Source: an uncultured Bacilli bacterium
Lineage (GTDB): Bacteria; Bacillota_I; Bacilli_A; RF39; UBA660
Length of the DNA stretch: 64,000 nucleotides
Reading direction: 5' to 3'
Assembly (NCBI GenBank): GCA_934096605.1
Contig: CAKOMI010000002.1
Location: forward strand, 789 to 64,788
Under the pieces are notes generated by a model. That model was given only the letters and a program-made list of their open reading frames with translations. It was not told where the DNA came from and did not search any database. Below are positions 1 through 64,000 of the stretch, one piece after another. How positions within the stretch are numbered: position 1 is the first letter of the stretch; the number at the start of each line of letters is the position of its first letter. Both the position numbers and the translations under genes were made by a program.

Positions 1-1287
1 AAACAAGGTTTAGAAATTAAAGATACAGATATATTAGAGAAAAAGAAAGAAATAAATGAATTATATAAAAAGACTTTTAATAAAGAGACTAATTTTTATG
101 AATTTGAAATAAATGAAGAGTTAGATTTAAGAAAATATTTGCCAGTTAATGGTGATAAATCTAAGCTTGATGAAGAAACAGAACATTTTTTAGAAGAATG
201 TTCTTATACCAATAATATTGATGCTTCCTTTGATTCTTTAAAAGAAATAACTAAAAAAGAACAAGAAATAATAGATTTTGTAAAAACTTTAGATGATAAA
301 GAATTAGAAACTAAGTTTAACAGTATGTTATATGATTATCAAAAACATTCTAAAATATATATAGCTGATTGTCTTAGAATACAAAGTGATTTAAGTAAAA
401 AAGGACATGTACTTTATAGTATGGATAAAAAACCAAGAGAGTATTTACTTAATTTGATTAGAGTGATTGCTAGATATAATTTATATATTAAAAGGGCTAA
501 TGAATTAGGGATAAGTGTTGCACAAGATAAAATAGAAGAATGGAAAAAGTCAATTAATATTTTATACCAAAAAGTTTTTGGTGAAGAAAAAGAGTTTTAT
601 GAACTTAAAAATAATAAAGAATTAAATTTAAGTTTTTATGTACCAGATATAGCTCCAGTAAAAGAAGAGGTAAAAAGTGATAGTAAGCAAGAAGATGATG
701 GCTTAATAAATATAGGTGATATGTTAAATAATAGTAGTATTGAAGATAAAGAAGAGCAACAAGATATTAATTTAACGGATTATATGTTTAATAATGAACC
801 AAAAGTAAAAGAGTTAAGAAAAGATATTTTAGAAGAAGGAATACCAGTTATTCAAGTAGGTAATGATACAGAAAAAGATAATATTTTAAGAAATGCTAGT
901 ATTCCTAGTAAACCATTTAATCTTAAGAAAAAAGAAGAAAAAGTAATAGAAATACCTTCTTTTATGGATATGGCTAGTGAGTATCCTATAGCGGCAGAAA
1001 TAAAGATAAAAAATGCATTTGATTGTTGTTATCTTACTCCATATGTTGGATTACTTGGTGATACTCCACGAGCTCCATTGTATGCGAGGGATGCTAAGCG
1101 TTATGCATTAACTTATTATGTGCTTTTTGATAATATGAAATTAGAATCTGCAACAGATAGTGAACAGTTATCTATTTTACTAGGTAGGGGTGGTAAAGTG
1201 ATAAGTGTTAGAACATTAGATTATTTTTATGATATTAATGATATAGAGATTATAGGAAGAGAAAAGCATTATGGTAAGAGTAGATAA
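1..1287 (+). CDS. hypothetical K/E-rich protein, 5'-truncated by window edge
   Basis: Frame 1 is open from nt 1 with no stop before the listed ATG at 139, so the gene starts upstream of the window. An internal module (..I.E.KK.IN.LY.K.F..E..FYE...N.EL.L..Y.P) occurs twice, at nt ~1-140 and ~500-650. No family recognised. Confidence 0.6.
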   Translation, partial: KQGLEIKDTDILEKKKEINELYKKTFNKETNFYEFEINEELDLRKYLPVNGDKSKLDEETEHFLEECSYTNNIDASFDSLKEITKKEQEIIDFVKTLDDKELETKFNSMLYDYQKHSKIYIADCLRIQSDLSKKGHVLYSMDKKPREYLLNLIRVIARYNLYIKRANELGISVAQDKIEEWKKSINILYQKVFGEEKEFYELKNNKELNLSFYVPDIAPVKEEVKSDSKQEDDGLINIGDMLNNSSIEDKEEQQDINLTDYMFNNEPKVKELRKDILEEGIPVIQVGNDTEKDNILRNASIPSKPFNLKKKEEKVIEIPSFMDMASEYPIAAEIKIKNAFDCCYLTPYVGLLGDTPRAPLYARDAKRYALTYYVLFDNMKLESATDSEQLSILLGRGGKVISVRTLDYFYDINDIEIIGREKHYGKSR

Positions 1288-4153
1288 AAAGAAGAAAAAA
1301 GTAAAGTTAGTAGTTTTACTTGTAAGTGTATTATGTTTATTTATGGGTGCTTCTTATGCGTATTGGTTAATGACGGCAACACAAACAGAGACTAATATAG
1401 CCAGTAGTAAATGTTTTAAAGTAAGCATTACTAATGAAAGCGATGCAATAAGCATAACAAAGGCTCATCCTGTAACAGATGAGGAAGGCTTAAAAGAAAC
1501 TGGATATTCTTTTACTATTCAAAATACATGTAGTACTTATGCTGCTTATCAGGTCAATCTAGAAGATATACTAGATGATGAAATAACTAAAAGATTAAGT
1601 AATAAATATATTAAACTATCTTTAAATGGTAGTACGCCAAGAGTATTAAGTAATTATACTAAAGTAAGTCCTACCATCGATGATGCTGATGCCTCATTTA
1701 AATTAACTAGTGGCTCTCTTGCGCCAAATGGGGAAGATGGGGACTCAGTAGACTATAACTTAAAACTATGGATGGATTATGATACACCAGCTATAGATGA
1801 AACTATGAGTGCCGCTTTTAAAAGTAAAATTAGTGTTATTGCAAGTTATATTGAAGAAAATGATTTAACAAATGAAATAACAATTGCTTATAATTCCAAA
1901 ACAACTGATTATAGTAAAGATAGTGAAACAATAGATATAAATGCCACGAGTACTAACTATAATTTAATAGAGTATAGTAGTGATAATGTAACTTACACAA
2001 GTATTGATACGCCTAGTAAAGATGTTACTCTAACTAAGACGTATACAGAAGATAAAGATGAAACTATTTATTTTCGTGATGAAATGGGTAATTTAAAAAG
2101 TGAAAATGTTGTTCTATCTAAGTTAGATAAGACAGGACCCGTTATAACAGTTACAGCTTCAAGTGACTGGGGTTCAAGTAATACAGTAAATATCACTTTA
2201 GAAGATGAAAAATCAGGTCTTGCTGGCTACGCTTTAACAGAGACAGAAATTGAGCCTAGCGAATGGACAAATGTTACTGGAAAAAGCACAACTATAACTA
2301 AAGACGTTACTAGTAATAAAAAATATTATGTTTATGCTAAAGATGCTTTAGGTAATATTAGTCATAAAGACGTTGAGGTAAGCCATGTTGATACTACTGC
2401 ACCAACAATTGTTAGTTTAACAGAACAAAGTAGTTATGGGGCAACAAGCACAATAACTGCCGTAGCAAAAGACACAGAGTCTGGTATAACAGGTTATGCA
2501 TTCACTGAATCTAGTACAGAACCCACTAGTTGGACAAGTGTAGACAATGTCATAACTGAAAGTACTTATACTTATAAGGCAACAAAGAATGGTACAATAT
2601 ATTTCTGGGTAAAAGATGGGTCAGGACATAAAATAAATAAGACAATAACTGTTAGTAAAGTAGACGCGACAGCTCCAACCGTAACACTTAGTTTAAGCGA
2701 TGAAACAACTTGGACTAAATCAAAAACATTAACAATGAATTTTAGCGATAATGATTCTGGACTAGCAGGCTATGCAGTTACAACTACAGAAACAACACCA
2801 ACTGCATGGACAAGTATAAGTGGAACAAGTGTAAGTAAAACACAGACAATAACAACTAATGGTACATATTACGTATGGACAAAAGACAATGCTGGATTAG
2901 TAAGTCATGTTAACAAAACAATATCTTATATTGATATCACAGCACCAACAGCAAGTATGACATTAACAAAAACAAGTAATTCAATAACAGTTGATGCAAG
3001 TAAGTCTAGTGATACTGATAGTGGTATAGCAAAGTATGAATATAGTATTGATAATACAACATATTATTCTTCAACAAGTTCAACATATACATTTACTGGT
3101 CTAAGTGTTGGTACTTATACTATATATTTAAGAGTTACAGATAATGCTGGAAATGTGGAAAATACTACCGCTCAAGTAGCTATCACAATACCATTAACAA
3201 CAAAAATTACACAATTAGCAGCAACCGATACAAAGAAATTAGTAACCGATGATTATGGTAACATAAGATATGTTGGTGGTAGTCCGAATAACTATGTAAG
3301 TTTTGATGGCGATATATGGCGTATTATAGGTGTCATGAAAGATGTTGATGATGGTACAGGCAATAAAGAAGATCGTGTAAAAATAATAAGAAACGATGCA
3401 ATAGGTGGTTACTCATGGGATACAAGTGAATCAAGTATCAATAATGGTAAAGGTGTAAACGAATGGAGCCAGGCAGACTTAATGAAACTATTAAATCCAG
3501 GCTATGAAAGTGAAACTGTAGGTGGATCATTATATTGGAATAATAAATCAGGAACATGTTACTCATCTAAAAACAATGGTACAAAAGCTTGCGATTTCGC
3601 AAGTACAGGTATAAAAGACAAATTAAAAAATATGCTAGGTAATGCGGTATGGAATACAGGAAGTCAAGGAACTGCATCATGGTATAACAGTAGTGGAGGA
3701 TTAACAAAACATTTTTATACATATGAAAGAAGTGAAAATACAGGAAAAATATGTACAAGTGGAATTTATTGCACAGACACGGTATCAAGAACAACAACAT
3801 GGACAGGAAAGATAGGCTTAATGTATCCATCAGATTATGGCTATGCAACAAGAGCGGCAGACCGCGCAACATGTTTAAATAAAGAATTATTAAATTGGGA
3901 TGATAGTAGTGTAAGTGGTTGTAAATATAATGATTGGCTATTAAATGTAAATGGTAGCGGTCAATGGACATTATCGCCGCATGCTGACTCTTCCGATGCT
4001 GACTATGTGTTCTATGTGTACATTGTTGGCAACGTCCGCATCGCCAATGCGTGCAGCAGCAACGCCGTCCGTCCCGTCGGTTATCTGTTATCGAATACGT
4101 TGGTCCAAAGCGGAGATGGCAGCTCAGGAAATCCTTATACGCTATCAAATTAA
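1271..4153 (+). CDS. large surface protein: SipW-type signal, TasA-like N-domain, four Ig-like repeats, C-terminal lectin-like (DUF1566/CLec-like) domain
   Basis: 960-aa ORF. The N-terminus (KKKKKVK, then a hydrophobic span ending GASYAYW) resembles SipW-cognate TasA/camelysin-type signals (..GGTxAYFxD). Four ~90-aa tandem repeats follow. The C-terminal ~300 aa are clearly homologous to ORF 20166..21470, with shared runs WRIIGVMK, ADLMKLLNPGYESE, VGGSLYWN and YPSDYGYAT, and end ..VRPV....G.G...NPY. Confidence 0.8.
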   Translation: MVRVDKKKKKVKLVVLLVSVLCLFMGASYAYWLMTATQTETNIASSKCFKVSITNESDAISITKAHPVTDEEGLKETGYSFTIQNTCSTYAAYQVNLEDILDDEITKRLSNKYIKLSLNGSTPRVLSNYTKVSPTIDDADASFKLTSGSLAPNGEDGDSVDYNLKLWMDYDTPAIDETMSAAFKSKISVIASYIEENDLTNEITIAYNSKTTDYSKDSETIDINATSTNYNLIEYSSDNVTYTSIDTPSKDVTLTKTYTEDKDETIYFRDEMGNLKSENVVLSKLDKTGPVITVTASSDWGSSNTVNITLEDEKSGLAGYALTETEIEPSEWTNVTGKSTTITKDVTSNKKYYVYAKDALGNISHKDVEVSHVDTTAPTIVSLTEQSSYGATSTITAVAKDTESGITGYAFTESSTEPTSWTSVDNVITESTYTYKATKNGTIYFWVKDGSGHKINKTITVSKVDATAPTVTLSLSDETTWTKSKTLTMNFSDNDSGLAGYAVTTTETTPTAWTSISGTSVSKTQTITTNGTYYVWTKDNAGLVSHVNKTISYIDITAPTASMTLTKTSNSITVDASKSSDTDSGIAKYEYSIDNTTYYSSTSSTYTFTGLSVGTYTIYLRVTDNAGNVENTTAQVAITIPLTTKITQLAATDTKKLVTDDYGNIRYVGGSPNNYVSFDGDIWRIIGVMKDVDDGTGNKEDRVKIIRNDAIGGYSWDTSESSINNGKGVNEWSQADLMKLLNPGYESETVGGSLYWNNKSGTCYSSKNNGTKACDFASTGIKDKLKNMLGNAVWNTGSQGTASWYNSSGGLTKHFYTYERSENTGKICTSGIYCTDTVSRTTTWTGKIGLMYPSDYGYATRAADRATCLNKELLNWDDSSVSGCKYNDWLLNVNGSGQWTLSPHADSSDADYVFYVYIVGNVRIANACSSNAVRPVGYLLSNTLVQSGDGSSGNPYTLSN
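2126..3190 (+). repeat. four tandem ~270-bp coding repeats (Ig-like domains) inside ORF 1271..4153
   Basis: Protein repeats begin DKTGPVITV / DTTAPTIVSL / DATAPTVTLSL / DITAPTASMTL. Each contains D-x-[DE]-SG[LI]xGY and a later Y[YF][VW].(K/T)D..G motif. Confidence 0.7.
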
Positions 4154-4157
4154 TAAT

Positions 4158-4190
4158 AAAAAATGAACGAGTGTTATGCTCGTTCTTTTA
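4158..4190. terminator. bidirectional intrinsic terminator between convergent genes
   Basis: Hairpin gaacgag-tgttatg-ctcgttc (4165-4185), flanked by an A-run upstream and ttttaa downstream. It lies between the stop of 1271..4153 and the stop of 4188..5051(-). Confidence 0.6.
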
Positions 4191-5051
4191 ATTGCCTTGA
4201 TTATATAGTCTGTATAAGTATATTGTTGGGTGATTTAGAAATCTACCATTTACTTTATCTGAACCTATACCAGGATTTACAAATAAAGTACTATTTTCTT
4301 TATCATATCTTCCTTTTTCATAAGTACTTGAATTTTCATCTTTTAATATACCATTTAAAAAAGGTATTCTTATGACGCCACCCATTGAATGACCAGATAA
4401 TGTTAAATCGGTGTATTTATAATTTTCATTAAATCTTATTGGCTCATGGGCTAATAGTATTTGATAGTTATTGTTAGATTCAGTATGCCAAAGCATATCT
4501 TTTTCTTCTTGTAAAGAGGCAACACCAGTTATATATATTGGAGTATTTCCTTTATAATAAATTGGGATAGTTTCTTTATTTAAAATTTTAAATCCTGTTG
4601 TTTCACATAGTTCTTTATAAAAATCTATATCAGTGTAATCTTTATCACCAGTGACAGCGTATTTGCCAAGACTTGCATTTAATTCTTTTAAAGTGTTTTT
4701 CAAGAAGTTTTTATTATCGTCACTTAGAGTTATATAATCACTTAACATATCACCTGTGAAAACTATTATATCTGGTTTAGTTTCATTAATTTTAGTTACA
4801 ACTTTTTTTAATTCTTTTTCATTAGTAATACGACCAAATTGAATATCAGAAAATTGGACTATTTTAAGGCCATTATAGTTTTCAGTTACTTTATTACTTG
4901 TTATGGCATATTCTTCTACTGTGATTATTTCTGGTTCTATAAAATGAAAGTCAATATATATTAAAATAAATAATAGTAATAAAAAAAAGCCAATTTTAAT
5001 AAATATATTTGTCTTTTTTTTAACCACTAGTTCTTGTGCTTCTTCTTCCAT
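4188..5051 (-). CDS. membrane-anchored metallophosphoesterase (calcineurin-like)
   Basis: N-terminal TM. Motifs SDIQFG, FTGDM, GDKD, LAHEP and SGHSMGG match the metallophosphoesterase signature series. Confidence 0.85.
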   Translation of the reverse strand: MEEEAQELVVKKKTNIFIKIGFFLLLLFILIYIDFHFIEPEIITVEEYAITSNKVTENYNGLKIVQFSDIQFGRITNEKELKKVVTKINETKPDIIVFTGDMLSDYITLSDDNKNFLKNTLKELNASLGKYAVTGDKDYTDIDFYKELCETTGFKILNKETIPIYYKGNTPIYITGVASLQEEKDMLWHTESNNNYQILLAHEPIRFNENYKYTDLTLSGHSMGGVIRIPFLNGILKDENSSTYEKGRYDKENSTLFVNPGIGSDKVNGRFLNHPTIYLYRLYNQGN

Positions 5052-5052
5052 C

Positions 5053-5772
5053 TTAGCCTCCTATTATAGTACTACTTAGTAAAACTAGTAATAGTGATAA
5101 AGAATTATGCATGACGTGAGTTATAGTACTTGTGAAAATTGTTTTGGTTTCAATATAACTTTTGGCAAAGAAATAACCGATACCACTATAAGGGATAATA
5201 TAAAGTAGTTGTAGTAAGTTAATGCTAGTTCCGGCTACAAAAGCATTTAATAAGTGGGCTCCACCAAATAATAGAGATGTTATTATCATGAAAGCTTTAT
5301 CGTTTGGTATAGCTTCTCTAAAGTTTTTTCTAAATAGTACTTCTTCAATAAAAGGACCTATTAAAGCCATGCTTATTATAGAGAATATTGGCATTTCATT
5401 TACAATTGAACGATTAAGAGTTTCATTGGTAGCCATATCACCAACAATGGAAAGAATTAAAGAATTACTTATAAACATAAATAGTAAGGCTAGTAACCAA
5501 TTTTTTAAACCGATTTTAAAGAAGGATTTAAAATTCTTTTTATAAAGAATGAATTCTTCTTTTAAAGATTTATGATAAAAAATATAAATTACTAGTAAAG
5601 TTAAAATATATATAATGGTATAGGCTATTATGTAGATAAGTCTATTTTGAAGGTCTAGTTTTAATATAGAGAAGAGATAGGCTGTTACATTTGGAATAAT
5701 AATCATGTAACTTAGTAGTATAGCTATGCTTCTAAGAATTGTTTTGGAGTTTATTTTTTTCAAATTAATCAC
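5053..5772 (-). CDS. CPBP-family intramembrane glutamic endopeptidase (CAAX protease-like)
   Basis: Polytopic. Motifs EEVLFR (EExxxR), FGGAHL (FxxxH) and HVMHN (HxxxN). Confidence 0.85.
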   Translation of the reverse strand: MINLKKINSKTILRSIAILLSYMIIIPNVTAYLFSILKLDLQNRLIYIIAYTIIYILTLLVIYIFYHKSLKEEFILYKKNFKSFFKIGLKNWLLALLFMFISNSLILSIVGDMATNETLNRSIVNEMPIFSIISMALIGPFIEEVLFRKNFREAIPNDKAFMIITSLLFGGAHLLNAFVAGTSINLLQLLYIIPYSGIGYFFAKSYIETKTIFTSTITHVMHNSLSLLLVLLSSTIIGG

Positions 5773-5857
5773 ATTCTTTCTATTTAAATAATATCATAAT
5801 TTTTTTTTCTTTACAATGTAATCATTTCTTTTTATAATAAACTTAGGGTGAATTAAT

Positions 5858-6022
5858 TTGAAAAAAGATATTAAAGATATTGTTAATAGTAGAGGTATGT
5901 TTATTTTATTAAGTATTTTAATAACTTTTGTTTTTATATATTTTTCTGTTCCACATTTTTTTCCAAGAGAAAAGATTGAGGCTTTAGTAGAAAGAATGAA
6001 TGTTTTTGAAAAAAATAGTTAG
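5858..6022 (+). CDS. possible small membrane protein (54 aa, TTG start), not in ORF track
   Basis: RBS-like agggtga lies 7 nt upstream of the TTG. Translation is LKKDIKDIVNSRGMFILLSILITFVFIYFSVPHFFPREKIEALVERMNVFEKNS, with one TM. A hairpin terminator follows directly. Confidence 0.3.
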   Translation: MKKDIKDIVNSRGMFILLSILITFVFIYFSVPHFFPREKIEALVERMNVFEKNS

Positions 6023-6023
6023 A

Positions 6024-6054
6024 AAGTGATTTCACACAATTGAAATCACTTTTT
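6024..6054 (+). terminator. intrinsic terminator
   Basis: Stem aagtgatttca / tgaaatcactt with 6-nt loop, followed by ttt. Confidence 0.5.
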
Positions 6055-6068
6055 AAATGTGCTAAAAT
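6040..6068 (+). promoter_or_regulatory. sigma-A-type promoter for the 6100..15057 operon
   Basis: TTGAAA (6040-6045), 17-nt spacer, TAAAAT (6063-6068), preceded by TGc (extended -10). Confidence 0.4.
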
Positions 6069-6099
6069 CATGATATGAGATTGATTAGAGGTGATTTAT

Positions 6100-6858
6100 G
6101 TGCGGAAAGGAAAGCAAATTCTTTTTCTTGTATTTGCTTTAACGGTGATGATGAAAGGTGTTAATGCTGAGTGTGACTATGAAACACAAGTGAAATTAGC
6201 AACAGAAGCTTCAAATGTTAAAACAAATTATGAGGTTAAAGATATTGTTATTAATTGGCAAACTGGTGAAGAGGTAACAGGTGTTACGGAAGACGAGATT
6301 GACGATGGAAGTGAATATGTTTTGGCAAAGAAAGTTATGGTTTCTTTATATAATATTACTAGCAATATGGTTGTTACTATTACTGATGGTGATGGAATGA
6401 ATGAGGAAGTCACTTATGAAGAAACTGATAATGGCACTTATACTTTTGATGGTGGTAAGTTAGAAAATATTATAAATTATGATATTAAAATAACTACTAA
6501 TAATCCAAGTTGTTCTGGTGATGAACTTAGAACACTTAACTTACAAACACCTAAGATAAATGATTATCATTATCTTACAGCTTGTGAAGGAGTAGACGAT
6601 TATTATTGCCAAGAATTTATAGATTTTGATTTGAATATGAGTGAAGATGAGATTATATCAAAAGCGCTACTTAAAAGAGATGGACAAACTAGCGATAATC
6701 AAAATACAGATGAAAATAAAAGTTGGTTTGATAATGTAAAAGAATATTTAAAGAAACACCAATGGATAGTGTTTACTACTATTGGAGGAATCATATTAAT
6801 AGCAGGGGTTGCTACTACCGTGATTATAATTAAAAAACGGAGGAGTAAAGTTTTATGA
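6100..6858 (+). CDS. Cys-containing secreted protein with C-terminal membrane anchor
   Basis: GTG at 6100 sits 5 nt after gaggtga; the track start 6091 lies inside the RBS. Sec signal ..MMKGVNA/EC, then a C-terminal TM plus KKRRSK stop-transfer. The stop overlaps the next start (ATGA). Confidence 0.7.
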   Translation: MRKGKQILFLVFALTVMMKGVNAECDYETQVKLATEASNVKTNYEVKDIVINWQTGEEVTGVTEDEIDDGSEYVLAKKVMVSLYNITSNMVVTITDGDGMNEEVTYEETDNGTYTFDGGKLENIINYDIKITTNNPSCSGDELRTLNLQTPKINDYHYLTACEGVDDYYCQEFIDFDLNMSEDEIISKALLKRDGQTSDNQNTDENKSWFDNVKEYLKKHQWIVFTTIGGIILIAGVATTVIIIKKRRSKVL

Positions 6859-9800
6859 GAAAGAAATATTTATTATTTATATTGATATTTATAGGGATTT
6901 TAACAATTCCTGGTGTAGCTAATGCAGAACTTAGTTGTGATGCATATTATAGCATTGCTAAGTCTGGGTGTACTGTATTAAATTTAAATGGTGAATCATA
7001 TGGTATGAATACTTATGATGCTGGTGGACTTAAGACATATTGCCTTGATCCAACTAAAACAAGTGGTCTAAAAAAAGGAGGACAAAGCATTTCTGCAAAA
7101 TGTTTTAGAAGAATTGATCCTTCTAGTAAGGGTATTTATCAAGCTTATGATGTGGCTGTTACAAAAGCTTATCAAATGCTTACTGACCAAGGAAGAAATA
7201 CAAATTCGGGAGCTGATAAAGTTTTGGGAGAAATAGTTTTCAGATGGCTTGGATCTTATTATTACTTGGTTGATACTAAAGCTTCATTTCCTAGAACACC
7301 TGTCTGTGGTACGGGTGGAAAAATCGATTCTGGAACTATTTTGAATATCTTTAATCCTAATAATTATGGCAAATACTGGAGTGGTTCAGCTTATGGCGAT
7401 TCTGCCACTGCATATTCGATTTTTAATGTTGCAATAAGTGCTGGAGATCGTATTAGTAAACAAGGTGCAACTTATGAACAACTTATTTCTGATGGAACTA
7501 TTTGGGGTGATAAATACACTGTTAATTCTGTAACTCAAGAAAGTGAAGGAACTAATGTTGATCGTATTACTATTAATTTGAGTTTGGATACTGATGTACA
7601 AACTGTCAATTGGTCAGAGTTTACTGGTGGATGTGATAATAACGGAGTTGTTTGTACTACTGAAAGTGCTGTTCCAAGTGGTAATGGGGTTACTGTTACG
7701 ATTAATGTTAAAAAAACTAATAAATATAATGGCGAAGATTATAAGGTCTATGTTCAAACCTCAATATATGATACCCGTTCTTCTTCAGCTAACATGATTA
7801 TTGTTAGACCTAATAAATATGTACAAAGTTTTTTACTTGTTTCTGATTCTACTAGGAGTATTTTGTCTGGTGGTAGTAAGGTATACGTTACCTCTACTCC
7901 TGGTAATTCAACTGGTGGTGGCAAATGTAGAATAGAAAAAAATACTTATTATTGTAATGACGGACAACCTTGTAGTGAACCAGAGTATCGTGCTGATTGC
8001 GATAAGCCAAAAATTAATTGTACACCTGCAATGACAATGCCTTCAAGTTGTAATAACTTTGACGCTGAGAATGAAACTACTGGTATAATAAGTGATATTA
8101 ATGAGGTTAATAGTAGTTGTAATACTACTGGTGTAAATCAAGTTAAAAAATGTGTTCTTGGACATAATGATTTAACTAATACGTCTTTTGAATCAACTAC
8201 TGAATTGAGTGGTAATGATTATTGCAAAGTTTACTGTAAAGAAAAATATACATTTAATGTTCCAACAGCTAAAATAACAAGGAGTGGTGGATATTTCACT
8301 TTATCTACTACTATTAATGGTGAAAGAGATTGTTATGTTGCTAGTGCTGATGAAACTGCAGCTAGAGAAGGGGCCGGTATTGATACTGTTAAATTTAAGG
8401 CAGACTTAATTGAAAAATCACATGCGGTTATTGATGCTTATAATGAATACTCAAAATGGAAAGCAGCTGCTGAAAAAGATTCTGATTCAACAAAGATTCA
8501 AAATTCTACACAATATTATTCTTCTGGAACGCAGGGAGTAAAATGCCATTCTGGTCATAGCTCTGCTACACAATATTTCAAGGATTGGGAGTATATTAAA
8601 TATTCTTATTCAGGTGTTGCTTCTAAAGAATTAGATAGTTATAGAAGTGGAAGCTGTCATGAATGTAATTGTACTGAGGGTACTAATAAGGATTCAGAAC
8701 ATAAATCTAATCGAGATACTGCATATGGTGATCTTAAAGCTAAATTAGCAGAATTAAATGAAATTATTCAACAATACAATAGTTGTTCTGGTGCAGTAGA
8801 TAATAGTACGCTTGATGCTTTAACAAGTAGTCTTACTACACAAAGAGCAACCTCTAATAATGATACAAGTTGGTCTAATAATATGCAATTTGATCCAAAA
8901 GTAACATTTAAATATAATGAAGCCTATAAGGATCAAATTAATGGGGAGTTTGTTCAAAAAAGTAAAACTACTGGTGGTAGTGAAACTTATTGCTCTGGCA
9001 ACATAAATGATAACTATATTTGTGATAATGGTGGTTCTTCTAGTGTTCAAACTACAACAACTAATACTGTTATTTGTAATACTAATGGATGCCAACCAGT
9101 AACTGTTAATATAAGTAATGCAAATTTTGTTCAAAAAACAAAAGAAGCAAGTGCTACTTATGAGCCAGATCATGATTTTGCAACATATACTCCTTATGGA
9201 ACTATAAAGTTTAAAAATCCGGCTTGTAAAGGTAATGATTGTTTATGGAGTAAATTACCAGAAAATGCTTTACCTGTTTCAATGATAACTAAGACTGGTG
9301 TATTCCCATTTGTTATTAACTTTAGTAATATTGGTCAAGATAATAAAACTGGGGCTTTAGGTCGACTTATGGGAGCTTCTACAAGTGTTTTAACAGAATA
9401 TGATAAATTAGATGATAATGTAAGATGCCCAAAAGGTAGTACGTCTGAAACTATGAGTCAAAATGCTGGATATGTTTGTCATTATTTGACAAATTGTGAT
9501 AACTGTAAATTTACATGTACAGATAAAAATAACTGCAAATTCATTCAACGTGAATGTACTGGTGATAAGTGTACATTAACTTGTAAGAACTGCTTATTTG
9601 ATGGCAAAACAAATAACTTTACATATCGTACAGTATCTGTAAATAATTTGAATCCAAATACACGTAGCCTAGGTTATAACTGGTCAAATGTTAAAGGTGA
9701 AGCAACTAAGAAAGAAATTGAAACAACTAGTGATACTATTTATGAAAAACCGCAATATTCTTATACTCTTACACCAACTAATTTGAAAAATATTCGTGAT

Positions 9801-10121
9801 TATAATGATGATGCTGGTTCATATACCAATGCTGAGGTTCCAAATAGTGTTTCAGCTAAAGTTGATGGTAATGCTTCACTTTATTGTGAAACTATGGATT
9901 ATAATGGAGTTTCTAATGGTGTTACCTACAAGTGCCGTAGTCGTTTCCTTGATTTAATTGAAAAGACTGGTAAAAAATATTCAACAAGTTCTTATCGTAT
10001 TACTAGTGATAGTAATGAAGGAACAGATGCTTATGAGTCATTTGATAAATGTTCTTCTGGTTATGGTAACGGAAATTGTAAATATATAGGACCTTCATGG
10101 CGTATTAAGGAGGTTAACTAA
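6855..10121 (+). CDS. large Cys-rich secreted protein (1088 aa), candidate pilus-associated adhesin
   Basis: Sec signal ..IPGVANA/E. Dozens of Cys, including the cluster CDNCKFTCTDKNNCKFIQRECTGDKCTLTCKNC. Translationally coupled on both sides. No family recognised. Confidence 0.75.
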   Translation: MRKKYLLFILIFIGILTIPGVANAELSCDAYYSIAKSGCTVLNLNGESYGMNTYDAGGLKTYCLDPTKTSGLKKGGQSISAKCFRRIDPSSKGIYQAYDVAVTKAYQMLTDQGRNTNSGADKVLGEIVFRWLGSYYYLVDTKASFPRTPVCGTGGKIDSGTILNIFNPNNYGKYWSGSAYGDSATAYSIFNVAISAGDRISKQGATYEQLISDGTIWGDKYTVNSVTQESEGTNVDRITINLSLDTDVQTVNWSEFTGGCDNNGVVCTTESAVPSGNGVTVTINVKKTNKYNGEDYKVYVQTSIYDTRSSSANMIIVRPNKYVQSFLLVSDSTRSILSGGSKVYVTSTPGNSTGGGKCRIEKNTYYCNDGQPCSEPEYRADCDKPKINCTPAMTMPSSCNNFDAENETTGIISDINEVNSSCNTTGVNQVKKCVLGHNDLTNTSFESTTELSGNDYCKVYCKEKYTFNVPTAKITRSGGYFTLSTTINGERDCYVASADETAAREGAGIDTVKFKADLIEKSHAVIDAYNEYSKWKAAAEKDSDSTKIQNSTQYYSSGTQGVKCHSGHSSATQYFKDWEYIKYSYSGVASKELDSYRSGSCHECNCTEGTNKDSEHKSNRDTAYGDLKAKLAELNEIIQQYNSCSGAVDNSTLDALTSSLTTQRATSNNDTSWSNNMQFDPKVTFKYNEAYKDQINGEFVQKSKTTGGSETYCSGNINDNYICDNGGSSSVQTTTTNTVICNTNGCQPVTVNISNANFVQKTKEASATYEPDHDFATYTPYGTIKFKNPACKGNDCLWSKLPENALPVSMITKTGVFPFVINFSNIGQDNKTGALGRLMGASTSVLTEYDKLDDNVRCPKGSTSETMSQNAGYVCHYLTNCDNCKFTCTDKNNCKFIQRECTGDKCTLTCKNCLFDGKTNNFTYRTVSVNNLNPNTRSLGYNWSNVKGEATKKEIETTSDTIYEKPQYSYTLTPTNLKNIRDYNDDAGSYTNAEVPNSVSAKVDGNASLYCETMDYNGVSNGVTYKCRSRFLDLIEKTGKKYSTSSYRITSDSNEGTDAYESFDKCSSGYGNGNCKYIGPSWRIKEVN

Positions 10122-10564
10122 TGAGAGAATCATATTGGGGTTATTGGATAATCTTACTTGGTATATTTGTTATTGTAATAATGATGCTTGTATCAAATGT
10201 TACGACCACAAATACACAAGATTATTATCTTATTAAAGAGGTTACGGAAGCTTCAATGGTAGATGCGGTAGATTTATCTTACTACCGTACTACTGGCGAA
10301 CTTAGAATAAATTCTGATAAGTTTGTGGAAAGCTTTTTAAGAAGATTTGCAGAAAACGTAGAAATGAATACTTATCAAGTTGATTTCTATGGTATATATG
10401 AAGCTCCTCCTAAAGTAAGTGTTAAAGTTACTACTAAGAGTGCAACATATTCTGTAGCGTCTGATTCTACGTCTTTTGATATTACTAATAAAGTAGATGC
10501 AATATTAGAACTTAATGGTGTTGTAGAAGATTCTGGATCACAGGATAATAATATTACACCTTAA
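10121..10564 (+). CDS. pseudopilin-like protein (TadE/TadF size class) with MRESYWG leader
   Basis: Start overlaps the previous stop (TAATG). The N-terminus MRESYWG-YWIILLGIFVIVIMML parallels the N-termini of ORFs 38246 and 38755. Confidence 0.55.
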   Translation: MRESYWGYWIILLGIFVIVIMMLVSNVTTTNTQDYYLIKEVTEASMVDAVDLSYYRTTGELRINSDKFVESFLRRFAENVEMNTYQVDFYGIYEAPPKVSVKVTTKSATYSVASDSTSFDITNKVDAILELNGVVEDSGSQDNNITP

Positions 10565-10579
10565 TAAGGAGGAATGAAA

Positions 10580-11422
10580 ATGGGGAATATTCTCGTAAAA
10601 GTAAAAAGATTTTTAAGTAACAAGAATACTGTAACAATACTATGTGTTTTAGCAGGTATTCTTGTTCTTTATATTGGTTATAATTGGCGAGTTAAGTCAG
10701 CGACTGAACCAATTCGTATACCTTATGCCAAGACTGCTTTAGCTTCAAGACATAAAATTACTCGTGATGATATTGGATATATGGAGGTTAGTGGTACTGT
10801 TGTTAGTAAAATGGGTAACGTTATACGTAATCAAAATGAATTGATTGATAAAGAGGTTACTTATGGTAATACTATTCAGCAAAATGCTTTTTTCTTTAAA
10901 GGGGACGTTGAAGAGGCTTCTTCTAATAAAGGAACAAGTTCACTACTTTCAAATATTTCTGATGGTTATACGTTAGTTTATTTAGACGTTGACTTACATA
11001 GTACTTTTGGTAATGCTATATATCCTGGTAATTATATTGATTTATGGTTTGAAGGAAAAGACGAAAATGGGCGTTATATATATGGTAAGTTTATTCAAAG
11101 TATAAAAGTACTTGATGTTACTGATAGTGATGGTAATTCTGTTTTTGAAACAGGTAGTGAAAGTAGAACACCAGCACAGCTATTATTTGCAGTGCCAGAT
11201 GATTTGAAATCATTACTTGAAAAAGCTAAATTGGTCGGAAAATTAATACCAGTTCCTAGAAATAAAAGCTATTCACAAAATCCTGGTGCTACTGAAGTGG
11301 CTAGTTCTTATCTAGAAAATTATATTATCGCTAAATCAGCTATTATTCCTGATGAAAATATAACTGATAATACTGATGAGAATGATGATACACTAGAGAG
11401 TGATGGTGATACTAATGAATAG
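10580..11422 (+). CDS. cpaB: Flp pilus assembly protein CpaB/RcpC-like (SAF domain), paralog 1
   Basis: ATG 10580 lies 7 nt after AAGGAGG. N-terminal TM, then a SAF-like segment (IRIPYAKTALASRHKITRDDIGYMEV), then ..GYTLVYLDVD..GNAIYPGNYIDLWF..IKVLDV..AQLLFAVPDD..L..AK.VGKL.PVPRN. This matches the CpaB architecture. Confidence 0.75.
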   Translation: MGNILVKVKRFLSNKNTVTILCVLAGILVLYIGYNWRVKSATEPIRIPYAKTALASRHKITRDDIGYMEVSGTVVSKMGNVIRNQNELIDKEVTYGNTIQQNAFFFKGDVEEASSNKGTSSLLSNISDGYTLVYLDVDLHSTFGNAIYPGNYIDLWFEGKDENGRYIYGKFIQSIKVLDVTDSDGNSVFETGSESRTPAQLLFAVPDDLKSLLEKAKLVGKLIPVPRNKSYSQNPGATEVASSYLENYIIAKSAIIPDENITDNTDENDDTLESDGDTNE

Positions 11423-12239
11423 TACTTTAACTAAATTAAAAAGATTTATAGGTAATAAAAATACAGTTACTATTTTGTGTGTTATTGCAGGGGTTGTTGT
11501 TTTATACGTAGGTTATAATTATCGTGTAAAATCGAAAATTAATCCAACTACTGTACCTTATGCTAAAGTTAAATTAGAAGCTAGACATGTTATTACTGCT
11601 GATGATATTGGTTATATGGAAGTTAATAGTGACGTCATTAATAAGAGTACTAATTTAATTAAAAATGCTAAAAGCTTAATTGGAATGGAGGTTACTTATG
11701 GTAATACCATCCAACAAAATAGTTTGTTTTATACTGGTGATTTAACAGAAGCAACATTATCACCAGATTATGTTTTAAGTGATATTGAAGATGGTTATAC
11801 GGCATTCTCTTTAAGTGTTGATACTTATACTACTTATGGTAATGCGATTAAGAAAAATAACTATATTGATTTATGGTTTAATGGTACTGATGATAGTAAA
11901 AAAATAATTTATACTAACTTAGTTAAAAGTATTAAAGTTTTAGACGTAAGAGATGCCTCTGGTGTTTCTTTAGATAATCCAAGTAGTACTGGTGAACCAG
12001 CCGAATTATTATTTGCTGTACCAGATGACTTATATGTATTGCTTGTAAAAGCACTTAATGTGGGTAAATTAGAGCCTGTTCCTAGAAATGCTAACTATAC
12101 GGCTAAGCCTGGAGAAACGCAAGTTGTTAGTGACTATGTTAAGGATTATATTTTATCTAAATCAGTAACTATTCCAGAAGATAGTACTAATAGTAGTGAT
12201 AATACTGATGCTACTGATGAAACTGATATTACAGAATAA
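11415..12239 (+). CDS. cpaB: CpaB/RcpC-like protein, paralog 2 (tandem duplicate)
   Basis: Collinear with the previous ORF (KRFIGNKNTVTILCV.., GNTIQQN, NYIDLWF, IKVLDV, ELLFAVPDDL, PVPRN). Likely start MNSTLTKLKRF at 11415. Confidence 0.75.
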   Translation: MNSTLTKLKRFIGNKNTVTILCVIAGVVVLYVGYNYRVKSKINPTTVPYAKVKLEARHVITADDIGYMEVNSDVINKSTNLIKNAKSLIGMEVTYGNTIQQNSLFYTGDLTEATLSPDYVLSDIEDGYTAFSLSVDTYTTYGNAIKKNNYIDLWFNGTDDSKKIIYTNLVKSIKVLDVRDASGVSLDNPSSTGEPAELLFAVPDDLYVLLVKALNVGKLEPVPRNANYTAKPGETQVVSDYVKDYILSKSVTIPEDSTNSSDNTDATDETDITE

Positions 12240-12256
12240 GAATAAGGGGTGATATA

Positions 12257-13363
12257 ATGAATGATGCTGTATTTTCTCAATTAGATTTTGGACCTCTAGA
12301 AGAGTTTTTAAGAGAAGATAATGTAACTGATATCTCCTATACTAATGGAGGACAGGTTTGGTTAAAGACATTAGATAAAGGTGTGTATCAAGTTGATCGC
12401 CCAGAGATAAATAATGCTTTAATGGAAAAGTTAGCATTTCAATGTGCTAATGTTATGGGTAAGACTTTTAATATGGCCCATCCAATGCTCGATGCTGAAA
12501 GTGCAGAGTTACGTCTTAACTTTATACATGATTCTATTGCTACAAATGGCATAGCGTGTGTTATAAGAAAGACGCCAGCCAAAATCAGATTAAATAAAGA
12601 AAAGTTATTAAATGAAAAATATGTTACAAAATCTATTCATGAGTTTTTAATGAAATGTGTTGAAGGACACGCCAATATTATCGTAAGTGGTGAGACTGGC
12701 TCAGGTAAAACAGAACTTGTTAAATATTTAGCTAGTCATATTAAAGAAAATGAAAAGATTATTACAATTGAAGATACACTAGAACTACACTTGGATAGAA
12801 TATTTCCACACCGTGATATTGTAGCTTTAAAAACAAATAATATTGCTAGTTATAGTGACGTTTTAGTGGCTTGTATGCGACAAAACCCAATTTGGATATT
12901 ACTTTCAGAGGTTCGTTCAGCGGAAGCCGTTATGGCGGTTCGTAACTCGATATCTTCTGGACACCACATCTTATCAACCATCCACTCAGATAAAGCAAGT
13001 TTAATTCCGATGCGTATGTTTTCTTTGATTGAAAGTAATATTGACGTTGAACAATTCGTTACGACAATCCATCGTTATGTACAAATTGGTATTTATGTTA
13101 AAGGTTATATGAGTAAGGAACTAGGTAGATTTCAACGTGAGATTTTAGAGGTATGTGAATTTTACGTAGATGAACATAATAAACCACAAGTAAATACAAT
13201 TTATAAAAAGACTTTAACTGGTGATATTACAATGAATAATCCAACTAAGTATTTGAGAGATTATTTAGGAATAAGTGGTATTATTCTTGATGATGACATC
13301 TTTAAATTGGACGAAGGAGCTGTTGATACCAAGGCTCCAGTAGGGTCCATAGAAACACTTTAG
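12257..13363 (+). CDS. tadA: TadA/CpaF/VirB11-family secretion ATPase
   Basis: Walker A GETGSGKTE, Asp box IITIEDTLEL, Walker B/His box region ..ILLSEVR....SGHHILSTIHS. This is the T2SS/T4SS 'E' ATPase fold. Confidence 0.85.
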   Translation: MNDAVFSQLDFGPLEEFLREDNVTDISYTNGGQVWLKTLDKGVYQVDRPEINNALMEKLAFQCANVMGKTFNMAHPMLDAESAELRLNFIHDSIATNGIACVIRKTPAKIRLNKEKLLNEKYVTKSIHEFLMKCVEGHANIIVSGETGSGKTELVKYLASHIKENEKIITIEDTLELHLDRIFPHRDIVALKTNNIASYSDVLVACMRQNPIWILLSEVRSAEAVMAVRNSISSGHHILSTIHSDKASLIPMRMFSLIESNIDVEQFVTTIHRYVQIGIYVKGYMSKELGRFQREILEVCEFYVDEHNKPQVNTIYKKTLTGDITMNNPTKYLRDYLGISGIILDDDIFKLDEGAVDTKAPVGSIETL

Positions 13364-13372
13364 AGGTGGCGT

Positions 13373-14269
13373 ATGATAGAACTTTTATTACTTGTTGGTC
13401 TTGCTGTTTTTGCTCTTAGTTATAGGTTTAATAATGGTGAGAATGTTTATAAATTCTTTGTTACACAAGTAAGTTCTGCATATGATAAATATGCTCCTTA
13501 CTCATTTAAAGAGGTAAGAAAGAAAACTAAGGAACTTGGTCAAGAGTATACAGCTAAACAATATATAGCTCAAGTTGTTGTGTTTGCCGTGGTGGCTTTT
13601 GGTATTACATATTTATATTTTTATAACATTATTATTGCAATTATTTATGCTTTAATTGCTATTGCTTTTATTCCTTATTTAGCTTATTTAAGATGCCAAA
13701 AGGTTTATAGTGAATTTATTTTTGAACAAATTCAAATTTACACGACTAATGTTATTATGGAATTTAATACCACACAGAGTTTTGTTAAATCCTTAGAAGG
13801 TGTTAGAGACTCAGGTATATTAGAAGATCCAGTTTTAAGTGATGTTAAAACAATGATTGATATGTCTTATCAAAATGGTACAATTGATGAATCAGTAGAG
13901 TTTTTTAATCATAAATATCCTTTTTATATGGTTAAGAATATGAATCAATTATTCTTACAAATTACTAAGGAAGGTGCGAAAGACTCAGGACAAGCCCTAG
14001 AAAATATGTCTTTAGATATCGATGCCTTAGTAGAAGGTGTTTATAGAGACCAAATTGATAGAAAAGAGTTTCATCGAAGATTTGTTACATTTGGACTTGC
14101 CTTATTCCTACTTGTTATGGCAATGCAGTTTTTGCTCGGAACGGACTCTTATATTGAGTTACTTGATAATATTTTTGTTCAGCTAATTTTACACGCGATT
14201 ATTATTATTAACTGTTTCTTCTTAGTTAGTGGTGAAAAATTCTACTATGAAGATGTGGGGGTGGAATAA
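13373..14269 (+). CDS. tadB: TadB-like polytopic membrane platform protein
   Basis: Immediately follows the ATPase. It has N- and C-terminal TM clusters flanking a soluble helical domain, the T2SS-F-like topology. Assignment rests on position and topology only. Confidence 0.55.
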   Translation: MIELLLLVGLAVFALSYRFNNGENVYKFFVTQVSSAYDKYAPYSFKEVRKKTKELGQEYTAKQYIAQVVVFAVVAFGITYLYFYNIIIAIIYALIAIAFIPYLAYLRCQKVYSEFIFEQIQIYTTNVIMEFNTTQSFVKSLEGVRDSGILEDPVLSDVKTMIDMSYQNGTIDESVEFFNHKYPFYMVKNMNQLFLQITKEGAKDSGQALENMSLDIDALVEGVYRDQIDRKEFHRRFVTFGLALFLLVMAMQFLLGTDSYIELLDNIFVQLILHAIIIINCFFLVSGEKFYYEDVGVE

Positions 14270-15057
14270 TGTATTGGGAGGTTTTTGCACTAGCTGCAAT
14301 CTTATTATTTGCTCTTAATTATACTGGTAAGATTAGTGCTAATAGGTTTGTGTCTGATAATGAAGTATATTTTCGAAAATTAAAAGAAAGTGATTGGGAT
14401 TTTTATGTTAAAGCTCGTTATGGTGATACTGTAAATCCAGATTTTCTATTTAACAAACGAATTAAAAATGGGTTAGTAACCATTGTTGTTATGTTATGTT
14501 TTTTTATTTCTAACTTGTCATACATTACTATTTTATTCAGTGTTTTAGCAGGTTTCTTAGTATTTAAACTTGATTATTCTAATATTAAAAAATACTATAA
14601 AAGACATTTAAGTGAAATAGATTCAATGTTACCACATTATTTAAAAAGTTTAGAGATTTTGATTCAACACTATACAGTTCCAGTGGCACTTGGTAAAAGT
14701 ATTGAAGATGCTCCACCTATATTTAAAGAAGGATTACAAGAATTAATAACCCAAATTAATGAAGGGGATGATTCAATTAATCCATACATGCAATTTGCTA
14801 GAACTTATCCAGTAAGGGATTCAATGCGAATGATGCGTCTTTTGTATCGTTTATCATTAGGTCGTCAAGAACATAAACAAGAACAATTACTAACATTTTC
14901 GAAGACTATTTCTAATTTACAACAAAAAGCGCGTGAATTAAAATATAAACAACGTCTTGAGAAGATGGAAGGTAAAACAATGAAAATGTTAATTACTACA
15001 GGTTTAGGGGTTATGATTTTGCTAGTCTTTGCGGTTTTAATGATGATGAATATGTAA
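14269..15057 (+). CDS. tadC: TadC-like polytopic membrane platform protein
   Basis: Start overlaps the previous stop (TAATG). Topology is similar to the previous ORF. Last gene before the terminator. Confidence 0.55.
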   Translation: MYWEVFALAAILLFALNYTGKISANRFVSDNEVYFRKLKESDWDFYVKARYGDTVNPDFLFNKRIKNGLVTIVVMLCFFISNLSYITILFSVLAGFLVFKLDYSNIKKYYKRHLSEIDSMLPHYLKSLEILIQHYTVPVALGKSIEDAPPIFKEGLQELITQINEGDDSINPYMQFARTYPVRDSMRMMRLLYRLSLGRQEHKQEQLLTFSKTISNLQQKARELKYKQRLEKMEGKTMKMLITTGLGVMILLVFAVLMMMNM

Positions 15058-15082
15058 GAGGAAAAAATCCTCTTTTCTTTTT
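15057..15082 (+). terminator. intrinsic terminator ending the pilus motor operon
   Basis: agagga-aaaaa-tcctct followed by tttcttttt. Confidence 0.6.
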
Positions 15083-15128
15083 GGCTTTTTTGGTGTAGAA
15101 TAGATATTCAAAAAGAGGGGGGATTATT

Positions 15129-15854
15129 ATGACTTTTGGCTATGAGCTTGAATTTTGTGGTGCTTCATTAAGTAAATTAACGGAAATACTAAGAGTTAAC
15201 CTTAAAACAAAAACGTCTAAAATTAATTATCAAAATTTTAATTTAATGACTGAGGTTGGTGTTACTAACGAAAAATATGCAGGCGGTGAACTTATTTCAC
15301 CAATTTATACGGATTTACAATTATGTCTTAAAGAACTTAAAGATAAACTGATTTTCTTAAAAGATAATGGGGCATATATTCCTTTAAATTCTTCAATGAC
15401 AGGCTTTCATATTCATGTAGGAAAAGATATTTTGGTTAATCAAAAACATTATGAACATTTACTTAAATTCTTATATGCTTTTGAATATGAAATATATGAG
15501 TTAGCTTGCTATGGCAAGATAATAAGATCTAATTTTTGGAATAATGCTCATCCTTTAGATTTTAACGATATAATTGGCTTTCTTGCTAATTATCCTAGTA
15601 CAACTATCTTTAGTTCTAAGAAAAATGCTTTTAGAATCGATAGAGAAACCTATGAACTTCGTTACTTTAATAGTTCCCTTGTTTATAGTGAGCTTGAAAG
15701 TGCTTTATATTTTGCTACACAACTTAGTCAATATGTTGTAAGTGATAACTTTGATACGGAGAGAATTGAACGATATTTTCAAAATAGAGATTACTATGGA
15801 AAAAGATATAATTATGATCGGGATGAGTTTATGCGAAGAGAATTAAAGTTATAA
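15129..15854 (+). CDS. amidoligase-family enzyme (Amidoligase_2, glutamine-synthetase-like fold)
   Basis: N-terminal FGYELEF (G-x-E-x-E), GGELISPIY, and TGFHIHVG, matching the motif series of the putative amidoligase family. Confidence 0.6.
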   Translation: MTFGYELEFCGASLSKLTEILRVNLKTKTSKINYQNFNLMTEVGVTNEKYAGGELISPIYTDLQLCLKELKDKLIFLKDNGAYIPLNSSMTGFHIHVGKDILVNQKHYEHLLKFLYAFEYEIYELACYGKIIRSNFWNNAHPLDFNDIIGFLANYPSTTIFSSKKNAFRIDRETYELRYFNSSLVYSELESALYFATQLSQYVVSDNFDTERIERYFQNRDYYGKRYNYDRDEFMRRELKL

Positions 15855-15918
15855 TTTTTCTGGGTATATATTATATGCAAAACAAAATTATCTGCATACT
15901 TTATAATAGGTGATGGTT

Positions 15919-16173
15919 ATGAAAAAAATATCTATTACTGATTATAATAAGAATATGGGTACATTGATTGATTTGTCCAGTCCACAAGATTTTATCATTA
16001 GTCATGATCCTGATGCAGTAAATATTCCTTATCAAAAATTTATGCTATATTATGATGGCTATTTAAAGAAGGATAAACCTTATTTCTTTATTTGTTCAAA
16101 AGGTGTTCATAGTGCCAAAGTAGTTGGTATGCTTGAATATTTTGGGTATAATGTGACACAAGTTTTACATTAA
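15919..16173 (+). CDS. single-domain rhodanese-like sulfurtransferase
   Basis: ~84 aa. Active-site loop FFICSKGVHS (Cys loop) followed by ..LEYFGY. ATG 15919 lies 5 nt after aggtga. Confidence 0.65.
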   Translation: MKKISITDYNKNMGTLIDLSSPQDFIISHDPDAVNIPYQKFMLYYDGYLKKDKPYFFICSKGVHSAKVVGMLEYFGYNVTQVLH

Positions 16174-16243
16174 ATAAGACTTGTGTTTTTCTTTTTCTTG
16201 CATAGTATACGTTTGTTTGGTATCCTTATACTGGAGGTTAGTT

Positions 16244-17326
16244 ATGGAATATGTAATTATAGGGTTACTTGTAATAGTAATTGTATGTTTAATTGTGGTA
16301 CTTTTAAAAGTAGAAAAAAATACGAAAGGAGATCAAACTGTTAGTGCAGAACTTTTAAAATTTCAAAATGAACTTACAAAAGAAATAGGAGACTTTAAGT
16401 ACGAGTTTAGTGATAAGTTAATGAAAGATTTTAATACTTTAAATGATCGCATTGAATACCGACTTAATTTAATGAATGAAAAAGTTAATACTAGGTTAGA
16501 TGAAAATTTTGATAAAACTAATAAAACTTTTGCAAGTGTGTTAGAGAGACTATCAAAGATTGATGAAGCACAGAAGAAAATAGATAGTTTGTCGACTGAC
16601 ATTGTGTCTTTACAGAGTGTTTTAACTGATAAAAAAACAAGAGGTATTTTTGGCGAGGTTAATTTAAATTATATTTTAACAAGTGTTTTTGGCGAGAATA
16701 ATAGTAAAATATATGAAATTCAATATAAGTTAAGTAATGGTTTTATTGCAGATTCAATATTGCATGCGCCAGAGCCACTTGGTAATATTTGTATTGATTC
16801 TAAGTTTCCTTTAGAAAATTATGAGAGAATGACTAATAAGTCTTTATCATTAAAAGAAAGAGAAGATGCGACTAAATCTTTTAAAGCAGACGTTAAAAAA
16901 CATATTGAGGCTATATCACATAAGTATATAATACCTGGTGAAACGGCTAATCAAGCTATTTTATTTTTACCAGCTGAAGCCATTTTTGCAGAGATTAATG
17001 CTTATCATCCGGATTTAATAACAGAAGCTTATAATAAAAGAGTGTGGATTACATCGCCAACTACTTTAATGAGTACTTTAACAACTATTAATATGATTAT
17101 TAAGAATATGGAAAGAGATAAGTATGCTAAGGTTATTCAGGAAGAATTAGTTAAATTAGCAATTGAATTTAACCGTTATAAAGAAAGATGGGATAAGTTA
17201 TCAAGAAGCATTGATTCCGTAAGCAATGACGTTAGAGATATTCATATTACAACTGATAAAATTACAAAACGATTTGATGCAATTAACCAAGTAGAGATGC
17301 AGACTTTAGAAAATAAAGAAAAATAA
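16244..17326 (+). CDS. rmuC: DNA recombination protein RmuC
   Basis: N-terminal TM, a long coiled coil, and the conserved C-terminal RmuC core (..RGIFGEVNL..IL, DSKFPLENY, ILFLPAEAIFAE, VWITSPTTLM). ATG 16244 follows ctggagg. Confidence 0.85.
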   Translation: MEYVIIGLLVIVIVCLIVVLLKVEKNTKGDQTVSAELLKFQNELTKEIGDFKYEFSDKLMKDFNTLNDRIEYRLNLMNEKVNTRLDENFDKTNKTFASVLERLSKIDEAQKKIDSLSTDIVSLQSVLTDKKTRGIFGEVNLNYILTSVFGENNSKIYEIQYKLSNGFIADSILHAPEPLGNICIDSKFPLENYERMTNKSLSLKEREDATKSFKADVKKHIEAISHKYIIPGETANQAILFLPAEAIFAEINAYHPDLITEAYNKRVWITSPTTLMSTLTTINMIIKNMERDKYAKVIQEELVKLAIEFNRYKERWDKLSRSIDSVSNDVRDIHITTDKITKRFDAINQVEMQTLENKEK

Positions 17327-17352
17327 AAAGACTTTTTTGAAAGTCTTTTTTC
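17327..17352. terminator. bidirectional terminator between rmuC and uppP
   Basis: aaagactt-ttttga-aagtcttt with flanking A and T runs. Confidence 0.5.
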
Positions 17353-18164
17353 TAACGGAAATATATTAAAACAAATAATGATAAGATAAAACAATAGATA
17401 GAGAATTTCCAAAGTTTGCCTTTTTTTACTAATCTAGATAACCAGTTATATGAGAAGTAAGTAACAATTCCCGCGGCGATTAAGCCTAATGTGTAAGGTA
17501 ATAAGACGTTACTTAAAGAGCCTGCTTCAATTAAATCTTTAACACCTAAAATCATTGAGGCGGCACTGACAGGGAAATATAACATGAAAGTATATTTTAA
17601 AGAAGCTTCACGTGATAATTTACATAGTAAGCAACCAACTAACACAGTACCGCTTCTACTGATACCAGGCATTAAGGCTACCATTTGCATAAGACCTATG
17701 ATACATGCATCTTTAATAGTTATGTCATAATCACCTTTTTTACCTTGAGCATTTTTAACAAGAAATAACATAATACTAGTTAGAAGAAAGGCAAAACCTA
17801 GAAATTGCATGTTACCTGATAAAGTATCAATTTTATCTTTAAATAAGATGCCGGCAATACCAACTGGAATACTACCAATTATAATCATTAAACAATATTT
17901 GAAATCTTTAAGATATTTCTTTCTTTCATCTTTCTTAAAAATATATAAGAAAAACGCTTTAACTAACTTAACTATGTCTTGCCAAAATATTAATAAGATA
18001 GCTAGAAAAGAACCAAAATTTACAATTATCTCAAAGTTAACGTCATTTAACATATTGGTATTAAAAACATTTTTAAATAATACTAAATGACCACTTGAAG
18101 AAATTGGTAAGGGTTCTGTTAACCCTTGTAAAATTCCTAATAAGATATATTTTATTAAATCCAT
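17352..18164 (-). CDS. uppP: undecaprenyl-diphosphate phosphatase
   Basis: GLTEPLPISSSGHL and PGISRSGT motifs, 8-TM BacA/UppP family. Likely start MDLIKY.. 6 nt after aaggtg. Confidence 0.9.
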   Translation of the reverse strand: MDLIKYILLGILQGLTEPLPISSSGHLVLFKNVFNTNMLNDVNFEIIVNFGSFLAILLIFWQDIVKLVKAFFLYIFKKDERKKYLKDFKYCLMIIIGSIPVGIAGILFKDKIDTLSGNMQFLGFAFLLTSIMLFLVKNAQGKKGDYDITIKDACIIGLMQMVALMPGISRSGTVLVGCLLCKLSREASLKYTFMLYFPVSAASMILGVKDLIEAGSLSNVLLPYTLGLIAAGIVTYFSYNWLSRLVKKGKLWKFSIYCFILSLFVLIYFR

Positions 18165-18229
18165 ATTCATCACCTTACAACATTATATACTAAAATTATA
18201 ATTTAATAAATAAAATATTATAGATAGTT

Positions 18230-18448
18230 ATGAAAAAAATAATTTATTTTATAGTAGGAGTATTTTTAGTTTCTTTTGGTCTTACTTTTTGTTTTCTTTA
18301 TTTAAATCTTTTATATTTTGGGTATAATTTTTTTTCATATGTCCAATTTATTTGTAAGAGAGTAGAATGTTTAGTTTTATTAGTAGGTTTATTGTTTATA
18401 TTTTTAGCATTTAAGAAAGAGAGGACTTGTAATGCAATATTATTATGA
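18230..18448 (+). CDS. small two-TM membrane protein (hypothetical)
   Basis: ORF with two hydrophobic spans. It overlaps the next ORF by 17 nt. No family recognised. Confidence 0.4.
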   Translation: MKKIIYFIVGVFLVSFGLTFCFLYLNLLYFGYNFFSYVQFICKRVECLVLLVGLLFIFLAFKKERTCNAILL

Positions 18449-19043
18449 TTTATTAGGAAATTTTTCTGAATATATTTTAAAGTTTTATGAATGGGAGAAT
18501 GATGACGAGATTGTTAATATAAAGAAAATCCCATTTATAAAAATAAGTAAAGAAGATATGCGAGTATTACTTACTTGTAATGTTTCTTTGGAAATGGACA
18601 ATATTATTAAAAATAGTAAAGATAAAACAAATTATTTACTTTTTTCAACTGGGTGTGATGCGTTAATGGTGGAGTTAAATCAAGATGGTAATGTTATGTA
18701 TTATAGTTCTTTGTTAATTGAAGATGAGTTAGAAGTTAATGAGATGGCACATAGTATGAATGTTACAAAGTTAAAGTTTAGAGTGTTGGGTAAACTTAAA
18801 ACATTAAGTGATTATAGGCAAGGAGAAAAAGCAAAGAATTTAATTATTCATGAACTTAAGAAGATAAAGGATAATGATAATGTAGATGAATGTTTATATT
18901 ATTATTATGAGTGGTTTCATGTTAGTACAGATGATTATGATAAGGCTATTAAAAAAATGTTTTTAGAAATTAAGAAGCCTTTTAATAAAGATACGGAAAG
19001 AATAGAAAAGTTAATTAGACTTTCTTATAAGGAAAAATTATGA
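18432..19043 (+). CDS. hypothetical cytoplasmic protein
   Basis: 203-aa ORF, coupled to the downstream lipoprotein gene (ATGA overlap). No motif recognised. Confidence 0.5.
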   Translation: MQYYYDLLGNFSEYILKFYEWENDDEIVNIKKIPFIKISKEDMRVLLTCNVSLEMDNIIKNSKDKTNYLLFSTGCDALMVELNQDGNVMYYSSLLIEDELEVNEMAHSMNVTKLKFRVLGKLKTLSDYRQGEKAKNLIIHELKKIKDNDNVDECLYYYYEWFHVSTDDYDKAIKKMFLEIKKPFNKDTERIEKLIRLSYKEKL

Positions 19044-19567
19044 AAAGAATAATATTGTTAATAATTTGTTTTTTAGTGTGTGGTTGTACAAAAAATGAGG
19101 CTGTGACACCAGTAAAAGAGTACTTTAACGATTATAAAAATCATAATGTAAATGTTACTAAGTCTCTTGATGAATTAATAAGTCATGAGAACTTAACAAG
19201 TGATATGCAAAGTATGTATAAGTCAGTGATGAAAAGGCTTTACTATGATTTAGAATATGAAGTAACCGAGGAAACTTTTAATGGGGATAAGGCTACTATA
19301 ACTGTTAATGTTACAACATATGACTATAATAATAGTAAGAAGAAGGCTTTACAATATAAGAATAGTCATAGTAATGAGTTTTTAAATGATGATAAAACAT
19401 TTAATGATACTAAGTATAAGTATTTACAATTAGAATATATGAAAAGTGAAGATAAAAGGGTCAGTTATACAATTCTTTTTAATGTTAATTTTGATGGTGA
19501 AAAGTGGGTTTTAGAAAATCCAGATTATACTGTAATTCAAAAGATACATGGAATATATGAGGAATAA
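19040..19567 (+). CDS. lipoprotein (hypothetical)
   Basis: Signal MKRIILLIICFLVCG/C with a lipobox-like LVCGC. Confidence 0.6.
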   Translation: MKRIILLIICFLVCGCTKNEAVTPVKEYFNDYKNHNVNVTKSLDELISHENLTSDMQSMYKSVMKRLYYDLEYEVTEETFNGDKATITVNVTTYDYNNSKKKALQYKNSHSNEFLNDDKTFNDTKYKYLQLEYMKSEDKRVSYTILFNVNFDGEKWVLENPDYTVIQKIHGIYEE

Positions 19568-19829
19568 ATAAAAAAAGTAACTTTGAATGAAAATAGAAAA
19601 ATTATTAAATAATTTTGAACAATTTATTAATCTTAGAGAAGGCATATCAGCCAAATATAAGTAATGTCTAGCTTATTTTAAATAGTGAATTGAAAAATAT
19701 GAATAATAGAATAAGACCTTTGTTAACATTTTTTAAAAATAAAGGTTTAATTGAAAATATTGGTTCAGATGCTAAATCTATTTGGGTTACAAAACAAAAA
19801 ACTGCAGAGATTACTGCAGAGAAATTAAA

Positions 19830-20069
19830 TTAATTTTTGAGTTTACTCTTGAAAATGCTTTTTTTGTATGCTTTTCTTTCATCTGTCTGATAAAGAATGT
19901 AATCAATGCTAGTATTATAATAGTCGGCTAGTTTAATTAAAATACTAGTGGGAATGTCATTTGTACCTACCTCATATTTTGAGTAACCGGTTTGAGACAT
20001 GTTTAAGTATTTTGCTATATCTTTTTGAAAAAGATCTTTGTTTTCTCTTAAGTCTTTTAATCTATTCAT
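19830..20069 (-). CDS. XRE-family HTH transcriptional regulator
   Basis: LRENKDLFQKDIAKYLNMSQTGYSKYEVGTNDIPTSILIKLADYYNTSIDYIL is a canonical HTH_3 domain. Confidence 0.85.
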   Translation of the reverse strand: MNRLKDLRENKDLFQKDIAKYLNMSQTGYSKYEVGTNDIPTSILIKLADYYNTSIDYILYQTDERKAYKKSIFKSKLKN

Positions 20070-20111
20070 GTTATCACCTGTGCCAATTTTATCGCACGCT
20101 AAAATGGATTA

Positions 20112-20140
20112 TTGAAATATAACCTAAATTAGGTTATAAT
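20112..20140 (+). promoter_or_regulatory. promoter of ORF 20166 with embedded 19-bp perfect palindrome (candidate XRE operator)
   Basis: TTGAAA (20112-17), 17-nt spacer, TATAAT (20135-40). The palindrome ataacctaa-a-ttaggttat (20119-20137) fills the spacer and overlaps the -10. Confidence 0.5.
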
Positions 20141-20165
20141 CAAATTAGGATGGTAAGGTGATATT

Positions 20166-21470
20166 GTGTATAAGTTTAGAAAATGGCAGATGAAACATTA
20201 TGTGATGATGATTTTAGTTTTGATTGTTTTAGGTCTATTTATTTTTCTTAAAATATTTAATACATATGCTGTATTTAGTGAGGAAAAACATTTTAATGTG
20301 ATTAATGGTGAGATTAAAGATCCAGGAGACATATATTTTGCTTATTATGTAGATGATAAGATAACAAGGAGTATTCCTAGTAAAGGTGTAGGATATGTGT
20401 TAGATACAGAAAAAAGTAATTGTACTAATGGGGTAATACCCAAATGGGATAATGCGGGATGGCAATTTATAGGTGATTATAGTGGTTATAATGCCACTGA
20501 TTATACTAGAACTAGGTGTAATTTATACTTTAAAAAGATTGATATGACTTTATCACAATATATAAATTCTTTGGTTAAATATGATGATGAGTTAAGTCCT
20601 GATGAAGCAGGTGGAAATATTAGATATATTGGTAAAAATCCCAATAACTATGTGAGTATTGATGGTGAGTTATGGCGTATTATAGGTGTCATGAAGAATA
20701 TTAATGATGGTAATGGTAATATTAGTGATCGTGTAAAATTAATCAGAAATGAAAGTATAGGCAATTTTGCATGGGATACAAGTGACTCAAGCGTTAATGG
20801 CGGTTGGGGTATCAATGAATGGACTAAGGCCGATTTAATGAAATTATTAAATCCTGGGTATGAAAGTGAGTCAGTAGGTGGCTCATTATACTGGAATAGT
20901 AGGTCAGGCACATGTTATAATGTCAAAAATAATGGTACAACTGCTTGTGATTTTAAAAATACTGGTATGAAAGATATTTTAAAAAGTTTAATAAGCGATG
21001 CAACTTGGAATTTAGGTGGCGTTCCTTATCCAGGTTATGAAGATTTTATAGCATATAATTATTATGCTTTAGAACGAGGTTCAGTTGTGTATAATAATTA
21101 TCAAACAACTTGGGTTGGAAAGGTAGGACTTATATATCCAAGTGACTATGGCTATGCAACAAGTGGTGGCATTACAACTGATCGAACAGCATGTTTAAAT
21201 ACACCATTGCTTAATTGGCATTATAATGATATAAGCGATTGTAAAAATAATAATTGGCTTTATTCTGAAACTGATTATTTATGGACTATGACAAGTGATT
21301 ATAGTACTAATTTATATGTAGTGTATGTTAGAGATACTGGTTTTGTTGGTGTTTATAATTATCCTGGTAATGGTAGAACAGTAAAACCAGTTGTGTATTT
21401 AAAAGATTCTGTGAAAGTGGTAAATGGTCTTGGAACAAAGGATTGTCCATTTGAATTATCGGCTAGTTAA
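20166..21470 (+). CDS. surface protein with SipW-type signal and lectin-like C-terminal domain (short paralog of 1271..4153)
   Basis: N-terminal TM ending ..IFNTYAVFSEE (compare the GTxAYFxD class). The C-terminal ~290 aa are collinear with the C-terminus of ORF 1271..4153. Confidence 0.8.
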   Translation: MYKFRKWQMKHYVMMILVLIVLGLFIFLKIFNTYAVFSEEKHFNVINGEIKDPGDIYFAYYVDDKITRSIPSKGVGYVLDTEKSNCTNGVIPKWDNAGWQFIGDYSGYNATDYTRTRCNLYFKKIDMTLSQYINSLVKYDDELSPDEAGGNIRYIGKNPNNYVSIDGELWRIIGVMKNINDGNGNISDRVKLIRNESIGNFAWDTSDSSVNGGWGINEWTKADLMKLLNPGYESESVGGSLYWNSRSGTCYNVKNNGTTACDFKNTGMKDILKSLISDATWNLGGVPYPGYEDFIAYNYYALERGSVVYNNYQTTWVGKVGLIYPSDYGYATSGGITTDRTACLNTPLLNWHYNDISDCKNNNWLYSETDYLWTMTSDYSTNLYVVYVRDTGFVGVYNYPGNGRTVKPVVYLKDSVKVVNGLGTKDCPFELSAS

Positions 21471-21491
21471 TTTTAAATATCTGTTTTTATT

Positions 21492-21519
21492 AAAGATTTT
21501 TAAGATGAAAATCTTTTTT
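21492..21519 (+). terminator. intrinsic terminator
   Basis: aaagatttt-taagatg-aaaatcttt followed by tttc. Confidence 0.6.
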
Positions 21520-21590
21520 CTAAAAAGCGTATGTAGCTTATTGACTACAAAGGAATTTTGCAGTATACTTTGGTTGATTGGAGGTAATAT

Positions 21591-22247
21591 ATGGCAACAA
21601 GCATTGGGTGTGGTATTGTTACGAGAATGAATATTTCTTGTAAAGTTGACTTGAAAGAAAATGAAAAAGATATTTTAAATAGAATAAATAGTTCTTTTGA
21701 TTTAAATTATTATAACGTTACTTGTAATTATGAACAAAATAGTTTGAAATTGAGATTAAAGGAAGATATGGTTAATCCTAAGTTACAGGAATTATTTAAG
21801 GAATTGTTTACAGTTCCTGAATTTAATAGTTATTTATGTTATAGATTTCTTGAGTTAAATGATTGTAGTAAAATTGAAAAAAGAAACGCGATTGAAAAAT
21901 TTTTAAATAATGATTTTGATATGTTTATTTCAAAAAAAGATGCTCAATATAAGGAAGATAACTATAATTATGTATTAAAATGTTGTGAAAAGTTAGAATA
22001 TGATTATGACTATTATTTTGATAATTATTTTTATTGTACAGATATGTGTGATAATTTATCATTTGATGATGATTTGAATTCATATGGAGTTTTGAGAGTT
22101 TTTCCATATTCTATTTTGTTTTATCTAGATTTTAGTGTTACAGATAGTGAAGATATTACCTTTACCTTAAGAACGATGAACCATCTACTTAAGAGAGCTT
22201 TAAAAAATGAACTTAAAAATATAATTATGTTTGGTTTGATTGGGTGA
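21591..22247 (+). CDS. hypothetical protein (Y/D/N-rich)
   Basis: 218-aa ORF; an alternative start MNISCKV is at 21627. Its stop overlaps the GTG of the next ORF. No family recognised. Confidence 0.45.
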   Translation: MATSIGCGIVTRMNISCKVDLKENEKDILNRINSSFDLNYYNVTCNYEQNSLKLRLKEDMVNPKLQELFKELFTVPEFNSYLCYRFLELNDCSKIEKRNAIEKFLNNDFDMFISKKDAQYKEDNYNYVLKCCEKLEYDYDYYFDNYFYCTDMCDNLSFDDDLNSYGVLRVFPYSILFYLDFSVTDSEDITFTLRTMNHLLKRALKNELKNIIMFGLIG

Positions 22248-22252
22248 TTTTT

Positions 22253-22540
22253 ATGACTGAAGAAAATAAGCTTATACAAAAAATGGAAGATGAACAAAAG
22301 GTAATAGATTTAGAATACAATTTAGTATGCGATTTTATTAGACTTAGAAATGAACTTGGTTTAACACAACAAGAAATGGCTAAGGAAGCTCATGTGGTAA
22401 GGGAAATGATTGCAGTTATTGAAAATCGTAAAAAGCATCCTCAAATAAATACATTAATAAAAATATTAGAGCCTTTTGGTTATACATTGTCTATTACAAA
22501 AATAAAGGATAACGATGACCTTAAGACTCTTGATGACTAA
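22253..22540 (+). CDS. HTH (XRE/HigA-like) DNA-binding protein
   Basis: LRNELGLTQQEMAKEAHVVREMIAVIENRKKHPQINTLIKIL is an HTH_3 domain. Confidence 0.75.
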   Translation: MTEENKLIQKMEDEQKVIDLEYNLVCDFIRLRNELGLTQQEMAKEAHVVREMIAVIENRKKHPQINTLIKILEPFGYTLSITKIKDNDDLKTLDD

Positions 22541-22554
22541 AAAATCATTTTTTC
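22524..22554 (+). repeat. left copy of ~30-bp direct repeat bracketing the abiE cassette
   Basis: agactcttgatgactaaaaaatcattttttc. It spans the last codons and stop of the HTH gene plus its terminator-like hairpin. Compare 24204-24236. Confidence 0.6.
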
Positions 22555-22606
22555 GGTATATATTATTTTTTATTGAAAATGTATTTAAAGTAATAGCATA
22601 ATTTCT

Positions 22607-22680
22607 TTACATGATGACTGACAAGCGATATAATGTTCCTGTGAAAAGGAAAAAAAATTTTTTTTCCTTACGGGAGGAAC
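22607..22680 (+). promoter_or_regulatory. abiEi promoter plus nested palindrome (candidate AbiEi operator)
   Basis: TTACAT (22607-12), 16-nt spacer, TATAAT (22629-34). Then gttcct..aaggaaaaaaaa/ttttttttcctt..aggaac: inner 24-bp perfect palindrome at 22646-22669, outer arms at 22635-40 and 22675-80 overlapping the SD gggagg. Confidence 0.45.
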
Positions 22681-22683
22681 ATT

Positions 22684-23280
22684 ATGGATTATGAAAGCCA
22701 AGTTTTAGAATATATGAAATATAATAGTGATTCAATAACTATAGAAGAAATAAATGAATTGAAAATTCCCAGAATAATATTAACCAGACTAGTTAATAAA
22801 GGATTGATTGAAAGAGTTAAAAAGGGATTATATGTTTTGAAAAACTGTTGGGGAGATGAATATTTCAATTTGATTTATGGTAATAACTATGTAACATTTT
22901 CTCATCTAACAGCCTTATATCTTAATGATTTATGTGAAAGAGTTCCTATGGAATACGATATTAGTGTTAAACAAAATTATGCTGGTAGTTTAAGAAATAA
23001 ACAAAATGTTAAATTATATTATGTATCTAATAAACAATATGATTTAGGTTTAATACAAATTAAAAGCCCACAAGGAAGAACTATAAAATGTTATGATGTT
23101 GAAAGAACTTTTTGTGATTTATTGAAATGTAAAGATAAAATATATTTAGAGTATTTAAAGTATGCTTTTAATGAATATTATAAAATTCAAAAAAATGATA
23201 TAAAGAAATTATATGAGTATGCGAAAAAATTAAATGTTTATGATAAGGTAAAAGATTTTATGGAGGTATTTATGTGGTGA
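22684..23280 (+). CDS. abiEi: AbiEi-family type IV antitoxin / transcriptional regulator
   Basis: N-terminal wHTH (ITIEEINELKIPRIILTRLVNKGLIERVKKGLYVL) and a C-terminal AbiEi-like domain. The stop overlaps the start of the nucleotidyltransferase gene (GTGGTGA). Confidence 0.8.
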   Translation: MDYESQVLEYMKYNSDSITIEEINELKIPRIILTRLVNKGLIERVKKGLYVLKNCWGDEYFNLIYGNNYVTFSHLTALYLNDLCERVPMEYDISVKQNYAGSLRNKQNVKLYYVSNKQYDLGLIQIKSPQGRTIKCYDVERTFCDLLKCKDKIYLEYLKYAFNEYYKIQKNDIKKLYEYAKKLNVYDKVKDFMEVFMW

Positions 23281-24111
23281 ATATTACAAGTATAAAAACA
23301 AAAATAAATAATAAAGCTAAAAGATTTAATTTGTCTCCGCAAGATTTAATGCAAATGTATTTCTTTGAAAGAATATTATATAGAATTTCCATAAGTGAAT
23401 ATAAGCATAATTTTTATTATTAAAGGCGGTTTATTACTATCCTCAATGTTTGAGGATGAAAGTAGAACTACTCAAGATATGGATACAATGATTAAGGGGA
23501 TGGAGATAAGTGAAGAGACATTAGAAAAGGTAATAAACGACATTTTAAAAATGGATGTTGGTGATAATATAATTTTTAAAATATTAGGCTTTAGGAGAAT
23601 TAGAGAAGAAGATTTGTATGGCGGTTATAGAGTATCAATTAAGGCCTTTGCAGGTACACTGAGTGTCAATTTAAAAATAGATATTACAACAGGAGACCCG
23701 ATTATTCCTAGAGAAATAGAATATAGTTATAAATGTTTAATAGATGAAGGTATTATTAAAATAATGGCATTTAGTAAATATAGTGTTATAGCAGAAAAAT
23801 TTGAAACGTTAATAGAAACATTAGAAACAGATACGCGTGCAAAAGATTTTTACGATATTTATAAATTAATGAGTGACGATATTGATGGTGAAAAACTATA
23901 TAAAGCAATATATAATACTTTTAAAAGAAGAGATACATTAGATTTGTTGAAAGATTTAAAGGCTAGATTAAACATAATTAAAGAAAGTTTAGCTTTGAGA
24001 GAATATTGGCTTAATTATCAAAGAAAAAATTATTATGCTAAAAATATTAATTATGATGATTTTGCTGATTCAGTGGAGAATATTGTTAATATTATTCTAA
24101 AAAATAATTAG
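23274..24111 (+). pseudogene. abiEii: AbiEii/DUF1814 nucleotidyltransferase toxin, interrupted by a +1 frameshift in a T5 run
   Basis: The frame starting at GTG 23274 encodes VVNITSIKTKINNKAKRFNLSPQDLMQMYFFERILYRISISEYKHNF and then stops at 23421-23423. The family-typical continuation IIKGGLLLSSMF..TQDMD is in the +1 frame (track ORF 23395..24111). Removing one T from ttttt (23411-23415) restores ..KHNFIIKGG... Confidence 0.75.
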
Positions 24112-24203
24112 TGTGAAAATACTTTTTTTAAATTATATGCCTTAGTTTAAATTGTTAAAAATAATGTTGGTTATTTTATAAAATAAAGTATAGTGATTTA
24201 CAT

Positions 24204-24236
24204 AGACTCTAGATGACTAAAAATCATCTTTTTTTC
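24204..24236 (+). repeat. right copy of direct repeat bracketing the abiE cassette (also a terminator hairpin)
   Basis: agactctagatgactaaaaatcatctttttttc. Hairpin agatga-ctaaaa-tcatct plus a T-run. Confidence 0.6.
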
Positions 24237-24259
24237 ATACAATTAAACAGGTGATACGT

Positions 24260-25321
24260 GTGAAAAAAATACTTTTTATAGGCCTTTTATTATTAATGTT
24301 TATACCAAAAGTAGAAGCAATACAGGCAGAAAGTTATGTTGTGATGGATTATGATACAGGACGTATTTTAGAAGGAAAAAATGAAGACAAAGAAAAACTT
24401 ATTGCCAGTACAACTAAGATAATGACAGCAATTATTGCCTTAGAAAATGGTTCTTTAGATAGTACTATAAAAGTTGGCGAAGAGGTCTTAAAAGCTTATG
24501 GTAGCGCTATTTATCTTAGTTTAAATGAGGAAATTTCTTTGAAAGATTTATTATATGGTTTAATGCTTAGAAGTGGTAATGATGCCGCGATAGAAATAGC
24601 TTATCTTGTAAGTGGTAATATGGATAATTTTGTGGGTTTAATGAATAAAAAAAGTTATCAATTAGGTATGAGTCATACTAAGTTTATTAATAATCATGGT
24701 CTTGAAAATGACAAGGGAGAAGGAAATACTTCTACAGCAAATGATATGGCAATACTTATGCGTTACGCTATTAAAAATGAAACATTTAGTAGTATTATTG
24801 CTACTAAAAGTTATACGGCCAAAACAAGTGGTAAAACTTATACTTGGAAAAATAAGAATAAGTTACTTTTTAGTTATAAAAACATGTTGGGGGGAAAAAC
24901 AGGATTTACAGAAAAAGCAAGGAGAACTTTAGTAACAGCAAGTAAAAAAGATGAGAAGACTTGTATTGTTGTAACTCTTAATGATGGTAATGATTTTCTT
25001 GATCACAAGAATTTATGTGAAAGTGTTTTTAAAAATTATGAAAGGGTGGAGGTAGTAAATAAAGATAATTTAAATATAGATAAAGATCCAATGAAATATT
25101 ATATAGAAAATAGTTTATATGCTCTTTTAAAGCCAGATGAAATAGATAAGTTAAGTGTTAAGTATGAGATAACTCATGATAGTAATGATGCGGGGTATGT
25201 AAAAGTTCTATTAAATAATGAATTACTTACAAGTGCTCGTTTATATAAAAGAGAAGAAGAAAAGGGTGATAAGAAGGAAAATTTTTTTGTTCGGTTCTTT
25301 AAATGGGTGATGGCATGGTAA
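24260..25321 (+). CDS. dacB: D-alanyl-D-alanine carboxypeptidase (peptidase S11; sporulation PBP5*-like)
   Basis: Signal peptide. SxxK as STTK, SxN as SGN (RSGNDAA), KTG as GGKTGFT. Followed by spmA-spmB, as in the Bacillus dacB operon. Start is GTG 24260 or 24251. Confidence 0.85.
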   Translation: MKKILFIGLLLLMFIPKVEAIQAESYVVMDYDTGRILEGKNEDKEKLIASTTKIMTAIIALENGSLDSTIKVGEEVLKAYGSAIYLSLNEEISLKDLLYGLMLRSGNDAAIEIAYLVSGNMDNFVGLMNKKSYQLGMSHTKFINNHGLENDKGEGNTSTANDMAILMRYAIKNETFSSIIATKSYTAKTSGKTYTWKNKNKLLFSYKNMLGGKTGFTEKARRTLVTASKKDEKTCIVVTLNDGNDFLDHKNLCESVFKNYERVEVVNKDNLNIDKDPMKYYIENSLYALLKPDEIDKLSVKYEITHDSNDAGYVKVLLNNELLTSARLYKREEEKGDKKENFFVRFFKWVMAW

Positions 25322-25893
25322 GTTATATATGGGCATTTTTTATTATAGTTGGGTCAATTTATTTAATTGTTACAGGTAATGTTAGTACTTTAAATGAAGA
25401 AATTTTAAAGGGAGGACTTGGGGGGATAAAGTTATTATCAGAAATGATGCCTTTACTTGTTTTATGGACAGGTATTATGCAAATAGCTGAAGATTCTAAA
25501 TTATTAGATAAGTTTGCTAATTTAGTAAGACCAGTTTTATCAAAACTTTTTCCAAGTTTAAATCCCAATCACCCGGCAATTGGTTATATAGCTAGCAATA
25601 TTGCAGCGAATGCACTGGGACTTGGGTCTGCTGCCACACCATTTGGACTTAAAGCTATGGCTTCTATGCAAAATGATAATGAAACACCTGATACGGCAAC
25701 CGAGGCGATGGTAACATTTCTTATTTTAAATACAGGTGGAGTGACAATTATTCCAACAACAGTTATAGCCCTTAGACTTATGTATAATTCCAGTAATCCA
25801 ACAGAAATAATTATTACTAGTATTTTAGCAACTCTTTGTTCTAATATTTCGGGACTTTTATATGATTATTTTAAAAGGAGAAAGGATAAATGA
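25315..25893 (+). CDS. spmA: spore maturation protein A (nucleoside-recognition/Gate domain)
   Basis: MVSYIWAFFIIVGSIY.., polytopic. Position after dacB and before spmB. Track start is 25303. Confidence 0.8.
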   Translation: MVSYIWAFFIIVGSIYLIVTGNVSTLNEEILKGGLGGIKLLSEMMPLLVLWTGIMQIAEDSKLLDKFANLVRPVLSKLFPSLNPNHPAIGYIASNIAANALGLGSAATPFGLKAMASMQNDNETPDTATEAMVTFLILNTGGVTIIPTTVIALRLMYNSSNPTEIIITSILATLCSNISGLLYDYFKRRKDK

Positions 25894-26411
25894 ATCAAGT
25901 TTCTAATTATATAGTACCGGTATTTGTGTTATTTATTATTATTTATGGTATTAGTAAACGTGTTAATATCTATGACTCTTTTTTAGTTGGGGCAAAAGAT
26001 GGGTTAGTAACAACTTTTAAAATAGCGCCAGCAGTTATAGGGATGGTTTTTGCAACTAATTTATTTTTGAGTTCGCATTTTTTAGAATTTGTTTTTTCTT
26101 ATTTTACGCCTATTCTTAGTATGTTTAACATTCCAATAAGTGTTTTACCAATGGCTTTTGTAAGGCCAATATCGGGAACTGCATCTTTAGCAATTATGAA
26201 TAATATTTTTGCTTTGTATGGGCCAGATTCTTTTGTGGGACGTCTGGCTAGTAACTTACAGGGGTGTACGGATACGACAATATATGTGCTTGCTTTATAC
26301 TTTGGGTCGGTAAAAATTACTAAGACTAGACATGCTTTACAAGCCGGATTATTTGCTGATTTAGTGGGGATAGTAGCGGCTTTTATAATAACATTTATCT
26401 TTTTTGGGTAA
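25890..26411 (+). CDS. spmB: spore maturation protein B
   Basis: ATGA overlap with spmA. Polytopic Gate-domain protein (..FVRPISGTASLA..). Confidence 0.8.
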   Translation: MNQVSNYIVPVFVLFIIIYGISKRVNIYDSFLVGAKDGLVTTFKIAPAVIGMVFATNLFLSSHFLEFVFSYFTPILSMFNIPISVLPMAFVRPISGTASLAIMNNIFALYGPDSFVGRLASNLQGCTDTTIYVLALYFGSVKITKTRHALQAGLFADLVGIVAAFIITFIFFG

Positions 26412-26562
26412 AAAAATATGTTTCTTTAATCCCTTTTGTTTACGGAGAAAATTAAGACTTACGCATATATATGTTCGCACATTTGCAAGAAAAAATTTGA
26501 CAAATTAGAATATGATATAGTATAATGTACTTACTTTCCGGAAAAGAGAAGGATGGTTTAGA

Positions 26563-27234
26563 ATGAAAAAATTACCCTCGGTTAAGGGAATATGTATTGC
26601 TTTAATCGTAATTAGTTTAATACAAGTTGTTTCTAATAGAGTTGAAAGATTAACAATATTATCACTTGATAGTACGTTAACAACAAGAGTGAATCCTCTT
26701 TTAGAAGCTATTATGTTAAAAAGTAGTAGGGAAAGCCTACAACAAGAAGAAAAAAATGTTAAAAAAGATACTGTTATTAAACAGGAAATAGAGATAGTTA
26801 GTTTAAAAGCTGCAACACCAGTTATTGTCTATGATGGCATGACAATGGAAGAGCTTACTAATAAACTTAATTTAAGCTTAAAAAGTAGTTTAAGTGGTTA
26901 TGGTAGTAGTTTTGCTAATTATGCAATTCAATATGGTGTAGATCCATATCTTGCTCTTGCTATAACATTACATGAAACAGGTTGTAATTGGACGTGTAGT
27001 AGTTTAGTTCAATCTTGTAATAATGTTGGTGGGATGAAAGGTAGTGGTGGATGTGGCTCATATGCTAAGTTTGATTCATTAGATGCTGGTATTGAAGCAA
27101 TGATTTCTAATTTAGCTCGTAATTATATTCAAAAAGGGCTTACAACACCTGAGACTATTGGTCCTAAATATGCTGCTAGTGCAACATGGTCTAGTAAAAT
27201 AAATTACTATATTGAACAAATTAAGAATGCTTAG
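26563..27234 (+). CDS. secreted glucosaminidase-domain peptidoglycan hydrolase
   Basis: N-terminal signal/anchor. FANYAIQYGVDPYLALAITLHETGCNW...NNVGGMKG..YAKFDSLDAGIEAM matches the mannosyl-glycoprotein endo-beta-N-acetylglucosaminidase-like domain pattern. Confidence 0.65.
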   Translation: MKKLPSVKGICIALIVISLIQVVSNRVERLTILSLDSTLTTRVNPLLEAIMLKSSRESLQQEEKNVKKDTVIKQEIEIVSLKAATPVIVYDGMTMEELTNKLNLSLKSSLSGYGSSFANYAIQYGVDPYLALAITLHETGCNWTCSSLVQSCNNVGGMKGSGGCGSYAKFDSLDAGIEAMISNLARNYIQKGLTTPETIGPKYAASATWSSKINYYIEQIKNA

Positions 27235-27256
27235 AGATTTATAGAATCTCTTTTTT
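27233..27256 (+). terminator. intrinsic terminator
   Basis: agagatt-tatag-aatctct followed by ttttt. Confidence 0.55.
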
Positions 27257-27262
27257 CGTCTC

Positions 27263-27291
27263 TTGCAAAAATGAGTAAATTTAGTTATACT
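27263..27291 (+). promoter_or_regulatory. promoter of the tandem prepilin genes
   Basis: TTGCAA (27263-68), 17-nt spacer, TATACT (27286-91). Confidence 0.45.
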
Positions 27292-27313
27292 TAATAAAGA
27301 ATTGGAGAATGTT

Positions 27314-27766
27314 ATGAAAAAGGGATTTACTTTAATAGAGGTGTTAGCTGTACTTGTAATACTTGCTTTAATTGCGGTTATTGCTATTCCTAACACATTT
27401 AAAATTTCAGGTAATATAAAAAAGGAACTTTATTGTAAAAAAGTCAATGTGGTGCTTGATGATGCTAAAAGATGGGGGACAGATCATATTAGTTCATTAC
27501 AAAGTGATTGTTATACAGCTTTTAATGTTAAATATTTAGTAAATAATGGTATTAGTAAAAAAGATAGTAAAAGTAAAGATTCTTTAGTTATTAATCCTTA
27601 TTCTAATGCGACAATGGATAATGATAAAGTATTACTTTATAAAAAGAATGATCGGGCTTATGCTTACTATATTCCTAGTAGTGATAGTGATATACAATTG
27701 CTTTTAAATTCTTGTGATATAGTGGTAATTACTAATTATAATGTATGTAAAAGTTATATAGATTAG
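27314..27766 (+). CDS. type IV prepilin-like protein (ComGC/PilA class N-terminal cleavage-methylation motif)
   Basis: MKKG/FTLIEVLAVLVILALIAVIAIP is the canonical G/FTLxE prepilin leader with Glu+5. ATG 27314 follows ggaga. Confidence 0.85.
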   Translation: MKKGFTLIEVLAVLVILALIAVIAIPNTFKISGNIKKELYCKKVNVVLDDAKRWGTDHISSLQSDCYTAFNVKYLVNNGISKKDSKSKDSLVINPYSNATMDNDKVLLYKKNDRAYAYYIPSSDSDIQLLLNSCDIVVITNYNVCKSYID

Positions 27767-27774
27767 AGGTATTT

Positions 27775-28251
27775 ATGAAAAGGAAAAAAGGTTTTACATT
27801 GGTAGAGTTAATGGCTGTTATAGTAATACTTGCGATACTTGCGTGCGTTGCTGTTCCTAATGTTTTAAATATTTCTCGTAATACAAAGAAACGTCTTTAT
27901 TGTGAAAAGGTTACTAATTATTTAAGTGATGCCAAAAGATGGGGAGATAATCATTTAAAGGAACTTAGGAGTGATTGTTATATTGTTAAAAATGTTAATT
28001 TTTTAGTAAGTGAAGGTATTTCTAGTGATAGTGATATTGTAAGTCCTTATAATAAAAGAAATATGAATTATGATAATATTGGGATATATTTAAAAAATAA
28101 AAGGGCTTATGCTTTTTATATAGTAGATGATAGTTTTAGTAGTGATGATAAGAATATTTTAAATGATTGTGTGGCTTACCGAGTTTGTGATGAAGGTGAA
28201 GAAGAAATGACAAATCACTGTACTAAAAGACCAAATGTGCGTTGTTCTTGA
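27775..28251 (+). CDS. type IV prepilin-like protein, tandem paralog
   Basis: MKRKKG/FTLVELMAVIVILAILACVAVP. The mature part is collinear with the previous ORF (..LYC.KV...L.DAKRWG..H...L.SDCY...NV..LV..GIS..). Confidence 0.85.
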   Translation: MKRKKGFTLVELMAVIVILAILACVAVPNVLNISRNTKKRLYCEKVTNYLSDAKRWGDNHLKELRSDCYIVKNVNFLVSEGISSDSDIVSPYNKRNMNYDNIGIYLKNKRAYAFYIVDDSFSSDDKNILNDCVAYRVCDEGEEEMTNHCTKRPNVRCS

Positions 28252-28303
28252 TAAATTTAATAATAATTGTTAAAATAGTACCTAATTGAAAGAGGTGGGA
28301 ATA

Positions 28304-29608
28304 GTGAAAACAGTTTGTTTAATTGGTAGACCTAATACAGGAAAATCATCTTTATTTAATCGTTTGATACGCGAAGAGCGTTCGATAATTATGGATGAAC
28401 CAGGTATAACTAGAGATAGAATATATGGGGTAGTTAGACATAATAATAAAGCTTTTGATTTAATTGATACAGGTGGTTTAGAGTTAGGAACAGATAATTT
28501 TCGAAAAGATATATTGATGCAAGCTACTTTTGCTATTGATGAAGCAGACCTTATTTTATTTGTAGTTGATGGCAAAACAGAACTTAATCAAAGTGATTAT
28601 ATGATTAGGGATATGCTTAGAAAAGCTAAAAAAGAGGTTATTGTGGTTGTAAATAAACTTGACAATGATAAAAGAGCTAATGATGTTTATAACTACTATG
28701 AATTAGGGTTTTCACGCGTATTTGGTATTTCAGTTGCTCATAAGATAGGGCTTGTGCCTTTATTAGATGAAATTACTAATGATTTAGGTGATTATTATTA
28801 TGAAGAACATAAGGGATGCAGATTTTCTATTATAGGACGGCCTAATGTTGGTAAGAGTAGCTTAGTAAATGCTTTATTAAATGAAGAAAGAGCAATTGTA
28901 AGTGACGTGGCTGGAACAACCCGTGATGCGACTGACACAGTGTTTAAATATCATGGAGAAGAATATACAATGATTGATACAGCCGGGATTAGAAAACGGG
29001 GTAAAATATATGAAAATGTTGAAAAGTATAGTTTATTTCGTAGTTTAAAAGCAATTGAAAGAAGCGATGTATGTGTTTTAGTTATTGATGCTTCTAAAGG
29101 TATTATCGAACATGATAAGCATATTGCAGGTATGGCGATTGAAGCTGGTAAGGCCTTAGTTATATGTGTTAATAAATGGGATATGGTAGAAGACGCTAAT
29201 ACAGCATTAAAAAAATGGAAAGAATTAATTCATTATGAATTTCAATTTGCAACATATGCTAAAGTAGTATTTTTGTCAGCTTTAACGAAAAAAAGAGTAC
29301 ATATGTTAATGCCAGAAATTATTGAGGCCTATAATAATCATGAGAAAATGATTCCAACTAGTAGACTTAATGAGGTTATAGAAGAGGCTACTCATTTACA
29401 TGAAGCTCCATCTTATAAAGGAAGAAGACTAAAAATATACTTTGTTAATCAAGAAGAAACGCATCCACCTAAGTTTACTTTTAGAGTAAATGATAAAGGG
29501 TTAGTACATTTTAGTTATCAAAGGTATTTAGAAAATAAATTAAGAGAGAATTTTGATTTAACAGGAACACCTATTATTATAAAATTTAAAAATAAGTCAG
29601 AAGATTAG
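28304..29608 (+). CDS. der: ribosome-associated GTPase Der (EngA)
   Basis: Two tandem G domains (GRPNTGKSSLFN..DTGG..NKLD and GRPNVGKSSLVN..DTAG..NKWD) plus a KH-like C-terminus. GTG 28304 lies 7 nt after agaggtggg. Confidence 0.95.
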   Translation: MKTVCLIGRPNTGKSSLFNRLIREERSIIMDEPGITRDRIYGVVRHNNKAFDLIDTGGLELGTDNFRKDILMQATFAIDEADLILFVVDGKTELNQSDYMIRDMLRKAKKEVIVVVNKLDNDKRANDVYNYYELGFSRVFGISVAHKIGLVPLLDEITNDLGDYYYEEHKGCRFSIIGRPNVGKSSLVNALLNEERAIVSDVAGTTRDATDTVFKYHGEEYTMIDTAGIRKRGKIYENVEKYSLFRSLKAIERSDVCVLVIDASKGIIEHDKHIAGMAIEAGKALVICVNKWDMVEDANTALKKWKELIHYEFQFATYAKVVFLSALTKKRVHMLMPEIIEAYNNHEKMIPTSRLNEVIEEATHLHEAPSYKGRRLKIYFVNQEETHPPKFTFRVNDKGLVHFSYQRYLENKLRENFDLTGTPIIIKFKNKSED

Positions 29609-29722
29609 CTAAGTATTTTGACTTATTTTTTTATTTGTGTATTATAAAATTTTAAATATTTTCTACAGATAGACTTTTTTATAATAATTTGATAAAATAC
29701 CATTAGAAATGGTGGTGGTCTT

Positions 29723-31912
29723 ATGGATAATGAAGAGTTAGAAGAAAGTGCTAATAAGGCCTCACTGGATAATCAAAAAGAAACTGAAGAGTTAGAAAAT
29801 GAAGGTAATCAGTTTGAAGCTGAGCTAGATACCAAAGATAAAGAAGCTACGTTAACATCAAGTAAAAAAATAATTAATAAACTTTTAAAAAAGAAAGTAA
29901 TAATTATTAGTTTGGTCGTGGCTATTGCTTTATTATTTATCATTATTATGGCTGCTTTATTAAATTCTTCAGGGGTTAATGATTATATTTATAAAAAAAC
30001 TAGTTGCACTAATGTAACTATTCATTATGATCCTTATGGTGACCATGATGACTATGATGAAGAAATGCCTTTAGAAGATTATGTTAAAGGAGCAGTTGTT
30101 GCTTATTTAAATAATTTTACTAGTGATGATACTAGTAATTATCAACTTTATTTTGCTCTTTCTGTTGCTCTTAGAAATGAGGTAATTACTAATAATTGTG
30201 AGGTAACTTATCGTGATAAAACAATTGATAGTAATGTTACTATTGATGACTATTATTTAAATCTTGCCATAACTAATTCATATGGTATTGCCCTAGTTGA
30301 TGAAAATGAAGAGTTTGTTCCAATGCATGTTTCAGATAACTGTTGGTATAATGTGGGAACAATGGAAAATAGTGAAGGGGAAGAGAAAGAATTTCATACT
30401 GTTTTTCAAAAGGATTTAGAAATACCAAGAGATTTTACTAAAAAATATTTTAAAAATACTGTTTATGAAGAGTGTCAATGTAATGCAGATACGGGTGTAA
30501 AAAAGATTGGTGTTAATGCTGCTGAAAATATGTGTTACACTTACTGGATAAAAGAAGAAGAGGAAGGCGGGACAAAAAAAGAGGTTAAATATGAAGAATA
30601 TTTGCATCAAGATGAAGAAGATGGTTTTAGTCTTTATGGCGCTTATTATTTGTTAAAATATCAAGGTTTCACAAATTTAGATATTTTAAAATATTTTACT
30701 AATGATAAGGTAATGTATCGTACTACTAATAAGGATAATGCTAAAAAAGAAGAAGATACAAGTAATAATTTTAATTATAGTTGTTCAGCTTTTAATATAG
30801 GTTCTACTACTTTGTCACGGGAAGAATTTATTGCTAAAGTAGAAAATTATAATAGTAAAAAGACTGATTGGAGTACCTTTAAAAATCATGCTGGTGAAAT
30901 ATATGATTTAGCAGTTAGTAATGGTGTTAATCCTGAATTTATTGTTATCAGAGCTATAGTAGAAGGTATGAGTCCTGGTGGGTCTTCGTATAATTATTAT
31001 GGTATAGGTTGTACTAATACGGGTGGTAGAAATGCTTGTACAGATTATTCTTCATTTAGTGCTGGTGTTTTAGGCATTATATCGTTTATAAAAAAGTATG
31101 ATTCAATTGATTCATTAATGAGTAAATATGCTTATATTGGAACGTACTGGTATAACCCAGGTAGTTCTGGTAAGGGAGGATGCTATTACTATCCTTATAT
31201 TAAAGAATATATGTCACCAGAGCGGTCTAGTGTTGTTGCAAGTGCTTGTAATGGGGCTACATGTAGTGGAACTGATTGTGCTAAAACAACTGATGAAGAT
31301 CAAATGGCTTATACTAAATATCAAGTATCAAAGATGACTGATTATCGTTCTTCAGTTTTTGGAATTAAAGAAAATGTTTGTACAAATGATACGATGACAG
31401 TTGATAAATGTATTATTTATGCTCAAAGTGATAAAAGATGGGGACATTACTTGCTTGGAAATAGTAAAGATACAACAATTAGTCAGGCAGGTTGTGCCGT
31501 ATCAAGTGTGGCTATTGCTCTTACTTGTACTGGTAAAATGAGTGATACGTCAAGTTTCTCACCTAAAGTATTAAATGACACTTTAAAATTAAGTGGTGGT
31601 TTTGATGGAGCGGCTATTGTTTGGAATAACAGTGGTATCAGAGAATTCGTACCAAGTTTTAGAGTAGACAGAGATATTAGTTTAAGTGGGGCTAGTATGG
31701 AAGAAAAATTAAATGCTCTAAATGCTTCTCATGAAAAATCTAATCGAATTGGTATTGTACATATTTCTAACTCAGAACACAAAACCCATTTCGTTGTTTT
31801 AAATACTTACAATCCTACTAGTAAAACATTCACTTGCCTAGATCCAGCCGGTGGTAAAATAAATACATATTCTATAAATGATTTAGATCGAATTATCTAT
31901 TATACATATTAA
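29723..31912 (+). CDS. membrane-anchored multidomain cell-wall hydrolase (SpoIID-like + glucosaminidase/lysozyme-like + C39-like peptidase domains)
   Basis: Acidic N-terminus plus TM. EDYVKGAVVAYLN..YFALSVALRNE is SpoIID/LytB-like. GVNPEFIVIRAIVEGMSPGG..YNYYGIG is glucosaminidase-like. C-terminal IIYAQSDKRWGHYLLG...ISQAGCAVSSVAIAL is the Peptidase_C39_2-like Cys motif. Confidence 0.65.
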   Translation: MDNEELEESANKASLDNQKETEELENEGNQFEAELDTKDKEATLTSSKKIINKLLKKKVIIISLVVAIALLFIIIMAALLNSSGVNDYIYKKTSCTNVTIHYDPYGDHDDYDEEMPLEDYVKGAVVAYLNNFTSDDTSNYQLYFALSVALRNEVITNNCEVTYRDKTIDSNVTIDDYYLNLAITNSYGIALVDENEEFVPMHVSDNCWYNVGTMENSEGEEKEFHTVFQKDLEIPRDFTKKYFKNTVYEECQCNADTGVKKIGVNAAENMCYTYWIKEEEEGGTKKEVKYEEYLHQDEEDGFSLYGAYYLLKYQGFTNLDILKYFTNDKVMYRTTNKDNAKKEEDTSNNFNYSCSAFNIGSTTLSREEFIAKVENYNSKKTDWSTFKNHAGEIYDLAVSNGVNPEFIVIRAIVEGMSPGGSSYNYYGIGCTNTGGRNACTDYSSFSAGVLGIISFIKKYDSIDSLMSKYAYIGTYWYNPGSSGKGGCYYYPYIKEYMSPERSSVVASACNGATCSGTDCAKTTDEDQMAYTKYQVSKMTDYRSSVFGIKENVCTNDTMTVDKCIIYAQSDKRWGHYLLGNSKDTTISQAGCAVSSVAIALTCTGKMSDTSSFSPKVLNDTLKLSGGFDGAAIVWNNSGIREFVPSFRVDRDISLSGASMEEKLNALNASHEKSNRIGIVHISNSEHKTHFVVLNTYNPTSKTFTCLDPAGGKINTYSINDLDRIIYYTY

Positions 31913-31927
31913 GGAAGGAGCATTTTT

Positions 31928-32677
31928 ATGAGTAAAAAGAATTTTAAAATAGTTACCTCAGTAATTATAGTATGTCTTATTTATTTTATAATAATATTTA
32001 TTTATATGATGAATAATAAGACTACAAAAGGTTATATTCTTAACTCTAATTTAGGGGGATTCTACTGTAAACAAAAGAAATGTGAATTTGTTTCTCAGAG
32101 TGATATCAAAATAAACAATTCTTATGCTTTATTTCAATATGGTGAATATGTGAGTGATTATACACCAACTTTGGTTGCTGATAAGTGGAATTTTAAAAAA
32201 AGTGAAAACTATGAAAGCATATATGGTGACTTTTTAGCGATTGATGAAAAATTAAACTATCAATATATACCTATGCAAAAAGAGGCTCTTAATACTGATG
32301 ATATTTTGCTTCTTCAAAAAACTACACAAATAAACTTTTCTAAATTAGATAATTCTTATAAAATAGCTGTAGATTTAGATAGTAATGGCGTAAGAGATTA
32401 TATTTATACTTTATCTAATCAAGTTGATGATGGTATTTCTAGCGAATATTTTTCTGTATTTTATGTTTCTTTAAATGGCGAATTGTTAACTATTTATAAT
32501 GATAAAAATAAAGATGCTGATAATTATGAACTTCCATTTTATAGCGTAGCGGGTATTTTGAAAGTTGATTCAGTACCTAAAATAATTATTAATAAAACTT
32601 ATTATAGTAATATGGGAGAATCTAGTACGATGATATTTACTGTTCTTAAAAAAAATATAAAAAATGATGAAAGTTAA
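31928..32677 (+). CDS. hypothetical single-pass membrane protein
   Basis: N-terminal TM (IVTSVIIVCLIYFIIIFIYMM). No family recognised. Confidence 0.5.
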   Translation: MSKKNFKIVTSVIIVCLIYFIIIFIYMMNNKTTKGYILNSNLGGFYCKQKKCEFVSQSDIKINNSYALFQYGEYVSDYTPTLVADKWNFKKSENYESIYGDFLAIDEKLNYQYIPMQKEALNTDDILLLQKTTQINFSKLDNSYKIAVDLDSNGVRDYIYTLSNQVDDGISSEYFSVFYVSLNGELLTIYNDKNKDADNYELPFYSVAGILKVDSVPKIIINKTYYSNMGESSTMIFTVLKKNIKNDES

Positions 32678-32735
32678 AAATAGTTTTTAATTTAACTATT
32701 TTATTGTATAATACTAATTGAATTGGAGGAATTAT

Positions 32736-34979
32736 ATGAAATTTCGTGTATCTTCTAAAGACTTTACAATATTTGTAGTCTTTTGTATATTTTTACTTTA
32801 TTTATGCGCTATTGCGGTATTAAACTTTTCATCTTTTGCGGATGATGGTTCGTTTTATGGTTTAAACCCTTTTCCTGCTTTTGGAAAAGATTATATTATT
32901 TTAACTTTATTTATGTTTGCTGTAGCGTTAGTTATTATATTTTCTAGTGTATCTTCTTATATATTTGATAAAGATAAAAGTGGTAAGAAATTTATAAACA
33001 TTGGTGATAAGGAAGAAAAAGGTTATTCAAGATGGGCTAAAGAAAAAGAAATTAAAAGTGCCAAAGACGTTGTTCATGTTAAAACTATTGATCAAAATGT
33101 TGAAGGAGCAGGTGTTCCTTTGATTAACAATGGTACTGATGTTTGGGTTGATAATTCAGATTATCACACAATGATAATAGGTTCTACTGGTTCTGGTAAA
33201 ACTGAATGTATTGTAAAACCCCAAGTTAACCTTTTAGCCAAAAAAGGCGAGAGTATGGTTATTAATGACCCTAAAGGTGAGCTATATAAATATTGTGGTG
33301 ATTACTTAAAAGAACAAGGCTATAATATTGTTGTTTTAAATTTCCGTGATCCTACAGAAGGTAATTCTTGGAATCCTCTTTCTATGCCATACTATTATTA
33401 TAAAAATGGTAATACTGATAAAGCGATTGAGTTACTTGAGGATATAGCTAATAATATTTTAGTTGACCCTAAAAATAAAGACTCAGCTTTCTGGGAACAA
33501 TCTGGTGCCGATTATTTTGCCGGTCTTGCCCTAGCTTTATTTAGAGATGGTAAAGAAGAAGAAATAAATTTAAACTCAATTAATTTAATGAGTACTGTTG
33601 GTGAAGAAAGAATTGGGGCTAAAACTTACGTTCAAGAATATTTCAATATGAAAGGGGAAGCTTCACCAGAATATATCTTTGCCTCAACTACTTTTAATGC
33701 ACCTAGTGATACAAAAGGAGGCATTCTATCTACTTTTAGACAAAAAATTCGTATTTTTGCTTCCCGTGAAAAATTATCAGAAATGCTTTCTTATAGTGAT
33801 TTTGATATGCGTAGTATTGGTGAGAAAAAAACAGCTGTCTTCTTAATTGTGCATGATGAAAAAACAACTTACCATAGTTTACTTACTGTCTTTTTAAAAC
33901 AATGTTATGAAACTTTAGTTGAAGTTGCCCAAACAAGTGGTGGTAAATTAAAGTATCGTACTAATTTCATTCTTGATGAGTTTGCTAACATGCCTCCTTT
34001 AAGTGATGTTGATTCCATGGTTTCAGCTGCTCGTAGTAGAAGTATTAGATTTACCTTTATTATTCAAAACTTTTCGCAATTAAATGACGTTTATGGTAAA
34101 GAGGTTGCCCAAACTATTCGTGGTAACTGTGGTAATACAATTTACTTAATAAGCACGGAAATGGCCGCCTTAGAAGAAATAAGTAAAATGTGTGGTGAAG
34201 TTAAAAGTAAAGACAAAGATAAAACAGCTTCTACACCACTTGTTACTGTAACTGACTTACAAAAAATGAAATTGTTCCAAGCTATAATTATGCGTATTCG
34301 TATGGCTCCATATAAAGTGCAATATACGCCAGATTTCAAAATTAACTGGGGTATTGAAAGAAAAGATTTTCCATTTCCTCATCGGGAAGAAAAGACTGTT
34401 TCAACATTTGATTTAAAAACTTTTGTTTCGGAAGCAAAAAGACGACAAATGATGGAAAATGCTCAAAATGGTACGTCTAATCCTAGTCCATTTAATCCTT
34501 TTGGTGGTATGGGTATGGGAGCTAATCCTTTTATGAGTGGTATGAATAGCATGAATCCTTTTGGTGGCCTTGGTAATTTAGAAACACCTACTAAGCCAGT
34601 AACAACAGAAGAACCCGTTAAAGCTAATGGTTTAGGTATTAATGCACCAAATAAGCCACTTTCTGCCTTAACTAACGATGAAATAGATAAAATGATAGCG
34701 GATATTGATAAAAAATTAGCTGAATTAGATGCAGAAGAACAAAAAGAAAAAGAAAAACAAAAAGAAATTCAACAAGAAGAGCAAAAAATAATCGAAAAAG
34801 AGGAACCAAAGACACCAATTGAATTACCAAAATTAGAAGAAGATGAACTAAAAAAGAAAGAACCGGAAAAATTAGAAAATAATAAACCAAAAATAAATGT
34901 TGACGTTGATTCCATTGTTATGAATGATAATGTTATTACTGACGATGAGTTCTTCGATGATTTCTTTGGTGATGAATAA
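32736..34979 (+). CDS. type IV secretion coupling protein (VirD4/TraG/TcpA-like T4CP)
   Basis: Two N-terminal TMs. Walker A IIGSTGSGKTE, then NDPKGELY, Walker B FILDEFANMPPL, then RSRSIRFTFIIQNFSQLNDVYG and RGNCGNTIYL. C-terminal low-complexity tail (NPFGGMGMGANPF.., EK-rich). ATG 32736 follows ttggagga. Confidence 0.9.
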   Translation: MKFRVSSKDFTIFVVFCIFLLYLCAIAVLNFSSFADDGSFYGLNPFPAFGKDYIILTLFMFAVALVIIFSSVSSYIFDKDKSGKKFINIGDKEEKGYSRWAKEKEIKSAKDVVHVKTIDQNVEGAGVPLINNGTDVWVDNSDYHTMIIGSTGSGKTECIVKPQVNLLAKKGESMVINDPKGELYKYCGDYLKEQGYNIVVLNFRDPTEGNSWNPLSMPYYYYKNGNTDKAIELLEDIANNILVDPKNKDSAFWEQSGADYFAGLALALFRDGKEEEINLNSINLMSTVGEERIGAKTYVQEYFNMKGEASPEYIFASTTFNAPSDTKGGILSTFRQKIRIFASREKLSEMLSYSDFDMRSIGEKKTAVFLIVHDEKTTYHSLLTVFLKQCYETLVEVAQTSGGKLKYRTNFILDEFANMPPLSDVDSMVSAARSRSIRFTFIIQNFSQLNDVYGKEVAQTIRGNCGNTIYLISTEMAALEEISKMCGEVKSKDKDKTASTPLVTVTDLQKMKLFQAIIMRIRMAPYKVQYTPDFKINWGIERKDFPFPHREEKTVSTFDLKTFVSEAKRRQMMENAQNGTSNPSPFNPFGGMGMGANPFMSGMNSMNPFGGLGNLETPTKPVTTEEPVKANGLGINAPNKPLSALTNDEIDKMIADIDKKLAELDAEEQKEKEKQKEIQQEEQKIIEKEEPKTPIELPKLEEDELKKKEPEKLENNKPKINVDVDSIVMNDNVITDDEFFDDFFGDE

Positions 34980-35008
34980 AATCTAGTTATTATAGCTAGA
35001 TTTTTTTT
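34978..35008 (+). terminator. intrinsic terminator after the T4CP gene
   Basis: aaatctag-ttattatag-ctagattt followed by ttttt. Confidence 0.6.
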
Positions 35009-35050
35009 CTATTATTGTGCTATAATTTTGGTGATATAGAGGGTGATAAT

Positions 35051-36634
35051 GTGATACTAAAAAAACCATATGCTTTTCTAATTAAACATTTTAAAGCAAT
35101 TCATTTATTTTTAGGTGCAGTACTTACTTACTTAATCTTTAGAACTGGTCTAATAGTTAATTTTTTCCAAACATATATTAAAGCTAATTATTATACAAGT
35201 GAGGTAAACTTACCTGGCATATATATCAATATATTTATGTATTTGGCTATAGTATTTGCTTTATTTTTGAGCTTTGCAGTTTACTTTTTAATGAAGCAAA
35301 AAGAAAAAGATACTAAATTTTATTTTTTTATTATCTTTTATTATATTCTTCTACTAGTAGCTATAACTTTTTGCTATAGTATTTTACAAAATATTGAATC
35401 AGCAACTTTAGGAGCTCAGGTTATCAGAGTTTACCGTGATATTTCTTTTATTTTCTATTTACCTCAGTTTTTCTTTACTGGTTACTCATTTTTAAGAGGT
35501 ATTGGTTTTGATATTAAAAAATTTAATTTTGAAAGTGATGCGAAGGAATTAGAAATAACTGATTTAGATAGTGAAGAATTTGAACTTACTTTTGGCAAAG
35601 ATTCTTATAAATATAAAAGAAAAATAAGAAGGTTTATTAGAGAATTTAAATATTATGTTTTAGAAAATAAACTATCATTTATTATTTTAAGTTCGATATG
35701 TGTAGTCATTGTAGGTGTTTTATTATATTTGAATTTTGGGGTTTATCATAAAACTTACCGAGAGACCTCAAAGATTAATCATAATCACTTAGTTGTTCAA
35801 GTTATGGATTCAGTACTAACGCCATTTGATTCAGGTGGTAAAACAATTGATGGCAAATACTATTTAGCCATAGCTTTTAAAATAAAAAATACTAGTACTA
35901 AAGATACAGCTTTAGATTATGAAAACTTTAAACTTGAAGTATCAAAAAGAAAAATAGCTCCAACCTTAGATCGCTCTAGTTATTTTCCTTTGTTAGGTAT
36001 TGGTTATACTAGAGATACAACTATTTTAGCTGGTAGTGAGTCTACTTACGTTATTCCTTATGAAATTGATGAATCATTTTTGAATCAAAAAATAGTTTTA
36101 AAAATATTAGATTCTTTAACTTATGAAATAGGTAGTATTACCCCTATATATAAAACAGTTAATTTAAATTATGATAAAATACTTAATAATAAAGAAATTA
36201 GAACAGTTAATAAAGGTAAAATATTAGAGCTTTCAAAAACTTTACTTGGTTTAACACAAGTACAAATAAATGATGTGAAAACTAACTCTTCTTATGAATA
36301 TCAATATAGATCATGTAAACAAGGAATTTGTCAAGATTTAAAAGATCGAGTAGTAGCTAGTCAATCTAAAAAGTTATTAATATTAAATAGAATGTTTACA
36401 ATGGATGAATACACTAATTATTATATGGCTAAAAAAGGATCAGGATCTTTTGTTAATGATTTTGTTACTATTAAATACAAAGATACTGAAATTAAGCCTA
36501 AAGACGTAACACCTAAAAACTTAAAAGATTATTGGCTATTTGAAGTTCCAGAAGACTATCAAATTTCTAATAGTGAACTTTTAATAACTATTTGTGGAGA
36601 AATATATAAGATGAAATTAGATGGGAGTGAATAA
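35051..36634 (+). CDS. polytopic membrane protein with large extracytoplasmic beta-rich C-terminal domain (hypothetical)
   Basis: GTG 35051 follows gagggtga. ~5 TMs in the first 170 aa, one more at ~aa 215-235, then a soluble ~300-aa domain. No family recognised. Confidence 0.55.
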   Translation: MILKKPYAFLIKHFKAIHLFLGAVLTYLIFRTGLIVNFFQTYIKANYYTSEVNLPGIYINIFMYLAIVFALFLSFAVYFLMKQKEKDTKFYFFIIFYYILLLVAITFCYSILQNIESATLGAQVIRVYRDISFIFYLPQFFFTGYSFLRGIGFDIKKFNFESDAKELEITDLDSEEFELTFGKDSYKYKRKIRRFIREFKYYVLENKLSFIILSSICVVIVGVLLYLNFGVYHKTYRETSKINHNHLVVQVMDSVLTPFDSGGKTIDGKYYLAIAFKIKNTSTKDTALDYENFKLEVSKRKIAPTLDRSSYFPLLGIGYTRDTTILAGSESTYVIPYEIDESFLNQKIVLKILDSLTYEIGSITPIYKTVNLNYDKILNNKEIRTVNKGKILELSKTLLGLTQVQINDVKTNSSYEYQYRSCKQGICQDLKDRVVASQSKKLLILNRMFTMDEYTNYYMAKKGSGSFVNDFVTIKYKDTEIKPKDVTPKNLKDYWLFEVPEDYQISNSELLITICGEIYKMKLDGSE

Positions 36635-36640
36635 TTTTTA

Positions 36641-37078
36641 TGGCAAGAAGAGGAGTTTAGGCAAAAACATGGCTTAAAACCTTGTGCTTTTTTAACTGAG
36701 TGGAATGTTAGATATGGAGCAGCTGGGATTCAATATTTAGATATGTGTCTTACACAAAGATTAAGTGATTTTGCTACTGCTGGTTGTATCAATCAAGTGC
36801 AATATTTAGTACTTTTACATTTAGTAAGTCGGCACTTAGGCTATACACCTGGTCGTTTTACTTGGTTTTATAACAATATTCAAATATATGATAGACATAT
36901 TGATTCTGTAAAAGAAATGTTAAATAGAGAACCGGTTGACTGTCAACCAGAAATAGTGTTAAATCCTGATAAAACTGACTTTTATGATTTTACAGTAGAA
37001 GATATTCAAATTAAGGGCTATCCAAGAAAAAGAATTCGGGAGAAAAATCCTCAGTTAAAGTTTGAAATAGGTATCTAG
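36641..37078 (+). pseudogene. thyA: thymidylate synthase (ThyA-family) 3' remnant lacking the N-terminal half
   Basis: The translation WQEEEFRQKHGLKPCAFLTEWNV...LTQRLSDFATAG.INQVQY..LLHLV....G..PG.F.W...N.QIYDRH.......L.REP aligns to the TS core from the catalytic Cys (L-x-P-C) onward. There is no N-terminal dUMP/folate-binding half and no start or RBS. It begins right after the stop of the upstream ORF. Confidence 0.65.
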
Positions 37079-37148
37079 TTAGTATCTTTCCTTTTAAAAA
37101 AAACGTGGTATAATAGGCATTACCGGTTATTTGAAAGGAGTAGTTAAT

Positions 37149-37643
37149 ATGCCAGAAACTAAAATATTAACTAATGATGAAAAAGTAATTTCTTTATTCT
37201 ATAATAAACAGAAAAATACTAGTTTAAGTGATTTATATATTTTAAAAGATAAAATAGTTAAAAATGAACCAGATCTTTTATTAAAAGAATTACTTTTAAT
37301 TGAAATAGATATATTAATTAAGTATCAAAGTGAAGAAGAGATTATCAATTTGTCTCCAGAACTAAACACTAATATTTTAATAAAGCTTTACGAAGAACAA
37401 AAAATTTCTAAAGATACACTAGGCGAGTGCATATTCTTTATTCCTTGTTATGCAGGGGTAATACTTAGAACTTTACAAAGTGTTATGGGGGAACAAGATT
37501 ATTACCGTTTATATAGGGAATGTCCTACAGATGATGAAGCCCACTTAATGGAAATATTTAATTTTGAATTAACTGGGGAAATCGAAAAAAAAGAAGATGA
37601 AAAAATTATTTATGAATCATTTAAAAAAATCTTAAAAAAGTAA
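37149..37643 (+). CDS. hypothetical cytoplasmic protein
   Basis: ATG 37149 follows aaaggag. 164 aa, no family recognised. Confidence 0.5.
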   Translation: MPETKILTNDEKVISLFYNKQKNTSLSDLYILKDKIVKNEPDLLLKELLLIEIDILIKYQSEEEIINLSPELNTNILIKLYEEQKISKDTLGECIFFIPCYAGVILRTLQSVMGEQDYYRLYRECPTDDEAHLMEIFNFELTGEIEKKEDEKIIYESFKKILKK

Positions 37644-37670
37644 AATATGTCAATTTTCTTATAATAGAAA

Positions 37671-37699
37671 TTGATATTTATTTAAAAAAAAGTTATAAT
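37671..37699 (+). promoter_or_regulatory. promoter of the pilin module
   Basis: TTGATA (37671-76), 17-nt spacer, TATAAT (37694-99). Confidence 0.5.
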
Positions 37700-37725
37700 A
37701 ATGTATAGATAGGAGGAATTAATAA

Positions 37726-37971
37726 ATGAAAGAAGCGACTGGTGAATTAAATATGACTGTTGTTACTGTAGTAGCAATTGCTGCCGTAGCTGCATTCTTT
37801 TATGCCTTTATTTGGCCAAGTATCAAAGGAACCATAACTGCTAGTACTAGATGCTCTATGGCTGTTAATTGTAATGATGACTATACTCAATGTCACTATA
37901 CTGATGAAAGTGGTACAGAGTCAACAGAAACAATAAATTGCAAAACATATTTTGAAAGTGCTAATAAATAA
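37726..37971 (+). CDS. Flp-size pilin-like protein 1 (non-canonical MKEATG leader)
   Basis: Strong RBS taggagga. 81 aa: MKEATG-ELNMTVVTVVAIAAVAAFFYAFIW, then a short mature domain with 4 Cys. Confidence 0.6.
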   Translation: MKEATGELNMTVVTVVAIAAVAAFFYAFIWPSIKGTITASTRCSMAVNCNDDYTQCHYTDESGTESTETINCKTYFESANK

Positions 37972-37987
37972 TAATTAGGAGGTAAAT

Positions 37988-38230
37988 ATGAAAGAGGCGA
38001 CTGGTGAGTTAAATACTATGGTTATTGTGGTAATTATTGTGGCTATGCTAGTAGCCTTCTTTTACTTTACCATATGGCCTGCTATTAAAAATAACATGAA
38101 TCAAAATAGTGCATGTGCAAGAGCTATATGTCCTAAAGAAAACAGAAGCAGTGATGGTAGAACAGTTGATTGTTATGTTTATGAAAACAATCAAAAATCA
38201 GATACCTTTAAATGTGTATGGAAGGGTTAA
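37988..38230 (+). CDS. Flp-size pilin-like protein 2 (tandem paralog)
   Basis: RBS taggaggt. 80 aa: MKEATG-ELNTMVIVVIIVAMLVAFFYFTIW, 4 Cys in the mature part. Confidence 0.6.
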   Translation: MKEATGELNTMVIVVIIVAMLVAFFYFTIWPAIKNNMNQNSACARAICPKENRSSDGRTVDCYVYENNQKSDTFKCVWKG

Positions 38231-38245
38231 TAAAGGGGTGAAATT

Positions 38246-38758
38246 ATGCGAGAAGCCATAGGTGGTACATGGTTATTTCAAATTGTTATTATATTCATTC
38301 TGTTATTTACAGGATTTATGTGCCTTTCTATTAATCGTTCCAAGGCATTTAATGTTAAGGATGAAATTATTCAAACAATTCAAAGTTATAATGGTATTGA
38401 CTTACAAAAAGATTATAGTGATGGTGATGTTGGCCCTTTAGCAGATATTGTTACTTATATTAAAGATAATTCATATCGGACTGTTGGGGTAAAACCACAA
38501 GCAATAAAAAATGTTGGTGGTGATAGTGTTGAATATACATGCTTTAATAAAGATGGGAAGAATACCTCATCTAATCCAGTTTTTTGTATTGCACCTGTTA
38601 GTTCTAAGAATGATGCTGGTGATAACTTTAAAGAATTACCGGATATGATTTATTATCGTGTGGTTGTTTTTTATCAGCTTGATTTACCAGTTTTTCATGA
38701 TTTGTTTAATTTTCGGGTAGTAGGAGATACAAAAACCCTTTATGGAGGTAGAAAATGA
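38246..38758 (+). CDS. TadE/TadF-size pseudopilin-like protein 1
   Basis: MREAIGG-TWLFQIVIIFILLFTGFMCLSIN. 170 aa, coupled to the next ORF (ATGA). Confidence 0.55.
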   Translation: MREAIGGTWLFQIVIIFILLFTGFMCLSINRSKAFNVKDEIIQTIQSYNGIDLQKDYSDGDVGPLADIVTYIKDNSYRTVGVKPQAIKNVGGDSVEYTCFNKDGKNTSSNPVFCIAPVSSKNDAGDNFKELPDMIYYRVVVFYQLDLPVFHDLFNFRVVGDTKTLYGGRK

Positions 38759-39225
38759 GACAGGCAATAGGTACAACATGGGTAATGCAGTTAGTAATAA
38801 TATTTATGTTAATCTTTGTTGCTTTCTTAGCTTTAACAATTAACTATACGAAAGCTTTTAAAGTGAAAAATGAATTAGTTACTATTGTTGAAAAGTATGA
38901 AGGTATTCAAACAAAGTCAGGTGGTTCGATTGAATTAATCAATAATTATTTAAGTTATAATGGTTATGGTACGATGAAGGCTTGTGAAACTGGTTATTAT
39001 GGTGTAGATAATTTAAATGATCCTACTCTTAAAGAGGTTGTGAAAGGTCAAAAATACTACTATTGTATTAAGCCAATTTCATCAAAAAGTACATCGACAC
39101 CTAACCGAGAAAAATATAAAATTCAAATATTTTTTAAATTTAGTTTGCCTGTAATAGGGGATATATTCACGTTTGCTGTTGAAGGAACAACAATTGATAT
39201 TACAAACCCTAATAGTGAAATATAG
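38755..39225 (+). CDS. TadE/TadF-size pseudopilin-like protein 2
   Basis: MRQAIG-TTWVMQLVIIFMLIFVAFLALTIN. Paralog of the previous ORF (..KAF.VK.E......Y.G.., YYC/FCI.P.SSK). Confidence 0.55.
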   Translation: MRQAIGTTWVMQLVIIFMLIFVAFLALTINYTKAFKVKNELVTIVEKYEGIQTKSGGSIELINNYLSYNGYGTMKACETGYYGVDNLNDPTLKEVVKGQKYYYCIKPISSKSTSTPNREKYKIQIFFKFSLPVIGDIFTFAVEGTTIDITNPNSEI

Positions 39226-39233
39226 GAGGAATT

Positions 39234-40271
39234 ATGAATGTTAAAATAGTAAATAAATATGCTGCTTTATTAGCAGGACTTGATATTGATTTTATTAAAA
39301 GTATTGATGGTGAATTTACTCCTGAAGATATCGTTATGCAATTTTCTAATTTTTTCTTTAATAAGATGATTATTGATATAACAGCTATCAAAGGGTATCA
39401 AGACATTACTAAAATTCAAGAATTATCAGTCAACATGGATATGAGTAAAGTTATTCTTCTTTTAGATGATTCTGAGGTTGTTAATAGCCCTAGATATTTA
39501 TCTCAACTAGTTTCAATGGGAATATATAACTTTACTAGAAATGTTGATGCCATTAAATTTTTAATTGATAATCCTAATTCATATAAAGATGTGGCCCAGT
39601 ACCATCAATTAAATAATCAAATGATGAGTTATCCAGAGACTTCTAAAAATGTTTCTAACGATATGGCTGATGGTTCTTATGCTTCACCAACTATTATTTA
39701 TGAAGAAAGAAATTTAAGAATTATTGGGATAAAAAATGTTACTGAACATGCTGGTAGTACAACTTTAACATACTTACTTAAGAAACAATTAGAAAAGAAA
39801 TATCGCGTTGTTGCTGTTGAGGTTGATGATAATGACTTTATGTTTTTTAACGATAAATCTCTAAAGCATACTAATCATATGGAACTTCAAAACTTTATTG
39901 CGGCAAATTACAATGCTGACGTTATATTGGTCGACTTAAATAATCAAGGCCCTGTTGCGGCTTGCAATGAGGTATTATATTTAATAGAGCCAGGTCTTAT
40001 AAAATTAAATAAATTAATAAGAAAAGACAAAAAAGCTTTTGAAAAGTTAAAAGGAGAAAAAATAATTCTTAATAGAAGTGTTTTAAATAGTACTGATGTG
40101 GCTGATTTTGAATATGAGTCACGGAGTAAAGTATATTATAATATTCCATATTTAGATGATAAACTTGACAATAATCATGTTTTAAATGAATTACTTATTA
40201 AAATGGGTTTTGCAAGATTAGATGAAGATAATTCTGAAAAGGGTGGCAAACTATTTAGTATATTTAAATAG
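39234..40271 (+). CDS. tadZ: TadZ/CpaE-like ParA/MinD-family protein with degenerate P-loop
   Basis: N-terminal receiver-like domain. The C-terminal MinD/ParA-like domain RIIGIKNVTEHAGSTTLTYLL..VVAVEVDD..VILVDLN has a deviant Walker A lacking the Lys. It sits directly after the pilin genes. Confidence 0.5.
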   Translation: MNVKIVNKYAALLAGLDIDFIKSIDGEFTPEDIVMQFSNFFFNKMIIDITAIKGYQDITKIQELSVNMDMSKVILLLDDSEVVNSPRYLSQLVSMGIYNFTRNVDAIKFLIDNPNSYKDVAQYHQLNNQMMSYPETSKNVSNDMADGSYASPTIIYEERNLRIIGIKNVTEHAGSTTLTYLLKKQLEKKYRVVAVEVDDNDFMFFNDKSLKHTNHMELQNFIAANYNADVILVDLNNQGPVAACNEVLYLIEPGLIKLNKLIRKDKKAFEKLKGEKIILNRSVLNSTDVADFEYESRSKVYYNIPYLDDKLDNNHVLNELLIKMGFARLDEDNSEKGGKLFSIFK

Positions 40272-40297
40272 ACTGAGTGTTAAAGCTCAGTTTTTTT
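40272..40297 (+). terminator. intrinsic terminator ending the pilin module
   Basis: actgag-tgttaaag-ctcagt followed by tttttt. Confidence 0.6.
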
Positions 40298-40346
40298 AAG
40301 TTCTTAAGACATGAAAAAAACCCATTAAATGGGTTTAATTATCAAA

Positions 40347-40422
40347 TGGCGCTCAATGTAGGACTCGGACCTACGACCCAACGGTTAACAGCCGTTTGCT
40401 CTACCGACTGAGCTAATTGAGC
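40347..40422 (-). tRNA. tRNA-Asn (anticodon GTT), CCA encoded
   Basis: The reverse complement folds as a cloverleaf: acceptor GCTCAAT/ATTGAGC, D stem GCTC/GAGC, anticodon stem AACGG/CCGTT with loop CT-GTT-AA, T stem GTAGG/CCTAC, discriminator G, CCA. A terminator hairpin aaaccca-tta-tgggttt lies downstream at 40317-40336. Confidence 0.95.
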
Positions 40423-40433
40423 AGTACATACAA

Positions 40434-40463
40434 ATTATATAATACGCATCTTGTTTTTGTCAA
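40434..40463 (-). promoter_or_regulatory. promoter of tRNA-Asn
   Basis: On the minus strand: TTGACA (plus 40458-63), 18-nt spacer, TATAAT (plus 40434-39), ~12 nt upstream of the tRNA 5' end. Confidence 0.5.
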
Positions 40464-40470
40464 CAAAAAA

Positions 40471-40499
40471 TTGCAAAAAAATTTAAAAATTGTTATACT
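40471..40499 (+). promoter_or_regulatory. promoter of ORF 40524
   Basis: TTGCAA (40471-76), 17-nt spacer, TATACT (40494-99). Confidence 0.45.
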
Positions 40500-40523
40500 T
40501 ATAAAGTAAGAAGGTGAATTTAA

Positions 40524-40892
40524 ATGAATAATGACCAAAATGAAAAAAAATATCAAGATATTCCAACGTCTTTTTTTAAACCAATAAAAGAGGTTAAAGA
40601 ACAACAAGAAGAGTTAATTGCTAATTATAATAAAGAAAATAATATTAATACTGATAATACGGCTTTATTAGAAAGAGAAATTGAATCATTAAAAAAAGCT
40701 CTAAAAAGAAAACAACAAGGTATGTCTTACTTAGGTGTTTTAATTGTAGTCGTGATTGTTAACTTAGTATGGTTTTTAGGCGTTAAATTTATCATTGTTC
40801 CTAAGTATGAAAAATATGTAAAAGACAATCAAGAAATTAAAGAAAATTATGATAATTTGAAGCGTAAAGTTGATGCAATAGTTGGGGAATAA
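40524..40892 (+). CDS. hypothetical coiled-coil membrane protein
   Basis: RBS aaggtga. 122 aa with a central TM (YLGVLIVVVIVNLVWFLGV) flanked by charged helices. Confidence 0.5.
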   Translation: MNNDQNEKKYQDIPTSFFKPIKEVKEQQEELIANYNKENNINTDNTALLEREIESLKKALKRKQQGMSYLGVLIVVVIVNLVWFLGVKFIIVPKYEKYVKDNQEIKENYDNLKRKVDAIVGE

Positions 40893-40989
40893 GAGAATTT
40901 CGACAATGCTCGACAACATGTGATTTTATGCGACAAAACTTCTTAAAATATCCCCCTTGTATTATTAAAAAAAGGTGCTAATATATTAA

Positions 40990-41129
40990 TCACCAAACGA
41001 AATTTGTTTGGTAAAAGGTCTTTACTTCCACAAAAAAATTATAATAAACACTACCCTATACAAATACGTTTTTAAAATCACACTTCTAAAATTGGAAAAA
41101 GACCTTTTGACAGCTTCGGCTGTCTTTTT
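40990..41129 (+). ncRNA. candidate small structured RNA / leader upstream of sipW
   Basis: Extended -10 tgctaatat at ~40975-40983. Hairpin accaaac-gaaatt-gtttggt. Long-range pairing aaaaggtcttt(ac)ttcca (41014-31) with tggaaaaagacctttt (41093-41108). Terminator gacagc-ttcg-gctgtc plus ttttt (41109-41129). No known family recognised. Confidence 0.25.
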
Positions 41130-41213
41130 AAATTTCAAAAAAACAAAATCTATTGTAATTCTTAGTATTTTTTTATATAATTAGTACAGATTAAAAGAAT
41201 AGGAAGGTTTTAT

Positions 41214-42197
41214 ATGGATACAAAAAAGGGGAAATTCCGTTCATTTTCTAGCATTGTCAAATTTATATCCGGCGTTTTGTCATGGACTATTCTTGTTATT
41301 CTCGTTATAGTCGCGTGTTTTTTAGTGTATTATTTTGTTTCTGTTAAAGTGTATGCACAAAAAGGTGAGGACTACAAACCTGCCTTTGCCTTATATACAA
41401 TATTATCACCGAGTATGGAACCAAATATTAAAGTGTATGACGTTATCTTTGACGTTAACGTTAATTCACCAGAAGATATTAAAGAAGGCGATGTTATAAC
41501 ATTTGTTTCTACAGCGACTCTTACTAAAGGTATGACAATTACTCATCGTGTTGTAGAAATATTTCATGATGAAAATGGTTATTCATATATGACTAAAGGT
41601 GATAACAATATTCCCAATGATGGAACAGCTGTCCCATATGACCATGTCTTAGGTAAAGTATTATTTAAAATACCTCAATTAGGACGAATTCAAGAGTTTT
41701 TAGGTACTAAAGGTGGTTGGCTAATCGTTGTTGTTATTCCCGCTATTTTAGTTATATTAAGTGATATTTTAAAATTATTTAGATTGCAAGATGCTAAAAA
41801 AGAAGTTGATAATTATGAAAATAAAGAAGCCCTTAAATTAGAAGATATTAATAATAAGAAAAAAGAAATAGCTGAAAATTTAAATGCAAGATATGCAAAC
41901 GTTAAAAAAGATTTAGAAATTAAAAAAGAAACAGAAGAGCCAGTAATAACTGATATTAATGAAGAGTTACCAAAGTTAAACACAAATAATACTATTGAAG
42001 ACAAAGATATAGATTTACCATTAGAGCTACCAAAAATGGTTGATATTCCTAAATTAAAAGATAACTCTAAACCTGTATCTTTAGAATTGCCAAAATTAAC
42101 AAAAGAAGAGCATTCTTTAGATAATATTGAAACACAAGTAAAACCTGTTAAAAAAAATTCAAATAGAAAAAGAACACCAAAGAAAAATAGTAAGTAA
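41214..42197 (+). CDS. sipW: signal peptidase I, SipW (ER/archaeal S26B) type, with long K/E-rich C-terminal tail
   Basis: N-terminal TM. Catalytic Ser box LSPSMEP, ITHRVVEI (His instead of the Lys of P-type SPases), TKGDNN..D, second TM. The tail has repeated (E)LPK(L/M) motifs. Confidence 0.85.
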   Translation: MDTKKGKFRSFSSIVKFISGVLSWTILVILVIVACFLVYYFVSVKVYAQKGEDYKPAFALYTILSPSMEPNIKVYDVIFDVNVNSPEDIKEGDVITFVSTATLTKGMTITHRVVEIFHDENGYSYMTKGDNNIPNDGTAVPYDHVLGKVLFKIPQLGRIQEFLGTKGGWLIVVVIPAILVILSDILKLFRLQDAKKEVDNYENKEALKLEDINNKKKEIAENLNARYANVKKDLEIKKETEEPVITDINEELPKLNTNNTIEDKDIDLPLELPKMVDIPKLKDNSKPVSLELPKLTKEEHSLDNIETQVKPVKKNSNRKRTPKKNSK

Positions 42198-42290
42198 AGA
42201 ACTGTTTAAATTAAAATAGTTCTTTTTTAAATTTTTATTGACAAACGCATGTATGTAGTATATGATAAATTTAATTACTGGAGGTGCTAT

Positions 42291-42605
42291 ATGCCAGAAT
42301 ATTGTATGATTGAAATTGCTTTTGATAATTTAGAACTTCTTAATGAACTTGTAAAAGCTTTATTGTCCCAAAAATTGATTGCCAGTGCACATGTTATAGA
42401 AAGTGCTAGTAGTTGGTTATGGCAAGGTGATAAGGAGCAAGCACATGAATATCTTTTACAAATGAAAACTAAGAAAAAGAATCAATCGTTAATATATGAT
42501 ATAGTAAAAGAAAAACATAATTATGATATTTTTGAATTTGCTGTTTATGATATAAGTAGTGTTAGCAATGATTATTTGAAATGGCTTGATGAGGAAATTA
42601 TATAA
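42291..42605 (+). CDS. cutA: CutA1-like divalent-cation tolerance protein
   Basis: ATG follows ctggaggtg. ..LIASAHVIESASSWLWQGDKEQAHEYLLQMKT......IYDIVKEKHNYDIFEF....I......YLKWL matches the CutA pattern (..S.Y.W.G.i...E..l..KT....l...i...HpY..pe). Confidence 0.7.
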   Translation: MPEYCMIEIAFDNLELLNELVKALLSQKLIASAHVIESASSWLWQGDKEQAHEYLLQMKTKKKNQSLIYDIVKEKHNYDIFEFAVYDISSVSNDYLKWLDEEII

Positions 42606-42676
42606 ATTAATATTTTATATGTGAGTTGTGCATACTAAAATAAATGTTATTAAAGATAGTAAGGAGTACAATAATT

Positions 42677-43057
42677 GTGAATCAGATAACTAAAAATAAT
42701 TTGAGTCATTTTATGAATTCTTATCATTATTTTCATGATAGTTATATAAAAGATATTAATTATAAGTTGGAACAAGATGAAATAGATATTTTAATATATG
42801 TTTTTTGGTCTTTTGAACCAGTGCTAAAGGATAATAATTTAATTGAAACAAATAAAACAAAATTAAAAATGGTTTTTAAGGGTATTAAAGAATACAAAGA
42901 AGATAATAGGTTTAGTGACTATATAGATGAAGCAATTATAAAATACGTTAAAACGAATAATAGAGAATATATACAATTTGCTAGTGATGAAACGGAAGCA
43001 GTATTTTATGTGGTTTGTGATAAAATTGAATATGAAGAAATTAAATGCAGTTGGTAG
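42677..43057 (+). CDS. hypothetical protein
   Basis: ORF with uncertain start (GTG 42677 or ATG 42713). No family recognised. Confidence 0.4.
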   Translation: MNQITKNNLSHFMNSYHYFHDSYIKDINYKLEQDEIDILIYVFWSFEPVLKDNNLIETNKTKLKMVFKGIKEYKEDNRFSDYIDEAIIKYVKTNNREYIQFASDETEAVFYVVCDKIEYEEIKCSW

Positions 43058-43242
43058 TATATGGTTATGAAATATTTGGTTAATGTAAAAATTATACTTT
43101 TTAAGATATAAAAATTTGCTATTGTAAAGTATGTAAATAATATATATTGACGAAGAATTAAATAGAAAGTCAACTTGTTCCATTTTGGAACAAGTTCAAG
43201 TAGAGGGAACTTGAGGTGTAAAAAGGCAAAGGGAAAATTTTT

Positions 43243-43372
43243 GCTAAAAAAGCAAAACAAAAAGCAGAAAGTGAATATGAAAAATACAAAATTATATAAG
43301 TTAAAAAGATTTGTTTCTGATTTTGATAAATTAATAATTGAAACACAAAAGATAGATAATAATCAGAAATAA
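43243..43372 (+). pseudogene. possible RhuM-family gene 3' remnant (frameshifted)
   Basis: One frame reads AKKAKQKAESEYEKYKII*. The next frame continues KLKRFVSDFDKLIIETQKI... Together they resemble the RhuM C-terminal signature (..AE.EYEKY....Q......SDFDK.I..). No upstream body of the gene is present. Confidence 0.3.
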
Positions 43373-43417
43373 TTACAAGATAATTTTAATTTGGCTTAAT
43401 GGTAGTTATTTTGAAAA

Positions 43418-43452
43418 GTAAAATTTGTGATTTTTGTTCGTGTAAGTTCATT
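43418..43452 (+). repeat. motif copy R0 (gtaaaatttgtga...ttcgtgt..) upstream of the uvrB 5' fragment
   Basis: Shares gtaaa(a)tttgtg + ~8 nt + ttcgt[ag]t with R1 and R2. Confidence 0.4.
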
Positions 43453-43562
43453 ATTAGCCACCATAATAAAATATTACTTATGTAAATTACACGAATCACA
43501 TTACAAGATTATACGAATTTTTAGGCTAATACTAAACATAATAATAGAAAGGAAGTGCGATT

Positions 43563-43832
43563 ATGTTTGAATTAGTATCAAAATATAAACCAAGTGGTGA
43601 TCAACCACAGGCTATTGAAAAGTTAGTTGAAGGAATTAATGAAGGAAAAAAAGAACAAGTTTTATTAGGAGCGACTGGAACTGGTAAAACTTTTACTATG
43701 GCTAATGTTATAGCAAAAGTAAATAAGCCAACTTTGATTCTTGCTCATAATAAGACTTTAGCAGGGCAACTTTACAGCGAATTTAAAGAGTTGTTTCCAA
43801 ATAATCATGTTGAATATTTTGTTTCTCATTAT
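43563..43832 (+). repeat. 270-bp direct duplication, copy A (uvrB start)
   Basis: See 45746-46015. The offset is exactly 2183 nt. Confidence 0.9.
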
Positions 43833-43901
43833 AGTAACACCCCAAAAACCATTTTATTTCAAATCCTTTTAGGTTTATTTAATCCCTTGAAAATATCATA
43901 A
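43563..43901 (+). pseudogene. uvrB: displaced uvrB 5' fragment (first ~90 codons) fused to unrelated tail
   Basis: nt 43563-43832 align without gaps to 45746-46015. They are identical for the first ~210 nt, then differ by a few synonymous changes. After ..HVEYFVS the reading frame diverges ([12 protein letters not shown]). Confidence 0.85.
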
Positions 43902-43930
43902 AAAGACTAAATAAAACTAAGTAATAAAAT

Positions 43931-43968
43931 GTAAATTTGTGGTTGGAATTCGTATCCATTTGTGTCCA
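43931..43968 (+). repeat. motif copy R1
   Basis: gtaaatttgtggttggaattcgtatccatttgtgtcca. Its first 12 nt are identical to R2, and both end in gtgtcca. Confidence 0.5.
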
Positions 43969-44096
43969 AGATAAATATATATCTAAACTTACTTATCTAA
44001 TCAGTTTTTTTGTGTTTACTTTGTCGTGCAGAGGTAGCGTGGTAGATTGAAAAATAAGAATATGATATAATAATTTTATATAGGGAGGAATTATAT

Positions 44097-45620
44097 ATGG
44101 TTTCAAATGAATTATTACAAAAAGGCGTACCAACAAAATTACCTTTACCAGTCGAATTAAGTGTTGATGATTTAATAAATATTTGTAAAAATACCAAAAA
44201 TTTGAAAGAGCAAATTGAGAATGCTGGTCAAAGATTTTATGATTTAATTTGTAATATATGTGATAAAAAAACAGCAGATTTTTTTAAATTAAAGAGATTG
44301 GATAATCTAGAAGTTTTTATAAATGAAGAAACATTAGAAAAAAAATTAATTGTTTCTGCTTCTAATATTTTTAATAGAATTGCAGATTTAACTAATGAAT
44401 ATTCTATTAGATATTATGATTTTAGTGCAATTAATAAAATTATAGAGAAATTAAAAACAATTAGTGAAGATGAATTAAAAAGAGATTATCCATATTTATA
44501 TCAATATTATATAGATGAAAAACAACAAGTAATTGTATTAGTGTCTATGAAAGAAAATTTAAAAAAGATGAATTATTCTAATGTTGTTTCTAGAATTAAA
44601 GTATTGTCAGATTTATATGGATGCGACTATGAAACAATGAAGGATAAAATAGATAATGCTACTATAAATTATAATTATAAAACATTTTTATCTGAATTTA
44701 TTCATATTTTAAATAATTTAAATGGATTATCACAAATATTAGTTACTCCATCATTACAAAAAGGTAATATAGTATATTCAGATATCGATATAGAAATAAA
44801 TGAAGAAGATAGTGAAAAATTAGGTATCTACATCACATATATTTATCAAGAAATGTTAAAATCCATGAAAGCAGAGTACCAACAAGAATACCTATACTAT
44901 ATTTCTGAATATTATTTTGAAAATAGAGAGTTAATTGAACAAAATAAGAAATTATATTCACCATACTTTGATAAAATTATTAGGCTAAAAGATATGTATG
45001 AGGATTATAAAAAAATACTAGTTAATAATCCAAAATTAAGGCTTGTAGATTTTAATCATGATGATTTTGCTGGGATGAATTTATCAGAAGTTGATGAATT
45101 TATGTATGAGTACTTTAAAAGTTTAAATGCAAATTGGGAATTTTTTAAGGATACAAAAATAGATGAAGATACTATTTTAAAAATAAAAAGTTATTATGGC
45201 GATTCTACTATTTTTCCAGAACATGAAGAATTAAAAGAAATTCTAAATAAATTTATAGAAAAAAAGGAATTTTTTGATAGGACTGACCCATATTATAGAA
45301 TTTTAGGGAAAAATACTTTTGATGGCTATATTGGATATATTTATAGTAATGGTACTGTTGTTTTAGAAAAATTTTTTGAAAATTCTGTTACTGGTAAAGT
45401 GGCTAAAAATCAAGCAATATATATAATGTCAATTCAAAATTTTCATACGTTAACGCAATTATCAAAGAATGAAATAATTTCTCAAAAATTATGTAAAAGA
45501 TTTATACATAAAGGCAATTGGCAAGAAAAAATCATTACAGAGATTAATGAAGATAAAGGTAACGCCTTAGTTAATCAGATAGATGCATTTATCGCAGGAG
45601 GAATAATAAAGAAACCATAA
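44097..45620 (+). CDS. hypothetical 507-aa protein carried by the uvrB insertion
   Basis: Strong RBS tagggagga. Long uninterrupted ORF with host-like AT-rich codon usage. No catalytic motif recognised. The C-terminus is ..FDGYIGYIYSNGTVVLEKF....AIYIMSIQNFHTLTQLSKNEI... Confidence 0.7.
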   Translation: MVSNELLQKGVPTKLPLPVELSVDDLINICKNTKNLKEQIENAGQRFYDLICNICDKKTADFFKLKRLDNLEVFINEETLEKKLIVSASNIFNRIADLTNEYSIRYYDFSAINKIIEKLKTISEDELKRDYPYLYQYYIDEKQQVIVLVSMKENLKKMNYSNVVSRIKVLSDLYGCDYETMKDKIDNATINYNYKTFLSEFIHILNNLNGLSQILVTPSLQKGNIVYSDIDIEINEEDSEKLGIYITYIYQEMLKSMKAEYQQEYLYYISEYYFENRELIEQNKKLYSPYFDKIIRLKDMYEDYKKILVNNPKLRLVDFNHDDFAGMNLSEVDEFMYEYFKSLNANWEFFKDTKIDEDTILKIKSYYGDSTIFPEHEELKEILNKFIEKKEFFDRTDPYYRILGKNTFDGYIGYIYSNGTVVLEKFFENSVTGKVAKNQAIYIMSIQNFHTLTQLSKNEIISQKLCKRFIHKGNWQEKIITEINEDKGNALVNQIDAFIAGGIIKKP

Positions 45621-45630
45621 TAATTTATTT

Positions 45631-45669
45631 AGTAAATTTGTGGCTGAAATGTGTGTCCGACGCGTGTCC
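45631..45669 (+). repeat. motif copy R2
   Basis: gtaaatttgtggctgaaatgtgtgtccgacgcgtgtcca. Confidence 0.5.
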
Positions 45670-45745
45670 ATCAAAAAATTTGCTTATAGTTAAGTATTAA
45701 GACACAAATTTGATGGTTGATATTGTTCATAATAAGGAGGTCATT

Positions 45746-46015
45746 ATGTTTGAATTAGTATCAAAATATAAACCAAGTGGTGATCAACCACAGGCTATTG
45801 AAAAGTTAGTTGAAGGAATTAATGAAGGAAAAAAAGAACAAGTTTTATTAGGAGCGACTGGAACTGGTAAAACTTTTACTATGGCTAATGTTATAGCAAA
45901 AGTAAATAAGCCAACTTTGATTCTTGCTCATAATAAGACTTTAGCAGGGCAACTTTATAGTGAGTTTAAAGAGTTGTTTCCAAATAACCATGTTGAATAT
46001 TTTGTATCTTATTAT
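45746..46015 (+). repeat. 270-bp direct duplication, copy B (start of intact uvrB)
   Basis: See 43563-43832. Confidence 0.9.
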
Positions 46016-47692
46016 GATTATTATCAGCCAGAAGCATATGTTCCATCAAGTGATACTTATATTGAAAAAGATTCTTCAATAAATGATGAAATAGATGAAT
46101 TACGTCATGCTGCAACAAGTGCTTTAATTAATTATCAAGATACAATAGTGGTTTCTTCCGTTTCTTGTATTTACGGTATTGGTGAAAAAGAAGAATATAT
46201 CCAAAAGATGCTTATTTTAACAGTTGGTGACAATGTTAGAAGAAATGATATTATAAATAAACTAATTGATATGACTTATGAGAGAAACGATATTGACTTT
46301 AAAAGAGGAACATTTAGAGTTAGAGGTGATATTGTTGATATAGTTCCAGTTAATGAACATACAAGTGGAATAAGAATAGAATTGTTTGGTGATGAGGTTG
46401 ATAGAATAAGCTATTTTGATCCTGTAACAGGGGCAATTATTAAAAGCGTTAGAAGTGTTACAATATCTCCAGCTAGTCATTTCGTTACTAGTGATGAAAA
46501 ATTAAAAGAAGCTATTAAAAGAATTGAAAGTGAGTTAGAGGCTCGTTTAACTGAATTAAAGAGTCAAAATAAATTATTAGAAGAACAAAGACTTAGAGAA
46601 CGAACAAACTATGATATAGAAATGCTTAAAGAAACAGGATTTTGTAATGGGGTAGAGAACTACTCAAGGCATCTTGCTTTAAGAGGTGAAGGTGAAACAC
46701 CAACCTGTTTAATTGATTTTTTTCCTAAAGACTTTCTACTAATTGTTGATGAATCACATGTAACGCTTCCACAAGTAAGAGGTATGTATAATGGTGATAG
46801 AATGCGTAAACAAACACTTGTTGACTATGGCTTTAGGCTTCCTAGTGCTCTAGATAATCGACCACTTAAATTTGATGAGTTTGAAAGTAAGATTAATAAT
46901 GCTATCTATGTTTCGGCGACACCTGGTGATTATGAATTAGAAAAAACCCACGGCAAATATGTTGAACAAATAATAAGACCTACTGGTTTGTTAGATCCAA
47001 TTATCCATGTAAGAGGTTCAGAAGGTCAAATAGATGATATAATTAATGAAATAAGAACTCGTATGGCTAAAAATGAAAGAGTTTTAATAACTACTTTAAC
47101 AATTAAGATGAGTGAAGAACTAACTAATTATTTAAAAGAATTAAATATTAAAGTAGCGTATTTACACAATGAAATTAAAACTTTGGATCGTTTAAAAATA
47201 ATTCATGATTTACGAGCCGGCATTTATGACGTTGTTGTTGGTATAAACTTACTAAGAGAAGGTATTGATATACCAGAAGTAAGCTTGATTTGTATTTTAG
47301 ATGCTGATAAACAAGGATTCTTACGTAGTTCTAGGAGTTTAATTCAAACTATTGGGCGGGCAGCAAGAAATGCAAATGGCGAGGTTATAATGTATGCTGA
47401 TACAATGAGTGAAGCCATGGATTATGCTATTAAAGAAACAAATAGAAGAAGAGAAATTCAATCGGCATTTAATAAAGAACATAATATAATTCCTAAAACT
47501 ATTCAAAAAGAAATAAAAGAAGTTATTACTAATGAGGTTAAAGAAAAAGCCAAAAAGACTAAGATAACTAAAAAAGAGAAAGAAAAAATGTTAGCTGATT
47601 TAGAAAGTGAAATGCGTAGTGCAGCAGCTAATTTAGATTTTGAAAGAGCAATGGAATTAAGAGATATTATTTTTGAAATGAAAAGTGAATAA
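45746..47692 (+). CDS. uvrB: excinuclease ABC subunit B
   Basis: [28 protein letters not shown] (Walker A), DESH box (VDESHVT), helicase motifs, and the C-terminal UVR domain (..[15 protein letters not shown]). ATG 45746 follows aaggagg; the track start 45710 is upstream of the RBS. Confidence 0.95.
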
Positions 47693-47759
47693 TTATTATT
47701 ACATTATTTGCTTTTTTCCAAAATTATGGTACACTTAGTAAGCGAAGGAGTGAAGAAAA

Positions 47760-49388
47760 TTGACAAATAATCCAACTTTAGTATTTGGACATAGAAATCC
47801 TGATACTGATTCAGTTTGTTCAGCAATTAGTTTTTCTTATTTAAAAAATAAATTAGGTGAAAATACTAGTCCAAGAGTATTAGGCCATATTAATAAAGAA
47901 ACGGCTTTTGCTTTAAATTATTTTAATGTAAAAGAACCAGAATATTTAAATAATGTTAAAGTACAACTTAGAAATGTATTTTATCATAAAGGTATTATGT
48001 TAAGTGAAAATGCATCAATAAAAGAGGTAGTTGAGTATTTAACTGACAATCATATTACTGCTACGCCAATTGTTGATGACAAAAAACACTTAGTTAGTCT
48101 TATCACATTAAAAGAAATTGCGATGCTTTTTGTAGAGAAATCAAGAGAACACTTAAATACTAATTATGAACATGTTAAAGAGGCTTTAAACGGAAGAGAA
48201 ATATTAAAATTTCATGATGAGTTTGATGGAACTTTAATAGCTGGTAGTTATAAAAGTCAAACTTTTATTGAAACAGCCCCTTTAAAGAAAAATGATATTT
48301 TAATTGTCGGCAATAGAAATAAAGTTATTAAGCATGGTCTAGAATCTGGTATTGCTTTACTAGTTCTTACTAATAACTTTGATTTAGATGATGAACTATT
48401 AGAACTTGCTAAAAAGAATAAAGTAAGTGTAATATCAAGTTCATTAGATACTTATAATACGTGTAATCAAATTGCTTTAAGTAATTATGTTAAAACTATC
48501 ATTACTAATAAAACTCCTCATGTTGTAAGTGATTTAGATTACTTAACTGATTTCATTGCCGAGGCTACAAAACTTGGTTTTACTAATTATCCTGTGATGA
48601 ATAAAAAAGATGAATGTCTTGGTCTTATTAGAATGACTGATATTGGTTCTTATGAAAAGAAGAATGTTATTTTAGTAGATCATAACAATATTGAACAAAG
48701 TGTTCCTGGTATTGATGAAGCTAATATTGTGGAAATAATTGATCATCATAACTTAGGGGCTATTGGTACAAGCGTGCCAATTAACTTTAGAAGCATGCCT
48801 GTTGGTTGTACATGTACAGTTTTATATGAGTTATATAAAGAATATAAGGTGGAAATTCCTAAACATATTGCAGGTTTAATGTTATCGGCTATTTTATCTG
48901 ATACCTTAATTTTGAAAAGTCCAACAACAACTAGTTTAGATATTGAAGCAGTCGAGTACTTAGCCGGTATTGCTGGAGTTTCTTATAGTGAATATGGTTA
49001 TGAGATGCTTAAGGCTGGTAGTTCTGTAGAAGGTATGAGTGTTGAAGACTTAATTTATCAAGACTTTAAATCATACAAAGTAGAAAATACCTCTTTAGGT
49101 ATTAGTCAAGTTATTACAATGGATTTTGATAGCATAAAAAGTCATTTGGATGAGTATATTGCTAAGTTAAATGAAATAGCAAAAAGAGATTATAGTGTCG
49201 TTACATTATTTATAACTGACATTGTTAAAAATGGCTCATATGTTCTTTATAACGATGATGCAAAACACATTGTTGAAGATAGTTTTGAATTAGAAAATAT
49301 AGAAGAAGGAATATTTATTCCTGACTTAGTTTCGCGTAAAAAACAAATGCTTCCAAAAATAATGGAATCATTAGAAAAAAATAATTAA
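47760..49388 (+). CDS. ppaC: family II (DHH) manganese-dependent inorganic pyrophosphatase with CBS-domain insert
   Basis: GHRNPDTDS, VDHN, IIDHHNLG (DHH), DHHA2 C-terminal region, and a ~250-aa CBS/DRTGG-type insertion between DHH motifs. TTG start. Confidence 0.85.
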   Translation: MTNNPTLVFGHRNPDTDSVCSAISFSYLKNKLGENTSPRVLGHINKETAFALNYFNVKEPEYLNNVKVQLRNVFYHKGIMLSENASIKEVVEYLTDNHITATPIVDDKKHLVSLITLKEIAMLFVEKSREHLNTNYEHVKEALNGREILKFHDEFDGTLIAGSYKSQTFIETAPLKKNDILIVGNRNKVIKHGLESGIALLVLTNNFDLDDELLELAKKNKVSVISSSLDTYNTCNQIALSNYVKTIITNKTPHVVSDLDYLTDFIAEATKLGFTNYPVMNKKDECLGLIRMTDIGSYEKKNVILVDHNNIEQSVPGIDEANIVEIIDHHNLGAIGTSVPINFRSMPVGCTCTVLYELYKEYKVEIPKHIAGLMLSAILSDTLILKSPTTTSLDIEAVEYLAGIAGVSYSEYGYEMLKAGSSVEGMSVEDLIYQDFKSYKVENTSLGISQVITMDFDSIKSHLDEYIAKLNEIAKRDYSVVTLFITDIVKNGSYVLYNDDAKHIVEDSFELENIEEGIFIPDLVSRKKQMLPKIMESLEKNN

Positions 49389-49398
49389 AAAGATTAGT

Positions 49399-49427
49399 AG
49401 AACAAATTATTGATATTTGTTCTTTTT
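49399..49427 (+). terminator. intrinsic terminator
   Basis: agaacaaat-tattgat-atttgttct followed by tttt. Confidence 0.6.
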
Positions 49428-49449
49428 CTAAAATGAAAGAGGGATAACT

Positions 49450-50208
49450 ATGAAAGCATTAATTACTGGGGCTTCATCTGGACTTGGGAGAGATATGGCT
49501 CGTTATTTAGCTAGTAAAAATATTAATTTAATATTAGTAGCAAGAGATAGGGAAGGCTTAGAAAAATTACAAAAAGAATTAAATGTTAATGTTAAAATTT
49601 ATGTATATGATTTAAGTATTAAAGAAAATGTGTATGAACTTTATGAAAATGTGAAAGATGAAAACATTGATATTTTAATTAATAATGCAGGTTTTGGTTT
49701 GTTTGGAGAGTTTGCTAAAACAGAGTTAAACCGAGAACTAGAAATGATTAATTTAAATGTCGTTGCTTATCACATTTTAACAAAATTATTTTTACAAGAC
49801 TTTATCAAAAAAGATAAAGGATATATTTTAAATGTATGTTCTAGTGCAGGGTTTATGGCTGGACCTCGTTTGTCAACTTACTATGCAACTAAAAATTATG
49901 TTTTAAAACTTACAATGGCTATTTATGAAGAGTTAAGACAAAGTAAAAGCAATGTTAAAATATCTGCTTTATGTCCAGGACCGGTTAATACTAATTTTAA
50001 TAAAGTAGCCCATGGTGGATTTACTATTAAAGGAGCAAGTAGTGAGTATGTGGCAAAGTATGCGATTGATAAAATGTTTCAAAATAAGTTGTTGATTGTG
50101 CCAAAGTTTTCAATTAAACTAGCTATCTTTTTAACAAGATTTGTTCCGATAAAATTACTTTTACCAATTGTTTATCATATTCAATATCGTAAAGAAAGGA
50201 ATTATTAA
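49450..50208 (+). CDS. short-chain dehydrogenase/reductase
   Basis: TGASSGLG cofactor motif, NNAG, catalytic S...YxxxK (YYATK). Confidence 0.85.
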   Translation: MKALITGASSGLGRDMARYLASKNINLILVARDREGLEKLQKELNVNVKIYVYDLSIKENVYELYENVKDENIDILINNAGFGLFGEFAKTELNRELEMINLNVVAYHILTKLFLQDFIKKDKGYILNVCSSAGFMAGPRLSTYYATKNYVLKLTMAIYEELRQSKSNVKISALCPGPVNTNFNKVAHGGFTIKGASSEYVAKYAIDKMFQNKLLIVPKFSIKLAIFLTRFVPIKLLLPIVYHIQYRKERNY

Positions 50209-50219
50209 TTGAGATTGTT

Positions 50220-50777
50220 ATGAATTTAAGAAAAAAAATAGAAGAGTTTATTCCGTTTAATGAACAAGAAGAAAAAGATAAAATTCAATTTTTAGAATTT
50301 ATTGATTCATTTGATGATACGTTGACTAGAGATAATATCTTTGGACATTTTACAGCCTCGGCTTTTGTTGTTAATAAAGAAAGAAATAAAATGGTCGTAG
50401 TTTATCATATCATTAATGATGGCTGGATTTACCCGGGTGGTCATGCTGATGGCGAAGAAGATTTACTAAAAGTGGCAATTCGGGAAGTAGAAGAAGAAAC
50501 TGGTTTAAAAGTGAAAGTATTAGATGATAATATTTATGCTATAGACTCAGCACCTGTAAAAGGCCACATTAAACGTGGTATGTATGTTTCGGCTCATTTG
50601 CATTTAGACGTAATATTTATAATGGAAGCTGATGATAAAATTCCTCTTAAATATAAAGAAGATGAATCTAAAGGTGTAAAATGGATTAGTTTTTCAGAAG
50701 CGGATAATGAAACAATGTGTGATTTTGTAAGACCAATTCACAGAAACTTGATTAATAAATTAAATGCTAAAAAGTAG
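50220..50777 (+). CDS. NUDIX hydrolase
   Basis: Nudix box GGHADGEEDLLKVAIREVEEETG. Confidence 0.85.
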   Translation: MNLRKKIEEFIPFNEQEEKDKIQFLEFIDSFDDTLTRDNIFGHFTASAFVVNKERNKMVVVYHIINDGWIYPGGHADGEEDLLKVAIREVEEETGLKVKVLDDNIYAIDSAPVKGHIKRGMYVSAHLHLDVIFIMEADDKIPLKYKEDESKGVKWISFSEADNETMCDFVRPIHRNLINKLNAKK

Positions 50778-50848
50778 ATTACTGTTTTTCTTTTGATTGA
50801 AAAGTTACATTTATTAAGTTATAATCAAGTTATTGTGAAGGATGTGAA

Positions 50849-52972
50849 ATGATGAATAATAAAGAAATGCTTGCTAAAGAATTAAATGTTAAAGTATCAC
50901 AAGTAGAGGCTGTATTAAATCTACTTAGTGAAGGCTGTACAATTCCTTTTATAGCGCGTTATAGAAAAGAGGTTACGGGTTCTTTAGACGAAGAGCAAAT
51001 AAGAAGTATTGAAAAAGAGTATGCTTATTTAGAAAGTTTAAAGAAACGTAAAGAAGATGTTATAAGACTTATTAAAGAAAAAGAAATGCTTACTGATGAA
51101 CTAGAAAAAGAAATAATGAACGCAACTAAGTTAAGTGAAATAGAAGACTTATATAGACCATTTAAAGAAAAGAAAAAAACTAAGGCTAGCGAAGCTATTA
51201 AAATGGGTTTAGAGCCCCTTGCTAAGAAAATTATGTCTTTTCCAGTAAAGGGTGATATAGAAACACTTGCAAGTGGTTATGACATGGATACGGCTAAAGC
51301 GCTAGAAGGGGCTAAATATATAATTAGTGAATGGATTAGTGATAATGCTTATTATCGTAAAAGAATTAAAGGGGAAATATTTAGAAATGGTAAAATTACT
51401 AGTAAACTAAAAAAAGATGCTGTTGATGAACATAAAACTTATGAAATGTATTATAATTTAGAAGAAAAAATAAAATATGCTAAACATTACCGTATTTTAG
51501 CCATGAACCGTGGCGAGGATGAAAAAATACTTACTGTTTCTCTTTCTTTTGATAAAGAAAAAATATTAAGTGATTTAGAGAATAAAATTATTAAAAATAA
51601 AGATTCTTTTGTAGTACCTTATGTTAATGAAGCTATAGAAGATGCTCTAAAACGTTTAATATATCCAAGTGTAGAAAGAGAAATACGTTCTTTACTTACA
51701 AGTGAAGCTGAAAAGAAAGCTATTGTAACATTCCAAGACAACTTAGAACATTTATTAATGACTAAGCCAATAAAAGGTAAAACTGTAATGGGTTTTGATC
51801 CGGCATTTAGAACTGGGTGTAAATTAGCTGTATTAAATCCTTATGGCCAAGTACTAGAAATAGCAACGATTTATCCTCATGAACCTAAAAAAGAAACTGA
51901 GAAAAGTAAAGAGGTTATAAAAAATCTTATTGATAAATATGGTGTACAAATAATAGCAATTGGTAATGGGACAGCATCAAGAGAAAGTGAAGCATTTGTA
52001 GGTGAAACTATTCATGGGACTAATGTTTTATATAATCTTGTTAGTGAAGCTGGGGCAAGTGTTTATTCGGCAAGTCCTTTAGCTATTGCTGAGTTTCCGG
52101 ATTTAACGGTTGAAAAAAGAAGTGCTATTTCAATAGGAAGAAGAATACAAGACCCACTATCAGAACTTGTTAAAATTGATCCTAAAAGCATTGGTGTAGG
52201 AGAATACCAACATGACGTTAATCAAAAAGAATTAACAGAAGCCCTAGATTTTACCGTATCTAAGATTGTTAATGAAATAGGTGTAAATATTAATACAGCA
52301 AGTAGTAGTATCTTATCGCATATATCTGGTTTAAATAAAAAGACAATTAATGAAATATTAAAATTTAGAGAAAAAAATACTTTTAAAAATAGATATGAGG
52401 TTAAGTCTTTACCTGGTTTTAGTGATAAAGTATTTGAACAAGCAATAGGTTTTTTAAGAATAGTTGATGGTGATAATATTTTAGATAAAACAAGAATTCA
52501 CCCTGAAAGTTATGATTTAGTTTATAAAATGCTTGATATTCTTCATCTTGATTTAAAAGACTTTGATACTGTTAACTTTAAAGAAACTATCGAAAATGCA
52601 CCGATTGATAGTCTTGCAAGCACCTTAGGAACTGATATATATACTTTAAAAGATATAGTAGAAGAGTTAATGACACCGGGTATTGACTACCGTGATAAAC
52701 TAGATGATGTAATATTAAAAAGTGATGTTTTAAATATTCATGATTTACATATGGGTATGGAACTTACGGGAACAGTACGTAATGTTACTAGTTTTGGAGC
52801 ATTTGTAGATATAGGACTTCATGATGATGGGCTTGTTCATATTTCGAAAATGAGTAAACAATTTGTTAGTAATCCAAGTGATATCGTAAGTGTTGGTGAT
52901 ATTGTAAAGGTTTATGTATGTAAAATTGATTTAGATAAAGAACAAGTTGGTTTATCTTTAATTAAGGAATAA
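50849..52972 (+). CDS. tex: Tex-like transcription accessory protein (S1 RNA-binding)
   Basis: Tex N-terminal HTH (TIPFIARYRKE), YqgF/RuvC-like region (GFDPAFRTGCK), HhH, and C-terminal S1 domain (GTVRNVTSFGAFVDIG..GLVHIS). Confidence 0.9.
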   Translation: MMNNKEMLAKELNVKVSQVEAVLNLLSEGCTIPFIARYRKEVTGSLDEEQIRSIEKEYAYLESLKKRKEDVIRLIKEKEMLTDELEKEIMNATKLSEIEDLYRPFKEKKKTKASEAIKMGLEPLAKKIMSFPVKGDIETLASGYDMDTAKALEGAKYIISEWISDNAYYRKRIKGEIFRNGKITSKLKKDAVDEHKTYEMYYNLEEKIKYAKHYRILAMNRGEDEKILTVSLSFDKEKILSDLENKIIKNKDSFVVPYVNEAIEDALKRLIYPSVEREIRSLLTSEAEKKAIVTFQDNLEHLLMTKPIKGKTVMGFDPAFRTGCKLAVLNPYGQVLEIATIYPHEPKKETEKSKEVIKNLIDKYGVQIIAIGNGTASRESEAFVGETIHGTNVLYNLVSEAGASVYSASPLAIAEFPDLTVEKRSAISIGRRIQDPLSELVKIDPKSIGVGEYQHDVNQKELTEALDFTVSKIVNEIGVNINTASSSILSHISGLNKKTINEILKFREKNTFKNRYEVKSLPGFSDKVFEQAIGFLRIVDGDNILDKTRIHPESYDLVYKMLDILHLDLKDFDTVNFKETIENAPIDSLASTLGTDIYTLKDIVEELMTPGIDYRDKLDDVILKSDVLNIHDLHMGMELTGTVRNVTSFGAFVDIGLHDDGLVHISKMSKQFVSNPSDIVSVGDIVKVYVCKIDLDKEQVGLSLIKE

Positions 52973-52974
52973 AA

Positions 52975-52997
52975 GTGTACATTTTGTACATTTTTTT
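52975..52997 (+). terminator. intrinsic terminator after tex
   Basis: gtgtaca-ttt-tgtaca(t) followed by a T-run. Confidence 0.5.
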
Positions 52998-53062
52998 ACT
53001 TGTTTTCTTTTAAAATAAAAAATAATTGGTTATAATAAATATAAGAAAGACATGGTGATTTT

Positions 53063-54898
53063 ATGTGTGGAATTGCAGGCTTTATTGGTAAAGATAAAGA
53101 TAAAAAGAAAATTTTAAAAAATATGTGTGATAGAATTAAACATAGAGGACCGGATGCACAAGGGTATTATGTGAAAGGTGATGTTGCACTTGGACAACGA
53201 CGACTATCAATTATTGATATTGAAGGTGGTAAACAACCAATGTTTTCTAAAGATGAAAAGTTAGTTGTGGTCTTTAATGGTGAAATATATAATTATAAAG
53301 AATTAAAGAGTGAACTTAGTGATTATCCATTTCAAACAAATTCGGATACCGAGGTTTTACTTTATGGCTATAAAGAATGGGGTAGTGAATTACCAAAACA
53401 CTTAAGAGGTATGTTTGCCTTTGCTTTATATGATATTGAAAATAAAACTTTGTTTTGTGCTAGGGATCCATTTGGGATAAAACCATTTTACTATTATCAA
53501 AATGATGGCGATTTTATGTTTGCTTCAGAAATAAAAGCCTTCTTAGATCATCCTAAATTTAAAAAAGAATTTAATGAAAGTATTTTAGCCCCATATTTAT
53601 CATTTAGTTTTACACCTACAACTGAGACATTTTTTAAAGGGGTTAAAAGATTAGATGCTGGGTATTCTTTAACGTATAAGGAAGGAGAAATGAAACTTAA
53701 TCGTTACTTTGATTTGAACTTTGATATTCAAAAAGAAGATTATGATAAAACAGTTGATAATATTAGTAAAGTTATGACTGATAGTGTAAATCATCATATG
53801 ATAAGTGACGTTGAAGTAGGCTCATTTTTATCAAGTGGGATTGATTCTTCTTATTTAGTAAGCTTAGCCAAACCTGATAAAACATATACAGTTGGTTATG
53901 ATATTCCAAGGTATGATGAAACGAACTATGCTAAAGACTTGACAGAAAAACTGGGTATTAGTAATACAAATAAAAAAATTACTAAAGAAGAGTATATGCA
54001 AATACTACCTAAAATAATGTATCATATGGATGAACCTGCAAGCGATCCGGCAGTAGTAGCCTTATACTTTGTAGCCAATATTGCTAGTAAAGATGTGAAG
54101 GTTGTCTTATCTGGTGAAGGAGCAGATGAATTCTTTGGTGGCTATAATTATTACCGGGAAGAGGTTGATTATGCTTTTTATAATAAAATTCCTTTCTTTA
54201 TAAGACATGGTATATCTAAATTTTTCTCTTTATTTCCACCAGTACGGGGCATAAATTTCTTGGTAAGAAGAGGAGAAAAACTAGAAGATAGTTATATTGG
54301 CGTTAATAAAGTGTGGAGTGAAAAGGAAACTAAAAAACTTCTTAAAAATAAACCATTAGTAGAAAATAAGGCTATAACTAAACCGGTTTATGATGAATTT
54401 AAAGATAAAAGTAATATTGTTAAAATGCAAGCCATTGATATCAATTTTTGGCTTATGAAAGATATTTTACAGAAGGCTGATCGTATGACTATGGCTAATT
54501 CTTTGGAAGGAAGAGTACCTTTTGTAGATACTGAAGTTTTTAAAGTAGCTAGTTCTTTACCTATTGAATATAAAGTTACTAAAGAAAATACTAAGGTTGC
54601 CCTAAGGGATGCGGCTAAAAAAGTTATTCCTAATGAATCATATAAAAAGAAAAAGCTTGGATTTCCAGTACCAATTAGGGATTGGATAAAAGAAAATGAC
54701 GTTTATAAAGAATTAAAGAGAGAATTAAATAGTAAAGTAGCTAAGAAATTCTTTAATACAGAGATACTTTTAAAGATGTTAGAAGAACATAAAAATGGTA
54801 AAAAAGATAATTATCGTAAAGTTTGGACAGTATATACATTTTTGAAATGGTATGATGTTTTCTTTTCAAGTGATGATAATAAAAGCATAGATTTTTAG
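53063..54898 (+). CDS. asnB: asparagine synthase (glutamine-hydrolysing)
   Basis: N-terminal MCGIAGF (Ntn Cys2), GATase II domain, and the PP-loop SGIDSS of the synthetase domain. Confidence 0.95.
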   Translation: MCGIAGFIGKDKDKKKILKNMCDRIKHRGPDAQGYYVKGDVALGQRRLSIIDIEGGKQPMFSKDEKLVVVFNGEIYNYKELKSELSDYPFQTNSDTEVLLYGYKEWGSELPKHLRGMFAFALYDIENKTLFCARDPFGIKPFYYYQNDGDFMFASEIKAFLDHPKFKKEFNESILAPYLSFSFTPTTETFFKGVKRLDAGYSLTYKEGEMKLNRYFDLNFDIQKEDYDKTVDNISKVMTDSVNHHMISDVEVGSFLSSGIDSSYLVSLAKPDKTYTVGYDIPRYDETNYAKDLTEKLGISNTNKKITKEEYMQILPKIMYHMDEPASDPAVVALYFVANIASKDVKVVLSGEGADEFFGGYNYYREEVDYAFYNKIPFFIRHGISKFFSLFPPVRGINFLVRRGEKLEDSYIGVNKVWSEKETKKLLKNKPLVENKAITKPVYDEFKDKSNIVKMQAIDINFWLMKDILQKADRMTMANSLEGRVPFVDTEVFKVASSLPIEYKVTKENTKVALRDAAKKVIPNESYKKKKLGFPVPIRDWIKENDVYKELKRELNSKVAKKFFNTEILLKMLEEHKNGKKDNYRKVWTVYTFLKWYDVFFSSDDNKSIDF

Positions 54899-54901
54899 TC
54901 T

Positions 54902-54979
54902 ATGCTTTTTCTAAGATTTTTGTTAGTTATGATCGTGTTTTTTTTAGTTTCCATACTATTCTTAACATTCCCTCTATAA
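54902..54979 (+). CDS. 25-aa hydrophobic peptide ORF, degenerate copy (no own RBS; starts 3 nt after the asnB stop)
   Basis: MLFLRFLLVMIVFFLVSILFLTFPL is homologous to the C-terminal 27 aa of the peptide at 55633..55737, with the stop at the same relative position. Confidence 0.25.
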   Translation: MLFLRFLLVMIVFFLVSILFLTFPL

Positions 54980-54982
54980 TTA

Positions 54983-55087
54983 AAAAAAACGTCTAAACAA
55001 AGTGTTTAGACGCCCAAAATTTAATCGAGGACGTCTAGCTCAACAAAAACTAGAGGCTCTCTTTTTATTATATGAGATGTACTCTCT
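54983..55087 (-). ncRNA. candidate antisense sRNA, copy 1
   Basis: Minus-strand extended -10 tgttaatat (plus 55094-55102). Minus-strand terminator is hairpin 54989-55012 followed by a U-run (plus A-run 54982-88). Confidence 0.2.
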
Positions 55088-55244
55088 AAATACATATTAA
55101 CATAAAAATACTTGAAATAAAAGAATAAATTTTTTAGGCGTTACTAATAGTAATCTTATGTATTTCTTTGCTTTACTAATAACAAATTGAAGGTGTCTTT
55201 TTTTTGTTGGCTTTATAATAAAATGAGACACTATTAGTCAGTTC

Positions 55245-55516
55245 AAGTGGTGTTTTTGATGGAAAATTTGACTATTAAAAATCCTCTATAGATTCATATT
55301 TAACAATTGATGAATATTTTTGGACCATAACACCAATAGTTATTAAAACCCTTTTGGGTACTCTTCTAGTGCTTCACATATATTTGTTTTTTATCTATAT
55401 GGCATGATGATAATACTAGCTATTCACTTGGCTTAAGACCTGTTATAAATTTAAAGAGTACTTTGAAACTTACGGGTGATGGTACTAATAATAATCCTTA
55501 TATTCCAAGTTTATAA
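55245..55516 (+). pseudogene. decayed 3' remnant of a third lectin-tailed surface-protein paralog
   Basis: Fragments in two frames: ..DEYFWTITP.. (compare DYLWTMTS and GQWTLSP) and ..HDDNTSYSLGLRPVINLKSTLKLTGDGTNNNPYIPSL* (compare NAVRPVGYL....GDGSSGNPYTLSN*). Confidence 0.6.
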
Positions 55517-55632
55517 AAAAAATAATAAAAATTGTTAAAAAGTCCTTGGTTCGACAAAATACTCAGATTAGTTGTTATATAATAGGTCGCGAACCTTTAG
55601 TTGTTAGACGTCCTCTAGATAGGAGGATTAGT

Positions 55633-55737
55633 GTGAAAAAGGATACAGAAATTTGTATGCTTCAGCTACTAATATTTTTACTGGTTATAATCGTGTTAAT
55701 TTTAGTTTTCAAACTTTTTTTAACTCCCTTTCTATAA
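55633..55737 (+). CDS. 34-aa hydrophobic peptide, candidate type I toxin
   Basis: GTG start 6 nt after AGGAGG (55621-26). Peptide (M)KKDTEICMLQLLIFLLVIIVLILVFKLFLTPFL has a charged N-terminus plus a single TM. An upstream cctc could pair with the SD (cctc-tagata-ggagg). Confidence 0.4.
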   Translation: MKKDTEICMLQLLIFLLVIIVLILVFKLFLTPFL

Positions 55738-55743
55738 CATAAT

Positions 55744-55848
55744 AAAAAACGTCTAAACAAAGTGTTTAGACGTCCAAACCTAAATTCGAGAACGTCTAGC
55801 TCAGAAAAACTAGAGGTTCTCTTTTTTATTATATGAAATATACTCACT
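55744..55848 (-). ncRNA. candidate antisense sRNA (antitoxin) convergent with the peptide gene
   Basis: Minus-strand extended -10 tgttaatat (plus 55855-63), conserved in both repeat copies. The minus-strand terminator is hairpin 55749-55773 followed by a U-run (plus a44-a49). It would be complementary to the peptide mRNA 3' UTR, including its terminator. Confidence 0.3.
55788..55827 (+). terminator. intrinsic terminator of the peptide gene
   Basis: gagaac-g-tctag / ctaga-g-gttctc stem with a 10-nt loop, followed by tttttt. Confidence 0.5.
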
Positions 55849-55992
55849 ACATACATATTAACATGAAAATGCTTAAAATAAAAGAGTAAATTTTGAGGTT
55901 ACTAAAAATATTTTTACGTATTTCTTTGTTTTACTAATAACAAATTGTAGGTGTCTTTTTGCTCGTTGTGCTATAATATAATTGTGATTGAT

Positions 55993-58362
55993 ATGAAAAA
56001 GAAAGAAACTAATGAATTAAAAGGATTAACAGAAAAAGAAGTTGAAGAAAGAATAGCTTTGGGACTTGTTAATTATGATGATGGTCCAAAAACTAAAACT
56101 ATTAAAGAAATAATTTTATCTAATATTTTAACTTACTTTAATTTTTTAAACATGGCTCTTGGGGCTTCCGTTTTTATTGCGGGAGTTTTAGATGGACAAG
56201 CCTTGATGGGACTAAAAAATTGCTTATTTATGGGTGTAATTATTATTAATTCTATTATTAGTATTATAGAGGAGATTATATCAAAAAAAATAATTGATAA
56301 ATTATCTATGTTAAATGAATCAAAAATTGATATTATAAGAGATGGGGATGTTGTATCTTTGTCATTAGACGAATTAGTTATGGGTGATATTACATTATTA
56401 AAAAGTGGTCATCAAGTAGTTGCAGATTCACTTATATTAGATGGTAGCGTTGAGGTAAATGAATCACTTTTAACTGGAGAACCTGATTCTATCTTAAAAA
56501 AAGAAGGAGATATGGTTTTATCAGGTAGTTTTATTGTGAGTGGCAGTGCTTATGCTCGTGTTACTCACGTTGGTAAAGATAACTATATTTCGGTAATATC
56601 AGCTGAGGCTAAATACGAAAGCAAAGTTCATTCAGTAATTATGGATTCATTTGAAAGTCTTTTGAAAATATTATCATTTTTAATTATTCCTATTGGTATT
56701 ATTATGTTCTTTAGTCAACTTGCTGCGACCGGTGGGTCAGTTACTGGTTCTATTTTTTATACAGTAGCGGCTTTAATTGGGATGATTCCAGAAGGTCTTG
56801 TTTTACTTACTAGTTCAGTTATGGCTGTAAGTGTTATTAGGCTTTCTAAATACAAAGTTTTAGTACAACAATTATATTGTATTGAAACACTTGCCCGAGT
56901 TGACGTTATATGTCTTGATAAAACAGGGACACTTACGATGGGTAAGATGCAAGTTCATGATATATTACCAAGTAAACCATATTCTAAAGAAGAGATGGCA
57001 AATATTTTAAGTATTTATGGTAGTCTTTCTGGTGATGAAAATGCCACGATTAAGGCTATTAGAGAGAAGTTTGAAAATATAATAGAAAGTCATAAAGAAG
57101 ATGAATTACCTTTTTCTTCGGAAAGAAAATTCTCAGGAATCAAAGTTCAAGATATGGGGTCAGTTTATCTAGGAGCACCAGAGTTTTTATTAAAAAAAGA
57201 TTATTCTAAATATGAAGATATTTTAAAAGACAAGACTTTAGATTATCGAGTACTCGTTATTGCTAAAAACAATGAACCCTTAAGTAAAAATCCTACTAAT
57301 TTAGAAGTTATTGGGTTTATTTTCTTAGAAGATATTATAAGAGAAAATGCTTCATCTACACTTGATTATTTGAAAAGCCAAGGTGTTTTAATTAAAATAA
57401 TTTCTGGTGATAATGCTAAAACTGTTGAGGGAATTGCGAGAAGATGTGGACTAAATAATTTAAATAGCGTTAATACTGATACTTTAAGTGATGAAGAATT
57501 AGTTTCAGTGGTAGATAAAGTAAATGTCTTTGGAAGGGTAACACCTAAACAAAAAAAGTTAATTGTTAGTACTTTACAAAGTAGTGGTAAATGTGTTGCA
57601 ATGACTGGTGATGGCGTGAATGATGTTTTAGCTTTAAAACAATCTGATTGTGCTATATCTGTTGCAAGTGGTAGTGAAGCGGCAAGAAACGTATCTAAGC
57701 TTGTTTTATTAAATGATGATTTTGGGTCTATTCCTTATATTTTAAAGGAAGGCAGAAGAACAATTAATAATATTGAAAGATCAGCCTCTCTTTTATTAGT
57801 TAAGACTATTTATACTATTTTACTTATTTTATTTAGTGTTATTATTTCTTCTAAATATTTCTTTATTCCTATCCAACTTACTCTTATTACAACTTTTACT
57901 ATTGGTACTCCTTCATTTATTTTGGCACTTGAACCTAATACTGATTTAGTAAAAGGTAAGTTTTTACTTAAAGTCGTTTCTAGAGCCTTACCTACTAGCT
58001 TGACAGTTTTATTTGACGTTATTCTTGTCACATGTTTTACTATGGCTTTCAATCTATCTTATGAAATGCAAAGTTCTTTAAGCGTTTATTTAACGGCTAT
58101 AACTGGTCTTATTTATCTTTACAAAATATGTAAACCATTTACAATTATTCGTGGGACATTATTTACTGTTATGTTAGTAGGTTTCTTATTTTGTATAACT
58201 CGTGAATACGCATTTTTTAACTTGATAAAATTAAATCCTACTAGTATTTTAATTATATTTGTTTTAGCTCTTGATTCTTTATATGTATATAAAAGATTAA
58301 ACTATCTTATTACTAAAGCTTTTCATAAATTAGATCCAACGATTGAAATAGAAACTATTTAG
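55993..58362 (+). CDS. cation-translocating P-type ATPase
   Basis: TGE (LTGEPD), phosphorylation site DKTGTLT, hinge TGDGVNDVLALK, ~10 TMs. ATG 55993 is downstream of a tgcTATAAT -10 element (55969-77); the track start 55951 would lie upstream of it. Confidence 0.9.
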   Translation: MKKKETNELKGLTEKEVEERIALGLVNYDDGPKTKTIKEIILSNILTYFNFLNMALGASVFIAGVLDGQALMGLKNCLFMGVIIINSIISIIEEIISKKIIDKLSMLNESKIDIIRDGDVVSLSLDELVMGDITLLKSGHQVVADSLILDGSVEVNESLLTGEPDSILKKEGDMVLSGSFIVSGSAYARVTHVGKDNYISVISAEAKYESKVHSVIMDSFESLLKILSFLIIPIGIIMFFSQLAATGGSVTGSIFYTVAALIGMIPEGLVLLTSSVMAVSVIRLSKYKVLVQQLYCIETLARVDVICLDKTGTLTMGKMQVHDILPSKPYSKEEMANILSIYGSLSGDENATIKAIREKFENIIESHKEDELPFSSERKFSGIKVQDMGSVYLGAPEFLLKKDYSKYEDILKDKTLDYRVLVIAKNNEPLSKNPTNLEVIGFIFLEDIIRENASSTLDYLKSQGVLIKIISGDNAKTVEGIARRCGLNNLNSVNTDTLSDEELVSVVDKVNVFGRVTPKQKKLIVSTLQSSGKCVAMTGDGVNDVLALKQSDCAISVASGSEAARNVSKLVLLNDDFGSIPYILKEGRRTINNIERSASLLLVKTIYTILLILFSVIISSKYFFIPIQLTLITTFTIGTPSFILALEPNTDLVKGKFLLKVVSRALPTSLTVLFDVILVTCFTMAFNLSYEMQSSLSVYLTAITGLIYLYKICKPFTIIRGTLFTVMLVGFLFCITREYAFFNLIKLNPTSILIIFVLALDSLYVYKRLNYLITKAFHKLDPTIEIETI

Positions 58363-58421
58363 TTAAAAGCCCATGCAAAATTATGTGTTTATCCTATACT
58401 ACTTTTGAAGGGAGCATTAGT

Positions 58422-58862
58422 ATGTTATTTGATGACACAAATTTTAATATGGGCTTTTTTGAAATTCCTGGTAGTGATTTTACAAAAGAATTACGAGCTA
58501 GTAATTTATTAAGTCCTAAAGAAGGGTTTTTAAGAGGTAATTTATTTAAAAATGAATATGAGCCTTTTGATAATTTAACTTATTATAAGTTGGAACCAAC
58601 TAGTGAAAAAGAAGCATTGTTATTTGAAATTATGGCTTTATCTTTTGCTGTAAATGATTTAAATCTTTATTTAGATTTACGACCAAATGATAAGGAAGCA
58701 TATGATTATTTTAAAGAGTTAATTCATGATAAAAATGAGTTAGAAGAAAAATATATTAATATGTATGGACCACTTACTTTATGTGATGATGTTGGTACTA
58801 GTTATAAGTGGAGTGATAATCCTTGGCCTTGGGAGAATATGGGAGGTAGTAACTATGTTTAA
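58422..58862 (+). CDS. cotJB: spore coat protein CotJB with N-terminal CotJA-like extension (apparent fusion)
   Basis: The C-terminal part ..LLFEIMALSFAVNDLNLYLDLRPNDKEA..Y......L...Y...YGPL.......W....PWPWE is the CotJB signature. The N-terminal ..LLSPKEGFLRGNLFKNEYEPF resembles the CotJA motif (sp.eAl..GTlFp.L..Py). Confidence 0.7.
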   Translation: MLFDDTNFNMGFFEIPGSDFTKELRASNLLSPKEGFLRGNLFKNEYEPFDNLTYYKLEPTSEKEALLFEIMALSFAVNDLNLYLDLRPNDKEAYDYFKELIHDKNELEEKYINMYGPLTLCDDVGTSYKWSDNPWPWENMGGSNYV

Positions 58863-59412
58863 ATATGTTAAACACTTAAACTATCCCGTTAATATTAAAA
58901 ATAAAGATTTAAAAATGGCTAAGTATTTACTTACACAGTATGGTGGGGCCAATGGTGAACTTGGGGCGGCTTTAAGATATTTTAGTCAAAAGTTTACTAT
59001 GCCAGATGAAAAAGGACGGGCACTTTTAAATGATATTGCAACTGAAGAATTTGGCCATTGTGAAATGATTTGTACAATGATTTATCAGCTTACTAAAGAC
59101 GCAACTATAGAAGAATTAGAAAGAGAAGGATTGTCTTCTATGTACACGGAGCATGGTAAAGGTATATATCCTGCAAATTCTTTTGGGGATGCTTTTACAG
59201 CTAGTTATTTTGCTGTAACAGGAGACGTGATAGCCGATTTATCAGAAGATATGGCGGCTGAGCAAAAGGCAAGGGCAACTTATGAGAATTTAATTAAGTT
59301 AACTAATGACGTCGATTTAATAGGTGTCTTATTATTCTTAAGACAAAGAGAAATAGTTCACTTTAATCGGTTTAAAGAGTTATATGATTATTATAAAAAA
59401 TTAGGATATTAA
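58855..59412 (+). CDS. cotJC: spore coat protein CotJC (manganese-catalase/ferritin-like)
   Basis: MFKYVKHLNYPVNIKNKDLKMAKYLLTQYGGANGELGAALRYFSQ.., EEFGH and a second E..H-type motif. ATG 58855 follows gggagg and overlaps the cotJB stop. Confidence 0.9.
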   Translation: MFKYVKHLNYPVNIKNKDLKMAKYLLTQYGGANGELGAALRYFSQKFTMPDEKGRALLNDIATEEFGHCEMICTMIYQLTKDATIEELEREGLSSMYTEHGKGIYPANSFGDAFTASYFAVTGDVIADLSEDMAAEQKARATYENLIKLTNDVDLIGVLLFLRQREIVHFNRFKELYDYYKKLGY

Positions 59413-59703
59413 GAGTAACGTTATAGTTATTCTTTTTATATAGTGTAATAAATTGGTAAAATGGTAAAAAAATTACGCCGTGTCGTAATAAAATAAGACT
59501 TATATTTTATAAGTGATTAGTATATTAAGATTTGTTTAGTACAAACATTTATTAAACACTATAATAAACTTTAGCTATTAACTATTGGTTTCCGTTCGTT
59601 ATTTTGTTAAAATTATGTTAACAGAAAAACTTGTGCTTTTTTGATATGAAATTTTAAACTAGCTTGGTGTTTCTGTTTAATGTTTTGCTGTGGAGGTGAA
59701 TTT

Positions 59704-60825
59704 ATGTCTTCTTTTCGTTATTCGATTGAAATTGCTTTTATTATATTTCCTTTTGTTGCTTTTTTGTTTACATTACCTTATATGTTAGGGGAATATCATA
59801 AGAATGGTTCAATTAGTTTTTTTAAAACAATAGTTATTTATTCTTTTATATTATATCTTATGAATGCTTATTTTTTAGTAATATTACCTTTACCTAGTAA
59901 GGAACGGCTAGCCTCACTACCTAGTGTTTCTTATAATTTACATCCTTTTCATTTTATTAATGAGATACTAAATACTACTAGTTTTCATGTTAGTGATTTT
60001 GCTACATACTTTCCAACTATGAAAAATCCGGTTTTTTACGAAGCCATATTCAATATATTTTTAACTTTACCTTTTGGGGTTTATTTACATTACTACTTTA
60101 ATAAAGATTTAAAAAGAGTGATGCTATATAGTTTTTTATTTAGTTTGTTCTTTGAATTAACACAGTTAACGGGGTTATATTTTATTTATCCTAAACCATA
60201 TAGAGTTTTTGACGTTGATGATTTGCTACTTAATACTTTTGGTGGTTTTTTAGGTTATTTTGGTGGTAGTTTATTACTAAAAATATTACCTAGTAAAGAG
60301 GCGTTAAACAAACGGGCTAAGGCTCGTGGTGTACGCGTTACATTTGTTAAAAGAATATTTTGCTTTCTACTTGATATAGCATTCTTTAGTGTTATATTTA
60401 TTACTGCTTTCTTCTTTTTAAGAGAGTATACACTTCAAAAAGAGTATTATTTATTACTATTAATTATTGTTTATTTATTTTATTATCCTCTAATGACTAT
60501 GATTTTACATGGGAAAACTATGTTTATGAAATTTTTGAATTTAGAGTTCGTAAGTGAAAAGAAAGTTGGTTTCTTTAGAATACTAATTTATTATTTATTA
60601 AATATTTTCTTTTATCTTATTTTACCGGTTATATTACTTTTAGTTTTCTATTTGTTAGAACGTTATAAAATAGTAACAAATGATTTACAAAACTATGCTT
60701 TTATTGTAATAGGGGCTTTAACGATTCTTTTATATAATATAACTTTTCTATCTTTAATTTTTGGTGTTAAGACATTGCCAGAAAAAATAACTAGTATAAA
60801 TATGATAAGTACGATTGGCGAGTAA
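59704..60825 (+). CDS. VanZ-like / RDD two-domain membrane protein
   Basis: ATG follows tggaggtg. The N-terminal half has VanZ-like TM topology (..FELTQL..DVDDLLLNTFGG). The C-terminal half is RDD-like (..RIFCFLLDIAFFSVIF..). Confidence 0.7.
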   Translation: MSSFRYSIEIAFIIFPFVAFLFTLPYMLGEYHKNGSISFFKTIVIYSFILYLMNAYFLVILPLPSKERLASLPSVSYNLHPFHFINEILNTTSFHVSDFATYFPTMKNPVFYEAIFNIFLTLPFGVYLHYYFNKDLKRVMLYSFLFSLFFELTQLTGLYFIYPKPYRVFDVDDLLLNTFGGFLGYFGGSLLLKILPSKEALNKRAKARGVRVTFVKRIFCFLLDIAFFSVIFITAFFFLREYTLQKEYYLLLLIIVYLFYYPLMTMILHGKTMFMKFLNLEFVSEKKVGFFRILIYYLLNIFFYLILPVILLLVFYLLERYKIVTNDLQNYAFIVIGALTILLYNITFLSLIFGVKTLPEKITSINMISTIGE

Positions 60826-60857
60826 CATTAATTTTGCTAAAAAATGGCTAAAAATGT

Positions 60858-60886
60858 TTGACAAACAGCTTAAAATTTAGTAGAAT
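60858..60886 (+). promoter_or_regulatory. promoter of the infC-rpmI-rplT operon
   Basis: TTGACA (60858-63), 17-nt spacer, TAGAAT (60881-86). Confidence 0.6.
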
Positions 60887-60892
60887 GGCATT

Positions 60893-61025
60893 GTTATTGA
60901 AAAAGAAACGAGATCCACTCGTTCACCTTAGTATAATAGTACTGGGTTAAAATTAAAGAAATTGTTGTTTTATTGTTTTTTATTTCTTTCAATTTTATAG
61001 GTGGATCTTTGGATCCACTTTTTCA
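60893..61025 (+). promoter_or_regulatory. L20-leader-like transcription attenuator
   Basis: The ~130-nt leader ends in terminator gtggatc-tttg-gatccac + ttttt (61001-61023). An upstream gatccac (60912-18) can alternatively pair with gtggatc, acting as an antiterminator. The position matches the Firmicute L20 ribosomal-protein leader upstream of infC. Confidence 0.5.
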
Positions 61026-61045
61026 TTGTATGGAGGTGCATTTTT

Positions 61046-61570
61046 ATAGCAAAGAAAACAGATGAATTACCAATTAATGACAATATTCGAGTAAGCGAAT
61101 TATTGGTAATCGGACCTAATGGGGAACAAATGGGAATTAAACCTTTACAAGATGCGAAGACTATTGCTAATTTTGCTGGTTTAGATTTAGTTTTAATGAG
61201 CGGTGATGCCGTTCCAGCAGTTGGCAAAATTATGGACTACAATAAGTATCGTTATGAAAAGCAAAAGAAAGCTAAAGATGCTTTAAAAAAACAACGTGAA
61301 ACAAATAAAGATATGAAAGAGTTTAGATTATCTCCTAATATCGATGTTCATGATTTTGATACGCGTGTTAAAAATGCTTTAGATTACTTAAATAAAGGTC
61401 ATAAAGTACGTGGATTTATTCGCTTTAAAGGAAGACAAATGGCTCACCCAGAATTAGGACGTGAAGTGTTAAATAATTTTGCTTTAAAACTAGAAGAAGT
61501 AAGCGTAGTAGAAACGCCAGTTAAACAAGATGGCAGAAATATGTTTATTATTCTAGCACCCAAAAAATAA
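61046..61570 (+). CDS. infC: translation initiation factor IF-3 (non-AUG start)
   Basis: ..DELPINDNIRVSELLVIGPNGEQMGI.. through C-terminal ..GRNMFIILAPK. There is no in-frame ATG downstream of the leader terminator. ATA at 61046 lies 9 nt after GGAGG; ATT at 61040 lies only 3 nt after it. IF3 genes classically use AUU/AUA starts. Confidence 0.9.
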   Translation: MAKKTDELPINDNIRVSELLVIGPNGEQMGIKPLQDAKTIANFAGLDLVLMSGDAVPAVGKIMDYNKYRYEKQKKAKDALKKQRETNKDMKEFRLSPNIDVHDFDTRVKNALDYLNKGHKVRGFIRFKGRQMAHPELGREVLNNFALKLEEVSVVETPVKQDGRNMFIILAPKK

Positions 61571-61589
61571 GGAAAGAAGGAAGTTAAAG

Positions 61590-61787
61590 ATGGCTAAGGG
61601 ACCAAAAATGAAAACTCATAAAGCAAGTAGTAAAGTTTTCAAAAAGAAAAAAAATGGAGATTTAACTTACAAAGTTGGTGGCGGCAACCACAAAACAAGT
61701 AAGGATAGTTCAAAACAAATTCGTCAAAGACGTAACAAAGGTGTATTAAGTAAAGGAGAAGCTAGCAGAATTAAATCTGTTATCTAG
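61590..61787 (+). CDS. rpmI: 50S ribosomal protein L35
   Basis: ..PKMKTHKASSKVFKKKKNG.. L35 signature, operon position. Confidence 0.95.
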   Translation: MAKGPKMKTHKASSKVFKKKKNGDLTYKVGGGNHKTSKDSSKQIRQRRNKGVLSKGEASRIKSVI

Positions 61788-61802
61788 TAAGGTGGTGAAA
61801 AT

Positions 61803-62360
61803 ATGGCAAGAGTTAAAGGTGGAACTGTATCAAAAAACAGAAGAAGAAAAGTATTAAAACAAGCAAAAGGTTATTTTGGAAGCAAACATCGTTTATATAA
61901 AACTGCTCAAGAACAAGTTTTCCATAGTGGCGCTTATGCTTATAGAGATAGAAGACAAAAGAAAAGAGATTTCAGAAAATTATGGATTACTCGTATCAAT
62001 GCTGCATGTCATATGAATGATATTAGTTATTCTAAATTCATGAATGGTCTTGCTATTGCAGGTGTTGAAATTAATCGTAAAATGTTAAGTGAACTTGCAA
62101 TTGACAATCCTAGTGCATTCACTGAATTAGTTGAAGTTTCTAAAAAAGCTTTAAATGGTGAAGTAAAAGCAGGTAAAAAAGAAGAAAAGAAAGTTGAAAC
62201 AAAAAAAGAAACTGTTAAAGAAGAAAAAGTAGAAACTAAAGAAGAATCTAAAGATTATAGTAAAATGACTTTAACTGAATTAAAAGCTATTGCAAAAGAA
62301 AAAGGCATTAAAGGTTATTCTACTATGAAAAAAGATGAATTAATCAGTAATTTAAAATAA
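61803..62360 (+). CDS. rplT: 50S ribosomal protein L20 with ~68-aa C-terminal extension (K/E linker + Rho_N/SAP-like helix-hairpin)
   Basis: The first ~117 aa form a complete L20 ([42 protein letters not shown]..). The extra tail ends [31 protein letters not shown]. Confidence 0.95.
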
Positions 62361-62364
62361 TGTA

Positions 62365-62393
62365 AAGTCCCCTTTTTTATGGGGCCTTTTTTT
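62365..62393 (+). terminator. intrinsic terminator after rplT
   Basis: aagtcccc-ttttttat-ggggcctt (one mismatch) followed by ttttt. Confidence 0.55.
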
Positions 62394-62431
62394 GTTATAA
62401 TTTATCTATAATTTATAGAAAAGGTGAATAT

Positions 62432-63337
62432 ATGAATATTTATGATACTATAATAATTGGTGGTGGGCCTGCTGGTTTGTGCGCAGCAATATATTTGTTA
62501 AGAGCAAATAAAAAAGTTTTACTATTTGAAAGTGAAACATTAGGTGGAGCTATTACTAAAAGTGATATTGTTGAAAATTACCCTGGTATTTCGGAAATAT
62601 CTGGTTTAGAACTAGGTAGTAATATGGCTAGTCAAGCTAAAAACTTAGGTCTAGAAATTATTATGCAAAAAGTTTTGGCAATTACTAAAGAAAAAGACAT
62701 ATTTTCTGTTTCAGTAAAGAGTAATAAATACTATGCTAAAACTATCGTGTATGCAACTGGTACTAGACCACGTATGTTAGATTGTAAGAATGCAGAGTCA
62801 TTTATTGGTAAAGGGGTTAGCACGTGTGCTACTTGTGATGGTTTCTTCTTTAAAAATAAAAGTGTTTTAGTAGTAGGTGGCGGAAATACTGCCTTAACTG
62901 ATGCATTGTATTTAAGTAATATTTGTTCCCATGTCTATGTGTCTTACCGTCGTGACAACTTAAGAGGGGAACCATTAAAAATAAAAAGACTTAAAAGCAA
63001 AGAAAATGTAACTATTCTTTATAACAGTATTGTAAAAGAAATTATTGGTAAAGATGTGATAGAAAAAGTGTCTCTAACAGTTGATGATGCTCCAAAAGAA
63101 ATTAATGTTTCTGGTGTATTTGTTGCGATAGGTTCTATTCCTAATACTGAGCTTATTAAAGATTTAGTTACTCTTGATCAAAATGGCTATGCTTTAAGTA
63201 ATTATCAATTAGAAACGACTGTTCCTGGCCTTTACGTAGCAGGAGACGTTAGAGAAAAAAATGTAAGGCAACTTACTACTGCTGTTAGTGATGGCACGAT
63301 AGTATCTAAAGAAATATTGGACTATTTAGAATCTTAA
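62432..63337 (+). CDS. trxB: thioredoxin-disulfide reductase
   Basis: GGGPAG FAD motif, redox-active CATCDG, GGGNTA NADPH motif, C-terminal GDV motif. Confidence 0.95.
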   Translation: MNIYDTIIIGGGPAGLCAAIYLLRANKKVLLFESETLGGAITKSDIVENYPGISEISGLELGSNMASQAKNLGLEIIMQKVLAITKEKDIFSVSVKSNKYYAKTIVYATGTRPRMLDCKNAESFIGKGVSTCATCDGFFFKNKSVLVVGGGNTALTDALYLSNICSHVYVSYRRDNLRGEPLKIKRLKSKENVTILYNSIVKEIIGKDVIEKVSLTVDDAPKEINVSGVFVAIGSIPNTELIKDLVTLDQNGYALSNYQLETTVPGLYVAGDVREKNVRQLTTAVSDGTIVSKEILDYLES

Positions 63338-63385
63338 CAAATAATACTATCTATGATACAATCTATTTATGAAAGGAAAAAAATT

Positions 63386-64000
63386 ATGAATATAACAATT
63401 TTTAAAAGAGCAGGGGCTTACTTATTTGATATTTTAGTAGTTTCTATGATTGTCTCACTACTATCATACTTACCAATTTTAAATCCCAACCGAACATTAT
63501 ATAGCGAGAAATATAATGAACTAGTAAATGTCTATGAACAATATGAAAACAAAGAAATTAATGAAAGTGAATATGATGAAGCTAGAATTCCTATTTCTTA
63601 TGAATTATATCGTTTGAATATTTATTATGTTGTTTTAGATGTTATTATTGTTCTTCTATATTTTGGCGTTGTTCCATATTTCTTTGATGGTCAAACAGTT
63701 GGTAAAAAACTATTCCAAATTAAAATAGTTAGTAATGATAATAAACCACTTACAATAACTAATTATTTACTTAGAACAATCATTTTAAATAATATTTTAA
63801 TCTCGGTTATCCTACAATGTATTGTAAGTTTTGTGAGTGTCGATAACTATTACTTACTATATCAAAATGTTAATGTTGCTGGCTACATTATAATGTATAT
63901 TAACTTATTTATGATTATTGTAAGAAAAGATAATCGTGGTTTACATGATTTTGTCGCTGGTACTAAAGTAAAATACATTGGTAACGAAGAGAAAAAAAGG
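63386..64000 (+). CDS. RDD-family membrane protein, 3'-truncated by window edge (not in ORF track)
   Basis: ATG 63386 follows gaaagga. The frame is open to nt 64000. MNITIFKRAGAYLFDILVVSMIV.. and ..RKDNRGLHDFVAGTKV are typical RDD-domain ends. Confidence 0.65.
   Translation, partial: MNITIFKRAGAYLFDILVVSMIVSLLSYLPILNPNRTLYSEKYNELVNVYEQYENKEINESEYDEARIPISYELYRLNIYYVVLDVIIVLLYFGVVPYFFDGQTVGKKLFQIKIVSNDNKPLTITNYLLRTIILNNILISVILQCIVSFVSVDNYYLLYQNVNVAGYIIMYINLFMIIVRKDNRGLHDFVAGTKVKYIGNEEKKR

What the first reader, a model, noticed from the sequence alone, without database searches (positions are those of the whole stretch)
37671..40271. Pilin module whose five pilin-like proteins share a non-canonical leader M-[KR]-[EQ]-[AS]-x(1-2)-G
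Five small proteins start with the same very short polar leader, followed directly by a 20-25 aa hydrophobic helix. They are at 37726, 37988, 38246 and 38755, plus one 27 kb away at 10121. The N-termini are MKEATG-ELNMTVVTVVAIAAV, MKEATG-ELNTMVIVVIIVAML, MREAIGG-TWLFQIVIIFILLF, MRQAIG-TTWVMQLVIIFMLIF and MRESYWG-YWIILLGIF. The two size classes (80-81 aa and 147-170 aa), the tandem arrangement and the following ParA/MinD-like protein reproduce the Flp / TadE-TadF / TadZ layout of Tad (type IVc) loci. The leader, however, lacks the G/xxxxEY processing motif shared by Flp, TadE and TadF. It also differs from the classical G/FTLxE prepilin motif, which is present in this same window on the ComGC-like pilins at 27314 and 27775. 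Both Flp-size proteins carry 4 Cys in a ~45-aa mature domain. This looks like a distinct pilin class with its own maturation rule.
Basis: partly seen in the sequence, partly recalled or inferred. Interest (0 to 1): 0.8.

Follow-up and report, generated by a model that had tools for sequence, protein, structure and literature searches.

The report
Divergent pilins of a Tad-like machine
Five small membrane-anchored proteins of an uncultured gut bacterium look like the filament subunits of a very divergent type IV (Tad-like) pilus machine, and because relatives and Bacillus/Listeria conjugative plasmids place this machine beside DNA-transfer genes, Gram-positive conjugation systems may build a pilus after all.

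Summary
Five ORFs (37726, 37988, 38246, 38755, 10121) begin with M-[KR]-[EQ]-[AST]-x(1-2)-G followed by a hydrophobic helix, and no other ORF in the window does. The motif is conserved in three unrelated families across at least 80 related genomes.

The proteins match no pilin family. The 10121 protein is DUF5411; the small ones give only sub-threshold archaeal Pilin_N hits.

Context points to pilins. In 52 of 78 related loci the two halves of this window form one operon: secreted proteins, DUF5411, CpaB, a CpaF/VirB11-type ATPase, two platform-like membrane proteins, 1-3 small pilins, two mid-size pilins and a degenerate ParA-like protein. Type IV secretion (T4SS) genes usually follow.

Profile comparisons link the module, gene for gene, to a Priestia plasmid operon and to genes 36-41 of pLS20-family conjugation operons, which are published as "unknown".

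The leader fits the generic class III signal peptide: a short polar leader ending in a small residue. A separate "maturation rule" is therefore not demonstrated.

No A24 peptidase was found in any sequence held, and only about 84 kb of this genome could be examined. Whether the leader is cleaved remains open.

Verdict: a new variant of the type IV filament kind, conjugation-linked, of moderate-to-high interest.

The parts
37671..37699 (+). Promoter-like site of the pilin module (TTGATA-17-TATAAT, 11 of 12 matches)
   Evidence: An AGGAGG Shine-Dalgarno site lies 9 nt before the ATG at 37726.
37726..37971 (+). s1: 81-aa small pilin-like protein, the presumed major subunit. Leader MKEATG, an invariant N-terminal helix and a hypervariable C-terminal domain with 4 Cys.
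   Evidence: It has 1861 homolog clusters. Residues 1-33 are about 80% identical between homologs, the rest about 20%. Cys number is 4 or 6 in 117 of 118 unique homologs. Pilin_N hits are sub-threshold.
37988..38230 (+). s2: 80-aa second small pilin-like protein with the same leader and 4 Cys
   Evidence: Most of the 80 related loci carry two small pilin genes (range 1-3).
38246..38758 (+). M1: 170-aa mid-size pilin-like protein, leader MREAIG
   Evidence: The AlphaFold2 model has pLDDT 86.7, with helix 4-47 and a 4-stranded sheet. No Pfam family.
38755..39225 (+). M2: 156-aa paralog of M1, leader MRQAIG
   Evidence: 34% identity, E 1e-28. M genes were detected in 78 of 80 related loci, usually as a pair.
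39234..40271 (+). [not shown]
   Evidence: Weak CbiA hit, E 0.007. Conserved in 74 of 80 loci. Invariant columns. No PDB hit by sequence or by profile.
40270..40293 (+). Terminator-like hairpin ending the module
10121..10564 (+). D: 147-aa DUF5411 pilin-like protein, leader MRESYWG
   Evidence: Pfam PF17424, E 7e-58. AlphaFold2 model with helix 5-48 plus a 3-stranded sheet. In nearly all of the 150 best of 633 representatives the domain starts at residue 1, often with long C-terminal extensions.
10574..12239 (+). Two CpaB/RcpC-like proteins (10574-11422 and 11400-12239)
   Evidence: Pfam RcpC E 8e-5 and 6e-6. NCBIfam pilus_cpaB E 1e-4 and 2e-11, near full length, below the cut-off.
12257..13363 (+). 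F: 368-aa secretion ATPase of the CpaF/VirB11/FlaI group
   Evidence: Pfam T2SSE E 1e-27. PDB: CpaF 5e-18, VirB11 4e-17, FlaI 1e-16. NCBIfam: VirB11 123 bits, TadA conjugal-transfer-associated 102 bits, both below the cut-offs.
13373..15057 (+). tB (13373-14269) and tC (14269-15057): two polytopic membrane proteins in the TadB/TadC position
   Evidence: No Pfam or PDB hit of their own. hhalign links tB to a PGAP-annotated T2SS-F family protein of a Priestia plasmid (94%, E 1e-7) and tC to its neighbour (97%, E 1e-11). tC also matches pLS20 gene 39 (95%, E 3e-8).
6091..10121 (+). sp255 (6091-6858; Sec signal peptide plus a C-terminal anchor) and BIG (6855-10121; 1088 aa, Sec signal peptide, Cys-rich, no anchor). 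These are conserved first genes of the operon and are candidate pilus-borne adhesins.
   Evidence: sp255 is detected in 36 and BIG in 31 of the 80 loci, many of which are cut off upstream.
5053..5772 (-). CPBP/Rce1-like intramembrane protease, divergent from the operon start. Association only; no role is shown.
   Evidence: Pfam Rce1-like E 6e-13. NCBIfam MroQ-like E 6e-8. It is the immediate upstream gene in 7, and present upstream in at least 11, of the 15 loci whose first operon gene is sp255 and whose upstream flank is visible.

Best explanation
The five proteins are the filament subunits (prepilin-like proteins) of a highly divergent member of the type IV filament superfamily.

The machine. 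It consists of a CpaF/VirB11-type ATPase, two single-domain platform-like membrane proteins in the TadB/TadC position, one or two CpaB-like proteins and a degenerate ParA-like protein in the TadZ position.

Proposed roles (inferred)
- s1 is the major subunit. It is the first gene after a strong promoter, and it combines an invariant N-terminal helix with a hypervariable, disulfide-bonded head.
- s2 is a second small subunit.
- M1, M2 and the DUF5411 protein are minor subunits.
- DUF5411 sits beside the large secreted protein and often carries adhesin-like extensions, so it is probably a tip or initiation subunit.

Proposed steps (inferred)
1. The short N-terminus keeps the proteins N-in in the membrane.
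2. The leader is removed after the conserved small residue (Gly6 or Gly7) by an A24 prepilin peptidase encoded elsewhere in the genome.
3. The ATPase and platform extrude the helices into a fibre.

What is shown: the anatomy, the conservation, the gene linkage and the homology of the machine parts.

Likely function (inferred from linkage only): cell-cell contact or adhesin display for the T4SS that follows the operon in most relatives, and that surrounds the homologous genes 36-41 of pLS20-family plasmids.

This window. The ancestral operon is split. One half lies at 6-15 kb and the other at 37.7-40.3 kb. The T4SS pilin-like genes lie just beyond the right end of the window.
For: Gene linkage
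- In 80 related genomes the gene order is sp255-BIG-DUF5411-CpaB-ATPase-tB-tC-s(1-3)-M-M-Z.
- tC lies directly upstream of s in 52 of 78 loci. L041 shows an intermediate arrangement.

Machine identity
- ATPase: T2SSE domain, with best PDB hits to CpaF, VirB11 and FlaI.
- CpaB: near-full-length TIGR03177 match, E 2e-11.
- tB resembles a T2SS-F family protein (94%) and tC resembles its neighbour (97%).

Pilin-like features
- The leader plus about 21 hydrophobic residues fits the class III signal peptide definition.
- Position -1 is G/S/A in 98% of s, G/S in 95% of M, and G/A/S in 93% of D in the related loci (90% in the wider family).
- s: residues 1-33 are about 80% identical between homologs, against about 20% for the rest. 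Third codon positions vary, so this is selection on the protein. Cys number is 4 or 6 in 117 of 118 homologs.
- 39 of 69 s proteins give sub-threshold hits to the archaeal type IV pilin N-terminal domain, and to no other pilin family.
- AlphaFold2 models of M1 (pLDDT 86.7) and D (pLDDT 70) show a helix of about 44 residues from residue 4-5, followed by a small sheet. This is the pilin "lollipop" layout.
- The module has its own promoter and terminator.

Availability of a peptidase. Canonical prepilins (MKKG|FTLIEV) in the same window imply that the genome encodes a prepilin peptidase.

Conjugation link
- A T4SS_pilin-like gene is the next gene after Z in 45 of 63 loci. TrbL-like and VirB4-like genes follow it in the loci examined, for example L004, L014, L069 and L072.
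- Collinear profile matches to pLS20 genes: g36 (E 7e-7), g37 (32% identity, E 8e-42), g38 (5e-4), g39 (3e-8), g40 (6e-6), g41 (8e-4). Mismatched control pairs gave 0.003-0.36.
Against: - No A24 peptidase gene was found in the window, its 10-kb flanks or the 80 related loci.
- Foldseek found no significant PDB pilin match for either model.
- tB, tC and Z have no direct hit to T2SSF or TadZ. tB is linked to T2SSF only through one intermediate sequence that itself scores 24.2 bits against a cut-off of 25.2. tC has no T2SSF link at all.
- The small residue at -1 is not conserved in the distant pLS20-family counterparts. Examples are g36 MKDFISI.. and g41 MLDSNTDR...
- The leader residues K2 and E3 are more strongly conserved than is usual for a discarded leader.
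- Glu5 is absent.
- No fibre, cleavage or expression data exist.
Confidence: 0.65

Rival explanations
1. Leaderless pilins. The subunits polymerise without any proteolytic maturation. The N-terminus is so short (3-8 polar residues: Met1 amine, Lys2, Glu3, and Glu7 in s) that it can sit in the filament core. The conserved basic/acidic pair would do the job that the N-terminal amine and Glu5 do in classical pilins.
For: - No A24 gene was found in any of the 80 operons, in the 84 kb of this genome that could be examined, or in the stretches examined of the pLS20-type and Listeria/Paraclostridium plasmids.
- K2 and E3 are conserved at 92-95% in s and are also conserved in M and D.
- The distant counterparts g36, g40 and g41 keep a basic/acidic pair but not a small residue at the would-be cleavage site.
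Against: - Every characterised type IV filament needs a prepilin peptidase (PMC10191384).
- The G/S/A preference at one position in three unrelated families is what a cleavage site predicts.
- Canonical prepilins in the window imply that a peptidase is available.
- Peptidase genes often lie outside pilus operons (general knowledge: comC, and Bifidobacterium tadV).
Confidence: 0.2
2. The leader is removed by a different enzyme: the CPBP/Rce1-like glutamic intramembrane protease encoded divergently from the operon start. That would give the system a maturation route of its own.
For: - The CPBP gene is the immediate upstream gene in 7, and present upstream in at least 11, of the 15 loci whose first operon gene is sp255 and whose upstream flank is visible. 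It also lies next to the pilin genes in 5-6 split loci and after Z in L021.
- It matches the MroQ model, E 6e-8. From my own knowledge, MroQ removes the N-terminal leader of AgrD in Staphylococcus aureus.
Against: - The adjacency may simply be inherited synteny within one clade. The gene always travels with a metallophosphoesterase gene.
- It is absent from the Priestia and pLS20-type operons.
- CPBP genes are common in Firmicutes (general knowledge).
- There is no precedent for a CPBP protease acting on pilins.
Confidence: 0.07
3. They are not filament subunits. Instead they are ordinary bitopic (N-in, signal-anchored) accessory proteins of the Gram-positive T4SS channel, and the ATPase acts as that channel's VirB11.
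For: - The best NCBIfam hit of the ATPase is VirB11.
- T4SS genes are adjacent in most relatives.
- The pLS20 literature calls gene 37 VirB11 and genes 36 and 38-41 unknown (PMC8557374).
- Foldseek gives no pilin match.
Against: - CpaB-like proteins and a T2SS-F-related membrane protein are hallmarks of type IV filament machines, not of T4SS channels.
- An invariant N-terminal helix joined to a hypervariable, disulfide-bonded head, in 1861 clusters, is the signature of an exposed, polymerising subunit under diversifying pressure.
- The Pilin_N signal recurs across the family.
Confidence: 0.08

Closest known systems
Tad/Flp pilus (type IVc pilus; Flp1, TadE/TadF, TadZ, TadA, TadB/TadC, RcpC/CpaB, TadV)
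   Same: - An ATPase of the CpaF group.
- Two separate platform-like membrane proteins after the ATPase.
- A CpaB-like protein.
- One or more pilins of 50-80 aa followed by two larger pilin-like proteins and a ParA-like protein.
- A short leader ending in Gly.
   Different: - No G/xxxxEY motif and no Glu5.
- No Flp_Fap, TadE or T2SSF Pfam membership.
- The small pilins have a Cys-rich head of about 45 aa that Flp lacks.
- No tadV in or near the operon.
- The ATPase is equally VirB11-like.
- The ParA-like protein lacks the P-loop Lys.
- The operon starts with large secreted proteins and is followed by T4SS genes.
Genes 34-41 of the conjugation operon of pLS20-family plasmids (Bacillus), with the same block in Listeria, Paraclostridium and Peribacillus plasmids (PMC8557374, PMC8092201)
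   Same: - Collinear order: large secreted adhesin, a ~126-aa N-terminal-TM protein (g36, a distant DUF5411 relative), the ATPase (g37, 32% identical), two membrane proteins (g38, g39), a ~120-aa N-terminal-TM protein (g40) and one or more ~47-aa Flp-size proteins (g41). T4SS genes follow, including a VirD4 of the CD1115 family.
- Profile matches are collinear.
   Different: - Sequence similarity is weak apart from the ATPase.
- There are no CpaB or ParA-like genes.
- The N-termini are even shorter and lack the conserved Gly.
- The small proteins have no Cys-rich head.
- The published annotation is "putative VirB11" plus "unknown", and the papers state that Gram-positive elements form no conjugative pili.
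DUF5411-containing operon on a Priestia koreensis plasmid, and the "uncharacterised secretion-related operon" of Miller et al. 2022 (PMC9523054)
   Same: - DUF5411 protein, SAF/CpaB protein, CpaF/VirB11 ATPase, T2SS-F family protein and its partner, preceded by a large surface protein.
- Miller et al. list CpaF, PilC/GspF, DUF5411 and an internalin-like protein.
   Different: - In Priestia the ParA-like gene precedes the ATPase.
- Only one DUF4320-like pilin candidate follows.
- No s- or M-type genes were seen.
- A 172-aa polytopic protein with A24-like motifs heads the operon.
- Neither source describes the pilins or their leader.
Pilus gene cluster of the uncultured gut clade TANB77 (PMC11680825)
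   Same: A divergent Tad-like cluster (CpaB, TadZ, CpaF, TadB/C) in uncultured gut Firmicutes, followed by several unannotated proteins with one N-terminal TM helix that the authors call pilin-like.
   Different: The gene order, sizes and families differ: TadB/C are fused, and there are seven pilin-like proteins of 143-621 aa. No T4SS link and no shared leader were reported. I did not test homology to the present proteins.
[quoted passage not shown]
   Same: A type IV filament machine encoded beside a T4SS and used for mating-pair formation (as reviewed in PMC12857230). This is the best functional analogy.
   Different: Those are type IVb pili with canonical prepilins and a dedicated peptidase, in diderm bacteria. 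No homology beyond the superfamily level.
Archaeal type IV pilins (Pfam PF07790 Pilin_N)
   Same: This is the only pilin family with a recurrent signal: 39 of 69 small proteins, best E 0.0013. Shared features are a short leader, a small residue at -1 and no Glu5.
   Different: All hits are below the Pfam cut-off (17.5 bits against 25.2 for the window protein). The organism is bacterial. The Cys-rich head is unrelated.

Membership tests
Type IV pilin (class III signal peptide, as defined in PMC10191384) | Hydrophilic or neutral leader ending in Gly or Ala | tested here: met
   The leaders are MKEATG, MREAIG, MRQAIG and MRESYWG. The last leader position is G/S/A in 98% of 155 s proteins, G/S in 95% of 146 M proteins, and G/A/S in 93% of 46 D proteins and 90% of 148 wider-family representatives. 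The Ser variants and the aromatic YW in the D leader are atypical.
Type IV pilin (class III signal peptide, as defined in PMC10191384) | A mainly hydrophobic stretch of 20-25 residues directly after the leader, forming helix alpha1N | tested here: met
   Read directly from the sequences. AlphaFold2 places a continuous helix at residues 4-47 (M1) and 5-48 (D).
Type IV pilin (class III signal peptide, as defined in PMC10191384) | Glu at mature position 5 (frequent, not obligatory) | tested here: not met
   If cleavage follows the Gly, s has Glu at +1, M has Gln at +6 and D has no polar residue.
Type IV pilin (class III signal peptide, as defined in PMC10191384) | "Lollipop" fold related to solved pilins | tested here: inconclusive
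   The layout of the models (long N-terminal helix plus a 3- or 4-stranded sheet) fits. Foldseek against the PDB gives no match with E below 0.1.
Type IV pilin (class III signal peptide, as defined in PMC10191384) | Leader removed by an A24 prepilin peptidase, and subunit polymerised into a filament | not testable with these tools
   This needs N-terminal proteomics and microscopy. No A24 gene is present in about 1.4 Mb of held sequence. Only about 84 kb of this genome could be read.
Flp pilin family (Pfam PF04964 Flp_Fap; G/xxxxEY) | Match to the Flp_Fap profile and the G/xxxxEY processing motif | tested here: not met
   None of 69 small proteins hits Flp_Fap at E up to 1. The motif is absent from the sequences.
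Tad (type IVc) machine | TadA/CpaF-family ATPase | tested here: inconclusive
   T2SSE domain, E 1e-27. PDB: CpaF 68.8 bits, VirB11 65.9, FlaI 64.0. NCBIfam: VirB11 122.7 bits, TadA-type 102.3, both far below their cut-offs. The protein belongs to the CpaF/VirB11/FlaI group but cannot be assigned within it.
Tad (type IVc) machine | [quoted passage not shown] | tested here: inconclusive
   Two membrane proteins of 298 and 262 aa follow the ATPase. Neither has a Pfam or PDB hit of its own. tB matches a Priestia protein (hhalign 94%) that PGAP names T2SS-F family and that scores 24.2 bits on Pfam T2SSF against a cut-off of 25.2. tC matches that protein's neighbour (97%), for which no T2SSF match was found.
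Tad (type IVc) machine | CpaB/RcpC protein | tested here: inconclusive
   TIGR03177 E 2e-11 over residues 24-243 (43.5 bits, cut-off 71). Pfam RcpC 26.6 bits (cut-off 28.8). A distant homolog, below the curated cut-offs.
Tad (type IVc) machine | TadE/TadF pseudopilins (Pfam TadE) | tested here: not met
   None of the 117 mid-size proteins hits TadE. Three give a faint hit (E at least 0.14) to the TM region of PF13400.
Tad (type IVc) machine | TadZ: ParA/MinD-type protein with an N-terminal receiver-like domain | tested here: inconclusive
   Weak CbiA hit (E 0.007). Walker-A-like GxKNVTxHAGSTT without the Lys. No PDB hit by sequence or by profile, so the solved TadZ structure I recall from Eubacterium rectale was not matched either.
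Tad (type IVc) machine | Dedicated TadV peptidase | tested here: not met
   Absent from the operon and from 10 kb on either side in 80 genomes, from this window and from its flanks. It could be encoded elsewhere in the genome.
DUF5411 (Pfam PF17424) | Match above the Pfam gathering score | tested here: met
   The 10121 protein scores 194.7 bits against a cut-off of 30, E 7e-58. The other four proteins do not match.
pLS20-family conjugation module (genes 36-41) | Collinear homologs of g36-g41 next to T4SS genes | tested here: inconclusive
   The ATPase is clearly homologous (32% identity, E 8e-42). Profile-profile E-values: g39 3e-8, g36 7e-7, g40 6e-6, g38 5e-4, g41 8e-4; mismatched control pairs 0.003-0.36. 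T4SS genes are adjacent in relatives. In this window the VirD4 gene lies 2.7 kb upstream.

The most novel reading that the evidence does not exclude
Gram-positive conjugation systems contain a previously unrecognised type IV filament module. It occurs in pLS20-family, Listeria and clostridial plasmids and in their chromosomal relatives in at least 328 species-representative genomes, mostly uncultured gut Bacilli. The "VirB11" of these systems would in fact be the motor of that module, working with a split TadB/C-like platform. Its subunits have ultra-short M-K-E-type N-termini. They would either be matured outside the classical G/FxxxE and G/xxxxEY rules or not be cleaved at all. The fibre would carry the anchor-less secreted adhesin (BIG here, TIE in pLS20) to the recipient cell. 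In short, this would be a Gram-positive conjugative pilus of the type IV filament kind.
Probability: 0.3. Interest if true: 0.85.

Novelty: new variant of a known kind. Interest (0 to 1): 0.68.

Why it matters
Three pilin-like families have no annotation. The small one alone has 1861 clusters at 90% identity, and only DUF5411 has a Pfam entry. They are widespread in uncultured, small-genome gut Bacilli. Their variable, disulfide-bonded heads are probably exposed to host and phage pressure.

The module is also collinear with pLS20 genes 36-41. Recent reviews state that Gram-positive T4SSs "universally lack VirB11" and form no pili (PMC12857230, PMC8557374). The pLS20 literature leaves open how the anchor-less TIE adhesin is held on the cell surface (PMC8092201).

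Reading this block as a type IV filament machine turns that question into direct experiments in a genetically tractable host, Bacillus subtilis carrying pLS20. It also offers a natural test of whether a type IV filament can be assembled from subunits that lack Glu5 and perhaps are never processed.

Tried and rejected
1. SipW-type signal peptidase at 41214 as the maturation enzyme. Rejected: a homolog appears in only 1 of 80 related loci, and there it is not adjacent to the module. In addition, the N-terminal 33 residues are the best conserved part of s, unlike a discarded Sec signal peptide.
2. A24 peptidase search. I used strict and loose GxGDxK-type motif scans and phmmer with a candidate from the Priestia plasmid, against the window, its flanks and 80 loci. 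Nothing was found.
3. The 172-aa Priestia protein with A24-like motifs has no Pfam or PDB support. It is kept only as a lead.
4. Foldseek of the M1 and D models against the PDB gave no significant hits.
5. Profile searches of tB, tC and Z against the PDB gave nothing. tB and tC show no detectable similarity to each other.
6. tblastn of the DUF5411 protein against plasmids found no match at E up to 1e-3, although the Priestia plasmid does encode a distant member that only the Pfam model detects.
I repeated it with database hits.
8. Canonical N_methyl prepilins as regular partners of the operon. Rejected: they occur near it in only 2 of 80 loci.
9. Recent horizontal spread as the cause of N-terminal invariance. 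Rejected: third codon positions differ, with 61% identity at identical residues.

Full report
**Observation.** The five ORFs are present as described. They are s1 at 37726-37971 (81 aa), s2 at 37988-38230 (80 aa), M1 at 38246-38758 (170 aa), M2 at 38755-39225 (156 aa) and D at 10121-10564 (147 aa). I scanned every candidate start codon of ORFs of at least 60 aa on both strands. Exactly these five starts match M[KR][EQ][AST]x(1-2)G. M1 and M2 are paralogs (34% identity, E 1e-28). s1 and s2 share 41% identity, mostly in the N-terminal third. D shares only the first ~35 residues with M. The motif therefore recurs in three otherwise unrelated families. The module is a self-contained transcription unit: a promoter at 37671-37699 (11 of 12 matches), strong ribosome-binding sites and a terminator-like hairpin at 40270-40293.

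**Family searches.** D is a full-length member of Pfam DUF5411 (E 7e-58). The other four have no Pfam or NCBIfam family. Scanning 69 s-type and 117 M-type homologs one by one gave no Flp_Fap, N_methyl or TadE hit. The only recurrent pilin signal is a sub-threshold match of 39 of 69 s proteins to the archaeal type IV pilin N-terminal domain (best E 0.0013). Three M proteins give a faint match to the TM part of PF13400. All database homologs are unnamed or "hypothetical": 1861 clusters for s1, 1752 for D and 364 for M1.

**Host and distribution.** GC content is about 28%. A scan of one genome per species found at least 328 genomes encoding an s-type protein. Among the 80 listed, most are gut MAGs labelled uncultured Bacilli, Tenericutes, Mycoplasma sp., Clostridium sp. 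CAG:628, or Candidatus Ventrenecus, Caccenecus or Coprovivens. About a fifth are labelled Muribaculaceae or other taxa, which I take to be submitter labels. The exact window arrangement recurs in many metagenome assemblies.

**Gene context.** I called ORFs in the 80 loci and matched them to the window proteins. This gives a highly conserved operon: sp255, BIG, D, CpaB (one or two copies), ATPase, tB, tC, s (one to three copies), M, M, Z. tC lies directly upstream of s in 52 of 78 loci. The other 26 are split, like this window. Locus L041 is an intermediate in which only an amidoligase, p539 and u170 lie between tC and s. The window has these same three genes at 15129, 35015 and 37131. The D protein "27 kb away" is therefore the other half of the same system. 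The window's 6.1-15.1 kb region encodes the machine:
- Two CpaB-like proteins (Pfam RcpC E 8e-5 and 6e-6; TIGR03177 E 2e-11, near full length, below the cut-off).
- A T2SSE ATPase.
- Two polytopic membrane proteins.

**Identity of the machine parts.**
- The ATPase belongs to the CpaF/VirB11/FlaI group but cannot be placed within it. PDB scores are CpaF 68.8 bits, VirB11 65.9 and FlaI 64.0. NCBIfam scores are VirB11 122.7 bits and "TadA family conjugal transfer-associated ATPase" 102.3.
- tB and tC have no direct Pfam or PDB match.
- A homologous operon on a Priestia koreensis plasmid supplies a bridge. Its order is DUF5411, SAF/CpaB, ParA-like, CpaF/VirB11, "type II secretion system F family protein", then a hypothetical protein. 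tB aligns to the T2SS-F protein (94%, E 1e-7, 237 columns) and tC to its neighbour (97%, E 1e-11). The T2SS-F protein itself scores 24.2 bits on Pfam T2SSF against a cut-off of 25.2.
- Z has a weak CbiA hit and a conserved GxKNVTxHAGSTT motif, which is a ParA/MinD-like P-loop without the lysine. It has no PDB hit.

**Pilin-like properties.**
- Leader conservation is strong. In s, every residue of MKEATGELN is at least 86% conserved. In M, position 6 is G123/S16 of 146. In D, position 7 is G41 of 46, and G111/A16/S7 of 148 in the wider family (633 representative clusters at 50% identity).
- In s, residues 1-33 are about 80% identical between species, against about 20% for the rest. Third codon positions vary. 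Cys number is 4 or 6 in 117 of 118 unique homologs, which suggests two or three disulfide bonds. This is the classical signature of a major pilin.
- AlphaFold2 gives M1 (pLDDT 86.7) a helix at residues 4-47, a second helix and a 4-stranded sheet. It gives D (pLDDT 70) a helix at 5-48 and a 3-stranded sheet.
- Foldseek found no significant PDB neighbour for either model, so the fold evidence stops at the level of architecture.
- In nearly all of the best 150 representatives, the DUF5411 match starts at residue 1. These proteins often carry C-terminal extensions of up to 700 aa, some with Flg_new repeats, as expected for a tip subunit that carries an adhesin.

**Maturation.** By the definition in PMC10191384, a class III signal peptide has a hydrophilic leader ending in Gly or Ala, then 20-25 mainly hydrophobic residues, "with often, but not always" Glu5. 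The five proteins fit this definition. What they lack is Glu5 and the family-specific G/FTLxE or G/xxxxEY motifs. A separate maturation rule is thus not required.

Two canonical prepilins (MKKG|FTLIEV) in this window imply that the genome has a prepilin peptidase. However, I found no A24 peptidase in the window, its 10-kb flanks or the 80 loci. The distant pLS20-type counterparts lack the small residue at that position. The leader residues K2 and E3 are unusually well conserved.

Cleavage is therefore an inference. I put it at about 50% overall, "no cleavage" at about 20%, and the divergently encoded CPBP/MroQ-like protease at about 7%. That protease gene is present upstream in at least 11 of the 15 loci whose upstream flank is visible.

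**Link to conjugation.** A T4SS_pilin-like gene is the next gene after Z in 45 of 63 loci. In the loci examined (L004, L014, L069, L072) it is followed by TrbL/VirB6-like, PrgI-like and VirB4-like genes. In this genome the T4SS_pilin-like genes lie 4.5-8.5 kb beyond the right end of the window. A CD1115-family VirD4 and a wall-hydrolase-like protein lie at 29.7-35.0 kb.

The nearest plasmid relatives of the ATPase are the "VirB11-like" proteins of pLS20-family Bacillus plasmids and of Listeria, Paraclostridium, Peribacillus and Lactococcus plasmids. In the Bacillus, Listeria, Paraclostridium and Peribacillus plasmids the block is the same: a large adhesin, a ~126-aa TM protein, the ATPase, two membrane proteins, a ~120-aa TM protein and 47-aa proteins. 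A VirD4-like gene and a pLS20_p028-family (VirB6-type) gene follow in the Listeria and Paraclostridium plasmids.

Profile-profile comparison gives collinear matches:
- D to g36, E 7e-7
- tB to g38, E 5e-4
- tC to g39, E 3e-8
- M to g40, E 6e-6
- s to g41, E 8e-4
- Mismatched control pairs, E 0.003-0.36

**What the literature says.** The published pLS20 annotation lists g37 as "putative VirB11" and g36 and g38-41 as unknown. It states that Gram-positive elements form no conjugative pili (PMC8557374). The TIE adhesin paper leaves open how the anchor-less adhesin is held at the surface (PMC8092201). A 2025 review says Gram-positive T4SSs universally lack VirB11 (PMC12857230).

Miller et al. 2022 flagged a DUF5411/CpaF/PilC operon as an uncharacterised secretion-related system. 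Kim et al. 2024 described an analogous but different divergent Tad cluster in the TANB77 clade. None of the papers I found and read describes these pilins or their leader.

**Verdict.** The Tad-like reading is right in outline, but membership of the Tad family is not established: Flp, TadE and TadV are not met, and the ATPase, platform, CpaB and TadZ tests are inconclusive. The best description is a new variant within the type IV filament superfamily. It has three new pilin families sharing an ultra-short M-K-E-x-x-G N-terminus, and it is embedded in, or descended from, Gram-positive conjugation gene sets. Function (mating contact or adhesin display) and leader cleavage are inferred, not shown.

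Noticed in passing
window 43560-46015: A 273-nt direct repeat (98% identical) duplicates the 5' end of uvrB (43560-43832 and 45743-46015). The two copies flank a 507-aa ORF (44097-45620) with no Pfam family. This looks like an insertion that duplicated the start of uvrB and left a 112-aa UvrB fragment ORF at 43563-43901.
   Followed up: partly
window 36743-37078: A 111-aa thymidylate synthase fragment (PF00303) lies just upstream of the pilin module. It is probably a scar of the rearrangement that split the operon.
   Followed up: partly
window 41214-42197: A SipW/archaeal-type signal peptidase I (TIGR02228, E 2.7e-27) with a Lys/Glu-rich C-terminal extension of about 140 aa. It lies next to the module here, but a homolog appears in only 1 of 80 related loci, so it is probably unrelated to the pilins.
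   Followed up: partly
window 5053-5772 (- strand): A CPBP/Rce1-like intramembrane protease (MroQ-like) is encoded divergently from the operon start. It keeps this position in most related loci whose upstream flank is visible, and it lies next to the pilin genes in several split loci. It always travels with a metallophosphoesterase gene (4188-5051 here).
   Followed up: partly
window 27302-28251: Two canonical N-methyl prepilins (MKKG|FTLIEV...) lie beside a glucosaminidase gene, with no ComGA- or ComGB-like genes nearby. They imply an A24 peptidase elsewhere in the genome.
   Followed up: partly
window 29723-36634; L081 14538-18887 (beyond the right end of the window): Scattered conjugation genes. 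Inside the window: a wall-hydrolase-like 729-aa protein, a 249-aa TM protein, a CD1115-family VirD4 (301 bits, above the cut-off) and a 539-aa protein. About 4.5-8.5 kb past the window end there are three T4SS_pilin-like genes. In this genome the ancestral pilus-plus-T4SS unit is broken into at least three pieces.
   Followed up: partly
window 22684-24111: An AbiEi/AbiEii toxin-antitoxin pair, plus XRE-type regulators at 19830-20069 (- strand) and 22244-22540. They lie in the stretch that separates the two operon halves, which suggests mobile or accessory DNA.
   Followed up: no
window 58383-59412: CotJB and CotJC (Mn-catalase-like) spore-coat genes in what appears to be a small-genome uncultured gut Bacilli lineage. 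This hints at sporulation capacity.
   Followed up: no
L085 1461-1979 (Priestia koreensis plasmid NZ_CP061869.1, 158670-159188): A 172-aa polytopic "hypothetical protein" heads the homologous DUF5411 operon. Its motifs TDVKELKTYN and SPGDTKMF recall the two catalytic-Asp motifs of A24 prepilin peptidases, but it has no Pfam or PDB hit.
   Followed up: partly
L086 12002-12367; L087 12235-12638; L088 12077-12223; L089 12147-12425: pLS20-family, Paraclostridium, Peribacillus and Listeria plasmids encode Flp-size proteins of 47-65 aa (for example MEENSGRLFLAMGAVIILG... and MLDSNTDRLLWTVVTVVVVGA...) right after the ATPase-platform block. They are annotated as hypothetical.
   Followed up: partly
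L019 9616-9843: A third small pilin copy has an altered N-terminus (MKFYKINNELNMTV...) that lacks the Gly. It may be a decaying copy, a natural leader variant or a mis-called start.
   Followed up: no

Follow-up and report, generated by a model that had tools for sequence, protein, structure and literature searches.

A probable non-autonomous element within the 5' end of uvrB in an uncultured gut Bacilli bacterium

In the stretch of DNA analysed here (64 kb; the window), the uvrB gene is preceded by a truncated copy of its own start. The segment between the two gene starts (43833–45745), together with the duplicated 270 nt, probably belongs to a family of integrative elements with tyrosine integrases and an attachment site in uvrB codons 86–91, of which it would be a small, non-autonomous representative. 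The proposed attachment site is TTTGTATCTTAYTAT followed, after the break, by GAT, and encodes FVSYYD. An element that lies inside uvrB and carries a replacement 5' end had already been proposed in a sequence-only reading of this DNA. This proposal is now supported by an empty site in a sister strain, by about 20 breaks at the same codon, by conserved arms around varied cargo, and by the presence of an integrase gene beside the replacement 5' end in relatives.

The mechanism is deduced by analogy with these integrase-bearing relatives. A circular form of the element would carry a promoter, a ribosome-binding site (RBS), and uvrB codons 1–90 beside its right arm. Recombination at the core would strand the host promoter and uvrB codons 1–90 on the left side as a dead stub (copy A), and the same event would fuse the replacement 5' end of the element to the rest of uvrB (copy B). 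Since the replacement 5' end is joined to the remainder of the gene, uvrB would stay functional, presumably driven by the imported promoter.

Duplicated gene start and arms of the element

A repeat search of the window revealed one direct repeat of 273 nt (43560–43832 versus 45743–46015), which is 98% identical, gap-free, and has an offset of 2183 nt. Together with a base-by-base comparison, this bears out the earlier description of a gap-free duplication of the first 90 uvrB codons with that offset. Copies A and B display zero differences over uvrB nt 1–212, in agreement with the approximately 210 identical nucleotides read before. All six mismatches lie beyond this stretch, at uvrB nt 213, 216, 219, 243, 261, and 265 (window positions 43775, 43778, 43781, 43805, 43823, and 43827), and the likeness stops at nt 271. 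The statement that these late differences are synonymous only holds for five of the six; owing to the one at nt 265 (CAT versus TAT), copy A encodes His in place of Tyr. The open reading frame of copy A encodes 112 aa (43563–43901), with a ResIII/DEAD N-terminal domain as the sole domain match, while that of copy B encodes a UvrB protein of 648 aa with the complete set of UvrB domains. Thus, copy A indeed runs into an unrelated tail and a stop, and copy B into a full-length uvrB, as originally read. The direct repeats of the target gene (43563–43832 and 45746–46015), with the intact uvrB on one side, represent flanks of the attL/attR type.

Table 1. Features of the uvrB locus in the window.
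Feature	Position	Strand	Remarks
Resident uvrB upstream region, which would drive copy A	43418..43562	+	~93% identical to the region directly 5' of the uninterrupted uvrB in L062
Copy A: uvrB codons 1–90, attL side; reads into element DNA, stop at 43901	43563..43832	+	Codon of truncation common to ~20 other loci
Core-like sequence at the left junction, TTTGTTTCTCATTAT	43818..43832	+	Counterpart in the intact gene, TTTGTATCTTATTAT, at 46001–46015
Left arm: 70-nt tail; GACTAAATAAAAC (43905–43917); GTAAATTTGTGG (43931–43942); direct 7-mers CGTATCC (43951–43957) and TGTGTCC (43961–43967)	43833..43975	+	Kept in 12–14 loci of differing cargo
Cargo gene X, 507 aa	44097..45620	+	Own promoter-like TGATATAAT upstream
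Right arm with imported uvrB upstream region and RBS	45621..45745	+	Conserved directly 5' of the restored uvrB in L050, L056, L122, L127, L129, and L132
Right-arm motif GTAAATTTGTGG	45632..45643	+	
Right-arm motif TGTGTCC	45652..45658	+	
Right-arm motif CGTGTCC	45663..45669	+	
Right-arm single inverted site AGACACAAATTT	45700..45711		2 mismatches to GGACACGAATTT
Right-arm motif TCATAATAAGGAGGTCATT	45727..45745	+	
Intact uvrB, 648 aa	45746..47692	+	nt 1–~205 of the element lineage; beyond, no difference from the sister strain without the insertion
Homologous-recombination breakpoint in copy B (uvrB nt 198–213)	45943..45958	+	Window versus L062; A-versus-B differences begin at nt 213

The resident promoter lies in front of copy A, which extends to codon 90, and copy B sits behind the imported upstream region. 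The two upstream regions had been described as related, and a feature-by-feature comparison confirmed this. Namely, the resident region displays the feature order of the right arm: GTAAA(A)TTTGTG, CGTGT.., the inverted ..ACACGAAT in two copies, and then CATAATAA..GGA.G..ATTATG. Judging from this order, the resident upstream region is apparently a diverged copy of the right arm and, as such, a fossil of an older integration.

The window element consists of both arms and one cargo gene, without an integrase. Repeated 7-mers of the type CGTRTCC / GGACACG are present in both arms and are candidate integrase-binding sites, one of which is mutated in the window element. Both arms align with those of the integrase-bearing locus L127 and others. 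In all loci with type-1 arms, the break lies directly after TAYTAT. In L122, L127, and L132, the end of copy A reads TATTAT although copy B reads TACTAT, which argues that the last bases of copy A come from the element. Genes for an integrase or excisionase were absent from 43833–45745 and from the entire 64-kb window, consistent with the earlier remark that the element has no recognisable recombinase. For this reason, it is filed as non-autonomous or decayed: it is either a decayed remnant or mobile only with an integrase supplied in trans.

Two other interpretations of these sequences were rejected. The motif GTAAATTTGTGG is neither a LexA/Cheo-type operator nor a general genome repeat; within the window it occurs only at the uvrB locus and belongs to the conserved arms. 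A phage origin was also discarded: matches to the uvrB N-terminus in IMG/VR were ordinary full-length uvrB genes, and the arm motif had no match in that collection.

The possibility that the duplication is an assembly artefact, i.e., a repeat collapsed or expanded by the assembler, had been raised with the initial description. The 273-nt repeat does exceed assembly k-mers, and some contigs (L050, L060, and L065) break in or near it. However, the same order was recovered from dozens of independent assemblies and samples, on contigs of up to 119 kb; copies A and B differ at six positions, and their flanks differ as well. Exact matches were on record in 54 sample blocks for the 507-aa cargo protein and in 36 for UvrB, each of the two proteins being carried by at least 19 contigs of 50–200 kb. 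The gene order truncated uvrB – X – uvrB was present in 13–17 further contigs. The artefact was not borne out, and its probability is negligible.

The insertion-free sister strain and the recombination breakpoint

An empty site, such as is needed to define the insertion, was found in the sister strain L062. This strain shares its species context with the window and encodes exactly the same UvrB protein, and its uninterrupted uvrB lies behind an upstream region of the copy-A type, with neither the duplication nor X. The window and L062 differ at 10 positions, all within uvrB nt 36–198, followed by zero differences in 4049 nt.

The abrupt switch between copies A and B from identity to clustered differences had been read as a recombination or gene-conversion junction near 43770–43835. 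Recombination is supported, with the breakpoint at uvrB nt 198–213; a crossover of integration at this place is not. Since the switch coincides with the breakpoint between the window and L062, approximately 50 nt before the core, it was assigned to homologous recombination, and the integrase crossover was rejected as its cause. Only the differences at nt 261 and 265 fall in the region of the att core. At nt 213, 216, and 243, the nucleotides of copy A are still present in copy B of another locus, L059. Most likely, the arrangement in the window was gained by homologous exchange between strains and not by a fresh integration. The right-hand crossover of this exchange would lie in copy B at uvrB nt 198–213, which would explain the abrupt switch.

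Related elements at the same uvrB site

About 20 loci from approximately 10 lineages, or uvrB clusters, of gut Bacilli have the break after TAYTAT (codons 89–90), or 3 nt further in those with type-2 arms, and three different arm types share this right edge of the duplicated segment. A scan with the left-arm motif retrieved 15 metagenome loci, representing about 10 uvrB sequence clusters, in which uvrB codons 1–90/91 are followed by the tail and the motif. An intact uvrB was located 2–6 kb downstream wherever the contig extended that far. The cargo at the same break included NT5C and GH2 (L122 and L132), ParA, ParB, LRR, and integrase (L127), DUF3800 (L129), a His phosphatase (L130), and others.

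The integrase of L127 (PF00589, E 1.6e-20) is encoded directly upstream of the right arm. Its homologues, with identities of 52–99% and from five clusters, were all located directly upstream of a uvrB 5' copy. Accordingly, in every integrase-bearing relative examined, the tyrosine integrase gene lies directly 5' of a restored or truncated uvrB 5' copy. These relatives (L127, L134, and L136–L144) include single elements, such as L134, L139, and L144, and tandem arrays with two to three uvrB starts, such as L136–138, L140, L141, and L143. The integrase genes of several relatives are short (149–233 aa) and may be pseudogenes; full-length representatives are P0064 (344 aa) and P0100 (343 aa).

The X-carrying element was also present in another species, with 92–95% nucleotide identity, while uvrB of that species is only ~72% identical. 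This suggests a transfer of the X element between species. In the second species, uvrB nt 1–270 are 91–94% identical between strains, versus 97–99% downstream. In L136 copy 3 (over its first ~100 nt) and in L050 copy A, the foreign origin of the replacement 5' end is plain to see. Copies A and B of any one genome resemble each other far more closely than do the uvrB genes of different species, which calls for frequent gene conversion or homologous exchange.

Homologous recombination could also be behind some of the insertions. A rival explanation is integration of the Campbell type, in which a circle with a captured uvrB 5' fragment enters by a RecA-dependent single crossover without a site-specific recombinase. 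The long homology (270 nt), the mosaic nature of copies A and B, the location of the breakpoint at nt 198–213 within the homology and not at its end, and the switch of L136 copy 3 from foreign to host-like at ~nt 100 all agree with such an event. Homologous recombination accounts for spread and mosaicism but not for the fixed end point: the duplicated segment ends at the same codon, directly after TAYTAT, at ~20 loci from ~10 lineages and with three arm types. Also, the cargo is flanked by conserved arms with repeated 7-mers, and a tyrosine integrase always adjoins the replacement 5' end in autonomous relatives. We consider the Campbell-type origin unlikely.

The initial reading had named an ancient, fixed tandem duplication without mobility as the case that would contradict it. 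In this scenario, the uvrB start was duplicated, a gene was later inserted between the copies, and no mobile element was involved. The lack of a recombinase in the window fits with it, and one locus with X upstream of uvrB but no duplication (L004) is compatible with old vertical inheritance. The scenario is contradicted by the variable presence of the arrangement within a species (L062), by unrelated cargo at the same break in other lineages, by the identity of the X element across species, far above that of uvrB, and by the integrase in relatives, all of which make it extremely improbable.

The cargo gene X of the window gave no sequence-profile match in Pfam, PHROG, PADLOC, NCBIfam, or PDB. 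Two AlphaFold models, of the full-length protein and its C-terminal domain, returned no Foldseek matches in PDB and BFVD; the pLDDT of the model was 84.7. X has 55 close homologues, and its C-terminal domain is common to 561 clusters. The GC content of X is 19–25%, versus ~29% in the surroundings. Tblastn searches against phage and plasmid collections yielded marginal partial matches only. Most homologues were located away from duplicated gene starts, namely upstream of clpB (eight cases), typA (three), gpsA (three), smc, and recA. A link of X to DNA-repair genes, considered because uvrB lies downstream in three contexts and recA in one, was rejected: 44 genome loci have clpB, typA, gpsA, smc, or other genes downstream, with no duplicated start.

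X could itself be the mobility enzyme, with the conserved YYDYY-coding site as the target of either a new kind of recombinase or a homing-type nuclease. It belongs to no known fold or family, occurs in several copies and in tandem in some genomes, and has one remote relative with a fused HNH domain. This option is nevertheless very improbable, as X is missing altogether from the majority of elements at this uvrB site and most X homologues reside elsewhere without a duplicated 5' end of the downstream gene.

Known systems and implications

The closest known systems are islands and prophages with dusA-specific integrases (DAI), in which the 5' end of dusA is replaced by an element-supplied 5' end and promoter and the cargo varies (Farrugia et al., 2015; PMC4482086). 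The two groups have in common a tyrosine integrase, insertion near the start of a conserved housekeeping gene, and a new 5' end and promoter supplied by the element. They differ in target, uvrB here and dusA there, and in hosts, which are uncultured low-GC gut Bacilli in our case and Proteobacteria in the case of DAI. The replaced segment measured here comprises the promoter and 90 codons, among them those for the Walker A motif. Arrays with two to three gene starts in tandem are common, and the window element has no integrase. The integrase P0064 showed only generic Xer/integrase matches, far below NCBIfam cut-offs, and the uvrB elements are set apart from DAI by their target.

Also among the closest systems, ICEs of the SXT/R391 group integrate into the 5' end of prfC; they are large and conjugative, have a short core, and replace few codons. 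The uvrB elements, in contrast, are small (2–6 kb), no conjugation genes are seen in them, and the duplicated segment measures 270 nt. In Escherichia coli, e14 and phage 21 bring a substitute end for icd, and the two icd ends differ by scattered, mostly synonymous changes, with recombination between them being known. There, however, the 3' end is replaced, by a prophage with its own integrase, whereas here it is the 5' end with a promoter. CIMEs, known from Streptococcus ICESt-type elements, are att-flanked and integrase-less and occupy the site of autonomous relatives, as does the window element. The mutated putative binding site in the right arm of the latter distinguishes it from CIMEs, and its mobilisation in trans would be hypothetical. 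In tandem accretion, as in ICESt-type elements and SGI1 arrays, successive integrations at a regenerated site build arrays, a parallel to the tandem uvrB starts described above.

In our literature search, uvrB did not come up as a target of integration. The assertion that uvrB is not a classical target thus holds for the literature searched but not for these gut Bacilli, where it is a recurrent, family-specific target. On balance, we lean towards the view that uvrB codons 86–91, which encode a conserved Tyr-rich stretch at the base of the UvrB beta-hairpin, serve as the dedicated att site for small tyrosine-integrase elements whose family has not been described before. In their hosts, uncultured gut Bacilli (RF39-like, 'Mycoplasma sp. 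CAG'), these elements would substitute their own sequence for the promoter and codons 1–90, accumulate as tandem arrays, and exchange cargo by way of a 45-nt arm motif that they share.

With such elements at uvrB, a DNA-repair gene would join dusA and prfC, the known cases among the few protein-coding genes that integrative elements target and rebuild at the 5' end. The hosts belong to a branch of the gut microbiota of humans and animals that is abundant but uncultured. The arrangement also accounts for the recurrent 'truncated UvrB' gene calls in these MAGs, and would offer a defined pair of att site and integrase from organisms without genetic tools. The start of uvrB would be a cargo hot spot that can be mined for accessory and defence genes, including the uncharacterised X family (~500 aa, >500 clusters, no known fold), which could act in defence or against mobile elements in a new way. 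After integration, a UvrB N-terminal stub that can be expressed would remain. As the element supplies the promoter and the ATP-binding N-terminus of uvrB, expression of this gene would possibly be rewired, and the regulation of nucleotide excision repair may change in the hosts.

Duplicated start of uvrB and the empty site

The duplication of the uvrB start claimed in a sequence-only reading of this DNA was recovered in a repeat search of the window as one gap-free direct repeat (see table). Base-by-base comparison showed that the left (A) and right (B) copies are identical over uvrB nt 1–212, counted from the ATG. Mismatches occur at nt 213, 216, 219, 243, 261, and 265, and divergence is complete from nt 271. 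Five of these six differences are synonymous, as the reading had stated for all of them; the one at nt 265 replaces Tyr by His in copy A. The GC content of the DNA between the copies, which bears the cargo gene X, is 19–25% versus about 29% in the surroundings.

Features of the uvrB locus and its left flank (window positions)
Feature	Position (nt)	Size	Characteristics
Copy A	43563–43901	112 aa	N-terminal ResIII/DEAD match only, then unrelated sequence
X	44097–45620	507 aa	Sole ORF separating copies A and B
Copy B	45746–47692	648 aa	Full set of UvrB domains
Direct repeat	43560–43832; 45743–46015	273 nt	98% identity, offset 2183
Upstream region, copy A	43418–43562		Imperfect inverted repeat, ~43424–43446 vs 43486–43504
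Upstream region, copy B	45621–45745	125 nt	Imported
Conserved block	~43922–45669		Shared with other X-bearing contigs
Single repeat copy	43410–43450		Matches 50-nt repeats of L062
AT-rich segment	42400–43400		21–24% GC
tRNA-Asn(GTT)	40347–40422		Minus strand

The duplication is not an assembly artefact, a possibility the reading itself had raised. Records of an identical X protein come from 54 sample blocks and those of an identical UvrB from 36. Each of the two proteins is encoded on at least 19 contigs 50–200 kb long, and the gene order of the window is repeated on 13–17 further contigs. The interpretation as an insertion in uvrB is supported with two refinements, namely the place and kind of the recombination junction and the presence of a recombinase in relatives.

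The strain without the insert that the reading proposed for comparison is represented by a single contig, L062, from the window species. Its UvrB is identical and its flanking genes are the same, but X and the duplication are absent, and the sequence preceding its uninterrupted uvrB matches that upstream of copy A at about 93% identity. The resident promoter is therefore that of copy A; the region upstream of copy B is imported. The description of the two upstream regions as diverged but related was borne out. In the window species, the features of the resident one are arranged as in the right arm of the element, and this region is probably a residue of an older integration, which would account for the relatedness.

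Upstream of the uvrB promoter, L062 also carries a YhcG/DUF1016 (PD-(D/E)XK-type) gene (L062:2397–3624). It is bracketed by 50-nt direct repeats with GTAAAATTTGTGA, a motif shared with the element arms, and looks as if it had been gained or lost via recombination between motif copies. To the left of uvrB, window positions 41153–43304 and L062:250–2362 are only 85% identical, in two strains that do not differ at all over the 4 kb following uvrB nt 198. The left flank, with a signal-peptidase-like 327-aa ORF, cutA, a 126/137-aa ORF, and, in the window, an unusually AT-rich segment, may be recombined or hypervariable. The lone tRNA-Asn(GTT) gene 3 kb upstream of the uvrB locus has a ParA/MinD-like 345-aa ORF on one side and small ORFs on the other; no tie between this gene and the uvrB element was seen.

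Break point, arms, and cargo in other genomes

Both edges of the conserved block carry GTAAATTTGTGG followed by two CGTRTCC 7-mers. A metagenome scan with the left-arm motif GACTAAATAAAAC..AAATTTGTG returned 20 loci, 15 of which contain uvrB codons 1–90/91, the conserved tail, and the motif, without X. In every sufficiently long contig, an intact uvrB is located 2–6 kb downstream of this truncated 5' copy (stub), preceded by the conserved right arm GTAAATTTGTGGCYGAAATGCGTGTCC..CGTGTCCACC...GGACACGAATTT..GGACACGAATTT..TCATAATAAGGAGGTCATT-ATG. The break always lies directly after TAYTAT (codons 89–90) or, with arms of a second type, 3 nt further. The second type was seen in L115, in L130, and at the second junction of L059, a locus of the window's own species. 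With arms of a third type, from a different species, the break position is unchanged. The stubs form about 10 sequence clusters of less than 88% identity, i.e. roughly 10 lineages. Copy A ends with TATTAT even in genomes whose copy B has TACTAT. Its last bases are therefore those of the element, which places the exchange point slightly upstream, within TTTGTATCTTA.

The cargo comprises a 5'-nucleotidase and a GH2 glycosidase (L122, L132, and others); ParA, ParB-Spo0A_C, and a large repeat protein (L127, L119–L121, and L133); DUF3800 (L129); or a histidine phosphatase (L130). Genes for a SpaA-type pilin and sortase occur alongside ParA/ParB at the uvrB site of L140 and L143, two integrase-homologue loci, so that hot-spot cargo includes surface structures. 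In L056:1–1100, X carries a frameshift, and the left-arm motif lacks a uvrB stub and adjoins a 239-aa gene; in L051:1560–2142, a membrane-protein gene, not uvrB, follows the right-arm motif. These neighbours suggest cargo fusion or relocation by recombination at the arm motif.

No match to X was found in Pfam, PHROGs, PADLOC, NCBIfam, or PDB sequences, or in Foldseek searches of its AlphaFold models against PDB and BFVD. The models are confident (pLDDT 84.7 for the full length and 83.7 for the C-terminal domain). X has 55 close homologues, and its C-terminal domain is common to 561 clusters (50% identity), nearly all of about 500 aa. In genomes, X was confined to gut MAGs named uncultured Bacilli, Mycoplasma sp. 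CAG, or Tenericutes, sometimes in two copies or in tandem (paralogues in L034, L018, L022, and L037). It mostly resides away from uvrB, upstream of clpB, typA, gpsA, smc, or recA, without a duplicated gene start; a mobility function was therefore rejected, and X is regarded as cargo. Decayed X fragments were observed upstream of clpB in L039 and L042. The HNH nuclease domain of one remote family member, P0294 (713 aa), is a weak hint at a nucleic-acid-related function.

Transfer of the 5' end and the identity switch

Between the window and a second species, nucleotide identity is 92–95% for the X element but only about 72% for uvrB. In the second species, the stub left of the element derives from a foreign uvrB and has decayed, its Walker A motif now being GTRKT; its junction and tail are the same as elsewhere. 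Strains of this species with different elements are 91–94% identical over uvrB nt 1–270 and 97–99% over nt 271–1080. Also, the intact uvrB in L136 starts with ~100 nt that are sharply unlike the two stubs. These comparisons indicate that the uvrB 5' end travels together with the element.

Compared with L062, copy B of the window has 10 differences, all within nt 36–198, followed by 4049 nt without any; the differences between copies A and B begin at nt 213, and only nt 261 and 265 fall into the core (codons ~86–91). At nt 213, 216, and 243, copy B of L059 has kept the bases of copy A, and the left flanks of the window and L062 are only 85% identical, as noted. The simplest account is a single homologous exchange. 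Copies A and B of the element-carrying lineage would originally have been alike across the whole 255 nt, and one interstrain exchange, ending on the right at nt 198–213 of copy B, would have joined the left part to an L062-like right part. The identity switch is thus a recombination junction, as had been proposed, but one situated in copy B about 50 nt before the core, and homologous, not site-specific.

Integrases and comparison with known elements

The sequence-only reading found no recognisable recombinase. This holds for the window insert, and no integrase match was obtained anywhere in the 64 kb; relatives, however, do carry one. In L127, a Phage_integrase-family protein (PF00589, E 1.6e-20; HDLRH...LGH...Y) is encoded directly upstream of the right arm. 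It has 127 homologues, and in all four further integrase clusters looked up, a uvrB 5' copy follows immediately downstream. Loci L134 (stub, ParA fragment, DUF5684, 344-aa integrase, uvrB), L139, and L144 are single elements. Arrays are represented by L136–L138 (stub, ParA, ParB, DUF5684, integrase fragment, second stub, GH25/LysM, 300-aa integrase, uvrB), and L140, L141, and L143. Tandem accretion also occurred in the window's species: copy B of L059 is truncated after TATTATGAT and followed by an arm of the second type. The single inverted site of the window element is AGACACAAATTT; in the X elements of L050 and L056 it is GGACACGAATTT.

Similar architectures are those of SXT/R391 in prfC and of e14 in icd, the latter concerning the 3' end of the gene. 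The architecture also matches that of dusA-specific integrase islands, in which the element substitutes its own 5' end for that of the gene, the old 5' end becomes the island boundary, and promoters exist in both states (PMC4482086). The uvrB elements differ from these systems in target and hosts, in the extent of the replacement (promoter and 90 codons, Walker A included), in their frequent arrays, and in the integrase-free copy of the window. No description of uvrB as an integration target was found in a limited literature search. The uvrB insertion is a variant of a known element architecture.

Follow-up and report, generated by a model that had tools for sequence, protein, structure and literature searches.

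In the metagenome-assembled genome of an uncultured Bacilli bacterium (1.28 Mb in 81 contigs, 28% G+C), a P-type ATPase gene (ATG at 55993) is preceded, 255 nt upstream, by a module made of a short open reading frame (ORF) for a hydrophobic peptide, two hairpins and a promoter that faces the ORF from the other strand. Does this module encode a type I toxin and its antisense RNA, a small membrane protein that serves the ATPase, a leader of the ATPase gene, or nothing more than a repeat? The first-pass annotation of the 64,000-nt stretch of DNA analysed here (hereafter the window) had favoured the first of these, with a KdpF/MgtR-style regulator of the ATPase as its alternative. We put the probability at roughly three in four that the locus belongs, as a complete member, to a lineage-specific and so far undescribed family of type I toxin–antitoxin-like modules.

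The module spans positions 55573 to 55863 in the sequence of the window, and the remains of a second copy lie upstream of it. The elements discussed below, with the evidence by which each was recognised, are as follows (SD, Shine–Dalgarno sequence; sRNA, small RNA).

55573–55583, plus strand: promoter of the peptide mRNA, extended −10 TGTTATATAAT, from the sequence; predicted start at about 55589–55591
55590–55615, plus strand: 5′ leader ‘clamp’ element CGAACCTTTAGTTGTTAGACGTCCTC, from folds and duplex energies
55612–55626, plus strand: SD-sequestering hairpin, anti-SD CCTC (55612–55615) and SD AGGAGG (55621–55626)
55633–55737, plus strand: putative toxin ORF, GTG at 55633, 34 codons, TAA at 55735–55737
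55747–55775, minus strand: intrinsic terminator of the sRNA, 13-bp stem, U-run from 55746 downward, from a terminator scan
55788–55830, plus strand: 3′ hairpin (55788–55821) and T-run (55822–55827), the mRNA terminator and partner of the leader clamp, from folds and covariation
55740–55850, minus strand: predicted antisense sRNA of ~108 nt, the putative antitoxin, from the fold and covariance models R1 and R2
55833–55847, minus strand: sRNA 5′ hairpin GUGAG-UAUAU-UUCAU, outside the mRNA, from G·U pairing and covariation across genera
55855–55863, minus strand: sRNA promoter, extended −10 TGTTAATAT (complement of these positions), from conservation of register
54902–54979, plus strand: second peptide ORF, a 25-aa remnant truncated at the 5′ end, without leader, SD or charged head, from a direct repeat
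54982–55102, minus strand: orphan sRNA gene of the truncated copy, from the terminator scan, alignment and an nhmmer match at 54982–55108
55240–55517, plus strand: C-terminal pseudogene remnant, ending in GDGTNNNPYIPSL and a stop, of a family of ~455-aa membrane-anchored proteins
55891–55982, plus strand: upstream region of the P-type ATPase gene (ATG 55993) with its own TGCTATAAT box, from a repeat

The joint presence of these elements at these coordinates is far beyond chance expectation. Relative to dinucleotide shuffles, the fold of the plus-strand transcript has z = −6.3 and that of the minus-strand RNA z = −6.1. The anatomy given in the first-pass annotation largely stands. The SD lies at 55621–55626 with a 6-nt spacer before GTG 55633, and the CCTC that had been proposed to sequester it lies 5 nt further upstream and does so in the local fold, where the probability that the SD is unpaired, P(SD unpaired), is 0.01. 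The hairpin at 55747–55775, which is also present within the 3′ untranslated region (UTR) of the mRNA and is preceded by an A-run on the plus strand, is scored by the terminator scan on the minus strand only, just as had been claimed, and the hairpin at 55788–55821 with its T-run, assigned to the end of the plus-strand mRNA, is where that transcript is closed in the folds. An extended −10 on the minus strand at 55855–55863, described as conserved, is in register in 154 aligned copies. The annotation went too far on one point, the extent of pairing of a ~105-nt antisense RNA that it held to be fully complementary to the mRNA 3′ UTR: the whole 3′ UTR is indeed covered, but the overlap is ~90 nt and does not take in the whole sRNA, because the first ~20 nt, with the 5′ hairpin at 55833–55847, lie past the mRNA terminator.

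Both components of a type I system are thus present at the level of sequence, namely a short predicted mRNA (~240 nt, from its own extended −10 promoter) for a small hydrophobic peptide (34 aa, mean hydropathy (GRAVY) 1.92) and an antisense RNA gene with a conserved promoter, a covarying structure, a terminator and the ~90-nt overlap.

The module is not confined to the window. BLAST finds about 15 copies in the genome and an nhmmer profile finds 16 sRNA genes; with copy C28, which is too decayed for the sRNA profile, there are 17 loci. Intact peptide genes number 9, compared with 16 recognisable sRNA genes, and no copy among the 17 loci has a peptide gene without an sRNA gene. Five copies carry damaged peptide ORFs, through 5′ truncation (C2a), a frameshift (C16), a premature stop (C33), an internal deletion (C59) or general decay (C28). 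Copy C12 has kept its ORF, a class-2 remnant, and lost its leader, C13b is an sRNA remnant without an ORF, and C41 is cut by the end of its contig. A recognisable sRNA gene is still present in every one of these damaged or incomplete copies except C28. Peptide genes therefore decay while sRNA genes persist, which is the asymmetry that addiction logic predicts.

One of the damaged copies, C2a, is the truncated one in the window, which begins directly after the asnB stop codon. Repeats at a spacing of 758–761 nt link 54911–55224 to 55669–55982 with 75–89% identity. The truncated copy retains a complete sRNA gene, with its promoter (55094–55102), both hairpins and its terminator (54987–55015), and is followed by a 79%-identical copy of the ATPase upstream region (55133–55224). 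Between the two window copies lies the pseudogene remnant at 55240–55517, whose translation contains 9 stops. Elsewhere in the genome, subtype-A modules (defined below) alternate with genes for paralogous membrane-anchored proteins of ~455 aa, which match no Pfam or NCBIfam family at cut-off; intact genes of this kind precede subtype-A modules on contigs C13, C14 and C17. Since the remnant belongs to the same family, recombination between modules is suggested, from the sequence arrangement, to have brought in the second window copy.

In the nearest relative, G013 (UMGS1217), the spacer between asnB and the ATPase gene holds a single module with a subtype-B2 peptide, and the flanking proteins are 97% (AsnB) and 95% (ATPase) identical to those of the window. 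Occupation of the same spacer in both species implies that the site is old and that its occupant has been exchanged. Modules, which often lie between paralogous surface-protein genes, could serve as recombination sites, and the different subtypes found at this one spacer in two species fit that idea. No terminal inverted repeats or transposase were seen at the module in the repeat analysis.

Two covariance models served to trace the sRNA further: R1, built from 23 copies in the window genome and G013 (alignment A1), and the broader R2. Within the same GTDB family, R1 matches the sRNA in 142 of 301 genomes, representing 109 of 214 genera; the matches are full-length, usually several per genome and often tandem. 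G013 has at least 10 copies of the module. R2, searched against 400 genomes that sample the class, identifies the sRNA in 22 of them; every one of the 22 belongs to this same family, and the other families of the class in that sample gave no match. A pattern combining promoter and linker was also run against a prokaryote-wide set with one genome for each species. Its matches are gut metagenome-assembled genomes (MAGs) named as uncultured Bacilli, Tenericutes, Mollicutes or Candidatus Coprosoma, from rabbit, human, ruminant and chicken, and R2 confirmed 77 of the 80 loci examined and then one more. A lone match in a Bacillus sp. was unconfirmed by R2 and is taken as a chance match, as are 16 matches on viral contigs, none of which R2 confirmed (0/16). 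Plasmid and phage collections gave no match with BLAST in distant mode. The family module is chromosomal, in many or tandem copies, and often lies at contig ends. It is among the most repeated sequences in these genomes and carries no annotation in them.

In the sRNA, a 5′ hairpin is followed by an A-rich linker, the middle hairpin and then the terminator, and the middle hairpin is the complement of the mRNA 3′ hairpin at 55788–55821. The TGnTAnnAT promoter box of the sRNA is in register in the 23 copies of the window genome and G013 and in 131 from other genomes, which make up the 154 mentioned above. The first-pass annotation had proposed hairpin covariation at homologous loci as a check, and the outcome is favourable: across 97 distinct sRNA sequences, compensatory changes are present in 28 of 29 pairs, 92% of cells are paired (71% in shuffles, 28–45% with slid partners) and 544 cells have double changes, compared with 140 ± 11 in shuffles, although pair counts are inflated because alignments A2 and A3 were fitted to the structure of the model. 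A smaller covariation set of 33 sRNA sequences was used besides the set of 97. When 31 sequences were aligned blind to structure with MAFFT and folded with RNAalifold, the middle hairpin and the terminator were recovered with 17 of 17 pairs compensatory, and the 5′ hairpin was missed. In other genera, all 11 pairs of the terminator hairpin show compensatory changes.

The strand from which the structure is read can be judged by its wobble pairs. In the sRNA orientation there are 73 G·U and 32 C·A cells, an asymmetry that favours the sRNA strand; the terminator hairpin of the window genus (A1) has slightly more wobble pairs in the mRNA strand than in the sRNA strand. The 5′ hairpin of the window copy pairs, as G·U, only on the minus strand, and this hairpin covaries across genera. 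On this comparative evidence, the sRNA appears to be a real structured RNA family with three covarying hairpins. It has no counterpart among the families searched: in Rfam, the window region gave no match at gathering score (best overlapping hit ctRNA_pT181, 24 bits against 56), and nor did 10 divergent loci (best RsmY, 24 bits against 57), so that neither TxpA/RatA nor any other type I antitoxin family of Rfam was matched by its covariance model.

The partner ORF of the window encodes (M)KKDTEICMLQLLIFLLVIIVLILVFKLFLTPFL, which combines a basic head (KKD-E) with a single, highly hydrophobic helix, in agreement with the charged head and single membrane segment first ascribed to this 34-aa peptide. 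Its start is fixed at 55633 because ATG, GTG and TTG alternate at this position among paralogues. A longer ORF of 63 aa from TTG 55546 was considered and rejected, since the paralogues start at 55633 behind the conserved SD. Three peptide subtypes share one conserved leader and 3′ region in alignments of the genome's copies:

subtype A, 34 aa, KKDTEICMLQLLIFLLVIIVLILVFKLFLTPFL: the window copy, C13, three copies on C14, and C17
subtype B1, MSKKDLLIAFLILLIFLLVGLLYAVII: copy C62
subtype B2, MTKKDFLIIILILLIFLLVGLLYKTI: copies C27 and C29

Further peptide classes recur in the family, namely MNKKDFLILSLVIIIFLLLFLLFIVLI (27 aa), MKTKTFIIKVLKLIAIILFLLIIMIVVIKK (30 aa) and MTKREISQFIIILLLFLVVILLLLK (25 aa), with GRAVY values of 1.9–2.5.

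To ask how regularly such an ORF accompanies the sRNA, we compared 98 sRNA copies from named MAGs with windows placed at random in the same loci. Of the 98 copies, 79 (81%) face a hydrophobic ORF of 18–45 codons that converges on them and is preceded by an SD, compared with 2.5% of random sites; the stop codon of this ORF falls between −3 and +10 nt of the sRNA 3′ end in 74 of the 98, compared with 0.5%. Within the peptide family, nucleotide differences rank 3 > 1 > 2 by codon position, and synonymous single-base changes far exceed the number expected under neutrality (in class 1, for instance, 1053 compared with 779). Such substitution patterns indicate that the partner ORF is a real gene under coding constraint; the ORF is conserved at homologous loci, one of the points on which its first description had staked the interpretation. 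None of eight representative peptides reaches any Pfam or NCBIfam family cut-off, and their best score with a toxin family is 12 bits for HokA against a cut-off of 89. The profiles of Fst, Hok, Ldr, Ibs, TisB and other modelled toxin families therefore do not recognise these peptides.

The design of the mRNA is conserved as well. In 79 family loci, a TGnTATAAT box ends 6–8 nt before the conserved start of the leader, and a TTG-type −35 usually lies ~17 nt further upstream. Occlusion of the SD is pronounced, with a median P(SD unpaired) of 0.056 across the family compared with 0.44 for 250 ordinary genes of the window genome (p = 1.5e-18). Anti-SD and SD covary among paralogues, as CCCC/GGGG in C17 and CCTT/AAGG in C27.

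In the plus-strand fold, the leader (55590–55615, the first ~26 nt) pairs with both arms of the 3′ hairpin at 55788–55821. Earlier description of the locus did not include this 5′–3′ pairing. Duplexes between leader and 3′ element average −33.4 kcal/mol for cognate partners, −17.0 for non-cognate partners and −12.5 ± 3.2 for shuffled leaders, and at nearly every locus the leader prefers its own 3′ partner. In copy C14b, a C-to-A change in the leader is matched by a G-to-T change in the 3′ arm. Among 37 modelled mRNAs, 34 pair their first 12 nt with their last 40 nt at a probability of ~0.9. These energies and matched changes indicate that leader and 3′ terminator element have evolved together; the latter is also the predicted target of the sRNA. 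Since the sRNA is complementary to that element, its middle hairpin and the leader share one sense, and leader and sRNA would for this reason compete for a single site.

Could binding of the sRNA close the SD? When the 3′ UTR is blocked in silico, P(SD unpaired) of the window copy falls from 0.23 to 0.01, and the fall is seen in the window genus. Family means are 0.19 when the full-length mRNA is free and 0.17 when its 3′ UTR is blocked, so that we rejected a switch of this kind for the family as a whole, the shift being limited to the window genus and a few loci. Closure of the SD on sRNA binding is thus a local possibility suggested by the models.

From these data we infer transcription of both strands, toxicity of the peptide, its neutralisation by the sRNA and a pathway of RNase decay, which would fit together as follows. 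The 34-aa hydrophobic peptide would be a membrane-active toxin. Its full-length mRNA would be closed, SD-occluded and stable, with the SD locked by the upstream CCUC and the ends clamped by pairing between leader and 3′ element. The sRNA would make first contact with the 3′ UTR through complementary hairpin loops, and a duplex of ~90 bp would then form, displacing the leader from the 3′ element. RNase III, for which the window genome has a gene (213 bits against a cut-off of 166), would cut the duplex, and the mRNA, having lost its protective terminator, would be degraded by exonucleases. In the window genus, the freed CCUC may also tighten SD occlusion. Peptide would be synthesised only when the sRNA is limiting.

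A bolder version of this scheme, which we offer tentatively and consider possible rather than probable, is that the modules represent a type I design of their own, with an mRNA whose 5′ leader acts as a mimic of the antitoxin and competes with it for the 3′ terminator element. As long as sRNA is absent, the leader would clamp the two ends together to give a nuclease-resistant, stored transcript; the sRNA would pry this clamp open and expose both ends to RNases. In the window genus, the opened clamp would in addition release the CCUC anti-SD, shutting the ribosome site.

Homology lends no support to the type I reading, because these sequences show no similarity to described toxin or antitoxin families. 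It is comparative evidence that argues for it, in the multicopy distribution, the covarying sRNA, the coding ORF, SD sequestration, the 5′–3′ interaction and the asymmetry of decay. We therefore weighed three other accounts of the locus against the same evidence. In one, the module is an antisense-controlled gene for a non-toxic small membrane protein, a regulator or subunit, which includes the KdpF/MgtR-like role for the ATPase. A plain single-pass helix is common to many harmless small membrane proteins, and the window copy does lie 255 nt upstream of the ATPase gene, in a spacer also occupied in G013. Yet the peptide at that syntenic site in G013 is of a different subtype, and among the 17 loci only that of the window (two adjacent copies, one truncated) adjoins the ATPase gene, the other copies lying in unrelated contexts. 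The module has a promoter and a terminator of its own, and this terminator and a separate ATPase promoter lie between the peptide gene and the ATPase. Consistent linkage to, or co-transcription with, an ATPase gene, as with KdpF/MgtR-type peptides, is thus not observed, and the peptide has no Pfam match. At least 8 divergent copies per 1.1-Mb genome are unexpected for a housekeeping peptide, peptide genes are lost beside persisting sRNA genes, and extreme SD occlusion together with a 5′–3′ clamp are hallmarks of toxin mRNAs (PMC6733600). A harmless small membrane protein is, on balance, unlikely.

The ATPase also figures in a second account, in which the module is a structured 5′ leader of the ATPase gene, similar to a riboswitch or attenuator. 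Position upstream of the gene and strong structure with a terminator are what such a leader would have. The ATPase, in contrast, has its own TGCTATAAT box downstream of that terminator, the structured stretch is found again at 16 further, unrelated loci, it matches no leader family in Rfam, and the conserved ORF and antisense promoter would be left without a role; we give this account almost no credence. Copy distribution and synteny are the grounds on which we rejected both the regulator and the leader of the ATPase. It is also very improbable that we are dealing with a non-coding repeat or a miniature mobile cassette, with hairpins that are structural or act as terminators and an incidental ORF. 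Multiple copies at many different sites, often tandem or at contig ends, are what this predicts, but mobility and a toxin–antitoxin nature are compatible with each other, no terminal inverted repeats or transposase were seen, and such a cassette leaves aside the ORF in 81% of copies (2.5% of random sites), with its fixed start, SD, length and stop position and coding-type substitutions, and two conserved promoters in register.

The type I reading, if true, would add a large family restricted to a single clade of gut Bacilli that are uncultured and have small genomes. Type I systems are known mainly from cultured Proteobacteria and Firmicutes, and our literature search found no publication that ties these bacteria or peptide sequences to such systems. 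The family would be a new one of a known kind of system, with competition between leader and antitoxin as its possibly new feature. Its covariance model and peptide classes can be used to annotate these MAGs, in which the module accounts for many assembly breaks and ‘empty’ intergenic repeats. Its compact RNA pair (~240 and ~108 nt) combines leader, 3′ element and sRNA in a predicted three-way pairing, which, if the leader does mimic the antitoxin, would represent a new mode of antisense control over a self-locked mRNA.

Among known systems, the closest analogue is bsrG/SR4 of the Bacillus subtilis prophage SPβ (BsrE-G-H/as-Bsr group), together with txpA/RatA. [quoted passage not shown] To our knowledge, pairing between leader and 3′ element is unreported for bsrG or txpA; in the new family, such pairing of the mRNA's 5′ leader involves the very 3′ element to which the sRNA is directed. 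There is no sequence or profile similarity to either system, and any overlap of the sRNA with the ORF is limited here to the last codons.

Type I toxin mRNAs are typically 150–400 nt long and encode hydrophobic peptides of 20–60 aa, and T1TAdb lists 24 families of such systems (PMC8594479). The bsrG mRNA of ~294 nt encodes a 38-aa peptide; SR4 (~180 nt), whose sequence complements the 3′ end of this mRNA, makes first contact through its terminator loop and leads to RNase III-dependent decay (PMC3834814). The layout is shared, in that the genes converge and a short mRNA for a hydrophobic peptide is met by the antisense RNA at its 3′ side (PMC3834814; PMC8594479). The bsrG SD lies in a double-stranded region that is tightened when the antitoxin binds (PMC3834814), and a similar tightening is predicted for the window genus (0.23 to 0.01 for the window copy). 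Unlike bsrG/SR4, the new family has shorter RNAs (~240 and ~108 nt) and peptides of 25–34 aa, and it is chromosomal in many or tandem copies rather than prophage-borne.

The Gram-positive systems Fst/RNAII (par, pAD1) and SprA1/SprA1as also have convergent genes, a 3′ overlap at the terminators and a hydrophobic peptide of ~30 aa (PMC8594479, PMC3834814), all of which the new family shares. Functional pairing in those systems takes place outside the overlap, at the 5′ region of the mRNA (PMC8594479). The sRNA described here, by contrast, has the same sense as the leader and is not complementary to it; pairing of the antitoxin with 5′ repeats, as in Fst/RNAII, is replaced by pairing of the leader with the mRNA's own 3′ element. 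The peptides, too, differ in matching no Pfam or NCBIfam toxin model.

Hosts of hok/Sok and aapA/IsoA are Gram-negative, and the new family has no homology to these systems. It does resemble aapA/IsoA, which occurs in several chromosomal copies, in being present as several copies on the chromosome. In the hok and aapA mRNAs, pairing of the 5′ and 3′ ends and occlusion of the SD yield a stable, translationally inert transcript (PMC6733600). The full-length mRNA of the new family is likewise predicted to be closed by end pairing, with its SD occluded. Antitoxin binding in hok and aapA takes place at the 5′ part of the mRNA, which becomes active once its 3′ end has been trimmed; the antitoxin of the new family would instead target the 3′ partner of the clamp, so that leader and antitoxin would compete for one site.

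The spacer between asnB and the P-type ATPase gene holds a second, damaged copy of the module, which pairs the ORF of the putative toxin peptide with a convergent antisense sRNA gene. The features of the window discussed here are as follows.

54902-55102: 5'-truncated module, directly 3' of the asnB stop codon
55133-55224: copy of the ATPase upstream region, behind the truncated module
55240-55517: pseudogene fragment of a ~455-aa protein family, its sole representative in the window
55573-55863: full module, peptide subtype A
55891-55982: second copy of the ATPase upstream region, with a TGCTATAAT box

The truncated module has lost the peptide head, the SD and the leader but retains a whole antisense sRNA gene, comprising promoter, two hairpins and terminator, and by this gene content it is an orphan putative antitoxin gene. 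In the window repeat comparison, the covering repeat blocks match the sRNA gene of the full copy at 83-95%, so the orphan sRNA could cross-protect. The two copies of the ATPase upstream region share 79% identity and, because one follows the truncated module, what was duplicated extended past the module's boundary.

Elsewhere in the source genome, paralogues of the ~455-aa family alternate with subtype-A modules (C13:71-3244, C14:27469-30645 and C17:6869-8290). These proteins are membrane-anchored at the N terminus, share a conserved C terminus (...GDGT.NNPY(I/V)PSL) and had no match in Pfam or NCBIfam. Separately, two ORFs at 58383-59412, which from their translations we take to resemble spore-coat CotJB/CotJC (manganese-catalase-like) genes, occur in a genome that spans just ~1.3 Mb.

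In other genera, modules are arranged in tandem and repeat every ~335-420 nt (G126:C3:184239-185083, L069:1087-1633, L066:1501-1967 and G304:C18:390-1563). Because many copies are located at the ends of contigs, short-read assemblies are probably broken by this family.

B2-type modules, found on C29 and C27 of the source genome and at two loci of its nearest relative, G013 (L034 and L036), carry an additional insert of ~40 nt that separates the stop codon from the first 3' hairpin; its TTCCTCC is possibly a second, downstream anti-SD. The syntenic asnB-ATPase spacer of G013 (L034:1404-1939) contains a single module, whose peptide is of subtype B2, unlike that of the window. This difference at the same chromosomal site in a sister species implies that module copies have replaced, or undergone gene conversion with, one another.
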